Shown here piece by piece: positions 1 to 64,000 of a stretch of DNA of 64,000 nucleotides (positions are counted from its first letter, which is position 1; every line of letters starts with the position of its first letter). This stretch comes from an uncultured Methanosarcinales archaeon. GTDB lineage: Archaea > Nanobdellota > Nanobdellia > Woesearchaeales > ARS49. A program made the position numbers and the translations under genes. The stretch spans positions 30,902 through 94,901 of the forward strand of contig CAYGYR010000003.1 of NCBI GenBank assembly GCA_964354285.1, in the 5' to 3' direction. Below the pieces are notes generated by a model, which was given only the letters and a program-made list of their open reading frames with translations, made no database searches and was not told the origin of the DNA.

Positions 1-1575
1 TTGTTCCAATCATATCACTCTTGGCCAGCTTCTTAATCTCCTCCATGTACCAAGCATTGAATTCCTTGACTCTCTGGTCCCATGGCAGTTCTGGCTTGAA
101 GTGCTTGAGCCACATTCCCATGTGAGAAGTATCAAAGCACCCTTTGATGTGCATCTTTGCTTCTTGCTCTGCTTCTTTCTCGCTCATGCCTGGCTGGAAG
201 TATACGTTAGGCTCGCCATCTACTGTCTTAGAGGTGAGCATCTCTGCCATCTTCTCTCTTGCTTTTTTGATAATCTCTGTAAACTCAGCAGGATGCCCTC
301 CAAAGTAATCAGGCCATCCTATCTCTGGCCCCACGTGAACAGGCCTCTCTGCAAACTTGTTGTTATGTGTCTCGAGCATTGCCATTGCTCCTGCCTCTGC
401 ATAACCTTTGACTGACATGTCCTTGCCGAACTCGTTAAGTGAAGCCATGTGCTGGATATCTTCATCCATTTGTGCAACCCTGTTTCTAACACTTTCCACA
501 CCGCCAAGCTCTTCCCTGTATAGCTTTTTAAAGTGGTCGCGGTTACGTGTCACAAATTCTTTTCCTCTATCGTCTAATTTTCTTTCATTTCCTTGCCTGT
601 CTGTCATAACTTTTCCTTCTTCATCTAGAAATACACCCTTATCAAGCATTTCCTGGAAGTTCTTTGCTTTTTCTCTATAATTGCGCGCCGTGTTTTCGTG
701 ATATGTTGCGCTTGCTTCCAGTTCTCTTTTTTTGCCTTCATTCACTTCTGTCATAACAAATTGGACTGGATTTATTTTTTTCTTTTCAGCATGCTCAACA
801 AAATCCTGCCATTTCCAGGTCGGCAGCTTATCAATTTCTTTTATTATTCTGCCATCTTTTTCAAGGATAAACTTTCTTTTTTCCAGATCATACTCAAATC
901 TTTCCCCTGTTTCCTTGTCAATATTGATTGGTATTTTCTCTAGCATATCTATACGCCACTGGTCTATTGCTCCTGTCCTGTCATCCACGATAAAAACAGA
1001 TTTTTCTTTAGTATCTTCAAAAATTGGTTTGCCTGTTTTCGGGTCTTTGTTCCAGGAAGCGTCAAAAATAGCTCTTGGAAACTCAAAAGAAACCAAGTCA
1101 ACTCCTCCGCCCTGTGCAACATCTGCTGTGAATTTTATTGCATCCCTGATTTCATCGAGGTTATTTCTCCTCATTTCTTCACTTAGTGTTTTCCCGTCAA
1201 ATCCTGAAAGATTATTAATTGAATTAGTCGGCATCTCGACTCCTGTGAGTATTGCTTCGTTTGCCTTGAAAACCTCTCTCATCTGCTCCCTGACCTCTGG
1301 GCCGTATGCTTTTGGCCTTCCGCCCATTGGAGAATTTGCTGCTGTTGAAAGCACGAGCTGTATTCTCCCTGCACCTCTTCTTATGTTTGCCTGGACGTTT
1401 TGAATCATGTTCTTGAAGCGCCCGGTAGGGTCTGTCTCAGGCACAGTTGTTCCCAGCTCTATCATAGGGATTATAGGTTCCTCTATGCCTGCCTTGGCAG
1501 TTGGCTCCATTTCAACAGATTCATGATATTTTCTGTCCATTGGAGAATAGTATGCTGTGTTGAATTCTACCATAT
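1..1575 (-). CDS. Conserved hypothetical protein, 5'-complete but truncated at the window edge. An alternative start at 1644 is possible
   Basis: I translated the minus strand by hand and found an uninterrupted frame from the ATG at 1575 past position 1. The protein reads MVEFNTAYYSPMDRKY...MGGRPKAYGPEVREQMREVF...GWPDYFGGHPAEF...KMHIKGCFDTSHMGMW... with no stop. The ORF track misses it because it leaves the window. The plus-strand ORFs 101..1403 lie antisense to it. Confidence 0.7.
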
Positions 1576-1703
1576 TATCCAGTATACTTTTTTGTATATT
1601 TAAAGGTTTCTGAAGAATATCTTTTGCATAGCCCAGTGACATTTGTCACTTGGCCGTACAATGAAGAGTATCTTTAAATACTGCGGACAGGTACAAAGAA
1701 TAC

Positions 1704-1910
1704 ATGCAGAACATACAAGATACAGAAGAAGAAACAGATTTTGACATAGCAGTGAGGTTTGCAGCGCATATAGACAACCCTTGCGTAGAGCCTAGAACTG
1801 GCAATAATATTCGTGACTTTTATTTAAGAGAAGCAAAGGAACTTATCAAAACATTCAAAAATCAGTATGCGATAGACGTTCTTGAAGCCAAGATAAGAGA
1901 ATATTCTTAA
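1704..1910 (+). CDS. small hypothetical protein (68 aa)
   Basis: ORF in the gap between neighbouring genes with non-repetitive composition. I recognise no motif. Confidence 0.3.
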   Translation: MQNIQDTEEETDFDIAVRFAAHIDNPCVEPRTGNNIRDFYLREAKELIKTFKNQYAIDVLEAKIREYS

Positions 1911-2380
1911 TTCAATACTCCAACAACAACTCCTTTAATATTCTCAAACCTTACTTTCCATGGATCTACATAAACATTGTTGTACCCGCTTGTCTTTGCA
2001 TACCATCCTTGCTTGTCATATCCTGTCTCGATTATCATGTGCACGACAATTGTGCTGACAGATGGCTCGTAGAAAGAGATTATGTCTCCGGCTTTCAGAT
2101 TCTCTATAACTGGGAACGCTTCTATAGTATGGGAGTTCTTGCTCAGTATTGGCTCCATTGATTTTGTGTCTTCTACTTTTGCATACATCAAGCCCTCAGC
2201 AGCAATGACTAGCTTGTCTTTGTAGAGGTGTATCTGGTTGCCTGTTATTCTGTCTTGAGAAACAGCAATGCTATTTTCACCGCCGAAAGCTGTTCTTGTC
2301 TCTGTCTGGTGAAATGCAGCTGCAAATAAGACCCCGCAGCTAAACATTACTACAGCAAATACTATAACCAAGTATTTCAT
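1907..2380 (-). CDS. signal peptidase I, archaeal/eukaryotic Sec11 type (S26B)
   Basis: The N-terminal transmembrane segment is MKYLVIVFAVVMFSCGVLFAAA. It carries the catalytic-box motifs SMEPIL and GDIISF and a conserved H in VVHMIIE. I chose the start at the internal Met (2380) that precedes the TM helix. Confidence 0.75.
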   Translation of the reverse strand: MKYLVIVFAVVMFSCGVLFAAAFHQTETRTAFGGENSIAVSQDRITGNQIHLYKDKLVIAAEGLMYAKVEDTKSMEPILSKNSHTIEAFPVIENLKAGDIISFYEPSVSTIVVHMIIETGYDKQGWYAKTSGYNNVYVDPWKVRFENIKGVVVGVLN

Positions 2381-2545
2381 ACTCAACCCCCTGCTTATTT
2401 TTACGCCAGGTTTGGTTTTTAATCTTTTGTAACTACTCAAGAGTTCTAACAGTAGCCTAGTATACAAAACAATATATTTATATACTAATTATATTATAGC
2501 AACTGGTTAAATAGTCATAAAAGTAGTACGAGGAGGGAAAAGAGG

Positions 2546-4948
2546 ATGAGAAAGCTAATATTGATATTAGCAATGCTTTTAGTATTGCCAGGTGTTTTTG
2601 CATTTACAGCAGATTTGGAGCCAGTTGCTCTTTATGAGACAAACACAGCAAACATTAATTTGTCTGTGGACAATTTCTTAGGCAATGGCGTAATCAATGA
2701 TATTGTGCTGAACACAGGCCTCCTCACTGTTGATTCAGTACAGGCATTTATTGGATGGCAAAATAGTTTTACTGCAAATGAAGCGCACTGGTATGACGGC
2801 ACAGTCGAGACAAACATCGCAAAAGCCCTTTTCATATTCTCCTCAACACTTCCTAAAGTTGATTCTGACAGCGAGATCAGCCTGGCAGGAACAGTAACTT
2901 ATGCTGACTCAAGCACAGAGAGCTTCACAATCACATTTGAAATACTTAATGACGCAACCCCTCCTGAAGTCAATAATTACCTGCCGCAAGATTATGTGAT
3001 GGCAAACAAGGCAGACCAGCTGATAACAGTCAATGCATCTGATCCTGAAACAGGTGTTGATTCAGCAACTTATTCATTTAATGACTGCTCTGGAAACAGC
3101 ACAACAGTAGCACTAGCCTGCAATGCAGGTATCTGCACAGGAACAGCTGACTTCACTGGCTTTGATGAGGGAGAAACATCCTGCTTTGAAATTAGTGTCA
3201 AAAACAAGGCAAGGGAAACAAGGACAATCACTGGAACACTTGGCTTTGACGGAACACCTCCTGTCGTTACATTGGTCAGCCCAATCAATAATGATTATGC
3301 AGGGCAGGCAAGCATTTTCACATTCAGTGCATCTGACAACACAGCAGATAATCTTGAGTGCAGTGTCTTGGTAAACAATGATGTTGTTTATTCAGCAACT
3401 GTTGCAAACAATTCTGAGGCACAATTCATGCCAGTTTTGGCAGGCCTTGCAGAAGGTGTGCAGGAGTGGAAAGTCAGGTGCGATGATGAGGTCGGCCTTT
3501 CAACAATCAATACAGACCACTTCACGTATGATAACACCCCGCCTGTAATAACACTTAACTCGCCAAGCAATGGCTCAACAATTGGAAACAGGATGATTGA
3601 TGTTTCTGCCACAGATAATGGTGCTGTTGATGCTATCAATTACAGCAAATCACTTGACACATCTGTCTGGCCAGATGGAACTAACAATTTAATCGTCACT
3701 ACAACAGATAAAGCAGGAAACACGGCAAGCGCAGAATTCACATTCTATGTTGACAGGACAGCTCCCACAATAGCGCTGATAAGCCCTGTAAATGGAAGCA
3801 CATTTGATTACAATGCAGTATTCACTGTAAGAGTAGAGGATAACTATGATACAGAGCTTGAGTGCTCTCTTGAGACAAATGTTGGTGCATCTGCCGCAAG
3901 CAATGTTGCTGCAGGAATAGAATCAAGCATATCTCTTCTGCTGCCTCTTGGAGACTTTGCATGGCATTTAACCTGCATAGATGATGCAGGAAACAGCGCA
4001 GAGAGCGAGACATATTACGGAACAGCAGTTGACATGTCAGGGCCAATTATTGGCATCACAGATGTTAGGTATGTTGTGCGCGGGCATGATTTGAATGTTG
4101 ATTCAACAATCACAGACATAAGCGGTGTAGATATTGCAACTGCAACTTTCAGCGGCAATACAATCGCGTTGAGCAAGTCAGGAGATGATTATGCAGGAAC
4201 ATTCACAGTTGATGCAAATACTGCTCTTGGCAATTACACATTCACTGTTGATGCAAATGACACGAGTGGATACACGAGCACTGCAAGCGACACGTTTGAG
4301 GTCATAGAAGGGTATGTAATCACGATAAACATGCCAAGCAGCGTAACTCCAGGAGCAACTGTCTCATTAACTGGCTCTGTTGTCCAGGATGACGGCTCAA
4401 TACCTTCTGGAACAGTAATAGTAGAGTATGCTGGCGGCAATGCAAGTATAACCCTTGACTCAGGAAACTTTGGGTATAGCTTTACAGCACCAAGCACAGA
4501 TGGGAATTACACAGTAAAAGTCAAGTATGAGACAAGCAGGTTCATTTATACACGCGAAAAACAATACACTGTTTCAACAGCAAGCAGCAGTGGCAGCAGA
4601 GGCGGAGGCCATGAAGGCGTCGCATTCACTGCAGAGGGCGCAGGCACTACCCCGACTGTGCAGGAATCATCAAACAGCGAGCTGCAGACAAATGATGAAG
4701 CATCTGCATCTGAGCTTGTGACACAAGACGAGGAAACACCAACTCAGGTGTATGAAAATGAGGTTCCACCTGCTGCACCAAGGTCACCTATCGCAGGACA
4801 GGCAACAAGCTTGCTGAATGCGCTTGGAAAAAACATTAAGTGGCTGGCGTTGCTGATCACATTGATGGCTGTTGGCACTGCATTTTATCTTGCGTACAGG
4901 GGCAAGAAACCAGGAAGCAAGATTGACTGGAACAATTATTTTGACTAA
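2546..4948 (+). CDS. Large secreted cell-surface protein with tandem Ig/cadherin-like repeats and a C-terminal TM anchor
   Basis: It has a signal peptide (MRKLILILAMLLVLPGVFA). Repeat boundaries of about 85-100 aa are marked by recurring (T)PP(V/I)xTLxSP motifs: GTPPVVTLVSP, NTPPVITLNSP, RTAPTIALISP. There is a Ser/Thr/Gly/Glu-rich linker, then a C-terminal hydrophobic anchor LALLITLMAVGTAFYLAYRGKK. Confidence 0.8.
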   Translation: MRKLILILAMLLVLPGVFAFTADLEPVALYETNTANINLSVDNFLGNGVINDIVLNTGLLTVDSVQAFIGWQNSFTANEAHWYDGTVETNIAKALFIFSSTLPKVDSDSEISLAGTVTYADSSTESFTITFEILNDATPPEVNNYLPQDYVMANKADQLITVNASDPETGVDSATYSFNDCSGNSTTVALACNAGICTGTADFTGFDEGETSCFEISVKNKARETRTITGTLGFDGTPPVVTLVSPINNDYAGQASIFTFSASDNTADNLECSVLVNNDVVYSATVANNSEAQFMPVLAGLAEGVQEWKVRCDDEVGLSTINTDHFTYDNTPPVITLNSPSNGSTIGNRMIDVSATDNGAVDAINYSKSLDTSVWPDGTNNLIVTTTDKAGNTASAEFTFYVDRTAPTIALISPVNGSTFDYNAVFTVRVEDNYDTELECSLETNVGASAASNVAAGIESSISLLLPLGDFAWHLTCIDDAGNSAESETYYGTAVDMSGPIIGITDVRYVVRGHDLNVDSTITDISGVDIATATFSGNTIALSKSGDDYAGTFTVDANTALGNYTFTVDANDTSGYTSTASDTFEVIEGYVITINMPSSVTPGATVSLTGSVVQDDGSIPSGTVIVEYAGGNASITLDSGNFGYSFTAPSTDGNYTVKVKYETSRFIYTREKQYTVSTASSSGSRGGGHEGVAFTAEGAGTTPTVQESSNSELQTNDEASASELVTQDEETPTQVYENEVPPAAPRSPIAGQATSLLNALGKNIKWLALLITLMAVGTAFYLAYRGKKPGSKIDWNNYFD

Positions 4949-4950
4949 AA

Positions 4951-5778
4951 ATGGTGCTCGAGCAGTTCCTTGAAAGCCCTTATGTAAAAAGGCATGCGTT
5001 TTTTGTTCTTTTTTTAAGCATGATTTATGTTTTTATAGCATATGGGGCTGCTTACCTGTTTTTTGAGGAGTCCATGTCTCTTGCCGCAGTGTTTACCCTT
5101 ACAATACTTCTCATCCCGTCACTGCAGCATATCATCAGTCTAGAAGAGCAGATTGAGAGAAAGAATGGCCTGAGGCATTTTTTCAGGAACCATGCAACAA
5201 TCTTCAAGGTTTATTTTGCTGCATTCTTGGGAATACTGATTGGTTTTGTGATGATTGGCGCCTTGTTTGACTCAGCTGACATCTATGCTTACCAGATTGA
5301 CTTCCTGACAGGGCAAAGCAGCATCGGCGCAGGAGCTATCGCTAAGTTCGCTTCTGATAGTTATGTTCCTTCTTTTAGAGATGTAATCGGGTTATTCAGC
5401 CAGAATCTCAGTGTCATGCTTATTGCATTTGCGCTGTCCATATTCTATGGTGCAGGCGCGGTGTTTCTTGTTGTCTTTAATGCTTCGCTGTTTTCTGCAT
5501 TCTTGTTAAGCTTTATGAATTCAACATCAAAAGCAGTTGCATCTGTGAGTTTTATTCATTTTATTCCTGAGATATCTGGATTTCTTCTTGCAGCTATTGC
5601 AGGCGCAATTCTGTCTGCTGCAATAATTAATGAGTCTTTTTCTAGCCCTTATTTCAAGAATGTAATGAAAAACACGTGCATCATGCTTGTTTTTTCAATT
5701 GCCCTGGTTTTTATTGGTGTTCTATTAGAAATATATGTCAGCGGAAGCCTTATTCATTCTCTCCTTTCAGGTATTTGA
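4951..5778 (+). CDS. Polytopic membrane protein, possibly of the SpoIIM/DUF95 family
   Basis: 275 aa with about 6 predicted TM helices. It starts 3 nt after the upstream stop. The family assignment is tentative. Confidence 0.55.
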   Translation: MVLEQFLESPYVKRHAFFVLFLSMIYVFIAYGAAYLFFEESMSLAAVFTLTILLIPSLQHIISLEEQIERKNGLRHFFRNHATIFKVYFAAFLGILIGFVMIGALFDSADIYAYQIDFLTGQSSIGAGAIAKFASDSYVPSFRDVIGLFSQNLSVMLIAFALSIFYGAGAVFLVVFNASLFSAFLLSFMNSTSKAVASVSFIHFIPEISGFLLAAIAGAILSAAIINESFSSPYFKNVMKNTCIMLVFSIALVFIGVLLEIYVSGSLIHSLLSGI

Positions 5779-6346
5779 TGAGTTTTTCTGATGTACTCAT
5801 CAGCATCTCTGCTTTTCTGGACGGGTTGTATATGCCTCCTTCCTCTGCCTCTTTCTTGAAATCTATTGCCCGCTCTGCTGCTGTGAGGAAGTTCTGCTGG
5901 TAGAAGGTTTCTATTCCTGTCTTTTTCTGCTCTTCGCTTATGTCTTTCAGCCTGCCGTATATCTGCTCTGCAGACATCCTCTCTGCCATGAATCTCGCGT
6001 ATGATTCCTGCTCTGCAGTTATTCTTCTTGGCTCTTCTCCTGCTATCTTCTCAAGCTCTTTTACCTTCAGAGTTTCTTCTTTCTTTTCTTCCTCCTTTTC
6101 TCTTGCAAATAGCTTTTCAACATCTACTGGCTTTATCTTTGGAGTCTCAATATCTTCAAGAACACTTAATTCATGTTTTGCCTCTTCAAGAAGATGGCTT
6201 GCTTCCTCTATCTCTTTCTGGCTCTGCGCTATTGCTTTCTGCCTGTGCTGTATCAGTTTGTTTATTTCGTCCTCTAATTTCTGCAGGGCCTTTATCCTCA
6301 TCTCAGGAGGAAGCTTCTTTAGTTGCGAGAAATCAATTGCTGGCAT
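5750..6346 (-). CDS. coiled-coil hypothetical protein
   Basis: 198 aa, rich in Glu and Lys with heptad-like composition (LEDEINKLIQHRQKAIAQSQKEIEE...). No catalytic motif. Confidence 0.5.
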   Translation of the reverse strand: MPAIDFSQLKKLPPEMRIKALQKLEDEINKLIQHRQKAIAQSQKEIEEASHLLEEAKHELSVLEDIETPKIKPVDVEKLFAREKEEEKKEETLKVKELEKIAGEEPRRITAEQESYARFMAERMSAEQIYGRLKDISEEQKKTGIETFYQQNFLTAAERAIDFKKEAEEGGIYNPSRKAEMLMSTSEKLIKYLKGENE

Positions 6347-6396
6347 GAAAAACTAATTTGTAAATGAGTATTTAAATGTTATCACAAAATCACGAT

Positions 6397-7572
6397 TTAG
6401 AACCTTCTGTAATACATCTCTTTTGCAAAGTCTCTTATCTGCTCTTTTGATAGCTTATGCAGCAGCCGATATGCTGGCTTGCCGCTGTCGAATCCAGGCA
6501 GGTTTCTTTCTTTTGCCATATCACTGAATGAATCTGCGATTCTAAGGATGGCTTGTCCCTGCTGGCTGTCTGCATTTGTATTGGTTGCGCAGTATATTGT
6601 GTAATAAGGAACCAGGCCATTCATCAACTCATTCAATAATGCCATAGTCTCGCTTGGCACCATCCTTTCCATGAAATTCTCTCTTGCTGTTTTTCCTTTT
6701 GCGTCTGGCAGGATTTTGTTTTTGCGGATATAATTGTGTGCTGATTCATGCAGCTTGATTGTGCGGACAGCATCAGCCAGGTGTTTTGCAATAAATTCTT
6801 CCTGCGTCATTTTTGTGCTGCCAAACTCTTTTATCAGGTAATCAGAGCATTTGTCCTTGCTTTCTCCACTTAATGCAGAGCTCCAATTATCATAGGCAAA
6901 ATTCAGCATTATCCTGATATAGCTGCCGAAGAGCAAAACATCTTTGTCTCTTGCCATCCCTAGTGTCCATATTTTCTGGCCTACTTTCTCATCAGCGTAT
7001 ATAGAAAGCATCTTAAGGATTGGCTCAGACAGTAAAAGGAATTCCAATGAATCTTTTTGATCGAAAATAGGTATTGTTTCTGTTTCTTTTTTAGCTATTT
7101 TTGACAGCATCATGCTTCCGTAAATCTTGTTTATCTCTGGAATGCTTTCTTTATTTATTCCTAAAAAATATCCTCTGTCTGACAGGGCTGACTGCAGTTT
7201 CTCTATCGCATTCGAATTATTTACTGTTGAGATGTCTGTGGCGCAAACAAAGTGAACCTCTTCTCCAAATATGTTCAGCACTTTATTTATGGCTTCATCT
7301 GCTTCTTTTTCATCTGGCTTGCGTGCGATAAGGAAGTCATAATAGCACTCTGCATTGTGTTTGAAATTATTGATTACTGTCTCGAGCTTTGCATCCTCTG
7401 GATTCTTAGGCGCCTGTATCTGCACAGGGGTAAGCTCTTTGCTGTCATCGCGCGCAACATAATACATTACGCCAATGCCTGCAATGGCTGCAGCGCATGC
7501 TGCTAGAATAGGAAATTTTCTTCTCTTTACGTGCTTTGCTCCGTTTCCATTCTTTTTCTTTCCATTCTTCAT
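6397..7572 (-). CDS. membrane-anchored hypothetical protein
   Basis: Long ORF. I chose the Met before a basic N-terminus and TM segment (MKNGKKKNGNGAKHVKRRKFPILAACAAAIAGIGVMYYV). The remainder is soluble and I do not recognise it. Confidence 0.55.
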   Translation of the reverse strand: MKNGKKKNGNGAKHVKRRKFPILAACAAAIAGIGVMYYVARDDSKELTPVQIQAPKNPEDAKLETVINNFKHNAECYYDFLIARKPDEKEADEAINKVLNIFGEEVHFVCATDISTVNNSNAIEKLQSALSDRGYFLGINKESIPEINKIYGSMMLSKIAKKETETIPIFDQKDSLEFLLLSEPILKMLSIYADEKVGQKIWTLGMARDKDVLLFGSYIRIMLNFAYDNWSSALSGESKDKCSDYLIKEFGSTKMTQEEFIAKHLADAVRTIKLHESAHNYIRKNKILPDAKGKTARENFMERMVPSETMALLNELMNGLVPYYTIYCATNTNADSQQGQAILRIADSFSDMAKERNLPGFDSGKPAYRLLHKLSKEQIRDFAKEMYYRRF

Positions 7573-7626
7573 AGAAATACATAAAGGATAGATGTTTAAA
7601 AAGATGAGGAATAACACAGACTCACT

Positions 7627-7703
7627 GAGCGATATTATAAGCTCACCTAATCTCCGCTCTGAAGAGCGGAGTATTAAGGCTCGCTATTATAGTCAGCGAG
7701 TCT
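7627..7703. other. cluster of three short hairpins (AUUAUA-type loops) in intergenic DNA
   Basis: The hairpins are gagcGATATTATAAgctc, ctccgctcTGAAgagcggag and ggctcgctATTATAGTCagcgagtc. Two of them have similar loops. Confidence 0.4.
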
Positions 7704-7784
7704 GTGGGATAACAAATTCGAACAGCATCCAAGCTCTGTATCCACAACCCTGAAAGGTGTGGTTTTAGGGCTCGAATTTGTTAT
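7694..7784. ncRNA. repeat / candidate structured RNA element, copy 1 (a paralogue lies at 55942..56008)
   Basis: It shares the 5' box CAGCGAGTCTG(T/C)GGGAT and an internal GGTTTTAG box with copy 2. The long closing stem is different in sequence but still complementary: aacaaattcga/tcgaatttgtt here, aaagaattgcgc/gcgcaattcttt in copy 2. Confidence 0.4.
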
Positions 7785-7791
7785 AAACTCT

Positions 7792-8274
7792 TTATATCTC
7801 AGACAGCACAATCATTGTTCTTGTTTTGTCTACACCCTCGACTTTTCTCAGCTTTCGGATTATAAAGTCGTTGAGTTCTGCAATATCTTTCACTCTTATT
7901 TTGACAAGAAGGTCTGTCTCTCCTGTCATTATCTCTACTGACTCTACTCCTGCAAGGCCTTTGATGTGTTTCGCGGCATCTTCCTGACTGACTTTTATTC
8001 CGCTGGGAAGCATATAAACTACAGAAACCATGACATATGATGCTATTGCCTTTCCCAGCTTTGCATGATCAACCTCTACTGTGTATTTCTTGATTATGCC
8101 AAGCTTTTCAAGCTTCTTTATCCTGTTGTGCACTGTTGTTATTGGGATGTTTATTCGTTTTGATATCTGGCTTGTTGTTCGTTTGGCATTCTCTCTTATC
8201 TCTGCCAGCACTTGAAGGTCTTTTTCATCTAGTTTTTCATCAAATTCTTCATATGATTTTTCAGTTTTCTCCAT
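7792..8274 (-). CDS. Lrp/AsnC family transcriptional regulator
   Basis: 160 aa. It has an HTH (LDEKDLQVLAEIRENAKRTTSQISKRINIPITTVHNRIKKLEKLGII) plus a C-terminal RAM domain. Confidence 0.85.
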   Translation of the reverse strand: MEKTEKSYEEFDEKLDEKDLQVLAEIRENAKRTTSQISKRINIPITTVHNRIKKLEKLGIIKKYTVEVDHAKLGKAIASYVMVSVVYMLPSGIKVSQEDAAKHIKGLAGVESVEIMTGETDLLVKIRVKDIAELNDFIIRKLRKVEGVDKTRTMIVLSEI

Positions 8275-8492
8275 AATTTGGAATAATATTCAGCTATTAT
8301 TTAAATATTTCTATTATTTTCCACTTATTTTAAGTTGTTTAAATTTTATACACTACTGGAATATTTTTCCATTTTATAACATATTAATGGCTATTCTTTG
8401 CGCATATTTCCATTTTTTTGGAGATATTTTATTATAGAACACCCGCTTACATATTCATCAATAGTAACTACAAAAACAGGGAGGTAACTAAA

Positions 8493-9164
8493 ATGAAGAT
8501 AAAAGTTCAGAAAATCAGAGAGATTGAAGTGACTTGCAAAAAAGAAGAAGATCTTGAGACCCTTGCAGAAGAAACTGCAAAAGCCCAGAGTGCCTTATCA
8601 AAGGTAGAGGCAGAGCTTGAGGCATTAGGCAGTTATGAGTCCCTGCAAGAGTGTGCAAGAAAAGTCTTGCAATGCTCTGAGATTTCTCTCGGCCAGAAGT
8701 ATTTAGCAGAGCTATATGAACTTCGGGTAGGCCAGCTATATCAAGAGAAGGTAGAGAAAAAGACCTCGCCAGGTGAAATAATAAGAACTCCAATTATGAT
8801 AAGAAGACAGTTCGGCCCGAGGCCTACAGAAGGGCCAACAGAAGCCATTTTGAGAGAGCAGGCTGCTGATATAGTTGAAGAAATCAAGTATCTTGTTCCC
8901 ATAGAAGGAACTGGAATGCCTCTTGCAGCAGAAGAGACAAGACAGAAGGCAATTGCTTTGGAAGGCAGGCTGCAAAAGCTTAAAGGGAAAAGTGCCCGCC
9001 TGACTTTTGAAGATGCTCTTGGCAAAAAAGAAGCAGTTCAGGAGATTGGAAGAGAAGTTGCTGAGTTCCTCAGGCAACACATGCTTGAGCTGCAGGAAAT
9101 CGAGCGTCAGGCAAGGAGCGGTTCTCTATACGAGCTTCAGGAAGGCAAAGTAATAAAGGAATGA
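8493..9164 (+). CDS. coiled-coil hypothetical protein
   Basis: The Met at 8493 is preceded by GGGAGGT at the right spacing for an RBS. The protein is rich in Glu, Lys and Leu with coiled-coil character. Confidence 0.5.
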   Translation: MKIKVQKIREIEVTCKKEEDLETLAEETAKAQSALSKVEAELEALGSYESLQECARKVLQCSEISLGQKYLAELYELRVGQLYQEKVEKKTSPGEIIRTPIMIRRQFGPRPTEGPTEAILREQAADIVEEIKYLVPIEGTGMPLAAEETRQKAIALEGRLQKLKGKSARLTFEDALGKKEAVQEIGREVAEFLRQHMLELQEIERQARSGSLYELQEGKVIKE

Positions 9165-9189
9165 GTTTTTATTTTCTTTATTTTAAGAA

Positions 9190-9501
9190 TCAATCTTTAG
9201 AATAAATCCTGGTCTCTTGCGGAACTAAGGTTTGTAGTTTTTTAAGCGTACTCGGTGATAAATTTGTCACAGTCACGGGCATAGTCCCATTTGTCTGCTT
9301 TTCATACGCTGCTGCGAGCATGTGCAAGAGACAATCTTTATGCACATATTCAACTCCTGCGAAATCTACAATTACAGGAGATCTTATTGCAACAATATCT
9401 GCTATTTCTTTGCCTATGTCTACAGCATCACTTCTATGTAATTCTGTAAGAATTATTTTTGCTCTATACGTTCCATTATTTGATACTTCAAAGTATTTCA
9501 T
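9190..9501 (-). CDS. STAS-domain protein (anti-sigma-factor antagonist, SpoIIAA-like)
   Basis: 103 aa with the STAS-fold pattern (VAIRSPVIVDFAGVEYVHKDCLLHML...TNLSPSTLKKL). Confidence 0.6.
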   Translation of the reverse strand: MKYFEVSNNGTYRAKIILTELHRSDAVDIGKEIADIVAIRSPVIVDFAGVEYVHKDCLLHMLAAAYEKQTNGTMPVTVTNLSPSTLKKLQTLVPQETRIYSKD

Positions 9502-9553
9502 AGGGTATATAATGGGGTTTGAAGTATTTAAAACTATTGAAATATTTATTGAT

Positions 9554-10387
9554 TTAGATAATTTTTACAGTCAAAACAGTCATATCATCCTGTTCGCTAA
9601 AGTGTTCGTATTCTTCCGCCGCAGTTAATATTTTGTTGCATATCTGCTGAGCTGAATCTTGTGTGTTCGATAGGACTACTCTAGAAAGTTCAGCTATATC
9701 AAATTCATGCCCTTGCAGATTTTTTCTTTCTACTATTCCGTCCGTGTATAGAACAAGAATATTTCCTTTTTCCAGTATTACTTTTGATTCGGCAAAGGGA
9801 GCTTTTGTGCTTAGACCAAGAGCAGGCCCTGTTTTTTTCAGCTCAATACCTGGATTTTTGCCTTCTTTAAACAGTAAAGGCGGGTTATGTCCCGCACAGG
9901 TATAACCAAATTCTTTGTTTTTCAGATCCAGAATACCATAAAAAAGAGTCACAAACTTGCCTCGCAACTTGTCTGAACAAAGAAGGTCGTTAACATTCTT
10001 AACCAAACCCGCCGAACCTGCATGATACTGACTTAATGCTTTCATATACGCCCGGGCAGTAAGCATTATTGCAGAAGCTGCGAGACCATGGCCGGTTGCA
10101 TCAGCAATATACAGATGACTCTGGTCGTTGTCAAATAAAGAGACATTTAAAAAATCTCCAGACATTGCTTCAGCAGGCGCGAATGCATAGCCCACATCCA
10201 CACCCGGAATTTGAGGAATCTGACCTAACAGAAGTTTCTGTATATCTTTAGCAGCAACTAATCCTTTTTTATATTTTTGATATTCTTGATAATAGATACA
10301 ATCTTCAAGACCATCACAATTCTTTTCGGTTCCCATCGCATAGAATAATACTTCGCAATTTATAAAGTTTTCGCTAATAACCACCAT
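9554..10387 (-). CDS. PP2C-type (SpoIIE/RsbU-like) serine phosphatase
   Basis: PPM motifs are present: GDFLNV, LYIADATGHGLAASAIM, LVLYTDGIVE. Confidence 0.8.
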   Translation of the reverse strand: MVVISENFINCEVLFYAMGTEKNCDGLEDCIYYQEYQKYKKGLVAAKDIQKLLLGQIPQIPGVDVGYAFAPAEAMSGDFLNVSLFDNDQSHLYIADATGHGLAASAIMLTARAYMKALSQYHAGSAGLVKNVNDLLCSDKLRGKFVTLFYGILDLKNKEFGYTCAGHNPPLLFKEGKNPGIELKKTGPALGLSTKAPFAESKVILEKGNILVLYTDGIVERKNLQGHEFDIAELSRVVLSNTQDSAQQICNKILTAAEEYEHFSEQDDMTVLTVKII

Positions 10388-10611
10388 TTAGTAGTAATAA
10401 ATCGAAAGATTTAAATATTAGCTTCACTTTCCTATGGATTACTATGAGTAATATAACTAGTAAAAGGACAGAGAAATCTGGTTTTGCTAGTTCTAAGACT
10501 TATACCTATTTCTAAAGTCTGAATTTTAGTTCGGACTGCTATCATTTCTTGGCAGAGCTGCATTCTAATTTCAGATTCTCATTGGCAACTTGACTTAACT
10601 CTATAATTTTT

Positions 10612-10696
10612 CCCTGCTTAGCTCAATGGCAGAGTGGCCGGCTGTAAAAAATCTTGCAGCTCCCGGCAGGTCTCAGTTCGAATCTGAGAGCAGGGA
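10612..10696 (+). tRNA. tRNA-Tyr (GTA) with an approximately 15 nt intron at the canonical 37/38 position
   Basis: Acceptor ccctgct/agcaggg. D arm gctc...gagt. Anticodon stem gccgg/ccggc with loop ct-GTA-a, interrupted by aaaatcttgcagctc. T arm ctcag-TTCGAAT-ctgag. Discriminator A. Confidence 0.8.
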
Positions 10697-10732
10697 CTCG
10701 GGCTTGCATCCCTAACTGCAGGAGGAAATAAA

Positions 10733-11149
10733 ATGAAACAAAGTATAGACGAAGCATTGGCAGAAGAGAAACAAGTAGTTGTACGTATGAGCACTGCAAA
10801 ACCTGAGCCGTTTGCAGGAGTTGCAGAAAAGTATAATCTTCATATTGGAAAGCCATACCGAATAATCATTGCTGGCACAAATCCAGCAGATTCAGCTACA
10901 TTCGACGGCATGATGACAAAGCTGACGGTGCAGGCAGATGAGAAAGGGTTTAGCATCAGAGAGCTTGTGCTTGAGAAAGGCCTGTCTTGGGACGAATGTT
11001 CTGAGAAAAAGCCTTTCAAGAAGGAAGTTTTCGGCCCGCCTGAGGACCCTGAAGAAGGCTACACTCTGCTCGGCTTTGGAATAATAAAAGACGCAGAAGG
11101 ATTCCAAAGAGCAAGAGAGAGAATAGTGAAAGAACTAGGAGGTAAGTAA
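10733..11149 (+). CDS. hypothetical protein
   Basis: 138 aa. AGGAGG precedes the start. Confidence 0.5.
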   Translation: MKQSIDEALAEEKQVVVRMSTAKPEPFAGVAEKYNLHIGKPYRIIIAGTNPADSATFDGMMTKLTVQADEKGFSIRELVLEKGLSWDECSEKKPFKKEVFGPPEDPEEGYTLLGFGIIKDAEGFQRARERIVKELGGK

Positions 11150-11150
11150 G

Positions 11151-11486
11151 ATGGCAGAATTTTACTGGCAGCCTAGTTTCGGGCATGGTGGCGAAAGCAG
11201 AAGCTCAGAGCCTCTTCCAAAGGAGAAATCTCTTTTAGAGAAGTCTTTGGATGAGATTCAGGAAAAGGCTAATGCTGTGCTTAGAGCTGCTGTAGAGCTT
11301 GCTAAATCAGGCAAAGAACAGGACAAAGAGAAGATTGAGGAGCATATTCAGGTATACAAACAGCTCACTTCAATTGTTCCTAGCGGCTTTGATGAAGCAA
11401 GAGTTGTAGATGTAAGAAAGCATTTCGAGTACAATCGCAGGCTTGCTGAGTTTGAAAAACAGCTGAAGAAAGATATCTTCGGCTGA
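11151..11486 (+). CDS. hypothetical protein
   Basis: 111 aa, translationally coupled to the previous gene. Its last codons and terminator region are duplicated at 12591. Confidence 0.5.
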   Translation: MAEFYWQPSFGHGGESRSSEPLPKEKSLLEKSLDEIQEKANAVLRAAVELAKSGKEQDKEKIEEHIQVYKQLTSIVPSGFDEARVVDVRKHFEYNRRLAEFEKQLKKDIFG

Positions 11487-11520
11487 TTTTTTTATTTTTT
11501 TATTTTTAATTATTTTCACG
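11464..11520 (+). repeat. 57 bp direct repeat, left copy
   Basis: TGAAGAAAGATATCTTCGGCTGATTTTTTTATTTTTTTATTTTTAATTATTTTCACG, about 90% identical to 12591..12649. Confidence 0.85.
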
Positions 11521-11558
11521 AAGCTTTAAATACCGAGCTAATCTTAAATATTGCTGGA

Positions 11559-12032
11559 ATGAGTCAAAACATTAATATACTTCAAAACCATAATGTTGCG
11601 GTTATGGGGGAGAATACACTTAACGAAAGGGCAGACTATAGTATATTCTTGGATATGTTGCTCAAAGAACATCCTGCTTTTAAAGTTGTAATAAGCGAGC
11701 CGATAGAATTCCAGAGAGCTGTTAAAAAATCTTGTCTTGAGGGTCTGGTAAAAGGCATACAGGATTTCAAGGATACAGGTGAAGAAAAATCTATTTATGA
11801 TTATCCTGCAGATGGTCTTTGGTATCAAACAAGTATCGAACCGGCAGTTTATGAACAGCTTTGCAATAATTCTGTTGTTATTAAATATTGGGAAAAGCCA
11901 GAATGGGCAGGCAAAGACCATAAAGAAGTTCAGTGTGGTAATTTAGCAAGAGTAGTTTCAGGAACATATCCATCTTTTATTGTTCATAGAAAAGACCAAA
12001 AAAAATGGTCACCTACTTCTATGCGACTATGA
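11559..12032 (+). CDS. hypothetical protein (inside the cassette)
   Basis: 157 aa. AT-shifted codon usage. Confidence 0.45.
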   Translation: MSQNINILQNHNVAVMGENTLNERADYSIFLDMLLKEHPAFKVVISEPIEFQRAVKKSCLEGLVKGIQDFKDTGEEKSIYDYPADGLWYQTSIEPAVYEQLCNNSVVIKYWEKPEWAGKDHKEVQCGNLARVVSGTYPSFIVHRKDQKKWSPTSMRL

Positions 12033-12549
12033 TATGTTCCACATAAATAATTGCAGGATGCAATTCTTTGTTTCTGGATTCTAGTATTGCCCTTTCAGCA
12101 GCAGGTATTTTATTTAAACTAATTGTCGTTGGTTTATCTATTCTAAATACACCGTTCATCATATTAGAACGAGTTTTATTCTTGATTTTCACGACAAGAA
12201 ATCCTGTAGGTAAAGGAATTTCGTAATATGTGTAGCCCAGTCTATTGGTTTTGCTTTGCCATGGTGAAAGTAATACAAAGGTAATCAGGTCTTGGCACTC
12301 TTGCGGGCTAGGAACAGTGCCATCTGTCTTAACGAGCAGTGTGTATTCTGGTGCGTCGGCTTTGCCTTTAATATGTTTCTCATAAAACGCAACAAATTCA
12401 GTAGACGAATAATAAATTGCTTGTTCAACCTCCACTTTTATCATAGGCACATCTTTTTTCTTCAACTGTTTCAACACTCTTCCATCTAAAATCAATTGTC
12501 CTGTTTGTACAATTTTGAACTGTTTGCCCATGTCTTTAAAGGCTAGCAT
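12019..12549 (-). CDS. hypothetical protein (inside the cassette)
   Basis: 176 aa, convergent with 11559..12032 and overlapping it by 14 nt. Confidence 0.45.
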   Translation of the reverse strand: MLAFKDMGKQFKIVQTGQLILDGRVLKQLKKKDVPMIKVEVEQAIYYSSTEFVAFYEKHIKGKADAPEYTLLVKTDGTVPSPQECQDLITFVLLSPWQSKTNRLGYTYYEIPLPTGFLVVKIKNKTRSNMMNGVFRIDKPTTISLNKIPAAERAILESRNKELHPAIIYVEHIIVA

Positions 12550-12590
12550 ATGGAATAACCCAAATATTCAAGTATAAATAAGTATCTTAC

Positions 12591-12649
12591 TGAAGAAAGA
12601 TATCTTCGGCTGATTTTTTATTTTTTATTTTTCGTAATTTTCAGTGACA
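12591..12649 (+). repeat. 57 bp direct repeat, right copy
   Basis: TGAAGAAAGATATCTTCGGCTGATTTTTTATTTTTTATTTTTCGTAATTTTCAGTG. Confidence 0.85.
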
Positions 12650-12855
12650 AAAACCAAAAACTATTTAAGCATCTTCCATTTTTCTTATGTTTAGTGATGA
12701 TTTATGGCGAAACCAATTACTGAATCAACATTGGCCCCATTCTAATTAGATTTCTTTTTTACATTTCGACCAGAGTGCAGCGGTGAGCGTAAAAAGCATC
12801 GTTGTTGCACAAAGTACAACACACATTAATACGAACTGTTCAAAGGTGAAATAAT

Positions 12856-13854
12856 ATGGCAGACAACGTAATTCATGTAAAGGACCTGAAAAAGACATTC
12901 AAGACATACAAAAGGGAAGAAGGCTTCTTCAATGCAGTTAAATCTCTCTTTAAGAGAGAGTATACGATAAAGCAGGCACTGAAAGGAGTGAGCTTTGACA
13001 TCGGCGAGGGAGAGATTGTTGGCTTTATCGGGCCAAATGGTGCTGGAAAGTCAACCACGATAAAAGCGCTTGCAGGTGTGCTCTTCCCAAGCTCTGGCGT
13101 AGTCAAGACTCTCGGATACACTCCCTGGGATGAAAGAACAGAGTATGTCAAGCATATTGGTGTTGTTTTTGGCCAGAAGCCTCAGCTTAACTGGGACCTT
13201 CCTCCTTTGGATACTTACTGGCTCAACAAGGAGCTCTATGATATTCCAGAAGACCAGTTCAAGAAGCGATTGAACAGGATGATCAAGTTGCTTGATGTAG
13301 AGGAAATTGTAAAGATTCCAGTCAGGGACCTTTCATTAGGAGAGAGAATGAAGTGCGCCCTTATCTCAGCACTGCTGCACAATCCAAGGCTGGTTTTCCT
13401 TGACGAGCCGACAATTGGCTTGGATGTTGTTGCAAAAGATAAGCTCAGGGACTTTGTGTTAGAGGTCAACCAGAAATTCAAGACAACTTTCATAGTCACG
13501 ACTCATGACATGGGTGATATTGAGCGATTGTGCAAGAGAATAATCATAATCAACAATGGTGTTATTGTTTATGACGGCTCTATTGAGAAAATCAAGAAAG
13601 AGTATCTCACGCACAAGCATCTTGATGTTACTTTCAATGAGATGAAGCAAAAATTCAAGCTTAAGGGATGCAGAATCGTAGGAAGAAATGATTACGAGCT
13701 CAAGATAGAGCTTGATACAAAAAAGCAGACTGTGAAGAATGCAATCAACCATTTGATTACAAATTATGATGTTGCAGACATCATAGTACAGGACCCTCCG
13801 ATTGAGGAGATAATCAAGAAGATATACAAGGAACATGATGGGAATCAAAAGTAA
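12856..13854 (+). CDS. ABC transporter ATP-binding protein
   Basis: Walker A GPNGAGKST, signature LSLGERMK, Walker B LVFLDEPTIGLD. Confidence 0.9.
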   Translation: MADNVIHVKDLKKTFKTYKREEGFFNAVKSLFKREYTIKQALKGVSFDIGEGEIVGFIGPNGAGKSTTIKALAGVLFPSSGVVKTLGYTPWDERTEYVKHIGVVFGQKPQLNWDLPPLDTYWLNKELYDIPEDQFKKRLNRMIKLLDVEEIVKIPVRDLSLGERMKCALISALLHNPRLVFLDEPTIGLDVVAKDKLRDFVLEVNQKFKTTFIVTTHDMGDIERLCKRIIIINNGVIVYDGSIEKIKKEYLTHKHLDVTFNEMKQKFKLKGCRIVGRNDYELKIELDTKKQTVKNAINHLITNYDVADIIVQDPPIEEIIKKIYKEHDGNQK

Positions 13855-14638
13855 ATGGGCTCTTGCAAAAATAGGATACAAAGTCGGAATCAAATATAGG
13901 TTTCACTTTATTGTATCTATGATAACAGTCCCGCTTTCAGTACTAATTTATTATTTCCTCTGGAAGTCAATATTTTCGTACACGAGCCAGGAAATCATAA
14001 GGGGCTTTACTCTAGAAGGCATGGTGCAGTATTATGTGCTCAGCATGATTGTCGGTTTTTTTGTCTGGGCTGATGTTGACAAGTGGCTGTCGCAAGACAT
14101 AAAAGGGGGCCATGTCACAGGGATGCTTCTGCAGCCAATGAGCCTGCTCTGCCAGTATCTTGTATTTGAGATAGGCATAAATTCGCTTGGCATCTTGATA
14201 GAGATGATTCCTGTGTTCCTGATAGGCTTTATTTTTTTCGGGTTGAAAGTAGCTCCGCTGTTCAATTTCACAGCATTCCTTGTATCAGTGACTCTTGCAT
14301 TTTTCCTGTCATTTTTCTTGAGCTGGCTTGTCGGCCTTAGTGCCTTCTGGCTCCAGGAGATTTCAGGATTGAGGCGTGTAAAGAGAACATTAATGGTTTT
14401 CCTTAGCGGTGGAATGATTCCTCTCACGTTCTTCCCAGAAGTAGTCCAGAAGATATTTCATTTCCTGCCTTTTGAATACATAAGGTATGTTCCGATAAAG
14501 ATTTACCAGGCAGAGTATTCGCCGTTAATGGTGCTTGCGCAGCTTGGCATACAGCTTGCATGGGTTATAGGCCTTTATTTTGTTTGCAAGATGGTGTACT
14601 CAAAGGCGTATAAGGAATTTGTGGGTGCAGGAACATGA
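13835..14638 (+). CDS. ABC-2 family permease
   Basis: 267 aa with 6 TM helices. Overlaps the ATPase gene. Confidence 0.75.
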   Translation: MMGIKSKWALAKIGYKVGIKYRFHFIVSMITVPLSVLIYYFLWKSIFSYTSQEIIRGFTLEGMVQYYVLSMIVGFFVWADVDKWLSQDIKGGHVTGMLLQPMSLLCQYLVFEIGINSLGILIEMIPVFLIGFIFFGLKVAPLFNFTAFLVSVTLAFFLSFFLSWLVGLSAFWLQEISGLRRVKRTLMVFLSGGMIPLTFFPEVVQKIFHFLPFEYIRYVPIKIYQAEYSPLMVLAQLGIQLAWVIGLYFVCKMVYSKAYKEFVGAGT

Positions 14639-15423
14639 TAAAGTTCATAAGAATACTTAAGAAAGCAATAGGAATGTCTCTTGCAGAGGAGATGGCATAC
14701 AAGTGGAACTTTTATGTAAAGGCATTTGCATGCGCCATCTCTGATTTTGTAGGCCCGCTGCTTACGCTTTTGATTTACACGACAAGCGAGGGCATACCTG
14801 GCTGGGGATTTTACGAGTTCTTGCTATTCCAGGGAACACTCACACTTGTTTTCGGGCTCGGCCACACTTTTGTGATGATGATGCCTTATGATATAATGAG
14901 CTCTGTCCGCCTTGGAGAGTTTGACAAGTACTTAGTTAAGCCTTTCAACACTCTGCTCTACATGCTGGCAACATCTTTTGACATGGAGGGCCTTGCAGAG
15001 GTTCTGGTTGGAATAATAATTGTGGCTTTCAGCATGTTCAAGCTAGGCATATCTGTATTATCCTTTGACTTCCTTGCATTCATTGTCCTGGTAATCGCAG
15101 GATTCCTTATGCAGGCAGCTGCAATGACTTTAATCAGCGCTATTTCATTCATTGTTGTTAACTCAGATGCGCTTGTGCAGCTTTATTTCAAGATATCTGA
15201 CTTTGTCAGGTATCCTTTGAATGTTTACAATTTCGGGATAAGGTTTTTCCTCACATTCATGTTCCCGCTAGCCATCAGCTCGTTTTATCCTTCGATTGTC
15301 TTGATTCAGGGAGCAACGCCAAAGATAATGCTTACAGCACTTATACCTATAGCTGTTTTCTTAGTTGCATCTGTCTTGCTCTGGAACAGGGCAATGAAGA
15401 GTTATACCAGCGCTGGCGGGTAG
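14635..15423 (+). CDS. ABC-2 family permease (second subunit)
   Basis: 262 aa with 6 TM helices. Translationally coupled. Confidence 0.75.
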   Translation: MIKFIRILKKAIGMSLAEEMAYKWNFYVKAFACAISDFVGPLLTLLIYTTSEGIPGWGFYEFLLFQGTLTLVFGLGHTFVMMMPYDIMSSVRLGEFDKYLVKPFNTLLYMLATSFDMEGLAEVLVGIIIVAFSMFKLGISVLSFDFLAFIVLVIAGFLMQAAAMTLISAISFIVVNSDALVQLYFKISDFVRYPLNVYNFGIRFFLTFMFPLAISSFYPSIVLIQGATPKIMLTALIPIAVFLVASVLLWNRAMKSYTSAGG

Positions 15424-15433
15424 AAAAAGTTTT

Positions 15434-16966
15434 TTACCAAGTAATCATTCCGTGCGCTTTCTTGAAGTTTTTGTAGTTCTGCCAGCAGTCTTTTGATGCG
15501 CCCCCTGCTGCTGCTTTCTTTTCATCATCTTCTTTTTGCAGGTCTGCTTTGGTTGGCTTCTTTTTGCCTTTTGGTATTACTGGAATAAGCGCGCCAAATG
15601 TTTCCCTGAATCCTTTTCCTATGGCTGTGAATGGCTCAAGCAGTGACGGCATCTTTGTTGGCTTTGGCTCTTCTTTTTTCACTTCAAGCTGTTCTGCTTC
15701 TGCAAGATATTTCTCAAGATCATCGCCAATCGCGTCCATTGTTGCCCTGACTGAGCTGTCAATGCTCTTTAGCATCTCAAGGTCTTCTTTTTCCTTCATC
15801 AACATGAAATTCTTTATCTGCTCTTCGCTCCAGCCATATGCCCTCCAGCTTATCTTGGTCTCACCGACATGCACAGGCCCCCTGTGGTATCCTGGAGTTT
15901 CCTGCGTGAATTGCATTGATGGCTTTGTCCTGTATTGGAAAGTGAGCAGAAGGCAGCTGTAAAATTGTGAGTTTCCTTTTGGTATTTTCTGGCCGAGAAT
16001 CTCTATCTCAATCAGAGAGCCCTCAAATGAAGCTATTAATTCTTCTGAGCTTAGCTTGGTGATATCTCCCTGCAGCCTCTCGACATGCCTCATGTATGGC
16101 TTCAGCCAGCTCAGGTACATCCTTATTATGTTGTAGTTCTGCCTCAGGTATCTGAGCTCGAAAACCTTTCTTTGCTTGAGCTCTTTGTAGTTTTCCTCTC
16201 TCCAGACAAGGAATTGGTGGAATTTTCTTTTCAGTAAATCCTTGATAACCCTTGTGGTGTCAATGCCTTCAACAACCTTGTCCACATCATCTGTTTTTTG
16301 AGGGTGCCTTGAGAAGAACCAGTCAGGAAGCGTGGTGAACTGGAGCTGTGTTGCCAGCTGGAATATGTTCGGGCTTGTTCTCTGCCCCTGCACAACTCCG
16401 TCAACAAGGTCGCACCATATGCCTTTTAGTGTGACCTCTGCTGCAGTCAAACCTTTTCGCGCGTCTTCGTGGTATGCTAGTCTTTCGTCAATCCATCTTA
16501 TGTCCCTGGTTAGCTGGAAGAGGTCTTTTCTTATGAACTGCCCTATTGTCGCAAGAAACTGCATTACCTTGTCTGATGCAAGGCCTAATCTTGCTGTTGC
16601 AGCTCCCCAGAATGCGCTGTGCTCAGATGCTGTGAATATGTCTGTTATTTTATGGATTATGGGATATGCCCAGTCAATTTTCATGTGGTTCAGCGCCCAG
16701 AAGTATATTGGCTCTATTGACTCGTGCGGTGACTCATAAATCAGGAAGTATTTGTTCTTTGGTGTAGGGTAGTCCAGGTGCATCATCTGGTCTTTCTGCA
16801 CCTCAAAAAGCTCGTGGTCAGCGTATTTTTCAGCGTCTGCGTCGCTCAGCGTTTCAAGAAATGCCTTTTTTTCTTTATTATTCAGGTTGGAGAAGTTAGG
16901 ATGGTCTTTTTTGAAGCTTTTGCTGCAAAAGCCATAAAGTATCATTCGTTTGCTTGCTGTGGTCAT
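15434..16966 (-). CDS. Hypothetical protein, 510 aa, with a Lys-rich C-terminal tail
   Basis: Long ORF with coding-like composition. I recognise no motif. Confidence 0.5.
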   Translation of the reverse strand: MTTASKRMILYGFCSKSFKKDHPNFSNLNNKEKKAFLETLSDADAEKYADHELFEVQKDQMMHLDYPTPKNKYFLIYESPHESIEPIYFWALNHMKIDWAYPIIHKITDIFTASEHSAFWGAATARLGLASDKVMQFLATIGQFIRKDLFQLTRDIRWIDERLAYHEDARKGLTAAEVTLKGIWCDLVDGVVQGQRTSPNIFQLATQLQFTTLPDWFFSRHPQKTDDVDKVVEGIDTTRVIKDLLKRKFHQFLVWREENYKELKQRKVFELRYLRQNYNIIRMYLSWLKPYMRHVERLQGDITKLSSEELIASFEGSLIEIEILGQKIPKGNSQFYSCLLLTFQYRTKPSMQFTQETPGYHRGPVHVGETKISWRAYGWSEEQIKNFMLMKEKEDLEMLKSIDSSVRATMDAIGDDLEKYLAEAEQLEVKKEEPKPTKMPSLLEPFTAIGKGFRETFGALIPVIPKGKKKPTKADLQKEDDEKKAAAGGASKDCWQNYKNFKKAHGMITW

Positions 16967-17092
16967 CCTGCACCTCTTTTATGCAGAAAATTATGTTTCA
17001 GATATATAAATTATTTGTCTTTTTAGTAAGCGACAACACTTATTGGGCTGTTTTTTTGATTGCCGCTTCTTATTTGGCAAATGGCACTAAGG

Positions 17093-17383
17093 TCATTTTT
17101 TATGTCCTTTTCTATTTGGAGCTTCTTGCTCTCTCTTTGCCAGGACTATCACGTGCCCTACTTGCTGGACCAGCACGGCTCTTAGCCTGAATGCAATCTC
17201 CTCTGCAGCTTTTTTCTTGTCCTGCTGCTCAGCAAAAGAACTTAAAAGTTTTATTTTAAGCAGTTTTTGTTTTTTCAGCTGCCTTCCGATCTCTGCAAGC
17301 ATTCCCTTGGTTATGCCTGCTTTGCCGATGCGTATCACTGGATCCATTGTCCTTGCCTGTGCCTTTAGTTTCTTGATGTTCAT
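17093..17383 (-). CDS. YhbY/CRS1 (CRM-domain) RNA-binding protein
   Basis: 96 aa with PVIRIGKAGITKGMLAEI and the rest of the CRM-domain pattern. Confidence 0.8.
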   Translation of the reverse strand: MNIKKLKAQARTMDPVIRIGKAGITKGMLAEIGRQLKKQKLLKIKLLSSFAEQQDKKKAAEEIAFRLRAVLVQQVGHVIVLAKREQEAPNRKGHKK

Positions 17384-17432
17384 GTTAGCCTCTATGTTTT
17401 GTAAATTTGTGGTATTTGTATATAAATGTTAC

Positions 17433-17615
17433 GTGAAAGCTGGCTCTGTCCCGAATGTAGGTTAGCAGCCTAAGGTCAAATCCTTTCTAATTCATTATTT
17501 AGCTGACAAGAGGGTTGTCTCATACGGAGAATGTCAGCCAATCAATCAAAGAAGCGGGGATTTGAAGCTGCTAACCCGAGCTTTTAGCGAGATTTGGGAC
17601 AGAGCCGTGAAAGCT
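17433..17615. ncRNA. Candidate structured ncRNA of about 180 nt
   Basis: Three helices are nested. They are ggctctgtccc/gggacagagcc (11 bp), ggttagcagc/gctgctaacc (10 bp) and gctgaca/tgtcagc. A direct GTGAAAGCT repeat sits at both ends, in an AT-rich spacer with no ORF. Confidence 0.45.
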
Positions 17616-17661
17616 ATTTAAAAAGAAAAAATTATTAAAGAGCCCTGCCTGGCAGCATATC

Positions 17662-18222
17662 ATGAGCCAGCTTAAAATAAAATACCCGAAGCTTTTGCTG
17701 CTGCTCTTCACTTTTGTTCTTGCTTACTTTATTTTTTACGGCAAAACATACCCGCCTTTGCATTACTTTCTTTTTTCCCTGGGTTATCTTGGGATATTTA
17801 TTGCAGGCGGATTATATGCGTACGGATTTACTGCTGCCCCTGCAACAGCTGTGCTTTTGGCTCTCGCTAAAGAGTATGATATTTTCACGGCTGCGCTGGT
17901 TGGTGGCTTGGGCGCCCTGCTTAGTGACTTGATTATTTTTTATTTCATAAAAAGCACATTCAGTGATGAGATAAGAATGCTTTCACGCAATGATTTTATC
18001 AAAGGATTGAATCAAGAGGGAAAAGAGCTGCTCGGCAGCTTCAAGAAGTATGTTACAGCTGCTTTTGCTGGCTTTTTCATCGCATCTCCCCTTCCTTCAG
18101 AGATTGGGGTGACAATGATGGCTTCTTTGAAGCACATGTCTGTGAAGAAGTTTGCAGTCATTGCTTATTGCATGCACACTATAGGGATTCTGATTATTCT
18201 TGCAATTGGGAATGCTATCTAG
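17662..18222 (+). CDS. polytopic membrane protein
   Basis: 186 aa with about 5 TM helices. Confidence 0.55.
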   Translation: MSQLKIKYPKLLLLLFTFVLAYFIFYGKTYPPLHYFLFSLGYLGIFIAGGLYAYGFTAAPATAVLLALAKEYDIFTAALVGGLGALLSDLIIFYFIKSTFSDEIRMLSRNDFIKGLNQEGKELLGSFKKYVTAAFAGFFIASPLPSEIGVTMMASLKHMSVKKFAVIAYCMHTIGILIILAIGNAI

Positions 18223-18294
18223 TTATTCGGTTTATTCAGATAGAAATCACCACTTAATGCAAACTTTATAAATATGCAGGCTATACAATAGCAT

Positions 18295-18939
18295 ATGGAA
18301 AGAAGAATATTACAACCAGAACAAATAATTGTCCCTGGAGAATATGAAGTAGGAAGTGAATCAATCCTAAAAATATACTTCAGAATTTTTGATAGAGGTC
18401 ATGGTAAAGATTTGCCACCTGTAGTTGTTGTCAATAGTAGTTTAATTACAAAACAAACTAGACAAGAAAGGCTGCAGGAACAAATTATGCACATGAAAAA
18501 GTCTGAAGAGGCAAATGAAAAAATACACGCGCCTTATGGAGCATCTTATCTCATGGCCAAACCAGCTATTCAAGAAACAGAGGAAAGATACAGAAAAATA
18601 GAAGGAAAACTTGAATCCGCCCCATATTATTTGATAGATGGAAATCATAGAACCGCTGCTGCAACTCTTACTAATACTTCAATTTCCGCTTTAGAACTTC
18701 AAGTAGATGGAGATTTTGAAGAAATTAAAAAAAGGATTGAAAGAGGAAAATTATTTGATTTCAAAAGACCAGAAAAATCATTACAAACATTGGTTCTTGA
18801 GTTTGAAAACTACGTATTAACGTATATCGAAGATTGCAGGACAATTAGAGAAAGGATTGATGAACTAATTTCTAATGGTGCTTTGCCTCAATACATGAAA
18901 GAAAGGTATCACAAAAGAAAACAGTCCAGAACTAGCTAG
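18295..18939 (+). CDS. ParB-like nuclease-domain protein
   Basis: Has the motif YLIDGNHRTAAA that characterises the ParB/sulfiredoxin fold. Confidence 0.6.
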   Translation: MERRILQPEQIIVPGEYEVGSESILKIYFRIFDRGHGKDLPPVVVVNSSLITKQTRQERLQEQIMHMKKSEEANEKIHAPYGASYLMAKPAIQETEERYRKIEGKLESAPYYLIDGNHRTAAATLTNTSISALELQVDGDFEEIKKRIERGKLFDFKRPEKSLQTLVLEFENYVLTYIEDCRTIRERIDELISNGALPQYMKERYHKRKQSRTS

Positions 18940-19735
18940 TTTTTATCTCAAACTCTCCTGCAGGAAGTGCAGATATTATCCCGTCAATCTCTCCGCCGAT
19001 TACTTTTTGTATTTTTTTTGCGATATCGCTTTTTGATTGCTTTCCCTGCACAACAATAACCATTTTTCCGCAGTTTTTCTTCACAGCTTCTACAGGCCCG
19101 CCCATGATTCTGCCGTCTGGAAGCAAACCGATACCGAGCTCTAGCGTAACCGTGTAGCTTGTCCTTTTGCCGTAAATCATGAATCCTCCTTTTTGAAGAT
19201 ATTCTCCTGCCAATGCTTTCTTGCTTACCTGCTCAGGGCTTACGTAATAGGCAAGAACAGAGCTTAATCCGAGCTTCCACGCTCTTGAATAAGAAGCTGT
19301 TGCAATGGCTGTCTCGTTTAGTGTTGCCTCTCCTGGCTTTTTGCCTTCTGTTTTTATGACAAAAAATGGGCTTCCTGGAGCTTCTGTGTGAAACACTATA
19401 TCATCTTTGTCAGTATGCTTTTTAATAACTATCTCATTTGTTGTCGCATCCTTCCCGCCAATACAAAGAAAGCCTTCTGAGCTTGTGAACCAGTGGAATT
19501 TCTCATACCATTGTTTTGCTCTTTGCTTCTCTTTTTTCTCTTTCTTCTCCTGTATTTTCTGCTCTTCCTTAGAAACAATTTTTTCTTTTTTCTTCAGCAA
19601 TTCTTCTTTCTCTCTATTGAAATGCTCAAGCGCTTTCTTTAGCCCGTCTATTTTTCTCTTTGCCTTTTTTGCCTTCTCAAAATAAATTGCAGCATTCTGC
19701 TCAAGGGTTTTCCTGGTATCAAGAGTGATTTCCAT
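18932..19735 (-). CDS. NFACT-R (DUF814) domain protein
   Basis: Coiled-coil N-terminus, then WYEKFHWFTSSEGFLCIGGKDATTNEIVIKKH...FHTEAPGSPFFVIK, which matches the NFACT-R pattern. Confidence 0.55.
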   Translation of the reverse strand: MEITLDTRKTLEQNAAIYFEKAKKAKRKIDGLKKALEHFNREKEELLKKKEKIVSKEEQKIQEKKEKKEKQRAKQWYEKFHWFTSSEGFLCIGGKDATTNEIVIKKHTDKDDIVFHTEAPGSPFFVIKTEGKKPGEATLNETAIATASYSRAWKLGLSSVLAYYVSPEQVSKKALAGEYLQKGGFMIYGKRTSYTVTLELGIGLLPDGRIMGGPVEAVKKNCGKMVIVVQGKQSKSDIAKKIQKVIGGEIDGIISALPAGEFEIKTS

Positions 19736-19830
19736 TAGTTTTTTTGTTTACATGCGGAATATAAATATCTTTTGTGTAAGTATATATAGAAGAACCTGGA
19801 AAAGCCCAAAATGCCTAAAAATTACGGTTT

Positions 19831-20048
19831 TAAGCTTTAAAAAGCGAAACCAAACTCGAACAAAGAATTCTCGTAGCTTTCGCTTTTTTTCCACAGCAAA
19901 AAGGTAAAAACCGCAAATTTCTGGTTTAAAGGCTTTAAAAAGCGAAACCAAACTCGAACAAAGAGTTCTCATAGCTTTCGCTTTTTTCCACAGCAAAAAG
20001 GTAAAAAACCACGAATTCACGTTTAAACGCTTTAAAAAGCGAAACCTT
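19831..20048. repeat. tandem repeat, about 96 bp unit x 2.3
   Basis: The unit TTAAGCTTTAAAAAGCGAAACCAAACTCGAACAAAGA(A/G)TTCTC(G/A)TAGCTTTCGCTTTTTT...CCACAGCAAAAAGGTAAAAA is repeated. Each unit holds the inverted repeat AAAAAGCGAAA/TTTCGCTTTTT and TTTAAAAA TATA-like boxes. Confidence 0.8.
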
Positions 20049-20178
20049 TATAAACAAACTAGGAGTTTCAGGCTGTATTGCCAGAGGGGAGTACTTTATA
20101 TATGATAGTGACATACTGCTCACATTTTTATTTTGTCAATTAATTATAAGAGAGTAGAGTGAAGACTACATATTATAT

Positions 20179-20279
20179 GGGCCGGTAGCTCAGCCTGGAG
20201 AAACATACGCATATGTTTCGGGCAATAGAGCACCTCACTTTTAATGAGGTGGTCGCGAGTCCGAATCTCGTCCGGCCCG
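20179..20279 (+). tRNA. tRNA-Lys (TTT) with an approximately 27 nt intron at a non-canonical position in the D-loop
   Basis: Acceptor gggccgg/ccggccc. The D arm gtagctcagcctgg...agagcac is interrupted by agaaacatacgcatatgtttcgggcaa, which contains the hairpin aaacata/tatgttt. Anticodon stem cctca/tgagg with loop cTTTTaa. T arm gcgag-TCCGAAT-ctcgt. Confidence 0.75.
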
Positions 20280-20306
20280 TTATGATTGAATATGGTGTAA
20301 AAAAAA

Positions 20307-20549
20307 ATGCCTGGAGAATTTGACGTAACAAAACACGCGCTTGTGCCAAAACATGCTATCCTAAGCGAAGCTGAAAAGAAAAAAATAACGCAAAAGTATC
20401 GTTTAACTGGCCAGGAGTTTCCAAGAATACTCAAGACAGATCCTGCACTCGCAAGTCTTAAGCCAAAGGAAGGAGATGTCATCAAGATTATACGCAACAG
20501 CCAGACATCTGGCAAAGCTGTATTTTATAGAAGAGTCGTGAGTGTTTAA
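20307..20549 (+). CDS. rpoH: DNA-directed RNA polymerase subunit H (Rpo5)
   Basis: 80 aa; HALVPKHAILSEAEKKKITQKYRL...GDVIKIIRNS. Confidence 0.9.
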   Translation: MPGEFDVTKHALVPKHAILSEAEKKKITQKYRLTGQEFPRILKTDPALASLKPKEGDVIKIIRNSQTSGKAVFYRRVVSV

Positions 20550-20551
20550 GA

Positions 20552-22036
20552 ATGCCAAACTACGCGAAAGTGCTTATTGAAAATTACTTTAAAGAGAATT
20601 CTTTTGTAAAGTCAGACATAGAAAGTTTTAATTTCTTTGTCGAGAAAGAGCTGCAGAAGATTATTGAGGAGAACAAGCTAGTTGAGCCAACAATCATTCC
20701 TCCTAATGTCGAGAGTTTCAGGATCAGGCTTGATAAGATATGGGTCACGAAGCCAGAGATTACAGAGGCAGATGGAAGCAAGAGGACAATCTATCCTGTA
20801 GAGGCAAGGCTGAGAAAGATAAGCTATGCAGCCCCTGTCTTTATCGAGGCAAGCTCGCACATAAATGATGTCCAGAGAGAGACTTTCGCAACGCAGATTG
20901 GAAGCCTGCCAATAATGCTCAAGAGCATGTACTGCCATCTGAGCAAGATGAACAGGGATGAGCTGATAGAAAGAGGAGAGGACCCTGATGATCCAGGGGG
21001 ATATTTCATAATCAACGGGACAGAAAGGGTTCTTGTTAATATTGAGGACCTCGCGTCAAACAGGTTCCTTGCAGAGAAGCAGAAGACAGGCATAAGCCCT
21101 TTTGTTGGAAAATTATTCTCTGAAAATGGCCCGTACAAGATTCCGCACACGATAGAAAGGCCAAAAGACGGGATATATTATCTCACGTTCACAAGAGTGA
21201 AAAGGGTTCCTCTGATAGTTGTCATAAAAGCACTTGGATTAATCAAGGATGAGGAAATAATGCAGTTCATCTCAAAAGATAAGCAATACGATGAAGTTAT
21301 GATAAACCTTTTCGAGTTCGTCAACATAAAGACTGCAGATGATGCCATGGATTACATGGCTAAGAAGATTGGGATAACCCAGTCAAAAGAGATAAGGCTC
21401 GAGAGGGTTCAGGAAGTAATTGACAAGTATTTGCTGCCTCATGTCGGAACAAAGACAGAGGACAGGATGTCAAAAGCATTTAATCTCTGCAAGATGCTCA
21501 AGAAATTCATAATGGTAAGCAATGGGGAAGTTCAAGTGGATGACAAGGACCATTATATGAATAAAAGGATAAAAATGAGCGGCGATCTCCTTGCAGACCT
21601 TTTCAGGATGAACCTCAAGGTGCTGATTGGCGATTTGCTCTACAATTTCCAGAGGCTTGTCAAGAGAGGAAAGTTTCCGAGCATCAAGGTCATAATAAGG
21701 GATAAGCTTCTAACTTCAAGAATTTATTCTGCAATGGCGACAGGAAATTGGGTTGGGGGAAGGAAAGGAATCTCCCAGAGAATCCAAAGAGTCAACTACC
21801 TGAACACGATAAGCCACCTGCAGAAAGTCAGCTCACCATTATCAAACACGCAGGAGAACTTTGCGGCAAGAGAGCTTCACGCGACACACCTGGGAAGGCT
21901 GTGCCCTAGCGAGACTCCTGAAGGAACAAACATCGGCTTAAAGAAGAACTTTGCACTGCTTGCGAGCGTCTCAAAAGACATCAAAGAAGAAGATGTGCTC
22001 AAGGCGCTGAAAAATGCAGGCTTGAAGAGCGTTTAA
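20552..22036 (+). CDS. rpoB2: DNA-directed RNA polymerase subunit B'' (N-terminal half of the split B subunit)
   Basis: 494 aa; Rpb2 N-terminal homology. The stop overlaps the next start. Confidence 0.95.
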   Translation: MPNYAKVLIENYFKENSFVKSDIESFNFFVEKELQKIIEENKLVEPTIIPPNVESFRIRLDKIWVTKPEITEADGSKRTIYPVEARLRKISYAAPVFIEASSHINDVQRETFATQIGSLPIMLKSMYCHLSKMNRDELIERGEDPDDPGGYFIINGTERVLVNIEDLASNRFLAEKQKTGISPFVGKLFSENGPYKIPHTIERPKDGIYYLTFTRVKRVPLIVVIKALGLIKDEEIMQFISKDKQYDEVMINLFEFVNIKTADDAMDYMAKKIGITQSKEIRLERVQEVIDKYLLPHVGTKTEDRMSKAFNLCKMLKKFIMVSNGEVQVDDKDHYMNKRIKMSGDLLADLFRMNLKVLIGDLLYNFQRLVKRGKFPSIKVIIRDKLLTSRIYSAMATGNWVGGRKGISQRIQRVNYLNTISHLQKVSSPLSNTQENFAARELHATHLGRLCPSETPEGTNIGLKKNFALLASVSKDIKEEDVLKALKNAGLKSV

Positions 22037-22037
22037 A

Positions 22038-23840
22038 ATGACAGAAGTTTACCTTAATGGAAAATTCGTTGGAGATGTCGAGAATAAAGAGGAGTTCATA
22101 AGCAGGATTAAGGCTGACAGGCGCTCTGGAGCGATTCCTGCAAACACAAATGTTTATTCTGATAATACACTTAACCAGATATTTGTAGAGACTTTTAGGG
22201 GAAGGACAAGAAGGCCCCTGATTGTTGTCAAGGACGGAATACCTTTGCTGACAGAGAAACACATAAAGCAATTGCAGAAGAATGAGATAACCTGGAACAA
22301 CCTTGTTGAGCAGGGAGTCATTGAGTATCTCGATGCAGCAGAGGAAGAGAATGCCCTTGTCTCTTTCAGTGAGAAAGAGTTGACACCTGAGCACACGCAT
22401 CTTGAGATTTCTCCGATTTGCATGCTTGGCCTCATCACAGCACTTGTTCCTTTCGGTGATTACCTGCCTGCAGCAAGGCTTAATATCGGCGGTAAGAACC
22501 AGAAGCACGCGATTGGCTTCTATGCAGCTAACTTTAGCGTCAGGATGGACATGGACGTGAATCTTCTTCACACGCCGCAGAACCCAATCGTCCAGACAAT
22601 AATGTACGAGCTTTCTGATTATGACAAGCACCCGTCAGGGCAGAACATTGTTGTTGCTGTCATGACATACAAGGGATATAATATAGAGGATGCAGTCATC
22701 CTGAACAGGGGATCTATTGACAGAGGATTTGCGAGAAGCAGCTATTACAGGCCTGCAATTGCAGAGGAGCTAAGGTACTCTGGCGGGCTTATGGATGAGA
22801 TATGCGTTCCTGACAAGGAAGTCAAGGGATACAAGTCAGAGAAAGATTATAGGCTGCTTGAGGAGGATGGAATTATCTATCCAGAAGCTGCTGTTAAGGA
22901 AGAGGATGCTGTCATTGGAAAGACATCTCCCCCAAGATTCCTCAGCTCGCTTGAGGAGTATAGCCTTGCCTCAAACATCAGGAGAGAGAGCTCAATCGCA
23001 TTAAGGCATGGCGAGGAAGGGACAGTTGATTTTGTCTTTATCACAGAGAATGAGGAAGGAAACAAGCTCGTCCAGGTAAGGATTAGAAACCAGAGAATTC
23101 CTGAGATTGGCGACAAGTTTGTCTCAAGGCACGGCCAGAAAGGAGTTGTCGGCCTGATTGTTGACGAGAGTGACATGCCTTTTACTGCATCAGGAATCAC
23201 GCCAGACTTAATATTTACTCCTCATGGAATTCCTTCAAGAATGACTGTTTCTCACATGCTTGAGCTGCTTTCAGGCAAGACAGGATGCCTTTCAGGAAGA
23301 TTCATTGATGCTACTACATTTGATTCAGAGCCAGAGGAAAAAATAAGAAAAGATCTTCTTGCGCTCGGCTTCAGGGAGAACGGAACAGAGACAATGTACA
23401 ATGGGACCACAGGAGAGCAGTTTGATGCAAAGATTTTCATCGGAAACATGTATTATATGAAGATAAAACACATGGTTGCGAACAAGCTCCAGGCAAGAGC
23501 AAGAGGCCCTATCCAGCTGCTGACAAGACAGCCGACAGAGGGGCGTGCAAAGGAAGGCGGCTTGAGGCTTGGAGAGATGGAGAAAGACACGCTTGTCGCG
23601 CATGGTGCGTCGCTGCTCTTGAAAGAAAGATTTGACTCTGACAAGACAACAATACCTGTCTGTGAGAGCTGCGGAATAATCGCTATCTACGATCCTTACA
23701 AAGATAAGAGATACTGCCCAATCTGCGGCGATAATGTCGAGATCAATGATATTGAGATAAGCTATGCATTCAAGCTCATACTTGACGAGTTCAAGTCATT
23801 ATGCATATATCCAAAACTCGTGTTGAAAGGTAAATACTAA
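22038..23840 (+). CDS. rpoB1: DNA-directed RNA polymerase subunit B' (C-terminal half)
   Basis: 600 aa; motifs GDKFVSRHGQKGV, HGIPSRMT and a C-terminal zinc ribbon CESCG...CPICG. Confidence 0.95.
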   Translation: MTEVYLNGKFVGDVENKEEFISRIKADRRSGAIPANTNVYSDNTLNQIFVETFRGRTRRPLIVVKDGIPLLTEKHIKQLQKNEITWNNLVEQGVIEYLDAAEEENALVSFSEKELTPEHTHLEISPICMLGLITALVPFGDYLPAARLNIGGKNQKHAIGFYAANFSVRMDMDVNLLHTPQNPIVQTIMYELSDYDKHPSGQNIVVAVMTYKGYNIEDAVILNRGSIDRGFARSSYYRPAIAEELRYSGGLMDEICVPDKEVKGYKSEKDYRLLEEDGIIYPEAAVKEEDAVIGKTSPPRFLSSLEEYSLASNIRRESSIALRHGEEGTVDFVFITENEEGNKLVQVRIRNQRIPEIGDKFVSRHGQKGVVGLIVDESDMPFTASGITPDLIFTPHGIPSRMTVSHMLELLSGKTGCLSGRFIDATTFDSEPEEKIRKDLLALGFRENGTETMYNGTTGEQFDAKIFIGNMYYMKIKHMVANKLQARARGPIQLLTRQPTEGRAKEGGLRLGEMEKDTLVAHGASLLLKERFDSDKTTIPVCESCGIIAIYDPYKDKRYCPICGDNVEINDIEISYAFKLILDEFKSLCIYPKLVLKGKY

Positions 23841-23841
23841 G

Positions 23842-26622
23842 ATGGCAAGAAAGAAAAAAGAAACAGAAGAGGAAGCAAAGCCAGCTGAGAAAGCTGAAGA
23901 ACTTGCAGAAGAAAAAGATGAAACAAAAACTCCTGAGACCTCAAAAGAGGAGACTGCAAAAGAGATAGTTGCGGAAAAGAAGGGAGAAAAAGAAAAGCCT
24001 GCAGAAACTGCTCCGAAAAAAGAAGAGATGTCAAGGGAGCGCATTGAAGCAATGCAGCATTATGTCTTCAAGCAGGTTCAGAGTGTTATTTTTGGGATCC
24101 TAAGCCCGAAAATGATAAAGAAGATGGCTTCTGCAAAGATTGTAACTCCTGAACTTTACGATAAAGAAGGCTATCCTGTTGATGGCGGCCTGATGGATAT
24201 CCGCCTTGGAGTCATTGATCCAGGGCTGAAGTGCAAGACCTGCGGCTGCAAGTTAAAGGAATGCATCGGCCACTTTGGTTATATAGAGCTTGCAAGGCCC
24301 GTGCTTCACATAAAGCTCATAAGCGTCATACAAACAATTCTCAGGTGCACTTGCAGGGAATGTGGAAGAATACTTATTCCTGAAAACAAGTTGGATGCCA
24401 TCAGAAAGAAGCTTGACCTTGTTGAGAAAGAAGAGGGTGTTGAGGCAAGAAGGGATGCGATAAAAGACATAATTGCAAGCCTGAAGACAATCCAGAAATG
24501 CCCTCACTGCAAAGCAAAGCAGACAAAAATAACGCTTGAAAAGCCATACACTTTCCTTGAGGGAGAGAAGAAGCTCAGCCCGATAGAGATAAGGGCAAGG
24601 CTTGAAAAAGTAACAGATGATGATGCAACGCTTTTTGGAATCAATGCAAAATATGCAAGGCCGGAATGGATGATTCTCACAGTGATGCCAATACCGCCAG
24701 TCACAGTAAGGCCTTCAATCACGCTTGAATCAGGAGAGAGAAGCGAGGACGATCTCACTCACAAGCTTGGCGATATTGTCAGGATTAACCAAAGGCTTTT
24801 CGAGAACATAAACGCAGGAGCCCCTGAAATAATAATCGAGGACTTGTGGGATTTGCTGCAGTATCATATTACAACTTTCTTTGATAACACAGTTGCCCAG
24901 CTGCCTCCTGCGAGGCATAGGTCAGGACAGCCGCTAAAGACCATAACAGAGAGAATCAAGAGCAAGGAAGGAAGAATCAGGCATAACCTTGCTGGTAAGA
25001 GGACAAATTTCTGCTCGAGAACAGTCATCAGCCCAGACCCGATGCTCAGGCTTAACGAAGTCGGTGTCCCTGATGTTGTTGCAATGAAGCTCACAATCCC
25101 AGAAACAATTAATGAGTGGAACATGGTGTATCTCAAGAAGTTTGTTGAGAACGGCCCAGGCGTATATCCAGGAGCCAATTATATTATACGGCCTGATGGC
25201 AAGAAAAAGAAGCTCACAGAGGAGACAAAAGAAGCTGCTCTTGAAGAGCTTCAGCCAGGCTATGTTGTTGAGAGGCACTTGATGGATGGAGATATCGCGA
25301 TTTTCAACAGGCAGCCATCACTTCACAGGATGAGCATGATGTGCCACAGGATTAGGGTTCTTCCATACAAGACTTTGAGGCTAAATCCTGCTGTTTGCGC
25401 TCCATATAACGCTGACTTTGACGGAGACGAGATGAACCTGCACATTCCTCAGACAGAGGAGTCCAGGGCAGAGGCAGAAATACTTATGGAAGTGCAGACA
25501 CAGCTCATCAGCCCAAGATACGGGCTTAGCGTCATGGGATGCTTGCATGATGGAATCTCAGGGAATTACATACTCACAAAGAAAATGACTGACCTGACCC
25601 GTGAAGAGGCAGTTGACCTTTTGTGCTCAGTTGGGGTGTTTGACTTTTCAAGGCTTCCTGCAAAAAAAATACTTACAGGAAAAGACGTTTTTGGCGTGCT
25701 TCTGCCAGAAGACTTTAATTTCAAGGGAAAAGCAAAAGATGGAAGCGAGGTAATAATTGAAAATGGAAGGATTATTGTGGGAATAATGGACAGCAAAAGC
25801 CTTGGCGGAGAGGGTGCTGGCTTCCTTCTCAGAAGCCTCCACAAGCAATACGGCCCGAAGATGACAGTCGAGATAATTCATAATATTCTTAAGTTAGGGA
25901 TAGAAGTCTTGATGAAATCAGGATTATCAACAAAGATATCAGACCTTGACCTGTCTCCTGATGCAGTTGACATCATCAAAGACACGCTCACAAAAGCAGA
26001 GGAAGAGGCGCTGCAGATGATTGAGTCTTTCAGGGCAGGAACGCTTGAGGCATTCCCAGGAAGAACTATTGCAGAAACACTCGAGCTCAGAATCCTCGAG
26101 CTTTTGAACAAGGCAAGAACAAAGTGCATGAGCCTTGTCAAAGAGTATGCAAACAAAGCAAGCGATACTGTTCTTATGGTTGAGAGCGGCGCAAGGGGCT
26201 CATACTTAAGCATAACACAGATGTCAGCATGCGTGGGGCAGCAGGCCCTGCACGGAAGCAGAATCACAAAAGGATATAATGGAAGGACACTATCTTGCTT
26301 CAAGAAAGGAGACTTAACTCCAGAGGCACATGGCTTTGTCAAGAGCGGGTACAAGCATGGCTTGACTCCAAAAGAGTTCTTCTTCCACTCGATTGTTGGA
26401 AGGGACAGCTTAATGGATACTGCGCTTAGAACTCCTAAATCAGGTTACCTCTACAGAAGGCTTGCGAACGCGATGCAGGACTTGCGTGTTGAGTATGACG
26501 GCACTGTCCGTGACGCAAACTGCAGGATAATACAGTTTGCTTATGGAGAGGACGGTATTGATGTTTCAAGATCAGAAAATGGAAAAATCAATGTCCAGAG
26601 AATAATTGATTCGGTGAAATAA
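23842..26622 (+). CDS. rpoA1: DNA-directed RNA polymerase subunit A' with an unusual charged N-terminal extension of about 65 aa
   Basis: 926 aa. Zinc-binding C..C..H..C, the catalytic motif NADFDGDEM, and an N-terminus of K/E/T-rich low-complexity sequence. Confidence 0.95.
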
Positions 26623-26623
26623 A

Positions 26624-27766
26624 ATGCATAAAGACTTAGAAGAATTTCAGGATTTGCTTCCCCCGTCAATACTTGACGAGATTGAGGCAAAATGCCCTCC
26701 CTCAAAGATAAAGAAAGTCGCACAGAAAGTGCTTGAGGAATTTGAGGCATCAAAGGTAGACCCTGGAGAGGCAGTTGGCCTGATAAGCGCAGAGAGCATT
26801 GGAGAGCCAGGCACTCAGATGACCTTGGATACATTCCACTTCTCTGGTGTCGCAGAGCTTAACGTCACAATGGGCCTGCCAAGAATCATAGAGATTCTTG
26901 ATGGAAGAAAGACGCTTGCAACGCCAATGATGGAAATTTACCTTAAATCACCTTACAATAAAGGAAAGGATATCAGGAAATGCGCCCTGCTGGTTAAGGA
27001 AACAAAGCTGGGAGAACTCGTTTTGGAATATACCATAAACATTGTTGACCTGAAGATAGAGCTGACGCTGAATACAGACAAGATGGCCCTGCTGGGACTA
27101 ACACCAGGAGAGCTTGCGAAAGTAATTGGAAAAGGGGTAGGCAAAGACGCAGTTGTTAAAGAAGAGAGAGAAGGCGGACTTTCCCTCAAGTTCAAGGGCA
27201 AAGAGGACAGAGGCCTTAATGACCTCTACAAGCTTAAGGAAAAAATTAAAGATGTTTATATTTGCGGCGTAAAGGGAGTCAGCCAGGTGCTGCCTGTCAA
27301 GAGAAAAGAGGAATTCATAATCATAACAGCAGGAAGCAGCATCAAGAAGGTCATGGAGTTTGATTTTGTTGATCCTGAAAGAACACTGAGCAACGATATT
27401 TTTGAGATTGCAAAGACTCTTGGAATAGAGGCTGCAAGGCAGGCAATCATTGATGAAGTCTTCAAAGTCATCGAGGCTCAGGGCCTTAATGTTGATGTCC
27501 GCCACATAATGCTTGTTGCAGACACGATGTGCGCTTCAGGAGAGATAAAGGGAATCACGAGATACGGTGTCGTCAGCGAAAAAGCATCGGTTCTTGCAAG
27601 GGCGAGCTTTGAGACGCCAATAAAGCACATAATCAATGCTGCTCTTACCGGAGAAGTTGACCATCTTAATTCAGTTGTTGAAAATGTCATGCTCAACCAG
27701 CCAGTGCCTATCGGAACAGGGCTGCCTGGTCTTGTCGCAAAAATCAGAAAGGTGAAGCCGGAGTAA
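26624..27766 (+). CDS. rpoA2: DNA-directed RNA polymerase subunit A''
   Basis: 380 aa; homology to the Rpb1 C-terminal region. Confidence 0.95.
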
Positions 27767-27775
27767 TGAAGTAAA

Positions 27776-28057
27776 ATGGCAAAGAATAAAGTCGAGAAAA
27801 TCAATGTAGAGCTTAGAAAACTCCTTACAGAGAAAAAGTTGATTGTTGGTGCAGAGAGGACTATGAAATACCTGAAGCTTGGCAAGCTAAAGCTGGTGTA
27901 TGCATCACGAAACTGCGCTCAAGCAACCAAGGATGACCTTGCACATGACAGTGGGCTTGCAAAAGTTGATTTTAAAGAGCTTGATAATTCGAGCTCTGAG
28001 CTTGGTGTTTTCTGCAAAAAACCTTTTCCTGTTTCTGTCGTAGGAGTTTTAAAGTGA
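27776..28057 (+). CDS. rpl30e: ribosomal protein L30e
   Basis: 93 aa; LIVGAERTMKYLKLGKLKLVYASRNC. Confidence 0.85.
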   Translation: MAKNKVEKINVELRKLLTEKKLIVGAERTMKYLKLGKLKLVYASRNCAQATKDDLAHDSGLAKVDFKELDNSSSELGVFCKKPFPVSVVGVLK

Positions 28058-28473
28058 GTTCAAAAATCATCTACGATGCAACCATCATGAAGTTCATGTC
28101 TCTTTTCGAGGCAGTAACTAAAGCAAACCTGAAGGACTGCATTAACCAGGAAGGGTTAGTCATATTTGTTGTCCAGCCGAATGAAATTGGAAAAGCTATT
28201 GGCTCAAAAGGCGCCAATGTTCACAAGCTTGAGAGAATGCTCAATAAGAAGGTCAAAATAGTGGAGTACAGCCCAGAACCAGTAAGCTTTATAAAGAACA
28301 TGGTATATCCTCTGCAAGTAAAGGAAATTAAAGAGGAAGACGGAGTATACGTACTTGCTCCGGTTGACCTTAAGACCCGCGGGATGCTTATCGGCAGGAA
28401 TGCCATAAACCTCAGGTCTTATGAGTCTATGGCAAAAAGATATTTTCCTTTGAAAAAGCTAAAGGTGATTTGA
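28054..28473 (+). CDS. nusA: archaeal NusA-like transcription termination factor (KH domains)
   Basis: 139 aa; KH motifs IGKAIGSKGANV and LIGRNAINL. Confidence 0.85.
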   Translation: MSSKIIYDATIMKFMSLFEAVTKANLKDCINQEGLVIFVVQPNEIGKAIGSKGANVHKLERMLNKKVKIVEYSPEPVSFIKNMVYPLQVKEIKEEDGVYVLAPVDLKTRGMLIGRNAINLRSYESMAKRYFPLKKLKVI

Positions 28474-28476
28474 AGC

Positions 28477-28914
28477 ATGGGAAACAAAAGCAACGGTTTG
28501 AACAACGCAAAAGCACTAAAAAGGCGTAGGCATCACTCTAAACTTCTTCAAAAGAGATACGTTCAACGATTATTTAATCTCAGGGAAAAATCCAGCCCCC
28601 TTGAAGGCTGCAGCCAGGCAAAAGGCATTGTTCTTGAAAAAAGGCAGGTTGAGGCAAAGCAGCCAAACTCTGCAATGAGAAAATGCTGCAGGGTCCAGCT
28701 CATAAAGAACGGCAGGCAAGTAACTGCATTTATGCCGAGGGATGGGGCGCAGAAAATGATTGACGAGCACGATGAGGTAATAATTGAATGCAGCGGCGGC
28801 CGTAAAGGCGGCGCTATTGGCGACTTGTCTGGTATTCGTTATAACGTTATCAAAGTTAATGGCCAAAGCTTAAAGGACTTATTGAGTGGAAAATTGGAGA
28901 AAGCTAGAAAGTGA
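28477..28914 (+). CDS. rps12: ribosomal protein S12
   Basis: 145 aa; [17 protein letters not shown]. Confidence 0.9.
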
Positions 28915-28921
28915 TTGTAAG

Positions 28922-29521
28922 ATGGTTGAAATACTCGTTTTTAACAGGTGGAGTGCATCAGGGATCGCTGTTGCAGATGAAGGCCTTGTCAGGTATATTG
29001 TTCTTAACCCAAAAATAGTTCCTAAAACAGGGGCTCGTTATGCAGGAAAAAGGTTCCACAAAAGCAAGCTTTTCATTGTCGAGAGATTAATCAATAAATT
29101 GTTTGTTCCAGGCCATAAGGGAAAGAAGCACGTGAGAAGCTCTGGGCACTGCACTGGAAAGACATCTACTGTTTATAACATTGTTGAAAAGACCTTTGGG
29201 CTTATTGAGCAGAGGACAAAGGAGAATCCTATAAAGGTTTTTGTCCAGGCATTGGTCAATGCAGCTCCGCGAGAGGAGATTGTCACAATTGAGTATGGCG
29301 GAGCAAGGTATCCTAAAGCAGTTGAGTGCGCTCCTCAGAGGAGGGTTGATGTTGCGTTAAGGTTCTTTGTCCAGGGAGCATATGAGAAGTCATTTAACAA
29401 GAAGAAATCAATTGAGGAAGCCCTTGCAGAGGAATTGATTGCTGCTTACAGGCTTGACCCGAAATCCTGGGCAATTTCTAAAAAGAATGAAGTTGAAAGG
29501 CAGGCAGACGCTTCTAGGTAA
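28922..29521 (+). CDS. rps7: ribosomal protein S7
   Basis: S7 homology (MVEILVFNRWSASGIAVAD...). I chose the start at the internal Met to avoid a 29 nt overlap with rps12. Confidence 0.85.
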   Translation: MVEILVFNRWSASGIAVADEGLVRYIVLNPKIVPKTGARYAGKRFHKSKLFIVERLINKLFVPGHKGKKHVRSSGHCTGKTSTVYNIVEKTFGLIEQRTKENPIKVFVQALVNAAPREEIVTIEYGGARYPKAVECAPQRRVDVALRFFVQGAYEKSFNKKKSIEEALAEELIAAYRLDPKSWAISKKNEVERQADASR

Positions 29522-29542
29522 GACGATTTTTTACTGTTTTTT

Positions 29543-30370
29543 TCAATTATTTCCACTCGTATCTTCTTCATATTCTTTCAGGCCGTCATCGATTATCTTT
29601 TTCAGGCGATTGCTCTCTCTTTTCTTGCCGCTGCAGGCATTATTTGCATCATCTATTTTGTCCTGATACAAGTAAGCGCCGCGGTCTGCACGGTCATCCA
29701 TTTTCTCTCCAAAATATTCTTTTGCCTTGCTGTCTCTTCTCATCTGGCCCAGCCTGATGAGCCGCAGCATCTGTTCAGAGAGGCCTGCATCGTAAAGCAC
29801 CACATCTATGCCTGAATCAGCAAGGGCCACAACTCCTCTTCCAGCAATATGTGGATTTGCGCGGTCCAGCATGCCAATGATGACAGATTTGATTCCTGCC
29901 TGCGCAATAATCTCGACACAAGGCGTGTCAGACATCCTGTGCCTGTGCTTTGCATTCCTGTGGATGCATGGCTCAAGGGTTACATAAAGCACAGCGTCTT
30001 GTGCTTTATCCCCTGCAATGTCAATTGCCTTTTCTTCTGCATGGCAGAGATGCAGTGTGCTTCTGCTGGTGCTGTTGACGTGTCTTGGTGTCCATGGCTC
30101 TCTTACCTTGTATGCTTCAGCTATTATTTTAGAGTCTTTGACAATGACTGCCCCAACATATGGCCCGCTGTCGTCAGGTTGTGATTCCTTAGCCAGCTCG
30201 ACAGCCCTGGCCATGTACTTATAGTGCAGAAGCTTATCCTCACTGTGTGTAAGCAGTTTCATTGCTTCAGATAAGAAATCACGCCTGCCCAGAGGGTCGG
30301 CTAAAGCATTAATCAGATAGTCATCTTCAGATGCACCATTTCCTCCCAATTCAGCCTCGATATCTCCCAT
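29543..30370 (-). CDS. cytidine/deoxycytidylate-deaminase-fold protein (RibD-deaminase-like)
   Basis: HAE zinc motif (LCHAEEKAI) and TLEPC-x15-C. Confidence 0.65.
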   Translation of the reverse strand: MGDIEAELGGNGASEDDYLINALADPLGRRDFLSEAMKLLTHSEDKLLHYKYMARAVELAKESQPDDSGPYVGAVIVKDSKIIAEAYKVREPWTPRHVNSTSRSTLHLCHAEEKAIDIAGDKAQDAVLYVTLEPCIHRNAKHRHRMSDTPCVEIIAQAGIKSVIIGMLDRANPHIAGRGVVALADSGIDVVLYDAGLSEQMLRLIRLGQMRRDSKAKEYFGEKMDDRADRGAYLYQDKIDDANNACSGKKRESNRLKKIIDDGLKEYEEDTSGNN

Positions 30371-30424
30371 TTTTAAAGGATAACTCCCTGTTGTTTAAAA
30401 AAGTTAGGGCATATCTGGGAGTTC

Positions 30425-30796
30425 TCAATCTTCTAGGCATTTTCTGGCATTGCTGTACCAGCCATTAGAGTCTATATCCTCAATTGAGCGGTCTTGTTTG
30501 CTGCCGCTAGCCTCTGCGTACTGCAGCATTTGGCTAGCATATGTGACAAATCGGTCTAAAATCAAGTCTAAGTCAATTGCAGCTGAGCATTTGCGTGATT
30601 TAACGGCATTCATAGCTGCCTCTAGCAGGTCATTCGCTTTAAGGTCTGGCAGGTATTCATTCCATACTCTTTTTGCTTTTTCCGGGTCTCTGAATTTGCT
30701 GAAGTCTACTGTAGTCATGCCTGAAAAGGGAGGCTCAGGCGCATTTAAAGATGCTGTTTCTTGGGTATATACTTTTTTCTTTTCAATATGCAACAT
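30425..30796 (-). CDS. hypothetical protein
   Basis: 123 aa. Confidence 0.4.
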   Translation of the reverse strand: MLHIEKKKVYTQETASLNAPEPPFSGMTTVDFSKFRDPEKAKRVWNEYLPDLKANDLLEAAMNAVKSRKCSAAIDLDLILDRFVTYASQMLQYAEASGSKQDRSIEDIDSNGWYSNARKCLED

Positions 30797-30915
30797 AACT
30801 ACTCTTTAGTGGTTACAGACCGAAACATTTATATAGTAGTTAACCTTTTAAAGCTGTTGGAAGGGGTGGTTAGGAAGCTAGAAGACGTTAACTCAGTGAG
30901 TGGAGGCTATTTAAA

Positions 30916-31812
30916 ATGTTAGTTAAAGAAGTTTGTCCAGATTGCGGGTCTCAGGACTTTATTCTGAACCGCAAGAAAGGTGAAATTATTTGCAGAAACT
31001 GCAGTTTTGTCATAGATGAATCCCTAGTTGACTTTAGTGACGAGTCAAGGTCTTTTGAAGAGGACGGCGGGGAGAAGTCAGGAAGGACAGGCGCTCCATT
31101 TGACCCAAGAATTGCAGATAACCTGACCACAAGCATAGGCAATCATTCTGATCTTGCAAGGCTTAACACAAAGACAAAAGCAATGATCAGCAGGATAAGG
31201 AAGAAGAATGCCTGGACAAGCTCAAGCTATGAGCAGAACCTAAAGACTGCTCTCACAAACCTTAAGCTAGTTTCAGGGCAGCTGAACCTGCCTTCAATGG
31301 TCGAGAAAGAGGCTGCTGAACTGTATAGGAAATCAGCTGAGAAAAACTTGACACTGAAGAGAAGCATTGAGAACATAGTTGTTGGCGCTCTTTATATTGC
31401 GTGCAGGCTGCATGATGTTGTCAGGTCACTGAAGGAATTTGCAGAGACCACAGGCACAGATGTCAAGATAATTGCAAAGACCTACAAGATGATTCTGAGG
31501 GAGCTTGACATAAGAATAACTCCTGTAAACCCTATTGACTACACAGCAAGGTTTGCAAGCGATCTCAAGCTAAGCCAGAAAGTCCAGACAAAGGCAGTCA
31601 AGCTTGCAGGAGATCTCAATAAGAAAGGGCTTACATCTGGTCTTAGCCCAGTCAGCGTTGCTGCATCTACACTCTATATAGCTGGACTCTTGCTGAAAGA
31701 GAAGAGAACCCAGAGAGAAGTTGCAGAAGTCTCAGGCATAACAGAGACAACCCTGAGAAACAGATGCAAAGACATGCTGAAACAGCTGAAGATAAAAGCA
31801 AAGGTTCGATAA
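30916..31812 (+). CDS. tfb: transcription initiation factor IIB (TFB)
   Basis: N-terminal Zn ribbon CPDCGS...CRNCS and two cyclin-fold repeats. A GGAGG RBS is present. A roughly 30 aa acidic/Gly insertion follows the ribbon. Confidence 0.9.
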   Translation: MLVKEVCPDCGSQDFILNRKKGEIICRNCSFVIDESLVDFSDESRSFEEDGGEKSGRTGAPFDPRIADNLTTSIGNHSDLARLNTKTKAMISRIRKKNAWTSSSYEQNLKTALTNLKLVSGQLNLPSMVEKEAAELYRKSAEKNLTLKRSIENIVVGALYIACRLHDVVRSLKEFAETTGTDVKIIAKTYKMILRELDIRITPVNPIDYTARFASDLKLSQKVQTKAVKLAGDLNKKGLTSGLSPVSVAASTLYIAGLLLKEKRTQREVAEVSGITETTLRNRCKDMLKQLKIKAKVR

Positions 31813-31843
31813 TTGAATCTTTTTATTTTTTGATTTTAATTTC

Positions 31844-34800
31844 TTAATATCTTCTTTTCCCAAAGAATTTTCTTTTATGATGACCGCTGCTGCTATAATA
31901 CTTTTTATGGCCTCCGCTGCCGTAAGAATCATCGATTTTATTGTCTTTGCGGTATTGCTCTCTTTCCTTTTCAGCCATCACGTTTAGTTGATATTGTATT
32001 GAGTAAAAATTAGTCAGTTTGTCATTCACTTTCTGCTCTATCTCTGAGATTGCTGTTATGAAGTTCTCCCTGTCAGATTCTTCAAATCTCTTTTCCTTTG
32101 TATCTTCTTTGAATCTTTCTATCATTTCATCTGGCAGTTTGTATTGTGCAATCTCTCCCCGGACTGCCTTTTCAAGCGCATTATCTTTTCCTTGCAAGAC
32201 TCTTTGCAGGTTGTATTTGAGGTATTCGGGCTTGAAGCTGCCCCATGTTTCAGAGTCATATGCTTTTAAGACTCTCTCCCCGGCTTTCTTCTGCATTCCA
32301 AGGCCCTGCCCTATTTTTCTTATGGCAGGATCGCGCTGCAGTTCAGGGAATATCTGGTCAAGATAAAACTTATCAATCTCTTTTTTCCAGCTTGCCTCCT
32401 CTTTTATCTGGCTTGCTAGCTCCTGCCTTATCAAAAATGATATTTCCTGGCTTTTTTCCTGCTTTATTTTCGGAATTGCTGAATTTTTCTCATCAAAAGA
32501 TAGGACAAAATCAATATCCTCATTTTTAAGGCTGTTTGCATAATGCAGGTCTCCAAAGAATCTTGCATCATTCGAATACTCTGGATACTTGCGGAGGATG
32601 AATTCTTTTACTTGGGGCAGTTTGCTGAAAAACCTCTCAAGCTCAGTATACTCCATGCTTCGAGTGGCTGAGCTGTTGCGCAATTTGTCCTTGGCCCGGT
32701 CTTGCCTTATTTCATCTTCAAGCCCAACATATGCCTCATTTATTCCATTTATGCTTTCAGAAGTGGCAAAGTATTCTTGATTAGGTGAAATCCTGATTGG
32801 ATTCAAATAATTGTTATATCGCTTATTCAATATTGCCCGGAGCTTCTCGACAGTCTCTTTGGGCATAGGCACTGATTTGTCTTTTTCAGCAAGAATGTTA
32901 GCTGCCTCTTCTGCCTTGTAATATTTAGTTCCATCTGTTTCTCTCTTGATGCCTGTGCTGGTTTTTTGTGTTATAGTCTTTCTTTCCTTGTCATAGATGA
33001 TTATTTCCAGATTGTTTAATTCCCCCATTCTTTTGCTTACTTTTTCCCAGGAATCAGGCACTTTAACATAACTGACAGCACTGTATACTGCATTGATTTG
33101 CTTTTCGAGCTCAGTATCAATGTATTTTGATTCAAATAATGATTCTGTAAAGCCGAGTTCTGATACGACTCCTTTCTTGTGCATGTCTTGTATGTATTTT
33201 ACTCTATCTTGGGTTTTTTCGTTCTGCTCATGCACACCATGCTTTTGCAGCATTTTGTAATAATATGCTGCCCTGCTTTTTTCCTGGCCTGTCTTGGCAA
33301 TCACTTCTTTTGGAACAATGCCAAACTCGTATGCACTTAGGATTTTTTGCCTGAATTTTTGGTATTCTTTATGCTCCACAAAGCCAGTATTCTCCAGAAG
33401 CTCAAAGAACTTATCAGCACCAACCCCTTCGATTTTAGTCAGGCCGGAGAAGTGTGTACTAAATCCCTCTGCCAGGAAATATTCTTGTTTCAACACTTTA
33501 AAATCAGCTTCGCCTGCATTTTCATCCTTTAATTTCCTTGCCTGCCTAAGCTTTCTTCCTATCGTGATTATCTCTGGGGCAACGTGGTTGAAGTATGCAA
33601 TATGATGGTTTCTCAGGTAATTTTCTCTTTGGGTACTCTGCCCTATCCTGCTTCGTTTCAGGAAAGATTTCACAGCAGAATATTCATCTTTTGTAAAGAC
33701 CTGCTCTCTTACAATCTCTCCCCATTTTTTATAGTCTTCATGAAGCTCTTCTTTTGCTTTCTCAAACCAAGGCTCGATTTCTTTTATTATGTAATCCCAT
33801 GTTCTTCCAACGCCATACCTGTCGCAGGTCTCCCTGTTTATTGCTATTCTTCTTTCAATGATGTCTTTGAAATGGTTATGCACCCCCATTGCCTCGATTC
33901 TTGTGACAAATTCCTGCTCAAGGACATCTCTTATTGTTTTCTCTGGCAGGTTTTTCCTGTTTCTGTATTTTGTCTGCGGCAGCGTGAAGTGCTTATCAAT
34001 ATTTACTTTGCCGTATTGTTTGATGTGCGGGTGATTGTCATCAAGTTTTGACAGGTAAACTAGGTCTTGTTTGACTCCTGCAAGCAGGAGGTCTGTTTTT
34101 CTCTGCCTGAATTCATGGGAATAGACCATTATTTCTGCAAGGTCATCATCTGTGAGAAGGTGCGTTGCTTTGTTAAGCTTGTACCATATCTGTAAAAGGT
34201 CCTCAACGTATTCTTCGCGGATATTTTCGCTGATTGCACGCTCTTCCAGCCCCTTGAACCAGTTAAAGGTATTTGTGCTGTTTCTTTGGTCAATATCAAA
34301 CTTGACGCCAGATTCATCTCCTTCTGCCAGTTCATGGATATGCTCTAATCCGAGAACTGTTTTCAGGGTATCTGCATCTAGGCCTAAGGCTTCAAGCTTT
34401 TTTTGAAGCTCAGGCGAAAGACCTGCAATGATTTCCTGGAGCTTTTCCTCTTTTGTTTTTTTAGCGGTATCTCTGTACTGTTTTAGATTGTTAGGGATGT
34501 TAAGCTCTTCAAAAAGTGTTGGCAGGCTGCTGTAGCAATCCATGCCGATTGCTGCGCTGTCTCTTGCAGTGATTTTTTTCTCAGCTTTTATTTTGCCGTA
34601 TATCCTGTTTTTTGCCTCGTTTCCGCCTTTGACATTCAGCAGGACTGCTTCTGCAGAAAATGGCTGCCCGCATACACAGTTTCCTTCTACATCTTTAACA
34701 TAAAAGTCATCTGATTTTTCCAGTTTTTTTGGCAAATCATCAAGACGAGACACTTGGTATTCTAGAACAAGCCCTCTTAGCAGGGAAAGCCTGGAGGTGT

Positions 34801-34924
34801 TTTTGCCTTCTACCCAGCTTAAAATTACCTCTTCTGTTTGTTTTCCAAAACTTACTCTTCTATCTGTCTTTTGGAAAAAGAATTCTATAAGTTCACTTAG
34901 TTTTGTTGTTTTTCTCCTCGCCAT
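31844..34924 (-). CDS. Large hypothetical protein (about 1026 aa) with no recognisable catalytic motifs
   Basis: Long uninterrupted ORF convergent with tfb. It is rich in charged residues, with no P-loop and no Cys cluster. I chose the second Met (MARRK) as the start. Confidence 0.6.
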   Translation of the reverse strand: MARRKTTKLSELIEFFFQKTDRRVSFGKQTEEVILSWVEGKNTSRLSLLRGLVLEYQVSRLDDLPKKLEKSDDFYVKDVEGNCVCGQPFSAEAVLLNVKGGNEAKNRIYGKIKAEKKITARDSAAIGMDCYSSLPTLFEELNIPNNLKQYRDTAKKTKEEKLQEIIAGLSPELQKKLEALGLDADTLKTVLGLEHIHELAEGDESGVKFDIDQRNSTNTFNWFKGLEERAISENIREEYVEDLLQIWYKLNKATHLLTDDDLAEIMVYSHEFRQRKTDLLLAGVKQDLVYLSKLDDNHPHIKQYGKVNIDKHFTLPQTKYRNRKNLPEKTIRDVLEQEFVTRIEAMGVHNHFKDIIERRIAINRETCDRYGVGRTWDYIIKEIEPWFEKAKEELHEDYKKWGEIVREQVFTKDEYSAVKSFLKRSRIGQSTQRENYLRNHHIAYFNHVAPEIITIGRKLRQARKLKDENAGEADFKVLKQEYFLAEGFSTHFSGLTKIEGVGADKFFELLENTGFVEHKEYQKFRQKILSAYEFGIVPKEVIAKTGQEKSRAAYYYKMLQKHGVHEQNEKTQDRVKYIQDMHKKGVVSELGFTESLFESKYIDTELEKQINAVYSAVSYVKVPDSWEKVSKRMGELNNLEIIIYDKERKTITQKTSTGIKRETDGTKYYKAEEAANILAEKDKSVPMPKETVEKLRAILNKRYNNYLNPIRISPNQEYFATSESINGINEAYVGLEDEIRQDRAKDKLRNSSATRSMEYTELERFFSKLPQVKEFILRKYPEYSNDARFFGDLHYANSLKNEDIDFVLSFDEKNSAIPKIKQEKSQEISFLIRQELASQIKEEASWKKEIDKFYLDQIFPELQRDPAIRKIGQGLGMQKKAGERVLKAYDSETWGSFKPEYLKYNLQRVLQGKDNALEKAVRGEIAQYKLPDEMIERFKEDTKEKRFEESDRENFITAISEIEQKVNDKLTNFYSIQYQLNVMAEKEREQYRKDNKIDDSYGSGGHKKYYSSSGHHKRKFFGKRRY

Positions 34925-35028
34925 ACCGTATATCTGGAAATAGCAGCCCATTTATAAAACTTAGTATGTTCCACTACAACAACAAAGCACCACAAAGCTT
35001 ATATACGAAGGTCACTCAGATTCTCATC

Positions 35029-35364
35029 ATGGCTAATGAAGAATATCCAGAAGAAGCGCCAGAGCTTCAGAAGGAATTTGACTTGATAGAGCTGGGCGAA
35101 AAGGAAGAAGAGATAGAAGAAGATCTTGAAAAAGTTAAAGAGATGTTTGATGAGGAAGTGAGCACGCCAGAGCTCGCAGCAAAAAAGGAAGAGCCAGAGG
35201 AAGAAGAGGGCGGGGAGTTTGACGAGGAGTTCAAGGAGATATCTGGCGAAGAAAAGGAAAAAGAGAAGCCCCACAAGCATCACGAAGAAGAGAATAAAGA
35301 CGAAGAAGATAGTGATGAAGAAGATCCAGAAAAAGAAGAGCATCCAGAAGACGAAGAAGAATAA
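35029..35364 (+). CDS. highly acidic low-complexity protein
   Basis: MANEEYPEE...EEEGGEFDEEFKE...DEEDSDEEDPEKEEHPEDEEE. Confidence 0.5.
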   Translation: MANEEYPEEAPELQKEFDLIELGEKEEEIEEDLEKVKEMFDEEVSTPELAAKKEEPEEEEGGEFDEEFKEISGEEKEKEKPHKHHEEENKDEEDSDEEDPEKEEHPEDEEE

Positions 35365-35368
35365 ATAA

Positions 35369-36172
35369 TTATTTTCTAATGTAGCATCTCAAAAAGCAAG
35401 GTATAACTTTAGTATCTGTTATTGCATCAAAATCAGTGACTTCATCTGGCTCAATTGGGATAACAACCCTTGACACCATTGCATTCAGGCTGTAAGGCAG
35501 CCTTATCAGTTTTTTCTTTGTTGTCACCCAGGGGTCTATGCCGTACATTTTGAAATTTCTTGCCAGGTTTTCCCGCTCAGATTGCGCCATCTTGAACGCG
35601 CTGCCGTCAAGGACATGGACGTGGCATCCTCTTCCTGAGTAGACCAGCCGAACATCTTTATAGCCAAGGTTCCTGGTTAAATAATGGTAAAGGTAAACCC
35701 CTCTGTTCAGTGATATTTTAAGGCAGTACTTGCAGAATTTTGGGTAACTTTTTTTGCCGCATACGGGGCAGTCAATGTTTTCTGGGTCTATGTCAAAAAC
35801 AAGCTCTTTCCCCAGGAAATTCTTGCAGTTCTGGCAGTCTTTTTCTTTGCAGGCAGCACAAAGTGATGGGTTCCTGTATCTTGCAGTGTCATAATAAACA
35901 TCCTCTGGTAGGTATTTGATCATTCTCTGTCTTAGTTCTGCTGGAGAAAGCCCTTGTAGCATGATTATCTTCATGTTTTTGCTTTGGTCTGTTGTCATGC
36001 CTGTCTCTGAGCCAAGGTCTATTCCGAAGAATTGCGGCTCTCGCACAAACCAATTTTTTAGCTTAAGAATATCAAAATCTTCTGTGTAAAAATGCTCCCT
36101 GTCTTCAAGTGTTGATGGTTTGAAAGGAAACTCCATGTTAGCCTCAGTAATCAATTCCTTTTTTGCCTTCAA
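35369..36172 (-). CDS. priS: DNA primase small (catalytic) subunit PriS
   Basis: AEP motifs FDIDP and SGRGCHVHV are present. A Zn knuckle CPVCGKK...CKYC is also present. Confidence 0.8.
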   Translation of the reverse strand: MKAKKELITEANMEFPFKPSTLEDREHFYTEDFDILKLKNWFVREPQFFGIDLGSETGMTTDQSKNMKIIMLQGLSPAELRQRMIKYLPEDVYYDTARYRNPSLCAACKEKDCQNCKNFLGKELVFDIDPENIDCPVCGKKSYPKFCKYCLKISLNRGVYLYHYLTRNLGYKDVRLVYSGRGCHVHVLDGSAFKMAQSERENLARNFKMYGIDPWVTTKKKLIRLPYSLNAMVSRVVIPIEPDEVTDFDAITDTKVIPCFLRCYIRK

Positions 36173-36665
36173 GGCTTTTAGGGCCTTTGAGCATGTTTAT
36201 CTCGTTCACATAGTCTGCTCTTTTTATCAGTCCTGTTGGCGCATTCCTTCCTGTCAGGTATACTGTTGTCTGCTGAGGAATTTCATCTAAGAATTTCAAA
36301 ACTTCGTTGATGTCAAGCAGGCTTGTTGCGACTGCAAGGTTTATCTCGTCAAGAATGAGCATGAATGGCTTTTTCTTTGCTGCTTTTTTTGCGTACTCAA
36401 GCCCTTTTTTTGCAAGTTCCCTGTCTTCTGGGGTTGGTTTTTTGAGGTCAATCCAGTTTTCCCTGCCAAACTGGTTTATTTCGTATAGTCTTCCTAGTTT
36501 TTTTCTTATCTTGTACTCTCCTACTTTGTCTCCCCAGCCTTTCATAAACTGGATAACAACAACTTTGTATCCGTGGCCCATTGCTCTCATGGCTGCGCCG
36601 AGTGCAGATGTTGTTTTTCCCCAGCCATGCCCTGTCCACAAGTAGATTGTTGCTTTTCCTTCCAT
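36144..36665 (-). CDS. cob(I)yrinic acid a,c-diamide / corrinoid adenosyltransferase (CobO/BtuR family)
   Basis: P-loop WTGHGWGKTTSALG and the family pattern. Confidence 0.8.
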   Translation of the reverse strand: MEGKATIYLWTGHGWGKTTSALGAAMRAMGHGYKVVVIQFMKGWGDKVGEYKIRKKLGRLYEINQFGRENWIDLKKPTPEDRELAKKGLEYAKKAAKKKPFMLILDEINLAVATSLLDINEVLKFLDEIPQQTTVYLTGRNAPTGLIKRADYVNEINMLKGPKSLEGKKGIDY

Positions 36666-36681
36666 AAAAAACCTCTTTTTT

Positions 36682-38742
36682 TTAGTATGGGCAGACGCCT
36701 GACTGGCAGCTTGTGTCAGGGGCGCTGCCTATGTACAAAACCTGTTCTTTCTTGCTTCCGTAGCGGTAAACAGTAATTCCTTTGCACTTGAGCTTGTATG
36801 CAAGCATGAATATGTTTGCGGCTTCTTTCTCTGTCGCGTTGTTTGGCACGTTCACTGTCTTGCTTACTGCGTTATCGACGAATTTCTGGAATGCTGCCTG
36901 CATCTTGACGTGCCATTCTGGCTTTATGTCCAGGGATGTCATGAAGATTCTTTTTGCTGTTTTCGGGACCTCTTTTATTTTCTGGACTCCGCCTTCCTGC
37001 GCTATTTTGAGCATCAATTGTTTGCTGTAGAATCCTTCTTTTTTGGCGCTTTCCTCAAATGCAGGGTCTACCATTAGCATTTTTGTTTTTTCAAGGATCT
37101 CGCGGATATAGGTTATTGCAAAGAATGGCTCTATTCCAGATGTCACGTTTGCTATTATGCTTAGTGTTCCTGTGGGAGCTATTGTTGTGACTGTTGCATT
37201 TCTCATGCTCTTGTATTTTCCATTCAAACTGCTCTGCTCGAAGTTAGGGAAGTTTCCTCTCTCCTTTCCGAGCTCTTCTGATTTTTTTCTTGCCTCGTCT
37301 TGTATGAATTTCATAAGTTTTTCTGCGAATGCAATTGCTTTGTCGCTGTCGTATGGGAGTTTTAGTTTTGCAAGGCAATCTGCAAATCCCATGACTCCTA
37401 GGCCTATTTTCCTGTTTGCTTTTGTCATTGCGTCTATCTCAGGGATGGGGTAGATGTTAGCATCAATTATGTTGTCAAGGAAGTGGACGGCTGTCCTGAT
37501 TGTTTTTTTGAGTTTGTTCCAGTCAATCCTTCCGCTTATAATCATTTTTGAAAGGTTTATTGAACCGAGGTTGCAGCTTTCGTAAGGCAGCAATGGGACT
37601 TCTCCGCAGGGGTTTGTGCTTTCAATGACTCCTGCTTTTGGTGTCGGGTTTTTCCTGTTTATTTCGTCGATAAAAATCATTCCAGGATCTCCTGATTCCC
37701 AGGCTGCTTTTGCGATGAGCTCAAAGATTATTTTTGCGCTGACTTTTTTCACTTTTTGTTTTGTTCGCGGATTTACAAGCCAGAATTCCTTGTTTTTTAT
37801 CACTGACTCCATGAATTCGTCTGTTGCTGAAACTGAGATGTTGAAGTTGCTGAGCATTCCCCCTGTTCTTTTTGCATTGACAAACTCCACGATGTCAGGA
37901 TGGCTGGCCTCAAGTATTCCCATATTGGCTCCTCTTCTTTTGCCTCCCTGTTTTATGACTTCTGTTGCCTTGTCAAATATTGTCATGAATGATATTGGGC
38001 CAGAGGCAACTCCTTTTGTGCTTCTTACAATGTCTCCTTTTGGCCTTATTTTTGAGAAGGAAAATCCAGTTCCGCCGCCGCTCTGGTGTATTATTGCCAT
38101 CTGCTCAAGCGTGTGGAATATGCTTTTCAAGGAATCTTCAATTGGAAGGACAAAGCATGCTGACAGCTGTCCCAACTGTGTTCCTGCGTTCATAAGTGTT
38201 GGTGAGTTTGGAAGGAATTCAAGGCTTGCAATCATTTTGTAGAATTCCTCTTCTGCTGTTGACGCGCTTTTTTTGTAAAGGGATTCTGTTTTTGCAGCTG
38301 CTTTTGCGGCTCTCCTGAACATTCTTGCAGGCGTCTCTATTATTTTTCCTTCTTCGCTTCGCAGGAGGTATCTTTTTGCAAGGACGTTTATTGCATTTTC
38401 AGAAAGGCCTATGTCATCTCGTACTCCGTGGACTGTCCTGAAGCCGAGTATTTCTTTGTGCTTTTTTTTGTAGGAAATGAAGGCGTCTGCTATTGGCTTT
38501 GTCTGCCTGGCCTTTAAGAGCAGTGCAAGTAGAATGTCCTCAACATCTTGTGTTGATGGGATAACGTCTTTTGGGAAGCTTTTTTCCAGAGTCTCAACAG
38601 CCTGCTTTGTTATTTTTTTTGCAATCCCGCTATCTTTCAGTTTCGCATCGTTAATTGCTTTATCGATGGCTGTGGTTATTTTTTCTGCATTAAAATCAGC
38701 TAAAGATCCGTCGCGTTTTCTTATTTTTGTTATTTCTGGCAT
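36682..38742 (-). CDS. nrdJ: class II (adenosylcobalamin-dependent) ribonucleotide reductase
   Basis: 686 aa with an N-terminal ATP-cone. Active-site region NPCGEVPLLPYESCNLGSINL and RNR-wide homology. Confidence 0.9.
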   Translation of the reverse strand: MPEITKIRKRDGSLADFNAEKITTAIDKAINDAKLKDSGIAKKITKQAVETLEKSFPKDVIPSTQDVEDILLALLLKARQTKPIADAFISYKKKHKEILGFRTVHGVRDDIGLSENAINVLAKRYLLRSEEGKIIETPARMFRRAAKAAAKTESLYKKSASTAEEEFYKMIASLEFLPNSPTLMNAGTQLGQLSACFVLPIEDSLKSIFHTLEQMAIIHQSGGGTGFSFSKIRPKGDIVRSTKGVASGPISFMTIFDKATEVIKQGGKRRGANMGILEASHPDIVEFVNAKRTGGMLSNFNISVSATDEFMESVIKNKEFWLVNPRTKQKVKKVSAKIIFELIAKAAWESGDPGMIFIDEINRKNPTPKAGVIESTNPCGEVPLLPYESCNLGSINLSKMIISGRIDWNKLKKTIRTAVHFLDNIIDANIYPIPEIDAMTKANRKIGLGVMGFADCLAKLKLPYDSDKAIAFAEKLMKFIQDEARKKSEELGKERGNFPNFEQSSLNGKYKSMRNATVTTIAPTGTLSIIANVTSGIEPFFAITYIREILEKTKMLMVDPAFEESAKKEGFYSKQLMLKIAQEGGVQKIKEVPKTAKRIFMTSLDIKPEWHVKMQAAFQKFVDNAVSKTVNVPNNATEKEAANIFMLAYKLKCKGITVYRYGSKKEQVLYIGSAPDTSCQSGVCPY

Positions 38743-38878
38743 ATTAAGAGTAAACCCTCTTTTTTAAGCTTAAATAATGCTATTTATATAAACTTTTCTG
38801 AGAAAAAGATTATTTTCCATATTAAAAATATATAAACCAAAATATATATTTAAAAAGAAAATAATAAAAGTTATGGTT

Positions 38879-38932
38879 TTACTTCTTTTTTGGCTTTTTC
38901 TTATTAGCCATGCATCCGCATGTCGCGCACAT
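38879..38932 (-). CDS. Possible 17 aa Cys-rich micro-ORF (MCATCGCMANKKKPKKK)
   Basis: ATG 8 nt downstream of a perfect GGAGG. It lies between the ferredoxin and nrdJ genes and is too short for the ORF track. Confidence 0.25.
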   Translation of the reverse strand: MCATCGCMANKKKPKKK

Positions 38933-39050
38933 TTTGTTTGCCTCCTTATTTTTTGCCTTGCTTTAGTTAGCGACATAAGTAATTCATTATACAGGTCGCT
39001 TACTAAAGTTTGCCAGGCATAACATTTTTATGAGTTATTTATGTCTGGCA

Positions 39051-39302
39051 TTACTTTTTTGCAGGTGCAGCTTCTTTCACATGTATGCACTGCACAGGGC
39101 ATCCCTCTACCGCATCCTTGTTGCATCCTGCATCTTTAACTTCAAGCTCTCCTAGCTTTCCGTCTGGGGTGTCTTTGTATTTTGCCCCTTTCAAGTCTGA
39201 TTTGCCGTCATCAGCCATCTCCCAATATTGAGAGCAGATAGCAGCGCACGCGCCGCAGCCAATGCATTTCCATCTTTCATGAACGATTTTGGTCATATTC
39301 AT
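39051..39302 (-). CDS. 4Fe-4S ferredoxin
   Basis: CIGCGACAAIC and CNKDAVEGCPVQC cluster motifs. Confidence 0.85.
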   Translation of the reverse strand: MNMTKIVHERWKCIGCGACAAICSQYWEMADDGKSDLKGAKYKDTPDGKLGELEVKDAGCNKDAVEGCPVQCIHVKEAAPAKK

Positions 39303-39391
39303 CCCCTCCTGTAAGCGTATTTTCTATCGCCTTTTTAAATTTTTTTAATTAGAATAGAAAATAAGAATAAAAAAAATAAAAGAAAACTGTT

Positions 39392-40057
39392 TTACAGCTT
39401 CTTTTTGACGTCTTTTATTATCGCTTTTGCCTCGTCCTTGAATGCAAATCCGAAGCCAAGGCCTACAACAAGTGCTATTGCGAGCATTACTCCTGCAAGT
39501 ATTATCAGGAAGCTTGTCTGGGCGATTGCGATTTTGACGCCAATCTGGTCAAGCACTATCAGCGCAGTGAAGATGTATATCACGACTTTTGCGAGCCATG
39601 CGAGCAGTCCTGCTGCTTTTGCGTCTGTCTCTTTTATTTTGTTGTCAACATACATTGCAATGCCGATTCCTATCAATGCAATCACGACTGCAAGGATTAC
39701 ATTAGGAACCCATAGTGCGACTGTCAGTAGGAATGTTGACAGCGATGTCATGTTCACAAGCCCTGCTGCTGGAGGCAGGAACAGTATAAAGACATACCAT
39801 TTTGTTATGATTGCCAGGAAGTGGCCAAGCCTGAATCTTCCCACTGTTTTGCTTGCGCTTGTCTTCTCAAGCACATACTTGTCAAACTGTATCCTGCTGA
39901 GCACTTTGTCAACAACGTAAGATATAATCATTGCCACTATGTAGCCCACGACGACTATTATTACTGCACCGAGTATTCCTGGAACAGAATTTATTATGCC
40001 TTCCCAGATGCTCATCAAGGGGCTCATTATAGAAAATCCTATTTGCTCCAATACCAT
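39392..40057 (-). CDS. membrane protein with conserved TM-helix repeats
   Basis: 221 aa with about 6 TM helices. Confidence 0.55.
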   Translation of the reverse strand: MVLEQIGFSIMSPLMSIWEGIINSVPGILGAVIIVVVGYIVAMIISYVVDKVLSRIQFDKYVLEKTSASKTVGRFRLGHFLAIITKWYVFILFLPPAAGLVNMTSLSTFLLTVALWVPNVILAVVIALIGIGIAMYVDNKIKETDAKAAGLLAWLAKVVIYIFTALIVLDQIGVKIAIAQTSFLIILAGVMLAIALVVGLGFGFAFKDEAKAIIKDVKKKL

Positions 40058-40306
40058 CTTTTAATCACCTCTTTTGAATAGCTTTTAACTTTTTAAAGAA
40101 AAATGGGTTTTCCGTATATAAATCTTTTGATTTAAAAAGGGTTTAAAAACCAATTCTTATTTTTAAATCAGTTTTGCTGTGCATCTGTTTTTTAAAATCT
40201 TTATTTTGGTGCCAGGGGCACAGTGACAATCACATAGTCGGATTGTTATTTCGCAGATATATAACCGCGAGCAACTTCGTTTGCTACATCAAGTACGCGC
40301 GATATT

Positions 40307-40395
40307 GTGAGTGCGAGAGAAGAGTAGAACCTCTGTTTTCGCAGAAAACAGCTGTTGAATTGCTTCTCGAGCACGAACAAAGAGCGCATTTTGAT
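40307..40395 (+). repeat. repeat-family copy A
   Basis: GTGAGTGCGAGAGAAGAG...CTGTTTTCgcaGAAAACAG-CTGTTGAATTGCTTCTCGAGCACGAA-CAAAGAGCGCATTTTGATCAAAC. Confidence 0.8.
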
Positions 40396-40586
40396 CAAAC
40401 ATACGCTGAACAAAGTTCAGCGATGTTCACAAAACTTTGTTTTGTGTAACTTTCTTAAAGTTTGATTGCGAGCCTAGATGTCCGAAGGGCTCGCGCACAT
40501 ATATAGAGAGAAAGAAAGTTCTAAAAAGAAATTCAAAAATTTTAAAGAAATAGAAAATAAAAGAAAAAAATAAAAAAAGTTTAGGC

Positions 40587-43193
40587 TTATACTGCCTGAA
40601 CTTTAACGTCTGTCAAGCTTGTGCCAGAGATCTCTGCTTCAGCAGCTGCTACAGATTTGATCTGTCCAGTTGCTACAGCTCTTGCAGCTTGTCTTGTGTT
40701 CATTGCAGTTCTACCTGCAACTAGCAGTGCAACGTTTCCGTTTGCATGCGTGAACAACTTGACAATAGCTTTGTTCTCAGGTATAGACTCCCAGCAAGGT
40801 TCTGGGTTGCCCATCAATTGAGCAGCTAATGGGTTAGCGCATGGGCCGCCGACAACAATTGCGTTGAATTGCGTTATGTTTGCAATCTCGCTTGCCAGCT
40901 TTGCAGCGCCAAGTTGTATTGGCTGCAGTTGTTCTGAGACTCCGCCTGTGCTTATCTCCTGCACGTTGACTTGCCCGCCAGTTATGAAGACTCTTGCTCC
41001 TCTCTGGCTGAGTGGATACTCAATGGTCAAGTCCTCTGCTTCATTGCCAGACTGTGGATCGTACATTTCAAGGAACAATCCATATCCTGACATTGCCTGC
41101 TCGAGGTCTTCATTCTCTTCCAGGTCATATAGGCCGAAGAAGATGGTGTTGGCGTTTCCTGCCATGACCTGTGCCTTTGGTATTCCAATCTCATTGCCTG
41201 TTCTTGGCTCTACAGTCACGTTGATAACTTCGTCACCAACTGCTTCATCAAACTCTTTTGCAAGAGTTACGATGTTGAACGTTGCGTTTGTGTCAGCCAT
41301 CGAACACGAGGTATTCAATGCACACGTAGCTATTGGAAATGCTCTGTCTGTGCCGTTAATGCTTAGACATTCGCTGACATCAAATATGATGATGCCTTCT
41401 CCCTGCACTGCGATTACTGAGTCATTGCAGTCAGTGATTGTTCCATCGCCGTTCAAGTCAATGTTCAGGTTGCTTCCTGAGCGCACAACTCTGTAGGTTA
41501 TTCCGCCAACAATAAGGTTTGCTTGGCTGGTAGCTACATCGTATGTGACTTCTCTTGTTCCTGTTCCCAGGTCAGTGAATTTTAACTGCCTGTTTGCAGT
41601 GTCAATGCTGTCGTATCTTAGCACGTGCGTGAAGCATGTGTTGTCGTCAGTAGCTCCTGCACCGCCGTGGTGTAGTGGCGAGCTGCCTGATGATACTGTT
41701 ATTGCACAGTCGCTCAAGATGAAGTAGTCATCATCGCCGATAACGAATCCTGTTGACTCTGTAAACCAGAGATCATCGTCCTCGTCACCAAATGTGAACA
41801 CTCCATTCTCATTTGTTATCAATGGCGCATCGTACATTATACCTTCCTGGTTTGTGAATTCCAGGTTGTACTTGTCGTCTCCTGCTGCATCAAACCTGAT
41901 TATGGTCACTCCTGTGTCCATCAGTCCTTCGTATCTGACGTCCCAGAATGGCGTTAACATTCCTTCTGGCTCGTCAAGCTGCTCTCTCAAGCCTGTTCCT
42001 GGAGGTATGTATGTTGATCCAAGCACAGAGTCTGCATACAGCCTGTATTTGATGCTTGTTATCTCGAAATCAGTGCCTGTGCTTTGCAGCTGGCCCCTGA
42101 TTTGTATGTCTGAGTCTTCAATGGATTCTTCATTGACTTTTGTCCCAGAGTTAACAAATGCTGTGTCTGTCACGTTTGTGTCCTGGAAGGTCAATTTGTA
42201 TGCTCCAATGTAGAACTGTACAATGGATTTCTGGATGTCTTTTCCTGTTGCAAGGATATCCCTGATACCAATCTGGGTTCCGTCTGCAAGGACATCTGTC
42301 TCTCCATCTGTCAATTCATCTGTTATCTCTCCATTGATTCTGAATTTTACAGAACCTTCTCCGCCCTGCGAAGTCTCTGAGATGACAACAACCTCTACTT
42401 CGTATTCTTTGCCGTCAATGACATAGGTCTCTTTGTCGTTTTCTCCTAGGATTCCGCCAGTTGCTCCGCCCATCAAGCTGATCTTTAGGGTTTCGTTGTT
42501 GAGCCAGTAGTCTGTATCAACAATGACAAATGGCTGGCCTAGTATGAAGATATCTTCATCTTCGAGGTCAGATAGGTCTCTTGTGTTTGTGATTCCAACA
42601 ATCTCTGATTGAAGTCCTTCTTCAAACTCAAGCTCCCATTCAAAGAGCTGGTCTCCATCTTGCCAGTAAAGATAATGTCCTACTTTGTCTCTCTCGTCTT
42701 GGTAGAATACAACTGAACCACTCTGCCTTCCGCCAGTGTGTGTTATCTGTGTCTTGTTAAACCTTATATATTGGTTGTACTCTGTTGAGCCCTGATCAGT
42801 AACGATCTGGCCTCCTTTCAACATGTCGAGATCAACTTCTGTAAAGGTTTCTCTGACATTTCCAATTGTCTCGTTTATTTCCAACAGATCTGAAGTGCTT
42901 CCTACCTCAGCAGCATCTCCTGTAAGAACAACTCCTGAAACTGCTGGTGCAGTCACCGTTGTCTTGACAACAGCTGCCTGTTGCATAGCACTGTTTATGT
43001 CGATAGCTCCTATAACGTCTGACCCTGCTGCATTGTCGCCTACTGCAATTGCATAGTTCGCGGCTGGTACGCCGTTAACTACGAATGGTGCAGGCCAATC
43101 TGCTAGGGTGTACGCAGAAGCACCGAAAATTGTTGCTCCGACCATGGTTAAACCTACTCCCAGAGCCGCAATTCTTTTTATTGTTTGCTTCAT
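40587..43193 (-). CDS. large secreted cell-surface protein (S-layer/adhesin-like)
   Basis: 868 aa. Signal peptide MKQTIKRIAALGVGLTMVGATIFGASA. Rich in Thr/Gly/Asp/Asn. Flanked by inverted copies of the repeat family. Confidence 0.8.
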   Translation of the reverse strand: MKQTIKRIAALGVGLTMVGATIFGASAYTLADWPAPFVVNGVPAANYAIAVGDNAAGSDVIGAIDINSAMQQAAVVKTTVTAPAVSGVVLTGDAAEVGSTSDLLEINETIGNVRETFTEVDLDMLKGGQIVTDQGSTEYNQYIRFNKTQITHTGGRQSGSVVFYQDERDKVGHYLYWQDGDQLFEWELEFEEGLQSEIVGITNTRDLSDLEDEDIFILGQPFVIVDTDYWLNNETLKISLMGGATGGILGENDKETYVIDGKEYEVEVVVISETSQGGEGSVKFRINGEITDELTDGETDVLADGTQIGIRDILATGKDIQKSIVQFYIGAYKLTFQDTNVTDTAFVNSGTKVNEESIEDSDIQIRGQLQSTGTDFEITSIKYRLYADSVLGSTYIPPGTGLREQLDEPEGMLTPFWDVRYEGLMDTGVTIIRFDAAGDDKYNLEFTNQEGIMYDAPLITNENGVFTFGDEDDDLWFTESTGFVIGDDDYFILSDCAITVSSGSSPLHHGGAGATDDNTCFTHVLRYDSIDTANRQLKFTDLGTGTREVTYDVATSQANLIVGGITYRVVRSGSNLNIDLNGDGTITDCNDSVIAVQGEGIIIFDVSECLSINGTDRAFPIATCALNTSCSMADTNATFNIVTLAKEFDEAVGDEVINVTVEPRTGNEIGIPKAQVMAGNANTIFFGLYDLEENEDLEQAMSGYGLFLEMYDPQSGNEAEDLTIEYPLSQRGARVFITGGQVNVQEISTGGVSEQLQPIQLGAAKLASEIANITQFNAIVVGGPCANPLAAQLMGNPEPCWESIPENKAIVKLFTHANGNVALLVAGRTAMNTRQAARAVATGQIKSVAAAEAEISGTSLTDVKVQAV

Positions 43194-43686
43194 TCGTCAA
43201 ACACCTCCGTGTTTTTTTGGCTATCTTTACCAATTTAGTAAAGATCTTGTTTTTTTGTTTTTTGCACGATATTCAGTTGAATATTCGTACGATTGAGAAC
43301 ACATAGCGTGTAATGTACGGTCCTCTTTTTTGTTCGTTAGGAAAGATGTATATCCCTAACACTCATCTGAAAATTCAAGTATGCTTTATAAACTTTTCCA
43401 AAAGTCGGGATTATGTCGACAGTTGTCCAGTGCATTAGGGCTTCTAACCGCTGAAAACAAGCTTTTTGGCTTGTTGTCACTCCTGAATAAAGATTTCCAG
43501 AAATGCTGTTTTTTGCATGGTTTCATCATTTTTTATAGGCATTGTATCGACGGATATATTAAATAAAATAAATGCGGGGAGCAGGACTTTCGACAAATAT
43601 TCAAAATCTATGATCTCGCTATTTTGGGTATTGAGCGAAAGCGAAATACCCCATGTAGACGGTTTGATCAAATTTTGAAAAATTTG

Positions 43687-43803
43687 ATTCGAACCTGCGT
43701 AGGCACTAAGCCATCAGGTGTCTTTAAGTCACAGCCATTTTCTGGCTCATCACACCTTTATCGACTTACCTAAGCCTGACCCGTTTGGCCACTCCGGCAT
43801 CCC
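43687..43803 (-). pseudogene. tRNA-like remnant (minus strand)
   Basis: The reverse complement reads GCCGGAGTGGCCAAACGGGTCAGGC, which resembles the acceptor and D arm of a class II tRNA. A T-loop-like GCAGGTTCGAATC follows, but the T stem and the 3' acceptor strand are absent. Two similar hairpins (CAAATTTTG-RRA-AAATTTG at 43664..43690 and 43805..43830) flank it. Confidence 0.25.
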
Positions 43804-43831
43804 CGCAAATTTTGGGAAAATTTGATTAAAA

Positions 43832-43916
43832 GGCACTCTTCGTTCGTGCTCGAGAAGCAATTCAACAGCTGTTTTTCTTACGAAAAACAGGGGTAAAACT
43901 CTTCTCTCGCACTCAC
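43832..43916 (-). repeat. repeat-family copy B (inverted relative to copy A)
   Basis: Its reverse complement is GTGAGTGCGAGAGAAGAG...CTGTTTTTcgtaaGAAAAACAG-CTGTTGAATTGCTTCTCGAGCACGAA-CGAAGAGTGCCTTTTAATCAAA. Confidence 0.8.
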
Positions 43917-44013
43917 GATGTCGTGCGACGCGAACATCAAAAATATTATTTTGCATCCGCTAACTTTTAATCAAGAAAAGAATCCGTCCTATATATAAAA
44001 CTAACTGAAAAAA

Positions 44014-44514
44014 TCAAGACACCTGCTTTAATTTTTCAAGCACACTGAATTTTTTGCGGTATTCATCAGGCCTGTCTTTGCTGGTTTCAGATGCTTTTTT
44101 GTACTGCAACTTAAGGCCTTCTAAACTAATGGCTTTAACAATTAAACCGTCAAAATCAAAATCCCTAAAATCTCTGGGGCCGCTGTACCAATAATCAATA
44201 GAGTCGAGCTCTATTCGTAAATCATCGTTGAATATCTGCAGTGTATGCCACTCAGCTGAGTAATTATACTTAATTTTGTTCTTTGCTAAAACTTTAATTA
44301 TTTTTTCAAAATGAATTTCTGGGATTAAGAAATCAAAATCATTTACCCGGATAGTCTTATTCTTTGTATAGCCAAAATAAGCTAAACTTCCGTAGGCAAT
44401 AGGAGTGACTCTGAGTTGATTACACAGGTCAAGAATTTCTCTGCAAAAAAATTTCAGCCTGATAAAAAAGTCTTTATTTGCAGGATACTCTTTTATTTGA
44501 ATCATAAAACACAT
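44014..44514 (-). CDS. nucleotidyltransferase-fold protein
   Basis: IAYGSLAYFGYTKNKTIRVNDFDFLIPE fits the NTase G[SG]...D.D signature. Confidence 0.6.
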   Translation of the reverse strand: MCFMIQIKEYPANKDFFIRLKFFCREILDLCNQLRVTPIAYGSLAYFGYTKNKTIRVNDFDFLIPEIHFEKIIKVLAKNKIKYNYSAEWHTLQIFNDDLRIELDSIDYWYSGPRDFRDFDFDGLIVKAISLEGLKLQYKKASETSKDRPDEYRKKFSVLEKLKQVS

Positions 44515-44570
44515 TAAGTGAAAAGGGCATTTATTAAACTAACGAAAAAGAGAAAAAAGAATTAAAAAAT

Positions 44571-44753
44571 TTATTTCTTGTGGAGGCCGCCTTTGTTCTG
44601 CCAGGCATAAGATCTCAACCTTTTGCTCCTGCCAAAGCCGCAGCTGGAGCAGAGTTTCTTGCTGGCATTGTAGCTGTGATTTCCGCATCGCCTGCAAATT
44701 ATGTGGCTCTTTCCTCTTGATTTCTTGCCGTGCGCAGATGTTCCTTTTGTCAT
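44571..44753 (-). CDS. rpl37e: ribosomal protein L37e
   Basis: 60 aa. Zn ribbon CRRCG...CSSCG, with a basic sequence. Confidence 0.85.
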   Translation of the reverse strand: MTKGTSAHGKKSRGKSHIICRRCGNHSYNASKKLCSSCGFGRSKRLRSYAWQNKGGLHKK

Positions 44754-44778
44754 CTTAGTGCCTCTGTACTATCTGTTT

Positions 44779-45003
44779 TTATGCAGGTGAAATGAATATT
44801 ATAGTATCTCCCCTGATGAATGTTGTGCCAAGCTTTCTTTTTGCCTCGCCATCAACTCTCTCTTCTGTGTCTTCCATTTCGACATTTATGTGTATGTCAA
44901 ATGCTTTCAAAATTCCTACAAACTGCTTGCCGTTCTTCAGTTCGATAATTATTTTTTTATTTCTCGCCCTGTTCAGAGCGTCCAAAGGTCTTGCTTCAAC
45001 CAT
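44779..45003 (-). CDS. Sm-like archaeal protein (SmAP/LSm)
   Basis: 74 aa with Sm1 and Sm2 motifs (IIIELKNGKQFVGILKAFDIHINVEM, RGDTIIFI). Confidence 0.85.
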   Translation of the reverse strand: MVEARPLDALNRARNKKIIIELKNGKQFVGILKAFDIHINVEMEDTEERVDGEAKRKLGTTFIRGDTIIFISPA

Positions 45004-45080
45004 ATTTTTTACACCCCTCTACAAATTTAAAACAATTTGAAAGATAGAGATACAGTATTTAAAGCTTTCTAAAATTACAT

Positions 45081-46532
45081 TTAGAATCGAGATTTTTTTG
45101 GTTTCTTCTCATAACTAAGCACTGCATAAATGACCAGCCCTGCGCCGATTGCAGCCGCAAGTATCACAAGAAGCCATGCAAAAAATCCAGCGCCTGTTTT
45201 CTTTTTTTGCGGCGCAGTCTTTGCCTGTTGCTGCTCAAATGGAAGCGGCTTGTGCTCTGCTTTTGCTTCAGGTTTTACAGCAGTGGTTGTGTTTGCAGCA
45301 GATGTATTTTTACTCAGTGTTTCATTTTTTTGTGCCGCAGGCTTGATAATGACAACTGCGTTCTTGCCTGCGGTTTCATTTTTTATGACAGCCGTATTTA
45401 TTGCTTCCTGCCCTGTTGCATTTTTCTCAACCAGCATTCCTGGGAATTCTGTCGCGTATCTTATCACAGTGTCTTTGCTATCCCCGTCCTCGTTAAGGTC
45501 TCCTGTAAAGAACTCGTGCGTTGAAAATGCAAGTTTATTGCCGGAGATTACAGGATCTTTGCCATAAATCCCTGTCTGTATAAAAACACTGTTTCCCAGG
45601 TTATAAAATGAAATCTTGTTTTCCTGCGCAAAGGCAATTGTTTTTCCAAATATGCTTGTGCCAGAGCCATCAACTTTTGTATTTGTTAGCTTCTGGCTGG
45701 GAATATCATAATACATCACTATTTCGTCATCAATATCAAGGTCTCCATTCAAATCATCTGTAAATTGTTCTGGGACTGTGAATGCTGCGATATTTTCTTT
45801 GCTGATGGATGGCTTTTGCCCAAATGCGATTATGTTGCTTGTTTGGTTTGTTTCAAAGGAATAATACCTTAATATAAGGTCATCTGTGTCCTTGTCTTTG
45901 TTCACATCCTCATTAAGCTCTTTTTCAGAGGCCTCAAAAATTATGTATTTGCTGTTTGCTGCAGGATTTGTGCCTGCTTGTTTTGTGTTGATTATTTCCT
46001 TTGCTGCGATGTTATAGTATCTTATGATGGTATCTGCCTTGTCCCCATCATTGTTATAGTCAATGCCTGTCTCTGCTTCAAGGGTTGAGAAAACAATGGC
46101 AGTATCAGTCATCACAGGTGTTCTGCCATCTGCGCTTGCATCAATTATTTTTTTGTCAGGCAGGCTATAATATACTATCACTGTGTCGTTTTTGTCGCCG
46201 TCTGCATTAAGGTCTTTGTTCTGGCTTGCCTCAGGGCTTTCAAATGCGATGTTTGTCTCGAGAATAGCTGGGTTTTTTCCTGCAATTCCTGTGCTTGACA
46301 GCTCTTTTGTTTCTGTATTGTAATACCTGATTATAGTGTCTAGTTTATCGCTGTCGTTGTTTAGGTCGGCATTTATTTCAGATTCGTCTGTCTCAAAAAC
46401 AATAATGCTGCCGCTGAAATCAGGATTCCTTCCAAGCGCTTTTGTGTCAAATGTTTGCAGGGCAGATGCAGCCGCAGATAAAATGAGCAATGAAATCAAT
46501 AGCAGTAATGCGCTGTAGGCAATTTTTTTCAT
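45081..46532 (-). CDS. Secreted beta-propeller-like repeat protein with FG-GAP/Ca-binding-like DxNxDGDxxDT(I/V)I repeats and a C-terminal TM anchor
   Basis: Signal peptide, then 6-7 repeats of about 47 aa (DLNADGDKNDTVIVYY, DYNNDGDKADTIIRYYN and others). A Thr/Lys-rich linker follows. The C-terminus is GAGFFAWLLVILAAAIGAGLVIYAVLSYEKKPKK. Confidence 0.8.
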   Translation of the reverse strand: MKKIAYSALLLLISLLILSAAASALQTFDTKALGRNPDFSGSIIVFETDESEINADLNNDSDKLDTIIRYYNTETKELSSTGIAGKNPAILETNIAFESPEASQNKDLNADGDKNDTVIVYYSLPDKKIIDASADGRTPVMTDTAIVFSTLEAETGIDYNNDGDKADTIIRYYNIAAKEIINTKQAGTNPAANSKYIIFEASEKELNEDVNKDKDTDDLILRYYSFETNQTSNIIAFGQKPSISKENIAAFTVPEQFTDDLNGDLDIDDEIVMYYDIPSQKLTNTKVDGSGTSIFGKTIAFAQENKISFYNLGNSVFIQTGIYGKDPVISGNKLAFSTHEFFTGDLNEDGDSKDTVIRYATEFPGMLVEKNATGQEAINTAVIKNETAGKNAVVIIKPAAQKNETLSKNTSAANTTTAVKPEAKAEHKPLPFEQQQAKTAPQKKKTGAGFFAWLLVILAAAIGAGLVIYAVLSYEKKPKKSRF

Positions 46533-46729
46533 AAACCTGCCTGTTGTAGGTTTTCTTATTTATACCTTTCTGTAATACTGCCTTATAGCCAAAGACATAA
46601 ATTTTCATGCAAACTAGTATGTTTTTGGCTAATAGCAGAAGACATACTAAACGTATAATTACTTATTTCTTCTGCTATAGCACAGGATTTACATAAGATT
46701 TATAAATCATCCCCAAATTCCATAGTGTT

Positions 46730-47110
46730 ATGGTTATTGTTCATAAGGGGCAGACAAGCAGAAAAGTGACTGGCGGCAGGTATATCGCCCACCGCGGCAA
46801 GAGAAAATTCGAGATAGGCCATGCCCCAACGCACACTTTTATCGAGAAGCAGAAAATTAAGAAAGTCCGCACAAAAGGCGGAAGCGAAAAGATAAGGGTG
46901 CTGACTGCAGATATCGCAAATGTTTACGATCCTAAAACCAAGAAGTTCGCCAAGGCAAAAATAAAGACTGTAAAAGAAAATCCTGCTGACATGCATTATG
47001 TCAGGCGAAACATAATAACAAAGGGAGCTATCATAGAGACTGAGCTTGGCAATGCAAGAGTGACCTCAAGGCCTGGCCAGGATGGCACAATTAATGCAAT
47101 TCTAATATAA
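46730..47110 (+). CDS. rps8e: ribosomal protein S8e
   Basis: 126 aa with RKVTGGRY...HRGKRKFE and general S8e similarity. Confidence 0.8.
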   Translation: MVIVHKGQTSRKVTGGRYIAHRGKRKFEIGHAPTHTFIEKQKIKKVRTKGGSEKIRVLTADIANVYDPKTKKFAKAKIKTVKENPADMHYVRRNIITKGAIIETELGNARVTSRPGQDGTINAILI

Positions 47111-47226
47111 TGTTATATAGGTTAACACAACCTCAGGCTAACACCATTTTTAACTATCCTTAAGTAGTTACAAGCGAAAGGTTTATAAAGGGCAAAATCA
47201 TACTATATCATATATCCCGAGGTAAA

Positions 47227-47484
47227 ATGGCACTTGAAAACGAAGTAATGGAGATAACAGAAAGGCAGTTCAAGTCACTAGATTATTCTACAATCGAAGC
47301 TGCATCTATTCTTGAAACATCAGAAGCAGAATTAATCCGCAGGTTTGGCAGCAGGGAAGGACACCCAGTTACATACCAAGAGATAATTCATTATGCTCGA
47401 AAAAAAGGAATAGACGCAAATAAAATCAAAGAAAAGATCCTGCAAAAGTATAATTTTGTAATTGTTGCTGAACCAAAAAGGTAA
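47227..47484 (+). CDS. hypothetical protein
   Basis: 85 aa. Confidence 0.4.
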   Translation: MALENEVMEITERQFKSLDYSTIEAASILETSEAELIRRFGSREGHPVTYQEIIHYARKKGIDANKIKEKILQKYNFVIVAEPKR

Positions 47485-47510
47485 TTGTTCAGGGCGATTT
47501 ATTCGCCAAT

Positions 47511-50222
47511 TCATGATTTTCTAGAAGCAGCATTTATTATTTCTTCGAAAACAGCTTCGTTTCCATCGCCTGACAGCATCCTGCCAAGGGCGCTTCCCTC
47601 TAGTTTTCTTACAGGGAACCTCATGCTCAGAATATTTTTTATTGACCCGTCTCCCCCAAACATCTCTTCTTCTGTTCTGGTATATTCGTATTTTTCTCCT
47701 TTTAGGATTTGCTGCTGCACGGCCTCATTAGAGAATCTCTGCGTTGACCTGTCAGACCTGTGGTAATAATTCATTCGCGCAGTCTTTTTGCACTTAAGCG
47801 CCTCATCAGGAATAGAGTTTTTGTAGAACAGTTTTATCTGGCCGTCTGCGAATCTTAGCGCTTCTCTTGGGTCATTTAGCTCCAGTGCCCTCTGCAGGAC
47901 TCCCTGTATTATGAATGTCTCGTATTCGCACCTGTTTCTTTTTCCCTCTGGATCAATTCCTTGGGATATGATCTGCCCGTCGATTAATGCAATGAATCTC
48001 CCTTTTGTGTCAGAAAGCACCCTGCCCCTGCCGAGCGCTATCGCGAGCTCTTCTTCTTCAAGGCGCTTGACAATGCCTTCAGAGAGCAGGTTTTGCTCCA
48101 GTACAAGGAATCTTTCTGAGTGGTTTATTATCTCGCTGCTTTTCAAGCAGTCGCAGAGCAGCGCCATTCTTTGCTGCAGTTCCTTGATGTAAGTATCCAT
48201 TATTATCTCTCCTGTGTTTTTCCCTACCCCAAAATATTTTCTAAAGTTGAGGTCATTGATATCCCTGTCACTGCCTTTCTTGCATGAATTGATGTATTCT
48301 TTCTTTAGGCTGTAAAGCACCCATTCAAGGTCAGAATTGAGGTACTCCATCAGCCGTATCTTCTTTTTTTGGTCTGCTGTTTTTTCCATTGCAGCAATTG
48401 TTTCGCCTGCGGTTTTTTCTATCACAGGGATCAATGTCTTGTAGTAGAGCGTTGGAAATATCACGTGGGCCGTGAAAATTCCTTTTTTTGGCCTGAAACT
48501 CTGGATGTTCATCTGCCTTTTGAAAGCATCCCAGAATGAGTCATATACCGAGAAATCCTCCCATGCCTTTGCTTCGGTTAAGTCAAATAGCTTGTATGAG
48601 GCAACATGCCGTTCAATCTGTTTCAGATACTCATCGCTCTGCCAGTGCTTCATTTGTTCTTGCTTAACAGGTATTCCTGCATGTTCTGCCTGCTGGATAT
48701 AGAAATTTCTCAGTTCATCATCACTCATCACAGATATCTTCTGGCCCCAGCGCTCTGCCAGGGTGTTGAACCGCCTGTATGTCTTTAACCTGCTCCAGCT
48801 TTGCTGCTGTATTTTGTCGTCAACAAGCGTTCGCTTTGCGGTTGTGCTAACTTTATAGGTTGGTGCAGAGTATTGTTTTGATTCGCAGAGTATCTCTTCA
48901 AGCATGTGGTCTCCGAGCATGTATGACTTCATCGCGTCCTGTGCTGCGTAATAAAGTATCTCGAGCGCAGCCTCTCTGTTTCCTTGCCTTGCCTGCTGTG
49001 TCTTGATTATCAGCTCGTCATAATTCAGGGTCTTTTTCTCGTTCTTGCCAAGCATGTAATTGAATGTTGTGTCAAGGTTGTTCCTAAATGTCCATGAACT
49101 CTGCATAGAATACGTGAAAGTGTCGATGTCAAACCTGCCGGGAATTATTCTTCTCTGCAGGAAATCCTTGACGATATTTGCGCTGTATTTAAGTGCCCTA
49201 TTCCCGATGCCCGGCCTGAATTTTCCGCCAGTCAGTGTATCAAGTTTCTTGTAGTCAAAGTTAAGGTGATTGGTGCCAAAGACAAAAAGAGGATCGTCAG
49301 CCTGCATTATTTGTGTCAGCCGCTCCCCCAGGCCAGTTGAGTCATTTGCGCATGCCAGCTTTATTTTTCTTTTTTCCTCTGTTCCGGGGGTATTCACTTC
49401 GAATTCTGCAAGGTCTTTTATGCAGTCAAAGGTATGCACGACAGTATCATTATCCCTGAAAGTTATGTATTGCGCTGAAAGAATTTTTTCCTGCCTGAGT
49501 GAATCAACAAGCTCGTCTAATTTTTTCAGGTAATCTTTTCTCTGCCAGTGCTGCAGGTGCTCTGGGTGGACTGATGTTTTTGTCTGCTCTGCAAGCTTAC
49601 TGTAAAACTGCATGAGCTCCTCATCGCGCATCATAAGTGTTCTCTGGTCAAGCTCTGTTTTTTTCCAATTCTCTGTCTCGATGTCGATTGCGCATTTTTT
49701 TTCGCGCAGCAGGTGCTCGATTGATATTGCTCCTGCCCCTCGCGCGATTTTTCTTGTGCTCTCGTCGTAATCATAGATTTTATAAGGCACCCCTATGCGC
49801 CACTGCGCCAGCCTTGTGACTTTGTTTTCGTGCCCTGTTATGAATTGTTTTGGCAGGATTCTTTTTTGCTGGTTTTCAGACAGATGCGGCATCTCTGCGT
49901 GCCAGACAAAATTTCTTATCCTTACATCCTCGTCTTTTGTATCATGCCCGGCATAAAAAAAGGCATCTGCATCTCCCAGGTATGCGTCAATGCCTTGTTC
50001 TGAGAACATTTTTTTGTATTGCTCCATCATTTCCCGGAATCTGTAGAATCCGCCGTGGCCGAGCAGCATCGGGCATGTGGGGACAATATGCTTTATTGTT
50101 ATTGGCTCCCCTTTTATTGATCTTCCATCCTCGATTGTCCTGAAGTATGGTCTGTATTGCGCTTTCTTTTTTCCTTCGCCGCTCAGCACGCGCTCCAAGT
50201 ATGTTATAAAAACTTTCACCAT
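47511..50222 (-). CDS. Large protein (903 aa) with a DEDD-type 3'-5' exonuclease domain resembling that of family B polymerases, but no polymerase catalytic motifs
   Basis: Exo I is AIDIETE, Exo II is FGTNHLNFDYKKL and Exo III is YYAAQD. No DxxSLYPS or YGDTDS motif. The N- and C-terminal domains are unassigned. Confidence 0.65.
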   Translation of the reverse strand: MVKVFITYLERVLSGEGKKKAQYRPYFRTIEDGRSIKGEPITIKHIVPTCPMLLGHGGFYRFREMMEQYKKMFSEQGIDAYLGDADAFFYAGHDTKDEDVRIRNFVWHAEMPHLSENQQKRILPKQFITGHENKVTRLAQWRIGVPYKIYDYDESTRKIARGAGAISIEHLLREKKCAIDIETENWKKTELDQRTLMMRDEELMQFYSKLAEQTKTSVHPEHLQHWQRKDYLKKLDELVDSLRQEKILSAQYITFRDNDTVVHTFDCIKDLAEFEVNTPGTEEKRKIKLACANDSTGLGERLTQIMQADDPLFVFGTNHLNFDYKKLDTLTGGKFRPGIGNRALKYSANIVKDFLQRRIIPGRFDIDTFTYSMQSSWTFRNNLDTTFNYMLGKNEKKTLNYDELIIKTQQARQGNREAALEILYYAAQDAMKSYMLGDHMLEEILCESKQYSAPTYKVSTTAKRTLVDDKIQQQSWSRLKTYRRFNTLAERWGQKISVMSDDELRNFYIQQAEHAGIPVKQEQMKHWQSDEYLKQIERHVASYKLFDLTEAKAWEDFSVYDSFWDAFKRQMNIQSFRPKKGIFTAHVIFPTLYYKTLIPVIEKTAGETIAAMEKTADQKKKIRLMEYLNSDLEWVLYSLKKEYINSCKKGSDRDINDLNFRKYFGVGKNTGEIIMDTYIKELQQRMALLCDCLKSSEIINHSERFLVLEQNLLSEGIVKRLEEEELAIALGRGRVLSDTKGRFIALIDGQIISQGIDPEGKRNRCEYETFIIQGVLQRALELNDPREALRFADGQIKLFYKNSIPDEALKCKKTARMNYYHRSDRSTQRFSNEAVQQQILKGEKYEYTRTEEEMFGGDGSIKNILSMRFPVRKLEGSALGRMLSGDGNEAVFEEIINAASRKS

Positions 50223-50277
50223 TCTGTAGTAGATATATAAGTAAGATATTTAAATAAGTTGGTATTTTGCACGATGC

Positions 50278-52527
50278 ATGGAAGTTGATAGTGTGTTTTC
50301 TATTGCAAACCCTTTTGCAGTGTATTATATAAACAGGGATTTTATTTCAGATGAAAAAATCTTCACGAGCCGTCTTGAGAAAATAATTCTCGAGAAGGCA
50401 AAAGAAAAGTCAGAGGCGCCTAGATCTACTGCAAGATACAACAAGTATCTTTTTTATGAGCAGGAGATTTTCAGTTCAGACCTTCATCAGCTGAAAGGAA
50501 AATATATCATACCTATGACTGCCATCAGCGTTATAGACCCGACGACAGGGCAGAAGGAAATCATCTGCCCCTTCTCAAACCAGAATATCGTGACAAGCAA
50601 GATGCTAGGGCTTCTTGAGCGGCCAATACCATTGAAATTCTTGCAGCGGTTTGTTTTCTGGCCAGTATCACCGATTGATTTCATGTTCTGTTTCGGAAAG
50701 AAAGACGATAAAGAGGGCATTATCCATCCGCTTGAGAAGTTAGTCCATGCAGTTGACACCAGGATTCAAGGCATTGGTTTTGGCGGCTTGTTCAAGAACA
50801 ATTATGAGACGAAGCAGGGAAACTTTAATGTCTATGCAGGAATTCTCGAGCCAAGGTATGCTGTCAATAGGTTCAGCAGGCACCCGCAGTCATTTGACCA
50901 GAAGATGAAAGAGCTTGGGTTTTCTACAGTACAAGATTACATTGATTACTGCAATGCCTCTGCATCTTTTTGCAGGAAAATTCTTGCCCAGAAATACGTC
51001 CATTTTTTCAGCAGGCTTGACCTTGTGAAGACACTTTATGACTTTGGGGTTCCAACTCTTCAGTATTTCGGGGAGAAAACCTCTTATGGCGCTAATGTCC
51101 TTGAGCTCGCCAGAAAATACTCAGGAGGCAGGTTTCCTTTTGGCTTTATTGGCGACGGGCCTCTCTCAAATGTGGATGAGATAACAACACTTGGTGTTGC
51201 CCATGATACAGCCATCCACAAGCTTTTTGGCTTTATCACAAAGCTCTATGAGTCAGAGAAAGGGGTTTCGCTGAAGCGCCCTAAAAAGAGAGAAGTCCCT
51301 GCTTGGGAGCAGAGGGGCAGTGCAGACGGCTGTGTAACTTACAGGCAGTGCCCGCAACATAATTTCTTTCTCTGTGAAATTCCTGAGTGCAGAAGCCCTT
51401 GTGCAAAAGACATAATAAATAATGAACTTTCAGAAAAAGACCTGCAGTATGTTGTGAAATTTGCAGATTACAAGCGGGTTGGCTTCTCAAGGATTGAACC
51501 GAGGCTTGTCCAGCTTGCAAACCAGGACTTCAGGGTTTTTGTTGGCGACAGAAGAACGAGCAAGCTGAACTCGTCATGGCAGCACACAGAGCTTACAAAT
51601 AAAAGAATGGAGTTCATTGATCTTGAGGAATTTATCTCTAAAGTGGGGGGCGTTGGTGATTTGCGCGGCTCTGAGTTCACGTTGTCTTGCGACATAATGC
51701 GCATTTTCTCAAAGTTTGGCAAGAGAATACGGCAGAGGATCATAGCTAATGAGCTTGAGAGGCACCCTGAGCTCGAGGAGGATTTCTTCAAGACAAATGA
51801 CCCTGAGACCTATGAAGGCATTGCTGCAATGCGCGGAACTGCTGTGCACAAAGTGATTTCTTTCCCGGTGGAGAATCTTGTGCATTATGAGACACTTGAG
51901 AAAGGTGGCTTTGATGTGGTGCCTTCTGAAAAGTACACGGAGCTTTCTTTTGTGCATAAGCGCATTGTCAAAAAAACTGGCGAGGAGATAAAAATAACAT
52001 TTCGCCCGGACTGCCAGCTCGTGTTGCATGGCTCTGGCGGCCTTGATCTTATAATCATTGACCACAAGACAAACCGGAAGCTTCCTTACCCGTATGTCAA
52101 ATACAAGAACCAAGGCAAAGTCTATGCGTACTGCCTGAAAAAAATCACAGGCATTCCTTTCAAGAATACATATCTTGTATTCAACCACATGGCTTTTGAT
52201 AACCTGTTTGGCATGACTTTTTCTGTTCCAGAAGGATACTCTAGTTCAGAGGGGCTTTACAGGTCCCAGAGTTTCGTCCCGCCAACTGTGTATTATCCAG
52301 AGCATAACTTTGATGCAGAGATTGAGCGCGAGATTGACAGGACATATCTCGCCCAGAAAAGCATTAAAGAAAATCCTCAGAAATTTCTCAAGGCAAAAGC
52401 AAAAAAGATTAAGCGCGGTGAGTGCGCAAAATGCTTCTCAGACCAGGTTCTTCTCTGCAATTATTTCACAAGCGCTGCAGGCATGAACATTCCGCTGAAA
52501 GATGCTGTTGATAGCTTGAAAGAATAA
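50278..52527 (+). CDS. Large protein (749 aa) with a C-terminal RecB/Cas4-family PD-(D/E)xK nuclease domain and an Fe-S cysteine cluster
   Basis: LDLIIIDHK serves as motifs II and III. QGKVYAYCL is the QxxxY motif. C-terminal CAKCFSDQVLLC, with an upstream Cys (PDCQ). The roughly 550 aa N-terminal region is unassigned. Confidence 0.6.
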   Translation: MEVDSVFSIANPFAVYYINRDFISDEKIFTSRLEKIILEKAKEKSEAPRSTARYNKYLFYEQEIFSSDLHQLKGKYIIPMTAISVIDPTTGQKEIICPFSNQNIVTSKMLGLLERPIPLKFLQRFVFWPVSPIDFMFCFGKKDDKEGIIHPLEKLVHAVDTRIQGIGFGGLFKNNYETKQGNFNVYAGILEPRYAVNRFSRHPQSFDQKMKELGFSTVQDYIDYCNASASFCRKILAQKYVHFFSRLDLVKTLYDFGVPTLQYFGEKTSYGANVLELARKYSGGRFPFGFIGDGPLSNVDEITTLGVAHDTAIHKLFGFITKLYESEKGVSLKRPKKREVPAWEQRGSADGCVTYRQCPQHNFFLCEIPECRSPCAKDIINNELSEKDLQYVVKFADYKRVGFSRIEPRLVQLANQDFRVFVGDRRTSKLNSSWQHTELTNKRMEFIDLEEFISKVGGVGDLRGSEFTLSCDIMRIFSKFGKRIRQRIIANELERHPELEEDFFKTNDPETYEGIAAMRGTAVHKVISFPVENLVHYETLEKGGFDVVPSEKYTELSFVHKRIVKKTGEEIKITFRPDCQLVLHGSGGLDLIIIDHKTNRKLPYPYVKYKNQGKVYAYCLKKITGIPFKNTYLVFNHMAFDNLFGMTFSVPEGYSSSEGLYRSQSFVPPTVYYPEHNFDAEIEREIDRTYLAQKSIKENPQKFLKAKAKKIKRGECAKCFSDQVLLCNYFTSAAGMNIPLKDAVDSLKE

Positions 52528-52560
52528 AGCTTTAATACCTAGCCTGCGTTTCAAGTTTTT

Positions 52561-53232
52561 ATGCTCAAAAAAATCTATGCATCATTGTATAAAGAATATG
52601 GCCCGCAGGGATGGTGGCCTGTCAATGGAAAATATAACAAAAACAATTTTGACATCCCGCGAAACAGGAAAGAGGAATTTGAGATAATGCTTGGGGCAAT
52701 CCTCACCCAGAATACTGCCTGGAAGAATGTCGAGAAAGCCCTGCATAATTTAAGGGAAAAAGACTTGATTGACGCTGAAAAGATTAAAAAAGTTCCGCTG
52801 AAAAAGCTTGCGGAATTTATCAGGCCCTCTGGATATTACAACCAGAAATCAGGGCGCTTGAAAATCATGGCTGATTTTTTTCTTGCAAACAAAAGCCTGC
52901 CAAAAAAATCTGTTGATGAGATGCGCTCGCTGCTTCTTGACGTAAAAGGTGTTGGCCCTGAGACCGCAGACTCTATTATACTGTATGCTTTCAGGAAGCC
53001 GAGTTTTGTGATAGATACATACACCAAAAGAATTTTCTCTCGGCTCGGCATCTGCGGGAAAGACTGCAAATACGATGAGCTGCAGGATATTTTTCACAGC
53101 AATCTTCCATCTGATGCAAAGCTCTTTAATGAATACCATGCGCTTATTGTCGAGCATGCAAAAAGATTCTGCGCAAAGAAGCCTGACTGTGCAGGCTGCT
53201 TTCTAAAGAAAGAGTGCAAGCAAAAATTCTAA
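52561..53232 (+). CDS. nth: Endonuclease III-like HhH-GPD DNA glycosylase with an Fe-S cluster
   Basis: HhH LLLDVKGVGPETADSIILYAF with a catalytic Asp region. C-terminal CAKKPDCAGCFLKKEC. Confidence 0.8.
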   Translation: MLKKIYASLYKEYGPQGWWPVNGKYNKNNFDIPRNRKEEFEIMLGAILTQNTAWKNVEKALHNLREKDLIDAEKIKKVPLKKLAEFIRPSGYYNQKSGRLKIMADFFLANKSLPKKSVDEMRSLLLDVKGVGPETADSIILYAFRKPSFVIDTYTKRIFSRLGICGKDCKYDELQDIFHSNLPSDAKLFNEYHALIVEHAKRFCAKKPDCAGCFLKKECKQKF

Positions 53233-53285
53233 ATCAAATATTTTGCCCAAAGCTATATATACTTGAAATAATAAGTATTAATACT

Positions 53286-53444
53286 ATGAGTTTAACCAGT
53301 TTGCTAATACTTGTACTGCTTGGCGCCATTGCATTGGGAATTATTCTTGGCTTTGCCAAAAAAATCGCGAGAACTGTTCTCTGCGTTGTTGTAATTGCGC
53401 TGGTTATATTAGGCGGATATCAGCTATGGAAAGTATTTTTGTAA
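53286..53444 (+). CDS. small two-TM membrane protein
   Basis: 53 aa, hydrophobic. Confidence 0.35.
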   Translation: MSLTSLLILVLLGAIALGIILGFAKKIARTVLCVVVIALVILGGYQLWKVFL

Positions 53445-53541
53445 AAGGATCTTATTGAAAAAAATCTATTTCAAATCATCATTAACTCAATGAAAACATT
53501 AATATATGCAATCATAAATCAGAATTAAAAAAAGAGGTCCG

Positions 53542-53952
53542 ATGAGCATGCTTGATTTTTTGAGGTTCTGGAAGAAAAAAGAAGAGATGCCTGAGTTTCC
53601 AGAGGCAGGAATGCCGGAAACAGGAATGCATGAAATGCCTCCTGGAGAGTTCCCAGGTGTTTCAGCAGCTCCTGGTTTTGAGCCGACAAGCGCAATGGCT
53701 CCTGAGCAGCCCCCTGTTTTTGGGAGAGAGCCTGCAGAGACTCCAAGGGCTTTTGCACAGGCAGAGCCAACAGCACTCAGTGCGCCATCTTTCGGCAGGC
53801 CATCTGCACCAAGTTCTGATAAGGAATTCCAGCTCATCAATGCAAAGCTTGACTCAATCAAGGCATCAATAGACGGCCTTCACCAGCGCCTTGACAAGAT
53901 GGAGATTGAGAAGCAGCATAAGGAAGAAAAAGACATTTATGCCTGGCGATGA
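53542..53952 (+). CDS. Pro-rich hypothetical protein with a C-terminal coiled coil
   Basis: 136 aa. Confidence 0.45.
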   Translation: MSMLDFLRFWKKKEEMPEFPEAGMPETGMHEMPPGEFPGVSAAPGFEPTSAMAPEQPPVFGREPAETPRAFAQAEPTALSAPSFGRPSAPSSDKEFQLINAKLDSIKASIDGLHQRLDKMEIEKQHKEEKDIYAWR

Positions 53953-54401
53953 AGAATAAAAACTTTATTTTCTTTGGTATTGCATTCCTGGTTATTTTTC
54001 TTGACCAGCTAACCAAGTATCTGGTAAAATCAAATCTCTCATTAGGCCAGTCTATTCTTGTTATTAAAAATTTTTTCAGCATAACCTTAATCAAGAATTT
54101 CGGGATTGGCTTTGGGATGCTCAACACCCCTGCAGCAAGATGGATTCTTGTCTGCATAACAATAGTGATAATTGGAATCATACTATATTACTACAAACAG
54201 ATTCCAGAAAAATATCTTGTGCTAATCGCGGCAGCGCTTGTTTTAGGTGGAGCAATAGGCAATCTTATCGACAGGATTCTGCTTGGCTTTGTCATTGACT
54301 TCCTTGATTTCACAGTCTGGCCTGCATTCAACATAGCAGATTCTGCAGTTACAATTGGCGTCATTGGCCTGATAATTTATTTCATTACAGAAAAAAAGTA
54401 G
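53949..54401 (+). CDS. lspA: lipoprotein signal peptidase (signal peptidase II, LspA)
   Basis: 4 TM helices, with the GNLIDR and FNIAD catalytic motifs. Confidence 0.8.
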   Translation: MKNKNFIFFGIAFLVIFLDQLTKYLVKSNLSLGQSILVIKNFFSITLIKNFGIGFGMLNTPAARWILVCITIVIIGIILYYYKQIPEKYLVLIAAALVLGGAIGNLIDRILLGFVIDFLDFTVWPAFNIADSAVTIGVIGLIIYFITEKK

Positions 54402-54420
54402 ATACCGAAAGCAATAAATC

Positions 54421-54510
54421 AAGCGAAACATTTAAACAACAAAAATCATGATTTTCGAGTTTAAATGTTCGAAAACTCGCAAAAGTTTTCGAAACATTTA
54501 AATATAAGAA
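54421..54510. promoter_or_regulatory. Palindromic operator-like region upstream of the first paralog
   Basis: The 13-mer CGAAACATTTAAA occurs three times, direct, inverted, then direct. A second inverted repeat is GTTCGAAAACT/AGTTTTCGAAC. The last 13-mer copy overlaps the TATA-like TTTAAATATA. Confidence 0.5.
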
Positions 54511-54571
54511 ACTTAATTTAAATCTCGATAGCTAATATTTGTAAAAACCAAAACCAAGAGAGGTGAAGTAA

Positions 54572-55075
54572 ATGGCTGAAGAATCAAAAGGAATTGCCCT
54601 TGCAATACTCGGCATAGTAGCGGTTATAGCAATTATCGGACTTGTTCTGATGTTCTCGAAAATGAAAGCTGCTACTGGCGACGTGTATGGCGGTGGATTG
54701 AAATGGGGAGAAGGCGGATGGCAAAAAGAAGGATTATCAACAAGATTCCTTCGTGCGCCTGAACTGCAGATACCAGGGTCTCCTTACCCAATTGAGACAG
54801 CAAGAGGCGGCGGAAAGCTTGGCGGAGAAGCTAGAACCACAGAGCCTAGGAAAAATGCTCCAGGACTGGCTTTCTATGAGAGCCCGATTGGAATAAGAGA
54901 TTGCCGCATGGCAGTAGCAACAGGCTGGCTAGAAGCAGGATATACCGCGCAGACTGCAAAAAATAGCAGGATACTTTCTGAATACCCTAGCTGCTATGGC
55001 GTGGACAAAGCCTGGCCAGAAGGATTTATATCAGAGCAAATCCCAGGATTCTGCTGCAAAGAGCCTACGTATTAA
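54572..55075 (+). CDS. pilin-like Cys-rich small protein, paralog 1
   Basis: Begins MAEESKG|IALAILGIVAVIAIIGLVLMF, a short charged N-terminus with K-G followed by a hydrophobic helix of about 21 aa. C-terminal C...C...CC. RBS AGAGGTGA. Confidence 0.8.
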   Translation: MAEESKGIALAILGIVAVIAIIGLVLMFSKMKAATGDVYGGGLKWGEGGWQKEGLSTRFLRAPELQIPGSPYPIETARGGGKLGGEARTTEPRKNAPGLAFYESPIGIRDCRMAVATGWLEAGYTAQTAKNSRILSEYPSCYGVDKAWPEGFISEQIPGFCCKEPTY

Positions 55076-55171
55076 ATATAATTTTTTTTATTAATTTTTT
55101 TCTAATTTTTCTAAAACAAAAATCTAACTAAAGCATCTTATGCGAGGAAAGTATACAAAACAAGCAAAAAG

Positions 55172-55179
55172 TTTATATA
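55172..55179 (+). promoter_or_regulatory. TATA box (TTTATATA) with an A-rich BRE upstream of paralog 2
   Basis: AAAAAGTTTATATACAAAAACAGTTTTA. The same module is duplicated at 56019. Confidence 0.55.
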
Positions 55180-55238
55180 CAAAAACAGTTTTATTCTAAA
55201 AAAGCATAATAACAACAAAAAATTTGAGGTGATTATTG

Positions 55239-55784
55239 ATGGATGAACATAACAAGGGTATTGCTATTGCAATTATAGGCATAGTTGCTGTTACTGCAAT
55301 CGTAGGACTGGTTTTTCTGTTTTCTATGTCAAAAACCGGCGCATCTTTTATGGGCGGGCCAAAAATCTATGGTGGAGCAACAAAAGGAAACCTGTTCCCT
55401 TACACGAGGTTCATGGACCAGGATCAGCCTGTTGTCGAAACGCCTGGATGGGAAACTACTGTAACGGCTCCTGCTGAGAATGTATACGGCGGAGCAGCGA
55501 GAGCAGACCTGTATGTTGGCAACACAATGCCTACAGTCGAGAAACAGGTTTCAAGCGGCTTCAGGTATGGTAGAGAGCTAGGCAAGATTCCAACAGCACT
55601 TACATCATGCATGGCACTTGACTTCAAGGATGAAGCAGGCAATCGCGTCTTTGCACCAGTAGGAGTTTCAAGAAATATGCTGCAGGATTATGAGTTTGTC
55701 AAAGGGCAGTGCTTCAGGTATACTGCAGATGGAACCCCAGTCAACACAATCCTCTCAAAGGATGCGTGCTGCACAGTAAGGTAA
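55239..55784 (+). CDS. pilin-like Cys-rich small protein, paralog 2
   Basis: MDEHNKG|IAIAIIGIVAVTAIVGLVFLF; C-terminal C..C..CC (ACCTVR). RBS GAGGTGA. Confidence 0.8.
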   Translation: MDEHNKGIAIAIIGIVAVTAIVGLVFLFSMSKTGASFMGGPKIYGGATKGNLFPYTRFMDQDQPVVETPGWETTVTAPAENVYGGAARADLYVGNTMPTVEKQVSSGFRYGRELGKIPTALTSCMALDFKDEAGNRVFAPVGVSRNMLQDYEFVKGQCFRYTADGTPVNTILSKDACCTVR

Positions 55785-55941
55785 ATTTTTTTAATTTATT
55801 TTTTCTCTTTTTTTCTGTATTCTGTAATATCCGTTTCATAAGAAAAAAACAAAAGTTTTAACTCGAATAGTTTGTCTTTTTCAATTTAGAAGCAAAAAAT
55901 ATATAACAATAAAGTATGTCTGCTTCTAAATAACGCAGATT

Positions 55942-56008
55942 CAGCGAGTCTGCGGGATCAAAGAATTGCGCACTAAACTAGGGTTTTAGACCCGCGCAAT
56001 TCTTTCAT
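55942..56008. ncRNA. repeat / candidate structured RNA element, copy 2
   Basis: CAGCGAGTCTGCGGGAT + stem aaagaattgcgc ... GGGTTTTAGACCC ... gcgcaattcttt. See copy 1 at 7694. Confidence 0.4.
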
Positions 56009-56018
56009 AAGCAAAAAG

Positions 56019-56026
56019 TTTATATA
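56019..56026 (+). promoter_or_regulatory. TATA box upstream of paralog 3
   Basis: Identical 26-mer AAAAAGTTTATATACAAAAACAGTTTTA. Confidence 0.55.
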
Positions 56027-56084
56027 CAAAAACAGTTTTAGTTATAAAAACATAATCAAGTAATAAAAAATAGAGGTGATTTTC

Positions 56085-56618
56085 ATGGAAGAGAACAAGC
56101 TTGCTGTGGCAATTCTTGGAGTAGTTGTTATTGTTGCAATAATATGCTTAGTGTTTATGTTTTCTGTTGGAAAGACAGGCGAAGCAATTTATAACCCAAT
56201 TTATGGCAGCTATGTCGTGCCAAAGATTTATACGAACTATAATCAAAATCCGTGGCCGTACTCAAGAGTGCTGGACCCAACAACAACGTATGAGAGGCCA
56301 GCTACAACAATGTCAGGTGAGGAGCCTGCAGGAACAACGTATGGTGGAGCATCAGAGTTCTTCATGACAAACACTCCAAAAGGGGTGCAGAGCACATTCG
56401 TGACCTATAAAAGGTCTGCTGAAAAAAGTATTCCAACAGCACAGACAACTGGCATAGCAATCAGATTCCCTGGCGGCATAAAAGCAGATTCTTGCTATGG
56501 AATGCAGCAGTATTATACAAAATCAGCTGACTCAACAAGAAACTGCTTCACAGAAGATGCATATGGCAGGGCAATCAACGCGTATATGCCACAGTTCTAT
56601 GGCTGCTGCGACAGCTAA
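56085..56618 (+). CDS. pilin-like Cys-rich small protein, paralog 3
   Basis: MEENKLAVAILGVVVIVAIICLVFMF; C-terminal C..C..CC (GCCDS). Confidence 0.8.
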   Translation: MEENKLAVAILGVVVIVAIICLVFMFSVGKTGEAIYNPIYGSYVVPKIYTNYNQNPWPYSRVLDPTTTYERPATTMSGEEPAGTTYGGASEFFMTNTPKGVQSTFVTYKRSAEKSIPTAQTTGIAIRFPGGIKADSCYGMQQYYTKSADSTRNCFTEDAYGRAINAYMPQFYGCCDS

Positions 56619-56667
56619 ATTTTTTATTTATTTTTTTCTCTTATTATTTAATAACACCTTTCTGATG

Positions 56668-56710
56668 TTTGGTTGCTTCTCGAGCACGAATGAGGAGCGC
56701 CTTTTGATTC
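56668..56710 (+). repeat. repeat-family partial copy C
   Basis: GGTTGCTTCTCGAGCACGAATGAGGAGCGCCTTTTGATTCTAACC matches the 3' half of copies A and B. Confidence 0.7.
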
Positions 56711-56789
56711 TAACCATTAAAAACGCAAAGCGTTTGGGGTCTCAAAGAGTTTTGCTCTTTGAAACTTTCCCAAAGTTAGAAACAAAAGA

Positions 56790-56797
56790 TTTATATA
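56790..56797 (+). promoter_or_regulatory. TATA box upstream of paralog 4
   Basis: AAAAGATTTATATACACGAAC. Confidence 0.5.
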
Positions 56798-56857
56798 CAC
56801 GAACGGTTACTATTCTCTAAAAATCAAACTAAAATAAAAAATCGAGGTGAATAGATA

Positions 56858-57274
56858 ATGGAACAGTCAAAAGCAATCCCATTAGTAATTCTAGGCATTA
56901 TTGCGTTGATAGCAATAATTGGTATTGTGTTAATGTTCAAGATGTCTGCAACAGGCGGAGCTGTCAGCGGAATAACAACTTGGGGAAGGGCAATCGCAAA
57001 GAGCGGCGGAAGAGCATACAACCCTTACGCACCGACCTGGGGAAAAGCAATCGCAGGCGTAGAGGCATTCAAAGTTGGCACCATCCTAGGACAGGCTTGC
57101 TTGGTTGTTGACAAGAGCCAGGCAGAGAAAGGAATCATTCCTATTGAAGCATTTAATGACCTGACAACAGGAAAATGCTATCCTTACTTCACTGGATTTG
57201 AGCAAAATGCAGACAGTGTCTGCTGCTTGGAATCATATATACAGTCAATGGTTCCGAGATACAATGTTATTTGA
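56858..57274 (+). CDS. pilin-like Cys-rich small protein, paralog 4
   Basis: MEQSKAIPLVILGIIALIAIIGIVLMF; C-terminal C..C..CC. Confidence 0.8.
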   Translation: MEQSKAIPLVILGIIALIAIIGIVLMFKMSATGGAVSGITTWGRAIAKSGGRAYNPYAPTWGKAIAGVEAFKVGTILGQACLVVDKSQAEKGIIPIEAFNDLTTGKCYPYFTGFEQNADSVCCLESYIQSMVPRYNVI

Positions 57275-57284
57275 GGTGAAAAAA

Positions 57285-57782
57285 ATGGAAGAAAAAACTA
57301 TTCTATTCGTAATGTTAGGAGCTGTTGTTCTCGTTGCAGTAATTGGATTTATCAGTGCAATGAATGCAGAAAACACAGGGATGGGAATATATGTACAGCC
57401 TGGCCAGTTCCAAAGGGGACTTGCAATCAGGTCAATTGGCTCTGGCTGGCAGGATTCAGTCAGCATGATTGACCAAGGCGGATTTGTAACAGCAGGCGAG
57501 AGCCAAATACCTACTGGATCAAAAAGAATGACCCCAAAAATTCCTGGAGCATACAGCTCATGCATGCCTAGAGATGAGAGCGGAAACTTCATATACGATG
57601 CAAAAGGAGTCATACTAGTTGGATGGGAAGTGCCTAATTACCTAGCAGACCAATCAAACGTATTAAGATGCGCAGTAAATTATTTCAAAGATGTAAGCTA
57701 TCAATACCCAGACAGCAAATGCTGCTGGAATTCGTATGAATCCAGACTTTCAGGAAGCACAGGAGCAGCATATAGAAGTTAG
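57285..57782 (+). CDS. pilin-like Cys-rich small protein, paralog 5
   Basis: The internal Met MEEKTILFVMLGAVVLVAVIG, preceded by GAGGTGA, is the more plausible start. C-terminal C..C..CC. Confidence 0.75.
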   Translation: MEEKTILFVMLGAVVLVAVIGFISAMNAENTGMGIYVQPGQFQRGLAIRSIGSGWQDSVSMIDQGGFVTAGESQIPTGSKRMTPKIPGAYSSCMPRDESGNFIYDAKGVILVGWEVPNYLADQSNVLRCAVNYFKDVSYQYPDSKCCWNSYESRLSGSTGAAYRS

Positions 57783-57840
57783 AAAAATTTAAATACTAAA
57801 AATAAAAACAATCAATAAGACCAAACGAGGTGAATTACAT

Positions 57841-58245
57841 ATGGAAGAAAAGAAAGGACTTGCTTTAGTGATTCTCGGCATAGTTGCAGTTCTTGCAGTC
57901 GTTGGATTAGTACTGCTGTTTAAGTCAGCATTAACAGGAGGATACAGCGTATCTTCAACACTGTATGGATCACCAAAGACGTACATTGGAACAGGACAGG
58001 CACAGAGGCTTGAAGGCAGCTGGGTTACAGGAGTTCCTGAATACAATGACCCGCAAAGCCAGGGGCCTATGGAAGTGCAGTATGCAGGATATTGGTGGCC
58101 TAGCCCGACATATCCAGCACAAGTAAGCCCATCTGTACAAAGACAAACATCTTGGCAGACAGCTCCTTGCTATCCAGGACAGCCAGCTGAAAGGCCTGAG
58201 TGGGTAGAGTGGTGGGCTGGAGACACGCCTTGCCGCATGGGTTAA
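57841..58245 (+). CDS. pilin-like Cys-rich small protein, paralog 6
   Basis: MEEKKG|LALVILGIVAVLAVVGLVLLF; two Cys (C..C) in a Trp/Pro-rich tail. Confidence 0.75.
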   Translation: MEEKKGLALVILGIVAVLAVVGLVLLFKSALTGGYSVSSTLYGSPKTYIGTGQAQRLEGSWVTGVPEYNDPQSQGPMEVQYAGYWWPSPTYPAQVSPSVQRQTSWQTAPCYPGQPAERPEWVEWWAGDTPCRMG

Positions 58246-58291
58246 AAATTTTTAATTTATTTTTTTTAACTAATTTTTTTAGGTGATGCTA

Positions 58292-58657
58292 ATGGAAAAT
58301 AAGGATATTTCAATGGTAATTCTAGGAGTCGTTTCAATTATTGCAGTTGTTGGGCTTGTTTTGCTGTTCAAGACAGCATTTAGCGGCGGAGCAGTCCACG
58401 GAGCTGGAATTTATGCGCAGGTCAAAGGAGACTTGTATGGAGGCGGATTTCCTGTTTATAGCAACAATTGCGAAACTCTTTATGGCAAAGGCTATATTTT
58501 CACACAGGGGCCTAGACATTTTGACTGGACATGCAAGCCAGGATTGAGGACAGAGACTTGGAAATGGAGAGCGCCTGGGCTAGATCCTTGGTTCAATAAT
58601 CCCCAGTATTATGAGACAGAGGGGTATTGCTGCCCAATTGGTGCAGGATTTCAGTAA
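58292..58657 (+). CDS. pilin-like Cys-rich small protein, paralog 7
   Basis: MENKDISMVILGVVSIIAVVGLVLLF; C-terminal C..C..CC. The stop overlaps the next start (TAATG). Confidence 0.75.
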   Translation: MENKDISMVILGVVSIIAVVGLVLLFKTAFSGGAVHGAGIYAQVKGDLYGGGFPVYSNNCETLYGKGYIFTQGPRHFDWTCKPGLRTETWKWRAPGLDPWFNNPQYYETEGYCCPIGAGFQ

Positions 58658-59037
58658 TGGCAGGCAATAAAGAAACATTACTTTTAGCTGTGGTTGCATT
58701 ATTTGCAGTCATAGGCGTTATTCTTATGCTCAAGTTCTCTTCTACTGGCCTTGGCATGTATGGCGGAAGCCTTTATCCTGGCAGGGCAGTTGAAAAAATT
58801 GCAGAAGAAAGGTTCTTTAAAGGCGGAAACCCTGAGGGTGTTGTTGTTGAGACACAAACCCGCGGCGGCTACAGGCAATATATGGGCATGTATGAGTGCC
58901 CTGAGAATTACAGGCCAACCAGCAAGTCTCAATACCTAGGTAAGTTTGAGTACTATAAAGATATCTGCGTGCCAACATTATATCCAGACGCGTATCCTGG
59001 CATTGTTTGCTGCCCATCAACATTTTCTAGAAGGTAA
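58657..59037 (+). CDS. pilin-like Cys-rich small protein, paralog 8
   Basis: MAGNKETLLLAVVALFAVIGVILML; C-terminal C..C..CC. Confidence 0.75.
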   Translation: MAGNKETLLLAVVALFAVIGVILMLKFSSTGLGMYGGSLYPGRAVEKIAEERFFKGGNPEGVVVETQTRGGYRQYMGMYECPENYRPTSKSQYLGKFEYYKDICVPTLYPDAYPGIVCCPSTFSRR

Positions 59038-59535
59038 TTATTCAACAAGGATTATTGCATACAGAGGTATCTCTCCTTCTTTTGGCTGCGCAACATTCTT
59101 CTTGAATTTTCGGACAGTTGCTAGAATATCAATTCCCATCAGCTCAAAAGAAGGCCTTTTTAGTATTGCAGGGTTTTTCTCAGCATTGCTGCAGAAATCG
59201 CACTGGCCATTAACAAGTGCGAGCGCCTTGTAATATCCTTTGTTGTAAAGCTCTTTTTCCATTGCAAGAACAGCTGCCTTGAAGTCCTCTGCTTTCTTGC
59301 CAATAACAAGCACTGCCTTGCTGTATTCGCCAAGCAGTTTTTTTGTTTGCTCAGGGCTTATCATATGGCTGCAGCTGCCTGAATTGTTGTATTTGTATTT
59401 CATGCTGACCCAGTCATTCACGTAAATCTTAGAAGTATATATGGACAGGGCCTCATCTATGCCAAAACCCTTCCCAATTGCCAGCACTATTTCCATCTCT
59501 GCTGGAACACTATATCCCCCAAAGCGCATACGCAT
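59038..59535 (-). CDS. hypothetical protein
   Basis: 165 aa with no recognised motif. Confidence 0.45.
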   Translation of the reverse strand: MRMRFGGYSVPAEMEIVLAIGKGFGIDEALSIYTSKIYVNDWVSMKYKYNNSGSCSHMISPEQTKKLLGEYSKAVLVIGKKAEDFKAAVLAMEKELYNKGYYKALALVNGQCDFCSNAEKNPAILKRPSFELMGIDILATVRKFKKNVAQPKEGEIPLYAIILVE

Positions 59536-59623
59536 ACCTGCTTTAGTTCAGGCTTTTATATTTAAATATTGCTATATTGCAGAACAGATATACTTTTATA
59601 TCCCTGCTTAGTTCTTCAGAAGT

Positions 59624-60025
59624 ATGAAAAAAGAAAATAATAAAACAGGCGAGACAGATGGGGCTGAAGAACAAGAGGAAGTTAAAACCTGGGATACAGT
59701 GCTTGCTAATGAGCCTGAACCAAAGAAACCTGCAGAAGATGCCCCTCGGCAAGTCCCTGTGATAGTGCAGTTTGGGGAATTATCTCTTGGCGACAAGCTC
59801 AACAAGCTGTACCATGAGCTCAGAAGGGATGTGCGGTCTGATGACAACCTTCGGCACACAATCCAGAGCATAGGCAGTTCTATCGACCTTGGTCCAGGGC
59901 AGTATAAAACAGCAGCAGTGCTTCTGAAAAGCGCATACAGCCAAATAAAAATAGAAGCAGTTAAAGCAAAAGCAGCTGAGATGTATTCTTTGATAACTGG
60001 CGCTCCGATTGAGAAAAAAAGCTAA
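59624..60025 (+). CDS. hypothetical protein
   Basis: 133 aa. Confidence 0.4.
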   Translation: MKKENNKTGETDGAEEQEEVKTWDTVLANEPEPKKPAEDAPRQVPVIVQFGELSLGDKLNKLYHELRRDVRSDDNLRHTIQSIGSSIDLGPGQYKTAAVLLKSAYSQIKIEAVKAKAAEMYSLITGAPIEKKS

Positions 60026-61533
60026 AACAGCGCTGTTCCCATTTCTTTTGGCTTTTTAATCCCTATCAGCTTCAGGATAGTTGGGGCAACATCACCTAGC
60101 TTTCCGTTCCTCAATTTTTGTATTTTTAAAAAATTGAGGCCAGCAGAAACTTTGTTTCTGCGCTGTCTTAGTTTCTCTTTTTTTCCAATTAAAATAAAGG
60201 GAACATCATTTAACGTATGGCTTGTCTTCCATTTGCCGAGCATTTCTTCGCAGTTGCCATGGTCTGCTGTAACAATGCACGCTCCGCCTAAATCAATGGT
60301 TTTTTTCACGATTTGGCCAATGCACGCATCTGTTGCCTCTACTGCTTTTATTGCAGCAGTAAGATCTCCTGTATGCCCTACCATGTCTGGATTTGCAAAG
60401 TTTACAACAACAAAATCATACTTATGCATGTATTCCATGACATTTTTAGTTAGTGCTATTGCTGACATTCTTGGAGTTGAATCATAAGTTGCCACTTTTG
60501 GGCTGGGAATTATTTTTCTGTCCTCCCCTTTGAATGCTTTCTCTACCCCGCCATTAAAGAAATAAGTGACATGGGCATATTTTTCAGTCTCTGCAATATG
60601 AAATTGTTTTAGCCCATGCATGCTCAGCACTTCTGCAATCACGTTTTTCAGTTTTGGCTTTTCAAAGGCAACTGGAAGATTGAATTTTTGGTCATATTCG
60701 TACATGCACACAAAACTTGTCTTTTTGTTCTTGCCAAATTTTCCTTTTGCAAGGGCCATTGTTATCTGCCTTGCCCTGTCTTCCCTGAAATTATAGAAAA
60801 TAAATCCATCTCCCTCTTTTATCCCTGTATAGCCGTCAATAATTGTTGGCAGGATAAATTCATCTCTTTCTCCGCGAGCATATGCTTTTTTTACAGCTTC
60901 CTCAGCGGTTTTTGCCCTAAGCCCATTTTCTGCAGTCATTGCTTCGTATGCTTTTTTTGCCCTATCCCATCTTTTGTCCCTGTCCATTGCGTAATATCTT
61001 CCTATGATTGTTGCGATTTGCTCATCATGCATTTCCTTCCTTAGCTGCTTGATGTATTTTAATGCAGATTTCTGCGGAGTGTCTCTTCCGTCTGTGAATA
61101 CATGGATTAGTGCAGGAAGTTTGAGTTTTCTTGCGAGTTTCATCAGAGCGAATAAGTGGCTTGTGTGAGAATGAACACCAGCATCACTCAAAAGCCCAAG
61201 AAGATGCAATCTTCCGGCATTTTTCTTAATCTTTTTCATCATTGAAATCAGAACTTTGTTCCTGAAGAAGCTTCCATTTGCTATTGATTCATTTATTCTC
61301 GTGACTTCCTGCTTGACTAATCTTCCTGCTCCAAGATTTAGATGGCCGACTTCTGAGTTGCCCATGAATCCTTTTGGAAGGCCGACTGCTTCCTGCGATG
61401 CTTTTAGAACACAGTGGGGATTTTCTTTCCAGAACTTATTGAAGTTTGGTGTCTTTGCAAGCTTGACAGCATTTCCTTTCCTGCTCTGCCGTATTCCCCA
61501 GCCGTCAAGTATGATTAAGACAAAAGGTTTCAT
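60022..61533 (-). CDS. gpmI: 2,3-bisphosphoglycerate-independent phosphoglycerate mutase
   Basis: 503 aa. ILDGWG and NSEVGHLNLGAGR motifs, with homology along the full length to the iPGM family. Confidence 0.9.
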   Translation of the reverse strand: MKPFVLIILDGWGIRQSRKGNAVKLAKTPNFNKFWKENPHCVLKASQEAVGLPKGFMGNSEVGHLNLGAGRLVKQEVTRINESIANGSFFRNKVLISMMKKIKKNAGRLHLLGLLSDAGVHSHTSHLFALMKLARKLKLPALIHVFTDGRDTPQKSALKYIKQLRKEMHDEQIATIIGRYYAMDRDKRWDRAKKAYEAMTAENGLRAKTAEEAVKKAYARGERDEFILPTIIDGYTGIKEGDGFIFYNFREDRARQITMALAKGKFGKNKKTSFVCMYEYDQKFNLPVAFEKPKLKNVIAEVLSMHGLKQFHIAETEKYAHVTYFFNGGVEKAFKGEDRKIIPSPKVATYDSTPRMSAIALTKNVMEYMHKYDFVVVNFANPDMVGHTGDLTAAIKAVEATDACIGQIVKKTIDLGGACIVTADHGNCEEMLGKWKTSHTLNDVPFILIGKKEKLRQRRNKVSAGLNFLKIQKLRNGKLGDVAPTILKLIGIKKPKEMGTALF

Positions 61534-61537
61534 GTGC

Positions 61538-62416
61538 TTATTTCAGTGCATCTGCAATTGTTCCAGAAACATCAATTTTGGATACAGGATTCTCAATTGT
61601 GTTTGTTGTTATGACTTTTACGCCAAGCTTCTGCAGTTTTTTTAGTGCTCCCTCAACAAGTAAGCCGTGGACTCCTATGCAGTACATGTTTTTTGCGCCC
61701 ATTTTCTTTATCTGCCTGATTGGCTCTATCATTGTGTGGCCTGTGCTTATTATGTCATCAACAATAATCACGTTTTTCCCTTTGAACCCTGTTCCTGGCT
61801 TCACTTTTATCCTCACAACATCTGCTGCATATCTCTTTTTCTTGAGGACTGTTGCGTGCATCTTAATTTTTTCTGCTATTTTTTCTGCCCACTGATAGCT
61901 CTCTATGTCTGGCCCAACTATTGTTGCATTGTGGCTTATTTTCTTCTTGATGTATTCAGCTATTGCCTCATTTGCAGATAGCCTTGTTGCATTTATTTTG
62001 AAAATGTCTTTAAGGCTTTTTATCCTGTGAATATGCGGGTCCAGTGTTATTACTCTGTCTGCGCAGCTCAGAAGCTTTGCCATTATCTTGTTTGACTGGC
62101 ACTCTCCTGGATGGAATCTTTTGTCCTGCCTCATGTATGCAAGGTAAGGAGCAACAATGGTTACTGTTTTTGCGCCAAGCTCTTTTGCTGTGTTTGCTGC
62201 AAATATCAATTCTATCATGCTGTTGTTTGGCTCTGGATGCATGCTGTTGACAATCACAACATCTTTTCCTTTAGGGTCAAACATGTATCTCAGGCAGATT
62301 TCTCCGTCTGGAAAGTTCTTTGCATTGAGTTCAGAATAAGGAGCGTTTAGTTTTTTTGCTATTCTTTTAGCTAATTCTCTTGAGTTTGTTCCGCCAACAA
62401 TAATCTTAGCCATCAC
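61538..62416 (-). CDS. prs: ribose-phosphate pyrophosphokinase
   Basis: PRPP-binding motif VIIVDDIISTGHTM. Confidence 0.9.
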   Translation of the reverse strand: MMAKIIVGGTNSRELAKRIAKKLNAPYSELNAKNFPDGEICLRYMFDPKGKDVVIVNSMHPEPNNSMIELIFAANTAKELGAKTVTIVAPYLAYMRQDKRFHPGECQSNKIMAKLLSCADRVITLDPHIHRIKSLKDIFKINATRLSANEAIAEYIKKKISHNATIVGPDIESYQWAEKIAEKIKMHATVLKKKRYAADVVRIKVKPGTGFKGKNVIIVDDIISTGHTMIEPIRQIKKMGAKNMYCIGVHGLLVEGALKKLQKLGVKVITTNTIENPVSKIDVSGTIADALK

Positions 62417-62417
62417 A

Positions 62418-63683
62418 TCACCACTTGATTGTTTTTCCTGCGTATTTTACGTTCCTGCCAAGCTCTTCTTCTATTCTAAGCAGTTGGTTGTATTTTGCAA
62501 GCCTCTCTCCTCTGCATGGCGCTCCTGCTTTTATCTGTCCGCAACCGAGGCCGACTGCAAGGTCTGCTATGAAGCTGTCGTTTGTTTCTCCGCTTCTGTG
62601 CGAGACCATGACATTCCATTTGTTGTTCATCGCGAGCTTTGCTGCGTCAAGTGCTTCTGTTATTGTTCCTATCTGGTTTATTTTCAGCAGCAGGGCATTG
62701 CAGCTGTCCATGACAATTGCTTTCTGTATTCTTTCTGGGTTTGTGCACAAGAGGTCATCTCCGACAATCTGCACTCCTTTTATTTTCTTTGTGAGTTTTG
62801 CAAAACAGTCAAAATCATCTTCTGCAAAGGGGTCTTCTATTGACACTAATGGATACGCGTCTGCGAGCTCCAGGTATTTTTCTATCAGTTCATTTGATGT
62901 GAGCTCCTGGCCTTCTAGATAGTATTTTCCGCCTCTGTTGAATGTCGATGCAGCAGCGTCTATGCCGAGCTTTATTTTCTTGAAGTATCCGAGCTTTTCC
63001 ACAGCATCCATTATGTAGTCAAATGGCTCTTCAAAGCAGTTTAGTGGCGGTGCAAATCCGCCTTCATCTCCGATATTAACAGATGATTTTCCAAAATCTT
63101 TTGCGAGCAGTTCTTTTAGTTTTTGATAGACTTCAGAGCCTATCTGCAGTGCTTCGCTGAAATTTTTTGCTCCTGTTGGAAGAAGCATGTATTCTTGTAT
63201 TTCAAGCTGGTTTCCTGCGTGCTTTCCTCCGTTTATTATGTTAAATGCAGGAATAGGCATCAGCATTTTTTTATTGCCAAACAGGTTTCCTATGTGCTGG
63301 TATAGTGGTATTCCTTTTTCAAGTGCAGCTGCCTTGCAGGCTGCCATGCTTACAGAGAGTATTGCATTTGCGCCTAAGTTTTCTTTGTTGTATGTTCCGT
63401 CAAGTTTTTTCAGGAAAGTATCTATTTCTTCCTGGTCAAGTGTTTTTCCGGTGAGTTTTTTTGCGATTATCTTGTTTACGTTATTTACTGCCTTGCTAAC
63501 TCCTTTTCCAAGAAATCTTTGCCCGCCATCCCTTAGCTCTAATGCCTCATGGACTCCTGTTGATGCTCCTGATGGGACGCTCGCGCAGGAAATGCCTTTT
63601 TTTGTTGTTATTTCAGTTTCAACAGTCGGGTTTCCCCTAGAATCAAGTATCTCTCTTGCGAATATCTTCAGGATTTTCAACAT
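62418..63683 (-). CDS. eno: enolase
   Basis: SHRSGETNDSFIADLAVG and homology along the full enolase length. Confidence 0.95.
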   Translation of the reverse strand: MLKILKIFAREILDSRGNPTVETEITTKKGISCASVPSGASTGVHEALELRDGGQRFLGKGVSKAVNNVNKIIAKKLTGKTLDQEEIDTFLKKLDGTYNKENLGANAILSVSMAACKAAALEKGIPLYQHIGNLFGNKKMLMPIPAFNIINGGKHAGNQLEIQEYMLLPTGAKNFSEALQIGSEVYQKLKELLAKDFGKSSVNIGDEGGFAPPLNCFEEPFDYIMDAVEKLGYFKKIKLGIDAAASTFNRGGKYYLEGQELTSNELIEKYLELADAYPLVSIEDPFAEDDFDCFAKLTKKIKGVQIVGDDLLCTNPERIQKAIVMDSCNALLLKINQIGTITEALDAAKLAMNNKWNVMVSHRSGETNDSFIADLAVGLGCGQIKAGAPCRGERLAKYNQLLRIEEELGRNVKYAGKTIKW

Positions 63684-63744
63684 ATCACCTTTTTAGAACT
63701 TGGTTGGTATTATTGTTTTTAAATCTTGTGGTGAAGAAATATGT

Positions 63745-64000
63745 TTATCCTATATAACTAACATCCTTTCCGAACTTTCCTCTTAGCTTGGCAAGTGCTT
63801 TCTGTTGTGCAGCTGTTGCCTCTTTTGCTCTGCTTCCCAGCTCCTGCTCGAGGTCTTTTATTTCAGTGTCCATTGCATTTATGTTTACTTTGAGGCTGAG
63901 TTTTTTGTTGAGTATCCTTAGTATTTCTTTTGCACCTTTCACTCCGAGATACAGTGGATGGCCATATGTCTCTGCAAGCAGAGATACTGCAGGTATTTTT
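63745..64000 (-). CDS. Hypothetical protein, C-terminal part. The gene continues beyond the window end
   Basis: The minus-strand frame stays open upstream of the Met at 63942 (...AETYGHPLYLGVKGAKEILRILNKK...) to position 64000, so the true start is probably outside the window. Confidence 0.4.
   Translation of the reverse strand, partial: KIPAVSLLAETYGHPLYLGVKGAKEILRILNKKLSLKVNINAMDTEIKDLEQELGSRAKEATAAQQKALAKLRGKFGKDVSYIG

Follow-up and report, generated by a model that had tools for sequence, protein, structure and literature searches.

What placed a second copy of a gene's 3' end 1127 nt downstream of the first, and what is the DNA that lies between the two copies? The question arises at a 111-aa gene in a 64-kb stretch of DNA, here called the window, which is part of a Woesearchaeota (DPANN) chromosome. 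A tRNA-Tyr(GTA) with a 14-nt intron upstream of this gene marks the host as an archaeon, and is the sole match in an Rfam scan. An earlier reading of the letters (the sequence-only reading) had also placed a tRNA-Tyr there. The Phe identity given to the same tRNA by a default ARAGORN run is a miscall. The features of the locus are, in order:

10612-10697, + strand: tRNA-Tyr(GTA) with a 14-nt intron (Rfam tRNA match, 55 bits)
10733-11149, + strand: 138-aa gene, function not assigned; conserved upstream partner of the 111-aa gene
11151-11486, + strand: 111-aa gene with a duplicated 3' end; variable core, conserved N- and C-termini
11460-11485, + strand: terminator-like hairpin made of the final codons of the 111-aa gene, with a U-run after it
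11463-11518, + strand: left repeat copy, comprising the functional gene end, stop codon and T-tract
11519-12589, no strand assigned: inserted 1.07 kb cassette with two convergent genes; ~35-40 nt of TATA-like sequence precedes each gene
11559-12032, + strand: ORF157 (157 aa), judged a real gene, predicted all-alpha
12019-12549, - strand: ORF176 (176 aa), judged a real gene, of a small and fast-evolving family, inactivated in some strains
12590-12643, + strand: right repeat copy, a non-coding orphan that was originally the 111-aa gene's own 3' end and terminator; hairpin truncated
12644-13854, + strand: ABC-transporter promoter/leader (from TGAC...AAAAACTATTTAAG) and ATPase gene (12856-13854); conserved right flank of the site

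The repeated gene end and its neighbourhood

The core of the repeat is the 24-mer CTGAAGAAAGATATCTTCGGCTGA, which encodes the last seven codons and the stop of the 111-aa gene and has exactly two copies in the 64-kb window (11463-11486 and 12590-12613). No third copy occurs in the 64 kb at up to three mismatches, and 100 of 100 shuffles gave 0 matches. The sequence-only reading had thus described the duplication of gene end and T-rich region at a distance of 1127 bp correctly, although the repeated coding part, which it gave as 23 nt, is 24 nt long. With their T-rich tails the copies (11463-11518 and 12590-12643) measure ~55 nt each; their alignment of 56 columns gives 89% identity and contains two single-T indels. 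None of the 24 coding positions differ between them (0/24), and the distal T-tracts differ more; that of the left copy (T7AT7AT5AATTATTTTCAC) is unlike the T-tract of every empty site described below. The right copy is bounded by CTGA/GTGA microhomology of 3-4 nt, which is one base off in lineage L014.

The repeated gene end doubles as a terminator-like hairpin, a feature absent from the sequence-only reading. Its arms, CAGCUGAAGA and UCUUCGGCUG, form a 10-bp stem followed by a U-run, and in the left copy the minimum free energy is -15.4 kcal/mol (z = -4.5). The right copy is without the first 3 nt of the stem and folds weakly (z = -1.1). The hairpin is retained, with differing stem bases, in L019, in L030 and in the strain-2 alleles.

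It is the left copy that now serves as gene end and terminator. Comparison among strains identifies the right copy as a decaying, non-coding relic, in which ancestral sequence still sits in its original position; at most its oligo-T may still act as a stop in front of the ABC promoter. It is absent (deleted) in L014; the other strains all have LKKYIFD* at this position and a changed T-tract. Gene conversion of the window's right copy by the left was considered and rejected, the right copy being closer to the L030 empty site than to the left copy.

The 111-aa gene belongs to a family of 20 members, and every member that carries a source name is from Woesearchaeota. Between strains its core is 55-67% identical at the nucleotide level, versus 90-100% in the flanks, and two of its alleles share 44% protein identity in backgrounds that are 90-100% identical. 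Such divergent alleles in near-identical backgrounds show that the gene exchanges alleles through its conserved ends, and that recombination anchored in it is active at this locus. The 138-aa gene has a homolog at the same position in L023 (61% aa identity) and a partial one in L024; 150-aa and 166-aa ORFs, matched by position alone, occupy its place in L025 and L031. For the 111-aa and 138-aa genes no meaningful match came from Pfam, PHROG or PADLOC, and no conserved RNA fold was found in the ABC leader. Additionally, gene content upstream of the tRNA differs between lineages.

Empty sites and the gene pair elsewhere

A single copy of the repeat, with the same ABC transporter directly after the 111-aa gene, is found in six related Woesearchaeota lineages, an outcome that bears out the empty site foreseen by the sequence-only reading. 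Two are close relatives (L030 and L031) and four are distant (L019, L023/L024, L025 and L026). L030, which is ~92-93% identical to the window at the nucleotide level, reads 111-gene...CTGAAGAAAGATATCTTCGGCTGATTTTTTATTTTTTATTTTTTGTAATTTTCAGTGAC...ABC, and its empty site differs from the right copy and flank of the window by one substitution and one indel only. All empty sites carry the right-copy type of T-tract. Single-copy sites in six lineages thus show that a genuine insertion took place, with duplication of the target, and that the 1.07 kb separating the copies is derived. A ~58-nt stretch in the distant empty sites was considered as a leftover ORF176 promoter, which would make these sites deletions; the likeness amounts to a 10-mer (E = 0.27), and the close empty sites L030 and L031, which are without the stretch, contradict that reading as well.

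A homologous convergent pair lies beside a cysteine synthase-like (PALP) gene in L019 and L032, at a different nearby site. The L019 genome carries both an empty site and the pair, the latter ~1.5 kb upstream of a block made up of a homologous tRNA, the 113-aa gene directly downstream of it and the ABC transporter. Its two proteins share 55% (P0003, with ORF157) and 51% aa identity with those of the window, and its GC3 values are 0.237 and 0.346. No flanking direct repeats were found around the pair in L019, the lineage that could be checked. In L014, for which the right half of the locus was recovered, the cassette is joined to the ABC promoter without a right copy. Cassette and flanks show similar divergence when the window is compared with L014, and the window, L014 and L030 are roughly equidistant from one another.

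Known relatives of ORF157 and ORF176 are a few Woesearchaeota proteins only. An exhaustive HMMER search of 1.84 billion representatives returned ~8 homologs of ORF176; two further proteins, long and repetitive (P0032 and P0033), are FN3/IPT-like repeat proteins by inspection and were treated as spurious. A scan of genome contigs yielded the L019 genome only, a scan of metagenome contigs yielded two already-known contigs only, and four scans of viral contigs yielded no relatives of the pair. One contig (L011) was set aside as a second context of the pair, its other half being high-GC DNA and the contig probably chimeric. The ORF176 family is tiny and is not a proliferating element. The pair, which occurs in other Woesearchaeota at another site, is a resident Woesearchaeota module. 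The sequence-only reading had called this DNA foreign-looking, a case that is weak: the same pair is present in two other Woesearchaeota, GC3 is low in L019 also, and viral relatives did not appear in the scans.

The two genes of the cassette

The boundaries of the cassette come from a direct comparison of the window sequence with the locus of the pair in L019. Its two ORFs are convergent, overlap by 14 nt and encode 157 and 176 aa, as described in the sequence-only reading, and their A/T bias, also noted there, is evident in GC3 values of 0.255 and 0.324 against 0.419 +/- 0.062 for 60 window ORFs. Relative to L014, ORF157 shows 12 synonymous and 11 non-synonymous substitutions in frame (2-3 and 19-21 out of frame), and ORF176 shows 16 and 8 (1-4 and 22-25 out of frame). 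Because of these substitution patterns, we judge both to be real genes.

Function was sought by several routes. Pfam, PHROG and PADLOC scans of ORF157 and ORF176 gave nothing meaningful. The AF2 model of ORF157 (pLDDT 81) found no fold match in PDB or BFVD, all E-values being at least 0.7, and that of ORF176 (pLDDT 34) is unusable. A profile of nine ORF176-family sequences produced noise only against PDB sequences and Pfam. A NorB-like match to ORF176 was rejected, scoring 19.9 bits against a cut-off of 29.

The proposal of the sequence-only reading that the pair forms an addiction or toxin-antitoxin-like module concerns function only, and we consider it very unlikely. In three lineages each of the two genes is always accompanied by the other, and their evolution is fast: identity between L019 and L032 is 39% for the ORF176 homologs and, judged by eye, roughly 90% for the adjoining PALP protein. 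Additionally, ORF176 is knocked out in three contigs (L015 and L016/L017) in which ORF157 is intact. These observations would suit such a module, and those that speak against it concern its architecture and its relatives. The genes converge and overlap at their 3' ends rather than forming an operon, which is not the arrangement of a type II system; neither matches a Pfam, PADLOC or PHROG family; and the good ORF157 model is without a fold match.

Origin of the insertion

The insertion has the look of a scar from one recombination event rather than of a functioning mobile element. The most likely origin, to which we give about an even chance, is insertion by a single recombination that orphaned the former gene end. 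In the ancestral layout the 111-aa gene, with its hairpin and oligo-T terminator, is followed directly by the ABC-transporter operon. In the lineage of the window, the clade-restricted and fast-evolving ORF157 and ORF176 pair, each gene with its own core promoter, was inserted once between them on a 1.07 kb segment. We think that this was an ordinary recombination event with no integrase. Incoming DNA made up of a 111-gene 3' end, its terminator and the pair may have paired through its homologous end with the resident 111-aa gene, while its other end joined illegitimately 24 nt before the resident stop codon. The resident end and terminator would thereby have been left downstream as the right copy. 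We infer that the route was homology-facilitated illegitimate recombination of the kind termed 'C-terminal displacement'. To our knowledge, such recombination has not been demonstrated in DPANN archaea.

Several observations are consistent with displacement. Downstream of the insert, part of the resident 3' end survives in a position colinear with the ancestral flank, and the anchoring 111-aa gene is polymorphic with conserved termini. The single-copy empty sites, the lack of a recombinase among the ORFs scanned and of terminal inverted repeats, the rarity of the pair as a resident module and the decay of the right copy also fit. The T-tract of the left copy, being unlike those of the empty sites, fits an origin in the incoming DNA. 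There is a precedent in bacterial effector and Rhs loci, for which displacement has been proposed (PMC5361080).

Several observations count against displacement. It would need a donor in which the pair follows the 111-aa gene directly and the right copy is lacking, and of this arrangement L014 shows the right half alone. The microhomology that bounds the right copy, which would favour an illegitimate junction, spans only 3-4 nt. The unit is trimmed neatly to two genes and their core promoters, which could mark a defined mobile unit. The pair also occurs at two different sites across lineages, with a patchy distribution.

A ~55 bp direct repeat by which a gene regains its 3' end is what integrase-mediated integration classically leaves behind, and this too counts against displacement. 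The segment could accordingly be a small non-autonomous integrative element, akin to a cis-mobilisable element, which entered by a Campbell-type crossover between attP and attB under a recombinase encoded elsewhere; attP would be the element-borne 55-nt hairpin/T-tract copy and attB the gene 3' end. A hypothetical excised circle would carry, in order, the right end of the cassette (...AAGTATCTTA), one repeat and GAAGCTTTAAATACC.... A crossover in the first ~30 nt would fit, as differences from the empty site are confined to the distal part of the left copy, the right copy agreeing with that site over its full length. The single-copy empty sites, the hairpin as target, the low GC3 of the cassette and the patchy occurrence of the pair, with its different site in L019 and L032, point the same way. 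We nevertheless regard this element as rather unlikely. No recombinase was found in the cassette or among 27 window ORFs scanned (20 selected between 1.9 and 43 kb, and seven at the locus), and the cassette is single-copy, extremely rare and without viral relatives. The similar divergence of cassette and flanks argues for long vertical residence rather than recent hopping. Of the att-site integration put forward in the sequence-only reading, the duplicated gene end and the empty sites stand, as does the absence of an integrase from the cassette (neither ORF has a Pfam, PHROG or PADLOC match); the site-specific integrase route is not supported, given the missing recombinase, an L019 pair without repeats and a right copy that is mutated or deleted in other lineages. 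Tests for a transposon, IS or MITE found no terminal inverted repeats at the cassette ends and no transposase, next to a duplication of ~55 nt.

A further reading takes the 55-nt hairpin and oligo-T at the end of the hypervariable 111-aa gene as a true recombination site, with the pair as a minimal integrase-less cassette that a recombinase encoded elsewhere would move between chromosomal sites and strains of DPANN archaea. We hold this minority view to be unlikely. If it were true, the locus would represent a new archaeal system of gene cassettes with a terminator hairpin as its target.

A local segmental duplication with later deletions could also have produced the present layout from an L019-like ancestor, in which the pair, PALP, the tRNA, the 111-aa gene and the ABC operon lay in a row. 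The block from the pair to the terminator of the 111-aa gene would have been copied in tandem, the part from PALP to 24 nt before the 111-aa stop deleted from the second copy, and the first pair lost later. In L019 the pair and the tRNA block lie near enough for both to be spanned, gene content upstream of the tRNA varies between lineages, and mobile-element features are lacking, all of which would suit this history. We think it quite unlikely, however, since it requires at least three independent events, has left no trace of intermediates in the close empty-site relatives L030 and L031, and predicts otherwise than the observed divergence of the left distal T-tract beside an unchanged coding part.

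Finally, reversed polarity, by which the cassette and both repeats are ancestral and the empty sites are precise deletions through inter-repeat recombination, is highly improbable: left-by-right recombination in the identical first 30 nt would give exactly the L030 empty-site sequence, and the roughly equal distances among the window, L014 and L030 would allow it, but all six lineages outside the window/L014 group, the most distant included, are empty with the right-copy type of T-tract, and together with the L019 layout of an empty site and a pair elsewhere they lead parsimony to favour insertion strongly.

Implications

The locus offers a base-resolved case of gene gain in a DPANN archaeon, for which the filled site, the empty site and a one-repeat variant all come from natural populations. 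DPANN hosts of this type have very small genomes and few known mobile elements. Our comparison also shows that a long direct repeat restoring a gene 3' end is by itself insufficient to call an integrative element. Additionally, the locus holds a small gene that swaps alleles between strains, a tRNA-adjacent neighbourhood with lineage-dependent gene content, and two protein families without assigned function.

Comparison with known systems

Integrated elements that are without an integrase, whether cis-mobilisable or decayed integrative, are flanked by attL and attR. The insert resembles them in its flanking ~55 bp direct repeats, in the empty sites of relatives, and in its position at the 3' end of a gene that is restored, with no integrase inside. 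It differs in being only 1.07 kb long with two genes that bear no mobile-element hallmark, in the other site of the pair being without repeats, and in a right 'att' copy that is decaying or lost. We know of no cognate integrase-bearing element for this cassette.

Integron cassettes are a second point of reference. The GTDB phylum Nanoarchaeota includes the Woesearchaeota. Integrons, comprising archaeal integrons and CALINs, occur in this phylum (PMC9668308). Like an integron cassette, the insert is small, carries genes and is flanked by a repeated sequence that contains a hairpin, and the sequence-only reading had suggested an integron-like cassette. Direct reading of the boundaries for attC (an imperfect inverted repeat of 57-141 bp with RYYYAAC...GTTRRRY cores) gives instead a 10-bp terminator stem and a T-tract, with no R''/L''-L'/R' architecture and no GTTRRRY. 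Neither IntI with attI nor a cluster of at least two attC sites was found: no integrase domain is present in the ORFs scanned, and the motif occurs only twice in 64 kb. The suggestion is not supported. The insert also carries two genes, each with its own TATA-like upstream sequence.

Displacement-type insertion has been proposed for the T6SS effector-immunity arrays of Vibrio cholerae and for Rhs/CDI 'orphan' 3' modules (PMC5361080). Unlike in those loci, the orphan here is 24 nt of coding sequence and a terminator rather than a toxin tip or immunity gene, the cargo is a convergent pair without assigned function, and the host is a DPANN archaeon. The likenesses lie in the arrangement itself: conserved ends enclose a variable core in the anchor gene, new DNA would be anchored on the conserved part of this polymorphic gene, and the old 3' portion appears to have been pushed downstream, where it stands as an orphan in its original register with the downstream flank.

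Results

A gene for a 111-aa protein has its 3' end duplicated around a two-gene segment, as a sequence-only reading had correctly described, and the locus is laid out as follows.

10612-10697: tRNA-Tyr(GTA) with a 14-nt intron at position 37/38, upstream of the 111-aa gene
11151-11486: 111-aa gene
11463-11518: left repeat copy
11559-12032, + strand: ORF157, convergent with ORF176 (14-nt overlap)
12019-12549, - strand: ORF176, convergent with ORF157 (14-nt overlap)
12590-12643: right repeat copy

The core of the repeat is a 24-mer, CTGAAGAAAGATATCTTCGGCTGA, at 11463-11486 and 12590-12613, whose left copy forms the final seven codons and stop of the 111-aa ORF. No further copies occur in the 64 kb with up to three mismatches allowed, and matches were absent from 100 of 100 shuffles. 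With their T-rich tails the two copies lie 1127 nt apart; their 56-column alignment shows 89% identity and two single-T indels. The duplicated gene end forms a hairpin with a 10-bp stem and a U-run behind it, with the shape of an intrinsic terminator (z = -4.5), a feature that the sequence-only reading did not mention; in the right copy the stem is short of its first 3 nt and the fold is poor (z = -1.1).

Relatives were expected to hold an empty site with a single repeat, and such sites were found. In L030, a contig with ~92-93% nucleotide identity to the window and a 111-aa allele 89% identical in protein, the gene runs ...CTGAAGAAAGATATCTTCGGCTGATTTTTTATTTTTTATTTTTTGTAATTTTCAGTGACAAAAAACCAAAAACTATTTAAG... 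directly into the same ABC-transporter gene, and its single copy is one substitution and one indel apart from the window's right copy and flank. L031 (allele at 78% amino-acid identity) is also empty, and four more distant lineages (L025; L026, GCA_019323555.1; L023/L024, GCA_964640255.1; L019, GCA_014729555.1) have a single copy, the 111-family gene being followed by ~260 nt and the same three-gene ABC operon. These empty sites show that the 1.07 kb segment is an insertion specific to the window's lineage. Their single copy matches the right copy, which is therefore the ancestral gene end with its terminator and has kept its register with the ABC promoter; the novel version is the distal T-tract of the left copy (T7AT7AT5AATTATTTTCAC).

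Among close strains the cassette is present in every contig spanning the site, including three retrieved through the 111-aa protein alone and so unselected for the cassette. Strain-2 contigs (L004 and others) match the window at 100% identity across the cassette and ~1.7 kb to its right; the core of their 111-aa gene (about 11200-11473) shows 55-67% nucleotide and 44% protein identity, versus 90-100% in the flanks. All 20 of 20 family members share a conserved N-terminus, MAEFY(W/G).., and C-terminus, (Q/R)LKK(D/R)IF(G/S), and the gene swaps alleles through these conserved ends. In all those close strains the right copy has the sequence CTGAAGAAATATATCTTCGACTGA, a would-be LKKYIFD*, and the T-tract after it is altered. 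Contig L014 lacks precisely the 54-55 nt of the right copy, which is bounded by CTGA/GTGA microhomology, and ...TATCTTA there abuts TGACAAAAAACC.... Its alteration in strains and its loss from L014 show that the right copy behaves as a dispensable relic.

Strain differences also cluster at 11636-11667 (4-5 SNPs in 32 nt) and at 12590-12649 (about 8-10 in the 55-nt right repeat), both within otherwise 100% identical tracts, which suggests short-patch recombination or mosaic assembly. Contig L011 (1-1766) is 100% identical to window 12579..11869 and then enters high-GC DNA, where >350 aa of Ig-like-repeat protein are encoded in the reading frame of the final 53 aa of ORF157; the contig is probably chimeric through misassembly, and may otherwise be a real fusion variant.

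Against L014, which is 8% diverged from the window, ORF176 carries 16 synonymous and 8 non-synonymous changes in its annotated frame (1-4 and 22-25 in other frames) and ORF157 carries 12 and 11 (2-3 and 19-21 in other frames), and this preference for the annotated frames shows that both are real genes. The moved unit comprises the two genes with ~35-40 nt of core promoter per side, a TATA-like sequence lying upstream of each. Neither ORF matched Pfam, PHROG or PADLOC, and an ORF176 family profile found no match among PDB sequences. ORF157 is confidently predicted to be all-alpha (pLDDT 81), its model having no neighbour among PDB and BFVD folds; the ORF176 model was unusable. ORF176 is inactivated in some strains that keep ORF157 exactly, by a 50-nt deletion in L015 (window 12292-12341) and by Q98stop through a C-to-T change in L016 and L017 (window 12258). 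This is the sole hint as to the pair's function; the convergent orientation of the genes and their lack of a match to any known family leave a proposed toxin-antitoxin-like role unsupported.

A word-based search of 5.8 billion proteins returned only the pair's own clusters and one 160-aa Woesearchaeota MAG protein, and exhaustive HMMER searching of 1.84 billion representatives yielded about eight ORF176 homologs, stand-alone proteins of 140-200 aa. That MAG, L019, encodes this 160-aa protein (55% identity to ORF157) and a 179-aa protein (51% to ORF176), likewise convergent, with a homolog of the window's 248-aa gene on one side and a PALP (cysteine synthase-like) gene on the other. No direct repeats flank this pair, which lies ~1.5 kb upstream of the tRNA-113aa-ABC block that forms that lineage's empty site. 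In L032 the pair also adjoins PALP, and the convergent partner's C-terminus, WSPDCARL*, is present. The ORF176 homologs of L019 and L032 are 39% identical, versus roughly 90% (judged by eye) for the adjacent PALP proteins, and the family is fast-evolving. ORF157 and ORF176 represent two uncharacterised families restricted to Woesearchaeota.

GC3 is 0.255 for ORF157 and 0.324 for ORF176, versus 0.419 +/- 0.062 for 60 window ORFs. It is as low in the L019 pair (0.237 and 0.346), which lacks flanking repeats, and low GC3 is therefore a property of the gene family and not a mark of recent import. The idea of a foreign integrated element is only partly supported: the insertion and the AT bias of the genes hold, and a foreign origin is unsupported, given the family-wide low GC3 and the lack of relatives among IMG/VR viral contigs.

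ARAGORN in default mode miscalls 10612-10697 as Phe(aaa); once introns are permitted the call becomes tRNA-Tyr(GTA), bearing out the tRNA-Tyr recognized earlier, and the intron marks an archaeon. The 111-aa protein, itself encoded on an NCBI contig of 116 kb, has twenty relatives, and all with a source name are annotated Candidatus Woesearchaeota. Ordinary chromosomal genes in the window include TFIIB, a primase subunit, ribonucleotide reductase and an S-layer protein, as well as RNA polymerase subunits assigned by synteny with L019 and L023.

The interval from the 248-aa gene to tRNA-Tyr (9165-10611) resembles a small gene-turnover hotspot beside the tRNA. Its content differs between lineages (compared with L004, L019, L023 and L025): low-GC3 STAS and SpoIIE genes (0.26 and 0.31) in the window, other ORFs in L004, the pair and PALP in L019, and a 156-aa ORF in L023. 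Upstream of the ABC transporter (12650-12855), the blocks CAAAAACTATAAATA, AGTGATG..ATG and TTAGATT..TTTTTT are conserved in distant Woesearchaeota; the region showed no conserved fold or Rfam match and could be a promoter with a leader or small upstream ORF. Further ORFs with unusually low values, at 18295-18939 (GC3 0.215; no Pfam match) and 44014-44514 (GC 0.337), may be additional accessory genes.

Discussion

We favour, at about an even chance, a single displacement-type insertion through homology-facilitated illegitimate recombination. Incoming DNA consisting of the 111 gene end, terminator and pair would have anchored on the resident 111-aa gene; illegitimate joining of its far end, at a point 24 nt short of the resident stop codon, would have orphaned the old end. 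The ~55-nt repeat restores the gene end. Such an event would account for the ancestral right copy and the divergence in the left copy's distal part, for the absence of a recombinase and inverted repeats, and for active allele swapping at the anchor gene together with right-copy decay.

The main rival, which we consider possible but unlikely, is a Campbell-type event in which a recombinase encoded elsewhere integrated a non-autonomous cassette. It would explain the repeat equally well and is compatible with the pair's two genomic sites and the neat trimming of the cassette. However, a Pfam scan of 27 window ORFs (20 selected, 1.9-43 kb, and 7 at the locus) found no integrase or transposase, the pair in L019 lacks repeats, and nothing points to proliferation or recent movement; the window and L014 differ about as much in the cassette as in the flanks. 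Tandem duplication followed by deletions is less parsimonious and appears improbable, and a reversed polarity of the event, also less parsimonious, is more improbable still. Integrons occur in the GTDB phylum Nanoarchaeota (PMC9668308); the integron-like cassette suggested from sequence is excluded on architecture, as attC, GTTRRRY and IntI are lacking and the cassette's two genes each have a TATA-like sequence upstream.

A precedent for displacement-type recombination comes from bacterial effector and Rhs loci (PMC5361080). The cassette is of modest novelty, adding one more case to a known kind of recombination scar.

Follow-up and report, generated by a model that had tools for sequence, protein, structure and literature searches.

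A predicted polymerase-derived exonuclease and a RecB/Cas4-like nuclease encoded by a divergent gene pair of Woesearchaeota/Pacearchaeota-type archaea

Genes and features at the locus

The window, which is the whole 64-kb stretch of DNA that was analysed, carries core chromosome genes for RNA polymerase, ribonucleotide reductase (RNR), S8e, and an S-layer protein. Within it, two large genes, here termed A and B, diverge from a short spacer, and a glycosylase gene follows B on the same strand after 33 bp (Table 1). The three open reading frames and the spacer have the coordinates, strands, and lengths given in a preliminary description of the sequence. Full-length homologues of both large reading frames occur in many metagenomes; hence, these are not chance reading frames. 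B has nine close homologues. Public database records label proteins of both families as "hypothetical," and no description of the pair was found in the literature that could be searched.

Table 1 Features of the A/B locus (positions in the window) and the data on which they are based
Feature	Position	Strand	Remarks
Gene A, PolB-derived pseudo-polymerase, predicted exonuclease-live and polymerase-dead	47511..50222	-	903 aa
A aa 576-903, degenerate palm/fingers/thumb	47514..48497	-	collinear with Pfu palm-thumb
KxY-motif remnant KGRFIAL	47985..48005	-	aligned to Pfu KKRYAVI
Motif C remnant IINHSERF (DTD lost)	48108..48131	-	family columns, hhalign; beta-hairpin 698-709 in model
Motif A remnant AHVIFPTLYYK (I588 at catalytic Asp position)	48438..48470	-	family columns; hhalign; exact register inferred
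Second copy of helical insert, aa 499-550, lineage-specific	48573..48728	-	37% identity to aa 192-243
A aa 171-450, DEDDy 3'-5' exonuclease domain	48873..49712	-	profile alignment, Pfu residues 183-379; hhalign
Exo III YYAAQD, aa 424-429 (Y425, D429)	48936..48953	-	Y425, D429 invariant
Exo II NHLNFDYKKL, aa 318-327 (D323)	49242..49271	-	D323 invariant
Helical insert after Exo I, aa 192-243	49494..49649	-	gaps vs Pfu (hhalign); helices H193-241 in model
Exo I AIDIETE, aa 178-184 (D180, E182)	49671..49691	-	D and E invariant, 76/76
A aa 1-170, PolB N-terminal domain	49713..50222	-	full-length structural alignments to archaeal PolB; boundary inferred
Divergent A/B spacer, putative bidirectional promoter	50223..50277	.	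55 bp
Perfect 10-bp palindrome TATTTAAATA, single central TATA-box candidate	50247..50256	.	spacer sequence
Gene B, N-terminal region without relatives and C-terminal RecB/Cas4-like nuclease (predicted)	50278..52527	+	749 aa ORF
B aa 1-457, conserved region	50278..51648	+	invariant residues; no match in any search run
B aa 458-749, predicted PD-(D/E)xK nuclease domain with 4-Cys cluster	51649..52527	+	PHROG, Pfam, invariant residues
C471, upstream Cys of putative Fe-S "staple"	51688..51690	+	Cys in 16/17 sequences
D595-H-K597, (D/E)xK catalytic motif	52060..52068	+	invariant
Q612xxxY616 motif	52111..52125	+	invariant
C716-x2-C719-x7-C727	52423..52458	+	13/14 lineages
Glycosylase, HhH-GPD with 4-Cys cluster, neighbour only	52561..53232	+	223 aa; Pfam 7.6e-19

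The glycosylase had been described as an EndoIII homologue, which holds for the HhH-GPD fold. In Endonuclease III (Nth), the HhH motif contains the catalytic Lys and the cluster is C-x6-C-x2-C-x5-C; the glycosylase differs in both, with the HhH motif GVGPETA, which is devoid of the Lys, and a C-x5-C-x2-C-x5-C cluster. It scores 68.9 bits against the nth model TIGR01083 (cutoff 211.7). On these three grounds, it is a monofunctional-type member of the EndoIII superfamily and not an Nth orthologue. Among all loci compared, only this one and that of the nearest relative (L001), which shares the synteny of the window, have the glycosylase gene next to the pair. The gene therefore lies outside the module, and the order of exonuclease, nuclease, and glycosylase that had been described is not a unit. 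The short distance on the same strand would allow co-transcription of B and the glycosylase gene in this lineage.

Fold and active sites of A

As predicted from sequence and structural model, A is a family-B DNA polymerase (PolB) turned into a dedicated exonuclease, with an intact proofreading site and a lost polymerase site.

Exonuclease half: The three motifs quoted in the preliminary description (AIDIETE, NHLNFDYKKL, and YYAAQD) are all found in A and represent the PolB motifs Exo I (DxE), Exo II (NxxxFD), and Exo III (YxxxD). D180, E182, D323, Y425, and D429, none of which varies among the 76 family members, make up the same DEDDy site as in archaeal B3/B1-type PolBs (Pfu, KOD, Tgo, 9N, and P. 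abyssi PolB). The preceding region (aa 1–170) is beta-rich in the AF2 model. A helical insert of ~55 aa, which flanks Exo I (aa 192–243), is kept in the close family and distinguishes A from Pfu-type and other canonical PolBs. Its second copy (aa 499–550; 37% identity over 52 aa, E 2e-11) is modelled with a pLDDT of 53–71 and is missing in the relatives P0002 and P0003.

Fold: The AF2 model (pLDDT 90.1) aligns over its full length with archaeal PolB structures (Foldseek, E 1e-18), and the A profile finds archaeal PolBs in the PDB at E 1e-30 in two collinear stretches, with B3-type PolBs being closest. Against Pfu, hhalign gives a probability of 99.2 over 475 columns. A is collinear with Pfu-type PolBs in the exonuclease and the palm-thumb junction regions, and the N-terminal domain, exonuclease, palm, fingers, and thumb are arranged in PolB topology. 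The terminal parts of A, previously left without assignment, are therefore a PolB N-terminal domain and a degenerate palm/fingers/thumb, and the earlier guess of a hidden inactivated polymerase fold was right for A (AF2, Foldseek, hhalign, and profile). A differs from the Pfu-type PolBs in having an obligate-looking partner gene and in being missed by the Pfam PolB models: neither DNA_pol_B nor DNA_pol_B_exo1 matches the A protein of the window, and P0018 (30.3 bits) is the only one among ten relatives tested that passes DNA_pol_B_exo1.

Polymerase half: Pfu-type PolBs have the motif A Asp and the DTD of motif C; A has neither, and its motif B and KxY motif are degenerate. Motif A was placed by the hhalign register against "VYLDFRALYPS" of Pfu and lies on a beta-strand (581–590) followed by a helix in the model. 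In this partly putative register, the Asp position is hydrophobic throughout the A family and DxxSLYPS of active PolBs is missing. The YxDTDS of motif C is replaced by I-N-x-S, and 93% of the family have N700. The carboxylates that bind metal in motifs A and C of polymerases appear to be lost throughout the family. No acidic column at the motif A or C positions reaches 60% of the 76 members; the only semi-conserved acids of the C-terminal half are D757 (66%) and E768 (89%), and both are located after the KxY position. KKRYA is replaced by KGRFIA, and the fingers align without the KxxxNSxYG signature of motif B. The polymerase half is still constrained, with an occupancy of 0.90 and a conservation similar to that of the N-terminal domain. 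The profile alignment and the 76-member columns thus agree with the preliminary description of a PolB-type DEDD exonuclease devoid of polymerase catalytic motifs. It had also considered a canonical enzyme in a core-genome context, such as a PolB whose catalytic motifs had escaped notice. Full-length PolB homology and a core-genome context were indeed found, but the catalytic motifs are truly absent and had not been overlooked.

Comparison with inactivated PolBs: Inactivated family members are known from the archaeal PolB2/Dpo2 group (Rogozin 2008; Makarova 2014, PMC4104785) and the C-terminal module of Pol epsilon (PMC2669801). A resembles both in its substituted polymerase residues, the retention of a folded protein, and a linked partner protein. 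In PolB2, Exo I is not conserved, Exo III is missing, and one motif C Asp is kept; its operon also encodes arCOG07300 and an inactivated RadA (PMC7544198, PMC4104785). In contrast, A has intact exonuclease motifs, no motif C Asp, and a RecB-like nuclease as the partner. Hence, A was rejected as a member of the PolB2 group. Pol epsilon-C differs in that both of its sites are dead, whereas only the polymerase site is dead in A.

Gene B and conservation of the pair

Nuclease domain: The C-terminus of B is a predicted RecB/Cas4-type PD-(D/E)xK nuclease. This had been proposed before, including its Fe-S character, and is supported by invariant motifs and by matches to phrog_298 ("exonuclease," 2.6e-8) and phrog_1706 (Cas4-like, 3e-7). 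The Pfam model PDDEXK_1 is matched by 6/17 members (B itself 1.9e-4, 21.9 bits with a cutoff of 22), and sequence profile searches gave no PDB relative. Invariant residues are G520, H524, Y553, E555, D578, D590, D595, K597, Q612, and Y616, with G520, H524, and E555 found in 17/17 sequences and HPD/RPD578, D595-x-K597, and Q612xxxY616 in all 16 that cover the region. The motif order G..H, Y.E, PD, DxK, QxxxY is the same as in the "iron-staple" nucleases Cas4, AddB, Dna2, and Exo5. As in the Cas4/RecB family, one Cys is located upstream and three are C-terminal, and these four probably form an Fe-S cluster. The C-terminal triplet has C-x2-C or C-x3-C followed by x7-C in 13/14 lineages and is absent from L002/P0011. 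The spacing C-x2-C-x7-C of B is unlike the C-x2-C-x5-C of Cas4 and AddB. Cas4 proper is a small (~200 aa) stand-alone nuclease, either CRISPR-associated or solo. With its 749 aa and a 455-aa extra region, B was rejected as Cas4 proper; neither the gene tables of the loci nor the recurring-neighbour analysis contained CRISPR or cas genes.

N-terminal region: The first ~455 aa gave nothing in the PDB profile search, Pfam, PADLOC, PHROGs, or hhalign against A, and this region of no known family sets B apart from the Cas4/RecB family. It is conserved, with K93, P98, S100, G169, K173, E266, G292, G306, E367, G402, R405, E407, K429, and R463-G-S465 as invariant residues. The region could hold the main activity of B. 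A large N-terminal region followed by a C-terminal staple nuclease recalls the layout of AddB.

Comparison with AddAB/RecBCD: The concept of two nucleases for the 3' and 5' strands is shared with AddAB/RecBCD; a sequence relationship was not detected by PDB profile or Pfam searches. AddAB/RecBCD have SF1 helicase/ATPase domains, and their 3' strand is cut by a RecB domain rather than by a DEDD PolB exonuclease as predicted for A. The Walker A motif is absent from 17/17 B and 75/76 A sequences, and neither protein matches a helicase model of Pfam. Unlike known end-resection machines, A and B thus have no helicase/ATPase motor.

Pairing: B is located directly upstream of A in divergent orientation in every Woesearchaeota/Pacearchaeota-type locus with enough flank. 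This holds for 15/15 loci with an upstream flank among L001–L016, for L018 and L020, and for 8/8 flanked metagenome loci. In all, about 20 distinct loci have the pair, with pairwise identities as low as ~20%, and A and B are the only recurring neighbours. Their pairwise identities correlate with r = 0.95 at equal mean divergence. The pair is restricted to reduced DPANN genomes and makes up a two-gene module that is conserved in archaea of the Woesearchaeota/Pacearchaeota type (DPANN, Nanobdellota); the comparison of loci bears out that the pair is real and unusual, as had been stated. Two distant A subfamilies (L017 and L019) have no adjacent B; hence, a B gene next to it is apparently dispensable for A to work. 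In one locus, a gene for a Rad50/SbcC-like ATPase directly follows A.

Spacer: In 11 loci across lineages, the spacer measures 45–55 bp (typically ~52 bp). The centre of the palindrome TATTTAAATA is 29.5 nt from the ATG of A and 26.5 nt from that of B, and an octamer of the TTTATAAA type lies 23.5–30.5 nt from each ATG in 9/11 short spacers. The palindrome is a putative TATA box serving both genes. A single central box in such a short spacer makes it probable that A and B are co-expressed in both directions as leaderless mRNAs.

Possible roles of the A/B pair

No named repair or defence system fits the pair, as the preliminary description had stated and as the Pfam, equivalog, and PADLOC searches bear out. 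For the locus as a whole, we lean towards a module of a PolB-derived exonuclease and a RecB/Cas4-like nuclease which acts as a complex processing DNA ends or intermediates. The role is most likely a housekeeping one. A and B would form a complex in which the dead polymerase chassis of A clamps a duplex/single-strand junction and feeds the 3' end to the exonuclease site, and the 5' strand or flap would be cleaved or degraded by the nuclease of B. Such a motor-less, dual-polarity processor may be used in chromosome maintenance, either for end processing in repair and recombination or for the clean-up of replication intermediates.

An accessory role at the replisome, which overlaps with this explanation and differs in the cellular process alone, is rather unlikely. 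Here, A would be a non-synthesising PolB at the fork, proofreading in trans and docking in the manner of the inactive C-terminal half of Pol epsilon; B would be a Dna2-like nuclease for Okazaki flaps. The constraint on the full PolB scaffold, the Dna2/AddB-like staple arrangement, and the core-genome context are consistent with it. The lineages are reported to have other polymerases, namely B7 PolB (PMC7544198) and PolD (PMC8204110), and the proximity of A to B3-type PolBs fits a "retired" ancestral replicase. However, neither a canonical PIP box nor a feature for CMG interaction was recognised. GTIxxVxWxF, which is conserved at the C-terminus of A, forms a packed helix in the model, and replication genes do not recur beside the pair.

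Nucleotide salvage is doubtful. DPANN archaea often lack nucleotide biosynthesis, and in such biosynthetically poor symbionts the pair might attack both ends of DNA that was acquired or came from the host and break it down to mononucleotides. Two predicted exonuclease-type activities of opposite polarity, the confinement of the module to reduced genomes, and the RNR gene in the window argue for this role, but a constrained scaffold for primer-template binding is needless for bulk degradation, and no locus links the pair to an uptake or transport gene.

Even less probable is a defence system which destroys invading viral or plasmid DNA. The nucleases are large, fast-evolving, and annotated as "hypothetical," the neighbourhood beyond the pair is variable, and a defence role has been suggested for solo Cas4-like genes of DPANN archaea (PMC5704561). 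Against this, A and B of four lineages had no significant PADLOC match (best DndG, E 0.014, 12.5 bits), and no relatives of the pair were found among 2.9 M viral contigs. The neighbours across loci are housekeeping genes (ribosomal protein, tRNA synthetase, Trp synthase, and RNAP), A and B co-diverge vertically, and the pair is single copy and has no sensor or ATPase component. These data and the core-chromosome genes of the window do not support the earlier idea of a defence island.

That A is still a DNA polymerase with a non-canonical active site, and the pair a repair-synthesis enzyme with a nuclease, is highly improbable despite the conserved palm, fingers, and thumb of the model and the precedent of PolB2, which was predicted to be inactive and yet is an active translesion polymerase (PMC7544198; bioRxiv 10.1101/2021.09.10.459716), because PolB2 keeps one motif C Asp, whereas the 76 A sequences have no conserved acid at motif A or C, D757 and E768 come after the KxY position, and neither the KxY nor the motif B signature is preserved. 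As PolB2/Dpo2 was once called inactive and later found active (PMC7544198), to call an enzyme "dead" on the basis of its sequence is somewhat risky.

Returning to the processing of DNA ends or intermediates, we tentatively consider a joint reading in which A and B form a heterodimeric machine specific to Woese/Pacearchaeota-type DPANN, built from a retired PolB and a giant Fe-S nuclease. An ancestral replicative B3-like PolB would have been displaced by a bacterial-type B7 PolB and/or PolD and "retired" to a junction-clamping 3'-5' exonuclease, and the 455-aa N-terminal region of B would be a new fold with a function of its own. If this holds true, the A/B pair would replace Mre11-Rad50/HerA-NurA or Dna2-like end-resection and flap processing in these minimal genomes.

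Conservation and setting of the A–B pair

Three reading frames, for the PolB-derived protein A, for B with its RecB/Cas4-like C-terminal nuclease and for an HhH-GPD glycosylase, are present in the window as the preliminary description had given them, and the 55-bp gap between A and B and all motifs quoted there were confirmed in the sequence. The window is a segment of core archaeal chromosome. It carries split RNA polymerase genes (B'/B'' and A'/A''), ribonucleotide reductase, an S-layer protein and ribosomal protein S8e besides signal peptidase II, and its GC content is even. Among the close homologues of B, one bears the annotation Candidatus Pacearchaeota.

Contigs with B homologues carry an A homologue divergently upstream (53%, 30%, and 27% identity). 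Scanning species-representative genomes with a 12-sequence A alignment gave 13 loci, 10 labelled Woesearchaeota or Nanobdellota and 3 from binchicken MAGs labelled Methanosarcinales. According to HMM scans, B lies immediately upstream of and divergent to A in every one of the related loci L001–L016 that has upstream sequence, and likewise in L018 and L020. The same holds for 8/8 metagenome loci with an upstream flank, some of which duplicate genome loci. Over 13 loci, the pairwise identities of A correlate with those of B (r = 0.95), and the two means are equal (0.31 and 0.33). The exceptions are the distant A subfamilies of L017 and L019, which have no adjacent B. Their A proteins (P0054 and P0055 types, ~760–780 aa) keep the exonuclease motifs; the upstream neighbours are a Toprim protein and an intein-containing protein in L017 and a 205-aa metallophosphatase in L019.

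When neighbours were clustered over 20 loci plus the window, A and B were the only recurring genes. Hence, the A–B pair is a conserved unit, and the three-gene order proposed earlier has to be shortened by the glycosylase. As a third component it was rejected because it adjoins the pair only in L001, the closest relative of the window locus, where S8e and signal peptidase II also accompany the pair. In the window/L001 lineage, co-transcription of B and the glycosylase is possible because the two genes lie on the same strand with a short gap that is identical in L001.

The A–B spacer measures 45–55 bp in 11 loci, and in 9 of these 11 a TTTATAAA-type octamer lies 23.5–30.5 nt from each ATG. The window has the perfect palindrome TATTTAAATA as this element, centred at a distance of 29.5 nt from the start codon of A and of 26.5 nt from that of B. 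In archaea, the TATA box precedes the transcription start by ~26 nt. Taken together, this spacing and the spacer geometry suggest a putative single, symmetric TATA element shared by A and B and driving two leaderless transcripts. The spacer would then be a natural example of a compact single-TATA bidirectional archaeal promoter.

Several other features of the window were recorded. The four tandem paralogous ORFs just 3' of signal peptidase II have a common N-terminal hydrophobic anchor (KGIAxAIxGIVAVxAIIGLVxMFS) and Cys-rich C-termini, and a similar run occupies the equivalent place in L001. The tRNA-Phe called by ARAGORN matches the Rfam tRNA model with 55 bits; its anticodon and length are odd, and it is probably a mis-read intron-containing archaeal tRNA.

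Coordinates of features in the window and in related loci (L numbers)
Feature	Locus	Position (strand)	Size	Remarks
A	window	47511-50222(-)	903 aa	
Second insert copy in A (aa 499-550)	window	48573-48728(-)		
Palindrome in A–B spacer	window	50247-50256		
B	window	50278-52527(+)	749 aa	
Gap, B stop to glycosylase start	window	52528-52560	33 bp	
HhH-GPD glycosylase	window	52561-53232(+)	223 aa	
Signal peptidase II	window	53949-54401		
Four tandem paralogous small ORFs	window	54572-57274(+)	167/182/180/138 aa	
tRNA-Phe	window	10612-10697(+)	86 nt	anticodon AAA
Large ORF	window	15434-16966(-)	510 aa	no Pfam match at E<=0.001
Large ORF	window	31844-34951(-)	1035 aa	no Pfam match at E<=0.001
Repeat protein	window	45081-46532(-)	483 aa	~8 tandem N.D(G/S)D..DT(I/V)IRYY-type repeats; C-terminal transmembrane segment; no Pfam match
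Run of small ORFs	L001	3617-5426	~165 aa each	
A homologue	L012	5473-8925	1151 aa	~300 aa over usual length
A homologue	L016	3481-7146	1222 aa	~300 aa over usual length
Rad50/SbcC-like ATPase	L020	9065-11131		AAA_23, 2e-20; directly 3' of A homologue
Second ORF	L020	995-3439	814 aa	adjoins B homologue; no Pfam match

A is a PolB chassis with an intact exonuclease site

No Pfam or NCBIfam model matched A alone. A word-indexed homologue search returned only 3 proteins, including 2 relatives non-identical to A, and the 3-sequence profile had no match in the PDB. With the same profile, an exhaustive HMMER search gave 141 cluster representatives (38 below 1e-30, most 750–1000 aa long), 76 of which make up the family alignment and profile. 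The 76-sequence profile matched the archaeal family-B polymerases Pfu, KOD, Tgo, 9N, and P. abyssi in the PDB at E ~1e-30, in two collinear stretches, one over the exonuclease domain and one over the KxY/thumb region. Aligned to Pfu with hhalign, the family gave a probability of 99.2 over 475 columns; the Pfu sequence used agrees with the PDB alignments. AlphaFold2 modelled A with a pLDDT of 90.1 and a pTM of 0.90 from the 76-sequence alignment (pLDDT only 36 from 3 sequences). In Foldseek, the model matched archaeal PolBs over its full length (E ~1e-18), followed by Pol epsilon, E. coli Pol II, Pol alpha, RB69, and others. Because the structure comparisons are full length, the first ~170 aa and the last ~450 aa, which the preliminary description had left unassigned, can now be assigned by Foldseek, AlphaFold2 and hhalign as the PolB N-terminal domain and the palm, fingers, and thumb.

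Exo I–III: D180 and E182 (Exo I), D323 (Exo II), and Y425 and D429 (Exo III) are invariant in the family (n = 76).

Motif A: The strand reads HVIFPTLYY, compared with YLDFRALYP in Pfu. The position of the Asp is hydrophobic family-wide (n = 76).

Motif C: The hairpin reads IINHSERF, compared with YIDTDG in Pfu, and N700 is found in 93% of the members. There is no conserved acidic residue in this motif among the 76 sequences. For both motif A and motif C, the register is in part an inference, and no other register yields conserved carboxylates.

KxY: KGRFIA stands in place of KKRYA. In the C-terminal half, acids are semi-conserved only at D757 (66%) and E768 (89%), both downstream of this position.

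Hence, A is a complete PolB chassis in which the exonuclease site is intact and the polymerase carboxylates are absent. The dead polymerase half is under constraint, with an occupancy of 0.90 and a column conservation similar to that of the N-terminal domain.

Relative to Pfu, a helical insert of ~55 aa after Exo I is specific to the A family (hhalign). Only the window protein has, at aa 499–550, a diverged second copy of the insert at aa 192–243 (37% identity, E 2e-11); this copy is missing from the closest homologues and is modelled with low confidence. The conserved C-terminal GTIxxVxWxF motif was considered as a PIP box; in the model it forms a packed helix and no disordered tail. For the two overlong homologues in L012 and L016, inteins are unsupported as the cause, since no intein or other Pfam domain accounts for the extra length.

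B combines a staple-type nuclease domain with a conserved N-terminal region

Direct search gave 9 B homologues, and more were recovered from the loci. In the C-terminal ~290 aa, G520, H524, Y553, E555, D578, D590, D595-x-K597, and Q612xxxY616 are invariant. The upstream C471 is present in 16/17 sequences and the C-terminal C-x2(3)-C-x7-C in 13/14 lineages. Such a layout is known from the Fe-S "staple" nucleases Cas4, AddB, Dna2, and Exo5. B scores 21.9 bits against Pfam PDDEXK_1 (cutoff 22), which 6/17 members match; in PHROGs, it matches an "exonuclease" family (2.6e-8) and a Cas4-like family (3e-7). The C-terminal region is thus a RecB/Cas4-like nuclease with a Cys cluster.

Conservation is high over the first ~455 aa (K.GIDPYSN, GIGFG.L.K, PLYMEKTS, GICHPTA, GFSRIEPR, FRGSEF). 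This region had no match in PDB profiles, Pfam (17 members), PADLOC, PHROGs (N-terminal halves), or by hhalign against the A family. Neither the full-length nor the C-terminal B profile gained an assignment for this region from the PDB, and a B profile run against 5.8 billion proteins returned only those already known. A conserved Walker A motif is absent from the 17 B sequences, and among 76 A sequences there is one chance-like match (P0047).

Possible function and meaning of the module

We propose that the two proteins work together in a complex. In it, A would hold a duplex/single-strand junction in the manner of a PolB in editing mode and trim the 3' strand, and B would cut or degrade the 5' strand or flaps. 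The pair would then be a motor-less, dual-polarity processor of repair/recombination ends or replication intermediates. The Rad50/SbcC-like ATPase after A in a single locus weakly hints at double-strand-break repair.

A rival reading is a replisome scaffold, with A proofreading in trans and B acting as a Dna2-like flap nuclease; another is nucleotide salvage by the pair. A further rival is that A is a cryptically active polymerase. Structurally, A is a member of the PolB superfamily, but it does not pass as an active polymerase. Defence, for which the preliminary description had suggested a check for island-like variable regions, is disfavoured, and a defence-island or mobile-element origin was rejected, given the housekeeping context, the lack of a PADLOC match for A or B of four lineages, the recurrence of A and B only, their co-divergence, and the absence of A or B relatives from 2.9 million viral contigs. 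From the earlier interpretation, a real, conserved two-gene module remains, without the glycosylase and without the defence setting.

The module combines known kinds of protein, an inactivated PolB and a staple nuclease, with the 455-aa region of B that has no known relatives. It is apparently undescribed. In Pol alpha and Pol zeta, PolB inactivation strikes the exonuclease. In the C-terminal half of Pol epsilon, both sites are dead (PMC2669801), whereas the exonuclease of A is intact. An assignment of A to PolB2 was rejected because PolB2 has disrupted exonuclease motifs and is partnered by arCOG07300 and an inactivated RadA (PMC7544198, PMC4104785), whereas A has intact motifs and the nuclease B as its partner. 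A PolB family with live exonuclease, dead polymerase, and a nuclease partner is not mentioned in the broad PolB survey (PMC7544198), an archaeal polymerase review, a 2026 bacterial survey, or a Cas4 phylogenomics paper. The broad survey queried with polymerase domains and dropped sequences lacking them (PMC7544198). In NCBI records, A and B are both "hypothetical".

By profile against the PDB, B3-type archaeal PolBs come nearest to A (E 1e-30), with Pol II and Pol delta at 1e-14. A bacterial-derived B7 PolB has been reported for Woese/Pacearchaeota (PMC7544198) and PolD for some Pacearchaeota (PMC8204110). A may thus be the retired ancestral archaeal replicase, and it may show the fate of that enzyme after its replacement.

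The family as a whole keeps a perfect proofreading site on a polymerase chassis that is complete and yet dead, together with a large, probably Fe-S nuclease partner. This evolutionary outcome differs from the known PolB inactivations and hints at a DNA-maintenance activity of DPANN archaea that has yet to be characterised. A and B are two well-defined proteins for biochemistry, including the conserved 455-aa region. DPANN genomes are small, and despite this the pair takes up ~5 kb.

Follow-up and report, generated by a model that had tools for sequence, protein, structure and literature searches.

The question raised by this locus is what a run of eight small, similar genes encodes, and whether their hydrophobic N-termini mark them as type IV pilins, as secreted proteins with a cleaved signal, or as something else. 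In the window, by which we mean the whole 64-kb stretch of DNA that was analysed, positions 54572–59037 hold eight consecutive plus-strand ORFs with a common 33-residue N-terminal module. An HMM of this shared N-terminus scored all eight genes at 60–71 bits (E 1e-18 to 1e-21), while no ORF outside the array, of the 718 found in six frames of the window, scored better than E 0.18, which argues that the array is not a product of chance. The ORFs and this HMM thus confirm the tandem array of eight same-strand paralogues proposed in the initial annotation. Also real is the architecture described there, in which a short charged tail leads into a helix of ~21 residues and a Gly/Tyr/Pro-rich part precedes a Cys motif at the C-terminus.

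The true starts (Table 1) were chosen by the SD and the conserved MEE.K N-terminus, and the lengths given earlier as 121–194 aa are corrected to 121–181 aa, paralogue 5 being the shortened gene. A GAGGTGA SD had been claimed for every gene; it is present upstream of paralogues 1–6, whereas paralogue 7 has AGGTGA and paralogue 8 a weak match. The duplicated TATA modules were found as described, in the form of a 73-nt promoter/5′UTR module with a TATA box, copies of which precede paralogues 2, 3 and 4. T-rich terminator-like tracts follow four of the genes, and the start codon of paralogue 8 shares bases with the stop codon of paralogue 7 (TAATG). The genes would thus be transcribed as units 1, 2, 3, 4–5, 6 and 7–8.

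Table 1. Genes and expression signals of the array and its upstream neighbours, in window coordinates
Feature	Position	Strand	Description
Conserved 136-aa protein	53542–53952	+	Upstream of lspA; cluster 4 in 14 loci
lspA (signal peptidase II)	53949–54401	+	150 aa; catalytic motifs GNLIDR and FNIADS intact
Paralogue 1	54572–55075	+	167 aa; MAEESKG + helix + TG; Gly-rich spacer; C111..C141..C161C162
T-rich terminator-like tract	55080–55112	+	After paralogue 1
Promoter/5′UTR module	55162–55234	+	AAAAGTTTATATA ... GAGGTGA; upstream of paralogue 2
Paralogue 2	55239–55784	+	181 aa; C124..C158..C177C178
T-rich terminator-like tract	55784–55825		After paralogue 2
Promoter/5′UTR module copy	56009–56081		Upstream of paralogue 3; 78% identical to the paralogue 2 module
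Paralogue 3	56085–56618	+	177 aa; K-L, without Gly before the helix; C137..C154..C174C175
T-rich terminator-like tract	56616–56648		After paralogue 3
Promoter/5′UTR module copy	56780–56852		Upstream of paralogue 4; 62% identical to the paralogue 2 module
Paralogue 4	56858–57274	+	138 aa; K-A before the helix; C81..C107..C122C123
Paralogue 5	57285–57782	+	165 aa; start MEEKT, not the 194-aa ORF; C93..C129..C146C147
Paralogue 6	57841–58245	+	134 aa; K-G; Trp/Pro-rich; only two Cys (C110, C131)
T-rich terminator-like tract	58245–58277		After paralogue 6
Paralogue 7	58292–58657	+	121 aa; K-D before the helix; C60..C81..C113C114
Paralogue 8	58657–59037	+	126 aa; K-E before the helix; C81..C104..C118C119

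A search of 1.84 billion proteins returned 380 family representatives at E<=1e-3, the representatives being clusters at 50% identity; nearly all are 60–230 aa long and align from residue 1. Across these ~380 clusters the module has the consensus M-A-E-E-x-K-G-IALAILGIVAVIAVVGLVLLF-xxxx-T-G, with K/R before the helix in 97%, G13 in 95%, A16 in 92%, A19 in 98%, G22 in 98%, F27 in 91%, T/S in 89% and the final G in 98%. Small residues occupy every third helix position (G13, A16, A19, G22), and the uncharged run, which starts at about residue 6–7, has a median length of 23 residues. Within the array the module is on average 49% identical, whereas the parts that follow it show 31.7% identity against 30.1% for shuffled sequence; the post-module part of paralogue 3 resembles that of paralogue 2 weakly (E 4e-7). 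The constancy of the module, despite the lost similarity of the mature parts, points to a sequence-specific role of the helix, unlike that of a signal peptide that is cleaved and discarded.

The relatives come almost all from Woesearchaeota MAGs, and beyond this group and its close DPANN relatives the family has so far hardly been found. A DPANN organism, as suggested in the initial annotation, is supported both by this origin and by the archaeal character of the RNA polymerase, TFB and S8e genes. The recent serial duplication also suggested there does not hold: the post-module parts lie at the shuffled level, the module DNA is only 60–72% identical between paralogues, and the orthologues are collinear elsewhere. 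One related locus (L001) carries 1:1 orthologues in the same gene order, and in other genomes paralogues 1–3 and 4–8 form two separate arrays with the order kept. Orthologues of paralogue 1 are the first gene after lspA in other genomes, and paralogue 2 is 37–73% identical to its own orthologues. Since each paralogue has its own collinear orthologue in other genomes, these are old paralogues. The proposed comparison of copy number across genomes showed that relatives always occur in arrays, of 2–8 members, and that the sampled loci of one MAG together hold 9–16. The eight genes are old, non-redundant members of a family of small, probable cell-envelope proteins.

In the C-terminal part, the C..C..CC pattern is present in seven of the eight genes and not in six as first counted; paralogue 6 has C..C alone, as stated, and its orthologues keep this two-Cys state. 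Four conserved Cys occur in 136 of 254 family members. Paralogue 3 has one additional Cys within the helix, and paralogue 4 contains an internal repeat (TWGRAIAK/TWGKAIAG). The composition of this part is G 12%, Y 7%, P 7%, C 3.3% and K 3.5–4.5%, against K 8.8% in the other proteins of the window. That it could not be placed in a known family was upheld in Pfam, NCBIfam, PDB sequences and PDB folds. Profile searches of the eight genes in Pfam and NCBIfam gave no match at threshold, nor did a Pfam search of ten of the largest relatives; the precomputed Pfam domains of 120 database relatives include none for these proteins, and every database relative is annotated as “hypothetical”. A profile search against the PDB returned only PsbJ (E 0.056), with no archaellin or pilin, and a PDB fold search with the paralogue 8 model gave no match.

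The AlphaFold check proposed earlier was made for paralogues 2 and 8, as single-chain AF2 models of modest quality (mean pLDDT 56 and 69). It supports a confident helix that runs through the TG cap and a small C-terminal domain, while the spacer is of low confidence. In paralogue 2 the helix spans residues 3–32 and residues 35–123 are of low confidence, followed by the small domain; in paralogue 8 the helix spans residues 4–29, and residues ~81–120 have a mean pLDDT of 82–84. A low-confidence spacer of ~40–90 residues thus separates the helix from a small head in these models, and the Gly/Tyr/Pro-rich spacer is predicted to be disordered.

We infer that the C-terminal part is extracellular, from its composition, from the four conserved Cys, and from other proteins with the same N-terminal design. 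In related loci, a cadherin/Ig-like adhesin and a subtilase carry the same long H-region followed by I-T-G, and their C-terminal domains are of extracellular types. Taken together, the family probably represents cell-surface subunits that associate via the shared helix. Our leading reading, which we hold tentatively, is that these old, small cell-envelope proteins retain the helix as anchor and common interface and act as co-assembling subunits with surface heads. Each protein consists of three parts: a nearly invariant module in which a short acidic tail and one Lys/Arg precede a 21-residue helix capped by Thr-Gly; a Gly/Tyr/Pro-rich spacer, predicted to be disordered; and a head of ~50–60 residues that in most members is held by four Cys (C..C..CC), presumably in two disulfides. 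The module would insert the protein N-in/C-out, and the helix would stay in the mature protein as a membrane anchor. Different family members may also pack side by side through this helix, as an interface common to them all, so that a mixture of heads, stabilised by disulfides and borne on flexible stalks, would be presented at the cell surface. These heads would contact surfaces or partner cells, in a putative adhesive role.

Some observations fit this helix-anchor model less well. The charge balance across the helix does not favour N-in and counts against the model: the N-tail is net acidic (K+R 1.2, D+E 1.7), and the 15 residues past the helix hold K+R 1.8 and D+E 0.9. The segment from the helix to TG, which is short, small and polar with an invariant final Gly, would suit the c-region of a cleaved signal peptide just as well. 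In addition, the conserved position of lspA next to the arrays may point to a processing step outside the model.

The pilin-like N-terminus reported in the initial annotation holds in part. Bona fide type IV pilin-like subunits would be cut after K-G by a PibD-type class III peptidase and assembled by a PilB/PilC-type machine encoded elsewhere, into a fibre of one major and several minor pilins. Under the class III rule, position −2 must be charged and position −1 must be G/A/S (PMC4371748). In the family, K/R stands at −2 in 97% and the H-domain follows the putative cleavage site directly; G/A/S is at −1 in 77% and in four of the eight window genes (paralogues 1, 2, 4 and 6). The constant helix, variable heads and tandem genes have the look of pilin or pseudopilin operons. 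A FlaFind-like pattern, applied as had been proposed, selected paralogues 1, 2 and 6 and nothing else among the real genes of the 64-kb window. The −1 rule is broken consistently in the orthologous groups of paralogues 5, 7 and 8, which have K-T/K-Q, K-D and K-E, respectively (for paralogue 5, K-T in the window gene and six orthologues and K-Q in one), and paralogue 3 has K-L. The acidic N-tail also speaks against pilins, as does the PDB profile search, and no curated pilin or class III model in Pfam or NCBIfam matched at threshold, Flp1_like reaching E 0.14 with one paralogue only. In the AF2 models, which are of modest quality, the helix leads into a predicted disordered spacer and not into a head packed on it. 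The search for machinery recommended earlier covered the 64-kb window and ~106 loci (up to 10 kb of flank), and neither a secretion ATPase nor a platform protein nor an A24 peptidase was found there; such machinery may be distant from pilin genes, as for Haloferax PilA1-6 (PMC4371748). Genuine type IV pilins are unlikely and not demonstrable here, and the best reading is that the family follows a pilin-like logic without proven membership.

A second account is that these are ordinary secreted proteins whose Sec signal peptide is removed by signal peptidase I after T-G, which would release soluble disulfide-rich proteins of ~90–145 aa that might act as effectors, antimicrobials or matrix proteins. 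The tripartite layout agrees with it, with a charged tail, an H-region and a short small/polar stretch that ends in Gly in 98%. The subtilase and adhesin of related loci, whose H-region is followed by [IV]-[TS]-G, fit the −3/−1 rule, and the C-terminal composition is of extracellular type. However, Lys/Arg is found at −3 in ~45%, which is disfavoured for signal peptidase I, and the n-region is net acidic. The 21-residue H-region is conserved residue by residue between ancient paralogues and over phylum-level distance, as generic signal peptides are not. Ordinary Sec signals in the same genomes also look different, with MKK... AxA (the S-layer protein at 40587–43193 and the ORF at 45081–46532). 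On balance, simple secretion looks improbable.

The third account starts from the neighbouring gene. The reported position of the array directly downstream of lspA was verified: this is a bona fide gene (PF01252, 3e-39; TIGR00077, 9e-36), and in 23 of 41 genome loci, as in 21 metagenome loci, lspA is the same-strand gene directly upstream of an array. The gap is 38–174 bp in 20 of the 23 genome loci, although LspA identity across them drops to 31–41%. Upstream of lspA, the 136-aa protein carries an amphipathic MSMLDFLRFWKKK at its N-terminus, is Pro-rich in the middle and has a coiled coil at its C-terminus; it gave no family match. The module could be a new archaeal sorting or assembly signal, in which either LspA cuts at T-G without a lipidated Cys or a coat or fibre forms without TFF machinery; we regard this as quite unlikely. 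If true, the former would represent a new substrate class of signal peptidase II. That the co-encoded LspA processes this family, with the module as sorting signal and x-[TS]-G as a cysteine-less lipobox, is very doubtful. The lipobox rule (PROSITE PS51257) does allow [TS] at −2 and G at −1, but these proteins have E, K, Q, A, G or N at +1 in place of the Cys that defines a lipobox and receives the lipid, and no Cys lies within ~20 residues of the helix end. Basic residues occur at −3/−4, and LspA is canonical at every motif when aligned to P. aeruginosa LspA. Related genomes also encode normal lipobox proteins, so that LspA has ordinary substrates. Moreover, the lspA-array region is part of a broader synteny block with the housekeeping genes enolase, prs and iPGM, and some arrays occur away from lspA.

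A reversed topology (N-out/C-in), with a cytoplasmic Cys-rich part that could bind metal, is scarcely credible: the charges on the two sides of the helix do lean slightly towards a C-flank in the cytoplasm, but the composition is unlike that of the window's cytoplasmic proteins, C..C..CC is to our knowledge not a usual metal-binding spacing, and the TG motif is common to proteins with extracellular-type C-terminal domains.

Several known systems resemble the helix-anchored subunits that we favour. Conotoxin-type superfamilies likewise join a conserved targeting region at the N-terminus to Cys-patterned C-terminal parts that cannot be aligned, and their genes are clustered. In conotoxins this pattern reflects recent duplication with diversifying selection, whereas the array paralogues are old, each has conserved orthologues, and their conserved region is of membrane-spanning length. 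Bacterial lipoproteins, as LspA substrates, compare in the peptidase gene next door and in [TS]-G at −2/−1, which resembles the last two lipobox positions; they differ in the defining +1 Cys, which the array family lacks, and in the charged residues of its c-region.

The bacterial minor-pilin and pseudopilin operons (GspG-K, FimU-PilVWXE and ComGC-GG) have a similar layout: tandem same-strand genes for 4–8 different subunits in conserved order, with a common N-terminal helix and divergent heads. C-terminal disulfides are also common in pilins. Unlike in the array, position −1 is always G in these systems and +5 is usually E, and the ATPase, platform protein and peptidase are encoded with or near the subunits; their heads pack on the helix, in contrast to what the AF2 models predict. 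Haloferax volcanii PilA1–PilA6 are likewise small paralogues with an almost identical N-terminal hydrophobic helix and different C-terminal parts, and the helix itself is the functional assembly element (PMC4371748). Compared with them, the array family lacks G/A/S at −1 in three of eight orthologous groups, has an acidic N-tail, matches no pilin model in sequence and shows no machinery at the loci examined; it has instead an invariant T-G after the helix, a long spacer predicted to be disordered and a C..C..CC head. By analogy, a helix that serves as shared interface would work on the principle known from the conserved H-domain in type IV pilins.

Eight consecutive forward-strand open reading frames between 54572 and 59037 form a genuine tandem array, as the initial annotation had described, and the gene directly upstream is confirmed as a bona fide lspA, encoding signal peptidase II. 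Gene starts were picked by the Shine-Dalgarno site and the common MEE.K N-terminus, and these starts give proteins of 121–181 aa instead of the 121–194 aa first claimed. The GAGGTGA site attributed to every gene is present upstream of paralogues 1–6 (numbered 5' to 3'), but paralogue 7 has AGGTGA; paralogue 7 stops and paralogue 8 starts within an overlapping TAATG. An HMM of the first 42 residues scores 60–71 bits with each of the eight proteins, and none of the window's other ORFs scores better than E 0.18 (718 six-frame ORFs).

Positions of the array and of other features in the window
Feature	Position	Strand	Remarks
Paralogue 1	54572-55075	+	
Paralogue 2	55239-55784	+	
Paralogue 3	56085-56618	+	
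Paralogue 4	56858-57274	+	
Paralogue 5	57285-57782	+	
Paralogue 6	57841-58245	+	
Paralogue 7	58292-58657	+	
Paralogue 8	58657-59037	+	
lspA	53949-54401		directly upstream of array
Conserved 136-aa protein	53542-53952		directly upstream of lspA
Small ORF	53286-53444		reduced window form of a 2-TM membrane protein
73-nt module	55162-55234		upstream of paralogue 2
73-nt module copy	56009-56081		upstream of paralogue 3; 78% identity
73-nt module copy	56780-56852		upstream of paralogue 4; 62% identity
Hairpin element	55925-56012		spacer between paralogues 2 and 3
tRNA	10612-10697		86 nt
ORF, 1035 aa	31844-34951		no Pfam match
ORF, 903 aa	47511-50222		no Pfam match
ORF, 483 aa	45081-46532		no Pfam match
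ORF, 510 aa	15434-16966		no Pfam match

The archaeal origin of the window is borne out by its genes for split RpoB, RpoA'/A'', TFB, ribosomal protein S8e and an S-layer protein. Approaching the array from its 5' side, one meets genes for a PD-(D/E)XK protein and an endonuclease III-like protein, then the small membrane ORF, a 136-aa protein and lspA; DUF2284, iPGM, PRPP synthetase and enolase follow the array downstream. In the 136-aa protein, an amphipathic MSMLDFLRFWKKK in the N-terminal part is followed by a Pro-rich middle and, C-terminally, by a coiled coil; the protein is kept immediately 5' of lspA in at least 14 loci. It is often preceded by a 2-TM membrane protein, reduced in the window to the small ORF, and neither has a family match. 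The 483-aa protein carries a typical Sec signal peptide and has relatives in five other loci. Elsewhere in the window, the gene that ARAGORN assigns to tRNA-Phe (anticodon AAA), and that Rfam supports as a tRNA at 55 bits, is more likely an intron-containing tRNA-Tyr(GUA): inspection by eye gives the anticodon loop as CU-GUA-A, with ~15 nt inserted between it and the 3' half of the anticodon stem.

No known family had been recognized for the array proteins, and this held in Pfam and NCBIfam, where nothing reached threshold. The same was true of Pfam for ten of the largest relatives, and no precomputed Pfam domain is recorded on 120 relatives from two word-index searches, all 120 of which are unnamed or "hypothetical". 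A PDB sequence profile search of the family returned PsbJ alone (E 0.056), which is regarded as chance similarity of single-span helices, and a literature search for a cysteine-rich DPANN family gave nothing relevant. Searched against 1.84 billion protein clusters, the eight-protein profile retrieved 380 representatives at E<=1e-3; nearly all have 60–230 aa and align from residue 1 onwards. Scanning one genome per species yielded 39 loci, nearly all in Candidatus Woesearchaeota MAGs (one is from Aenigmatarchaeota and two from Nanoarchaeia); a metagenome scan added 67 loci with the same organisation, and a search of IMG/VR viral contigs gave no relative. The genes always occur in same-strand arrays of 2–8, with 9–16 members per single MAG when summed over the sampled loci. 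This is a real family that is widespread in a single lineage, carries no annotation and has no description in the literature that could be searched.

What unites the family is an N-terminal module with the logo M-A-E-E-x-K-G-I-A-L-A-I-L-G-I-V-A-V-I-A-V-V-G-L-V-L-L-F-x-x-x-x-T-G. K/R precedes the helix in 97% of members and is followed by Gly in 70%; G13 (95%), A16 (92%), A19 (98%), G22 (98%) and F27 (91%) are conserved along it, as are the T/S (89%) before the final Gly and that Gly itself (98%). Almost residue for residue, the module is the same in paralogues whose mature parts no longer resemble one another beyond noise, and it stays so at phylum-level distance. Such identity is not maintained in a generic discarded signal peptide, and the ordinary Sec signal peptides of the same genomes, those of the S-layer protein and the 483-aa protein, are of the MKK..AxA type, unlike this module. 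These contrasts suggest a sequence-specific role for the helix, which would be read by a dedicated partner or by other family members. They also make it unlikely that these are soluble secreted proteins cut by signal peptidase I after T-G.

Beyond the module, global alignment of the eight proteins gives 31.7% identity, compared with 30.1% when sequences are shuffled, and BLAST relates only two pairs, paralogues 2/3 (4e-7) and 2/5 (7e-5). The C..C..CC pattern near the C-terminus, first counted in six of the eight, occurs in seven, and paralogue 6 has two Cys only, as noted. The C..C..CC pattern is found in 136/254 family members, with median spacings of 24 and 15 residues and a tail of ~8 residues. 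The post-module parts contain Gly 12%, Tyr 7%, Pro 7% and Cys 3.3%, and their Lys content is 3.5–4.5% compared with 8.8% in the window's other proteins. For paralogue 2, AlphaFold2 gives a confident helix (3–32), residues 35–123 of low confidence and a small C-terminal domain; for paralogue 8, a helix at 4–29 and a mean pLDDT of 82–84 over residues ~81–120. The predictions thus put the head on a stalk instead of packing it against the helix. In both models T-G falls at the predicted helix end, where a helix cap at the membrane surface would account for it.

We tentatively propose, as the likeliest of the readings considered, that these are small surface proteins. The conserved helix would stay in the protein as the anchor and would also mediate association among family members, and two-disulfide heads would be displayed on flexible spacers.

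The pilin-like character ascribed to the N-termini is borne out in part. Class III signal peptides have a charged residue at -2 and G/A/S at -1, followed by the H-domain (PMC4371748). Of the two residues before the helix, the one at -2 is charged in 97% of members, whereas -1 is G/A/S in 77% and, in the array, only in paralogues 1, 2, 4 and 6. For paralogues 5, 7 and 8 the pair is K-T/K-Q, K-D and K-E, respectively, consistently within each orthologous group, which suggests that the common feature of the family is independent of cleavage before the helix. That these are true type IV pilins with their machinery elsewhere is unlikely: the N-tail is net acidic and the post-helix flank net basic, no pilin model or solved pilin is matched (Pfam, NCBIfam, PDB profile), the predicted head is not packed against the helix, and none of the ~106 loci has a type IV filament gene nearby. 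Genes for a pilus ATPase, a platform protein and a prepilin peptidase are also absent from the 64-kb window. A neighbourhood link to pilus machinery was rejected, since the recurrent neighbours are unrelated (glycogen synthase, histidine phosphatase, DnaG primase, HerA, type I restriction enzyme R subunit and PlsX, and, by eye, a PhoU-like protein and a GTPase). Walker A matches resembling secretion ATPases were limited to the motif GVNGSGKTT, which we take to be that of FtsY-type SRP GTPases. Pilin membership is not demonstrated, and part of the evidence contradicts it.

The neighbouring LspA is a further candidate for acting on the module. In 23 of 41 genome loci and 21 metagenome loci, an array directly follows lspA on the same strand. 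The gap is 38–174 bp in 20 of the 23, despite LspA identities down to 31–41% between loci, an operon-like conservation. Cleavage of the family at T-G by this enzyme is nevertheless very unlikely and kept as a minority hypothesis: the wider region is a synteny block including housekeeping genes, other arrays are located away from lspA, and LspA looks canonical, with both catalytic motifs intact in the alignment of the window protein to P. aeruginosa LspA. Related loci also encode ordinary lipobox proteins (L008 8061-9062, L012 8054-9070, L028 3520-4704), and the family has no Cys at +1, the residue after T-G. On this last ground the array proteins were rejected as lipoproteins.

Two larger proteins of related loci have a long hydrophobic N-terminal stretch followed by I-T-G: a ~1000-aa cadherin/Ig-like/DUF11 adhesin (L005 11138-14131) and a subtilase (L034 5767-7890). 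They suggest that a hydrophobic region plus [TS]-G is a wider N-terminal signal class in these archaea, distinct from MKK..AxA, and support an N-in/C-out orientation that would place the Cys-rich part on the outside; a reversed topology is extremely improbable.

The duplicated TATA modules reported earlier are present as a 73-nt promoter/5'UTR module (AAAAGTTTATATACAAAAACAGTTTTA ... GAGGTGA) with a TATA box, repeated before paralogues 2, 3 and 4. Paralogues 1 and 6 are preceded by a separate motif, GAAACATTTAAATA. T-rich tracts are found after paralogues 1, 2, 3 and 6, and together with the repeated modules they suggest [1], [2], [3], [4-5], [6] and [7-8] as the likely transcription units. Folding of the spacer between paralogues 2 and 3 gives two strong hairpins whose 15-nt arms are 93% complementary (MFE -33.5 kcal/mol, z = -6.0 relative to shuffled sequence). 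At only ~120 nt, the equivalent spacer of L001, a locus with orthologues of all eight genes, probably does not conserve the element.

The recent serial duplication first envisaged is not upheld. In L001 the order of the eight is kept, with 57–84% identity outside the module; in more distant genomes the orthologues of paralogues 1–3 adjoin lspA and those of 4–8 form a second array beside DUF2284-prs-eno. The window array is thus two conserved sub-arrays end to end, and its paralogues are old and non-redundant. Module DNA is only 60–72% identical between paralogues, and peculiarities of the module track orthology, not genome; recent duplication and gene conversion among paralogues are therefore both rejected. 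Nine loci belong to MAGs labelled "uncultured Methanosarcinales archaeon" (L007, L008, L010, L012, L015, L018, L027, L030, L034). Six of them (L007, L008, L010, L012, L030, L034) show the Woesearchaeota-type synteny hyp136-lspA-array, often with glycogen synthase and enolase next, and L018 is of a PhoU-like/DHH type also found in Woesearchaeota MAGs; the taxonomic label of these records is probably wrong.

Woesearchaeota genomes conserve a canonical bacterial-type LspA whose catalytic dyad is intact (L001–L034; e.g. L002 9461-9913), and a literature search on LspA or signal peptidase II in Woesearchaeota/DPANN gave nothing relevant. According to a 2026 preprint, homologues of bacterial lipoprotein enzymes have not been reported in archaea (10.64898/2026.03.08.710431); genomes with the LspA-array pairing would therefore be a natural test bed for archaeal lipoprotein and surface-protein processing.

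DPANN archaea rely on cell contact, and their small surface proteins are almost unstudied. The present family, conserved across Woesearchaeota and annotated by no source, makes up ~1% of the genes in roughly 1-Mb genomes (8–16 copies in the genomes sampled). Its residue-level helix conservation offers a handle for antibodies, tagging, metaproteomic searches and cryo-ET, and raises the question of whether the helix is read by a peptidase, an assembly machine or fellow family members. The helix would work like the conserved H-domain of archaeal adhesion pilins, and we tentatively read the family as helix-anchored, pilin-like surface subunits.
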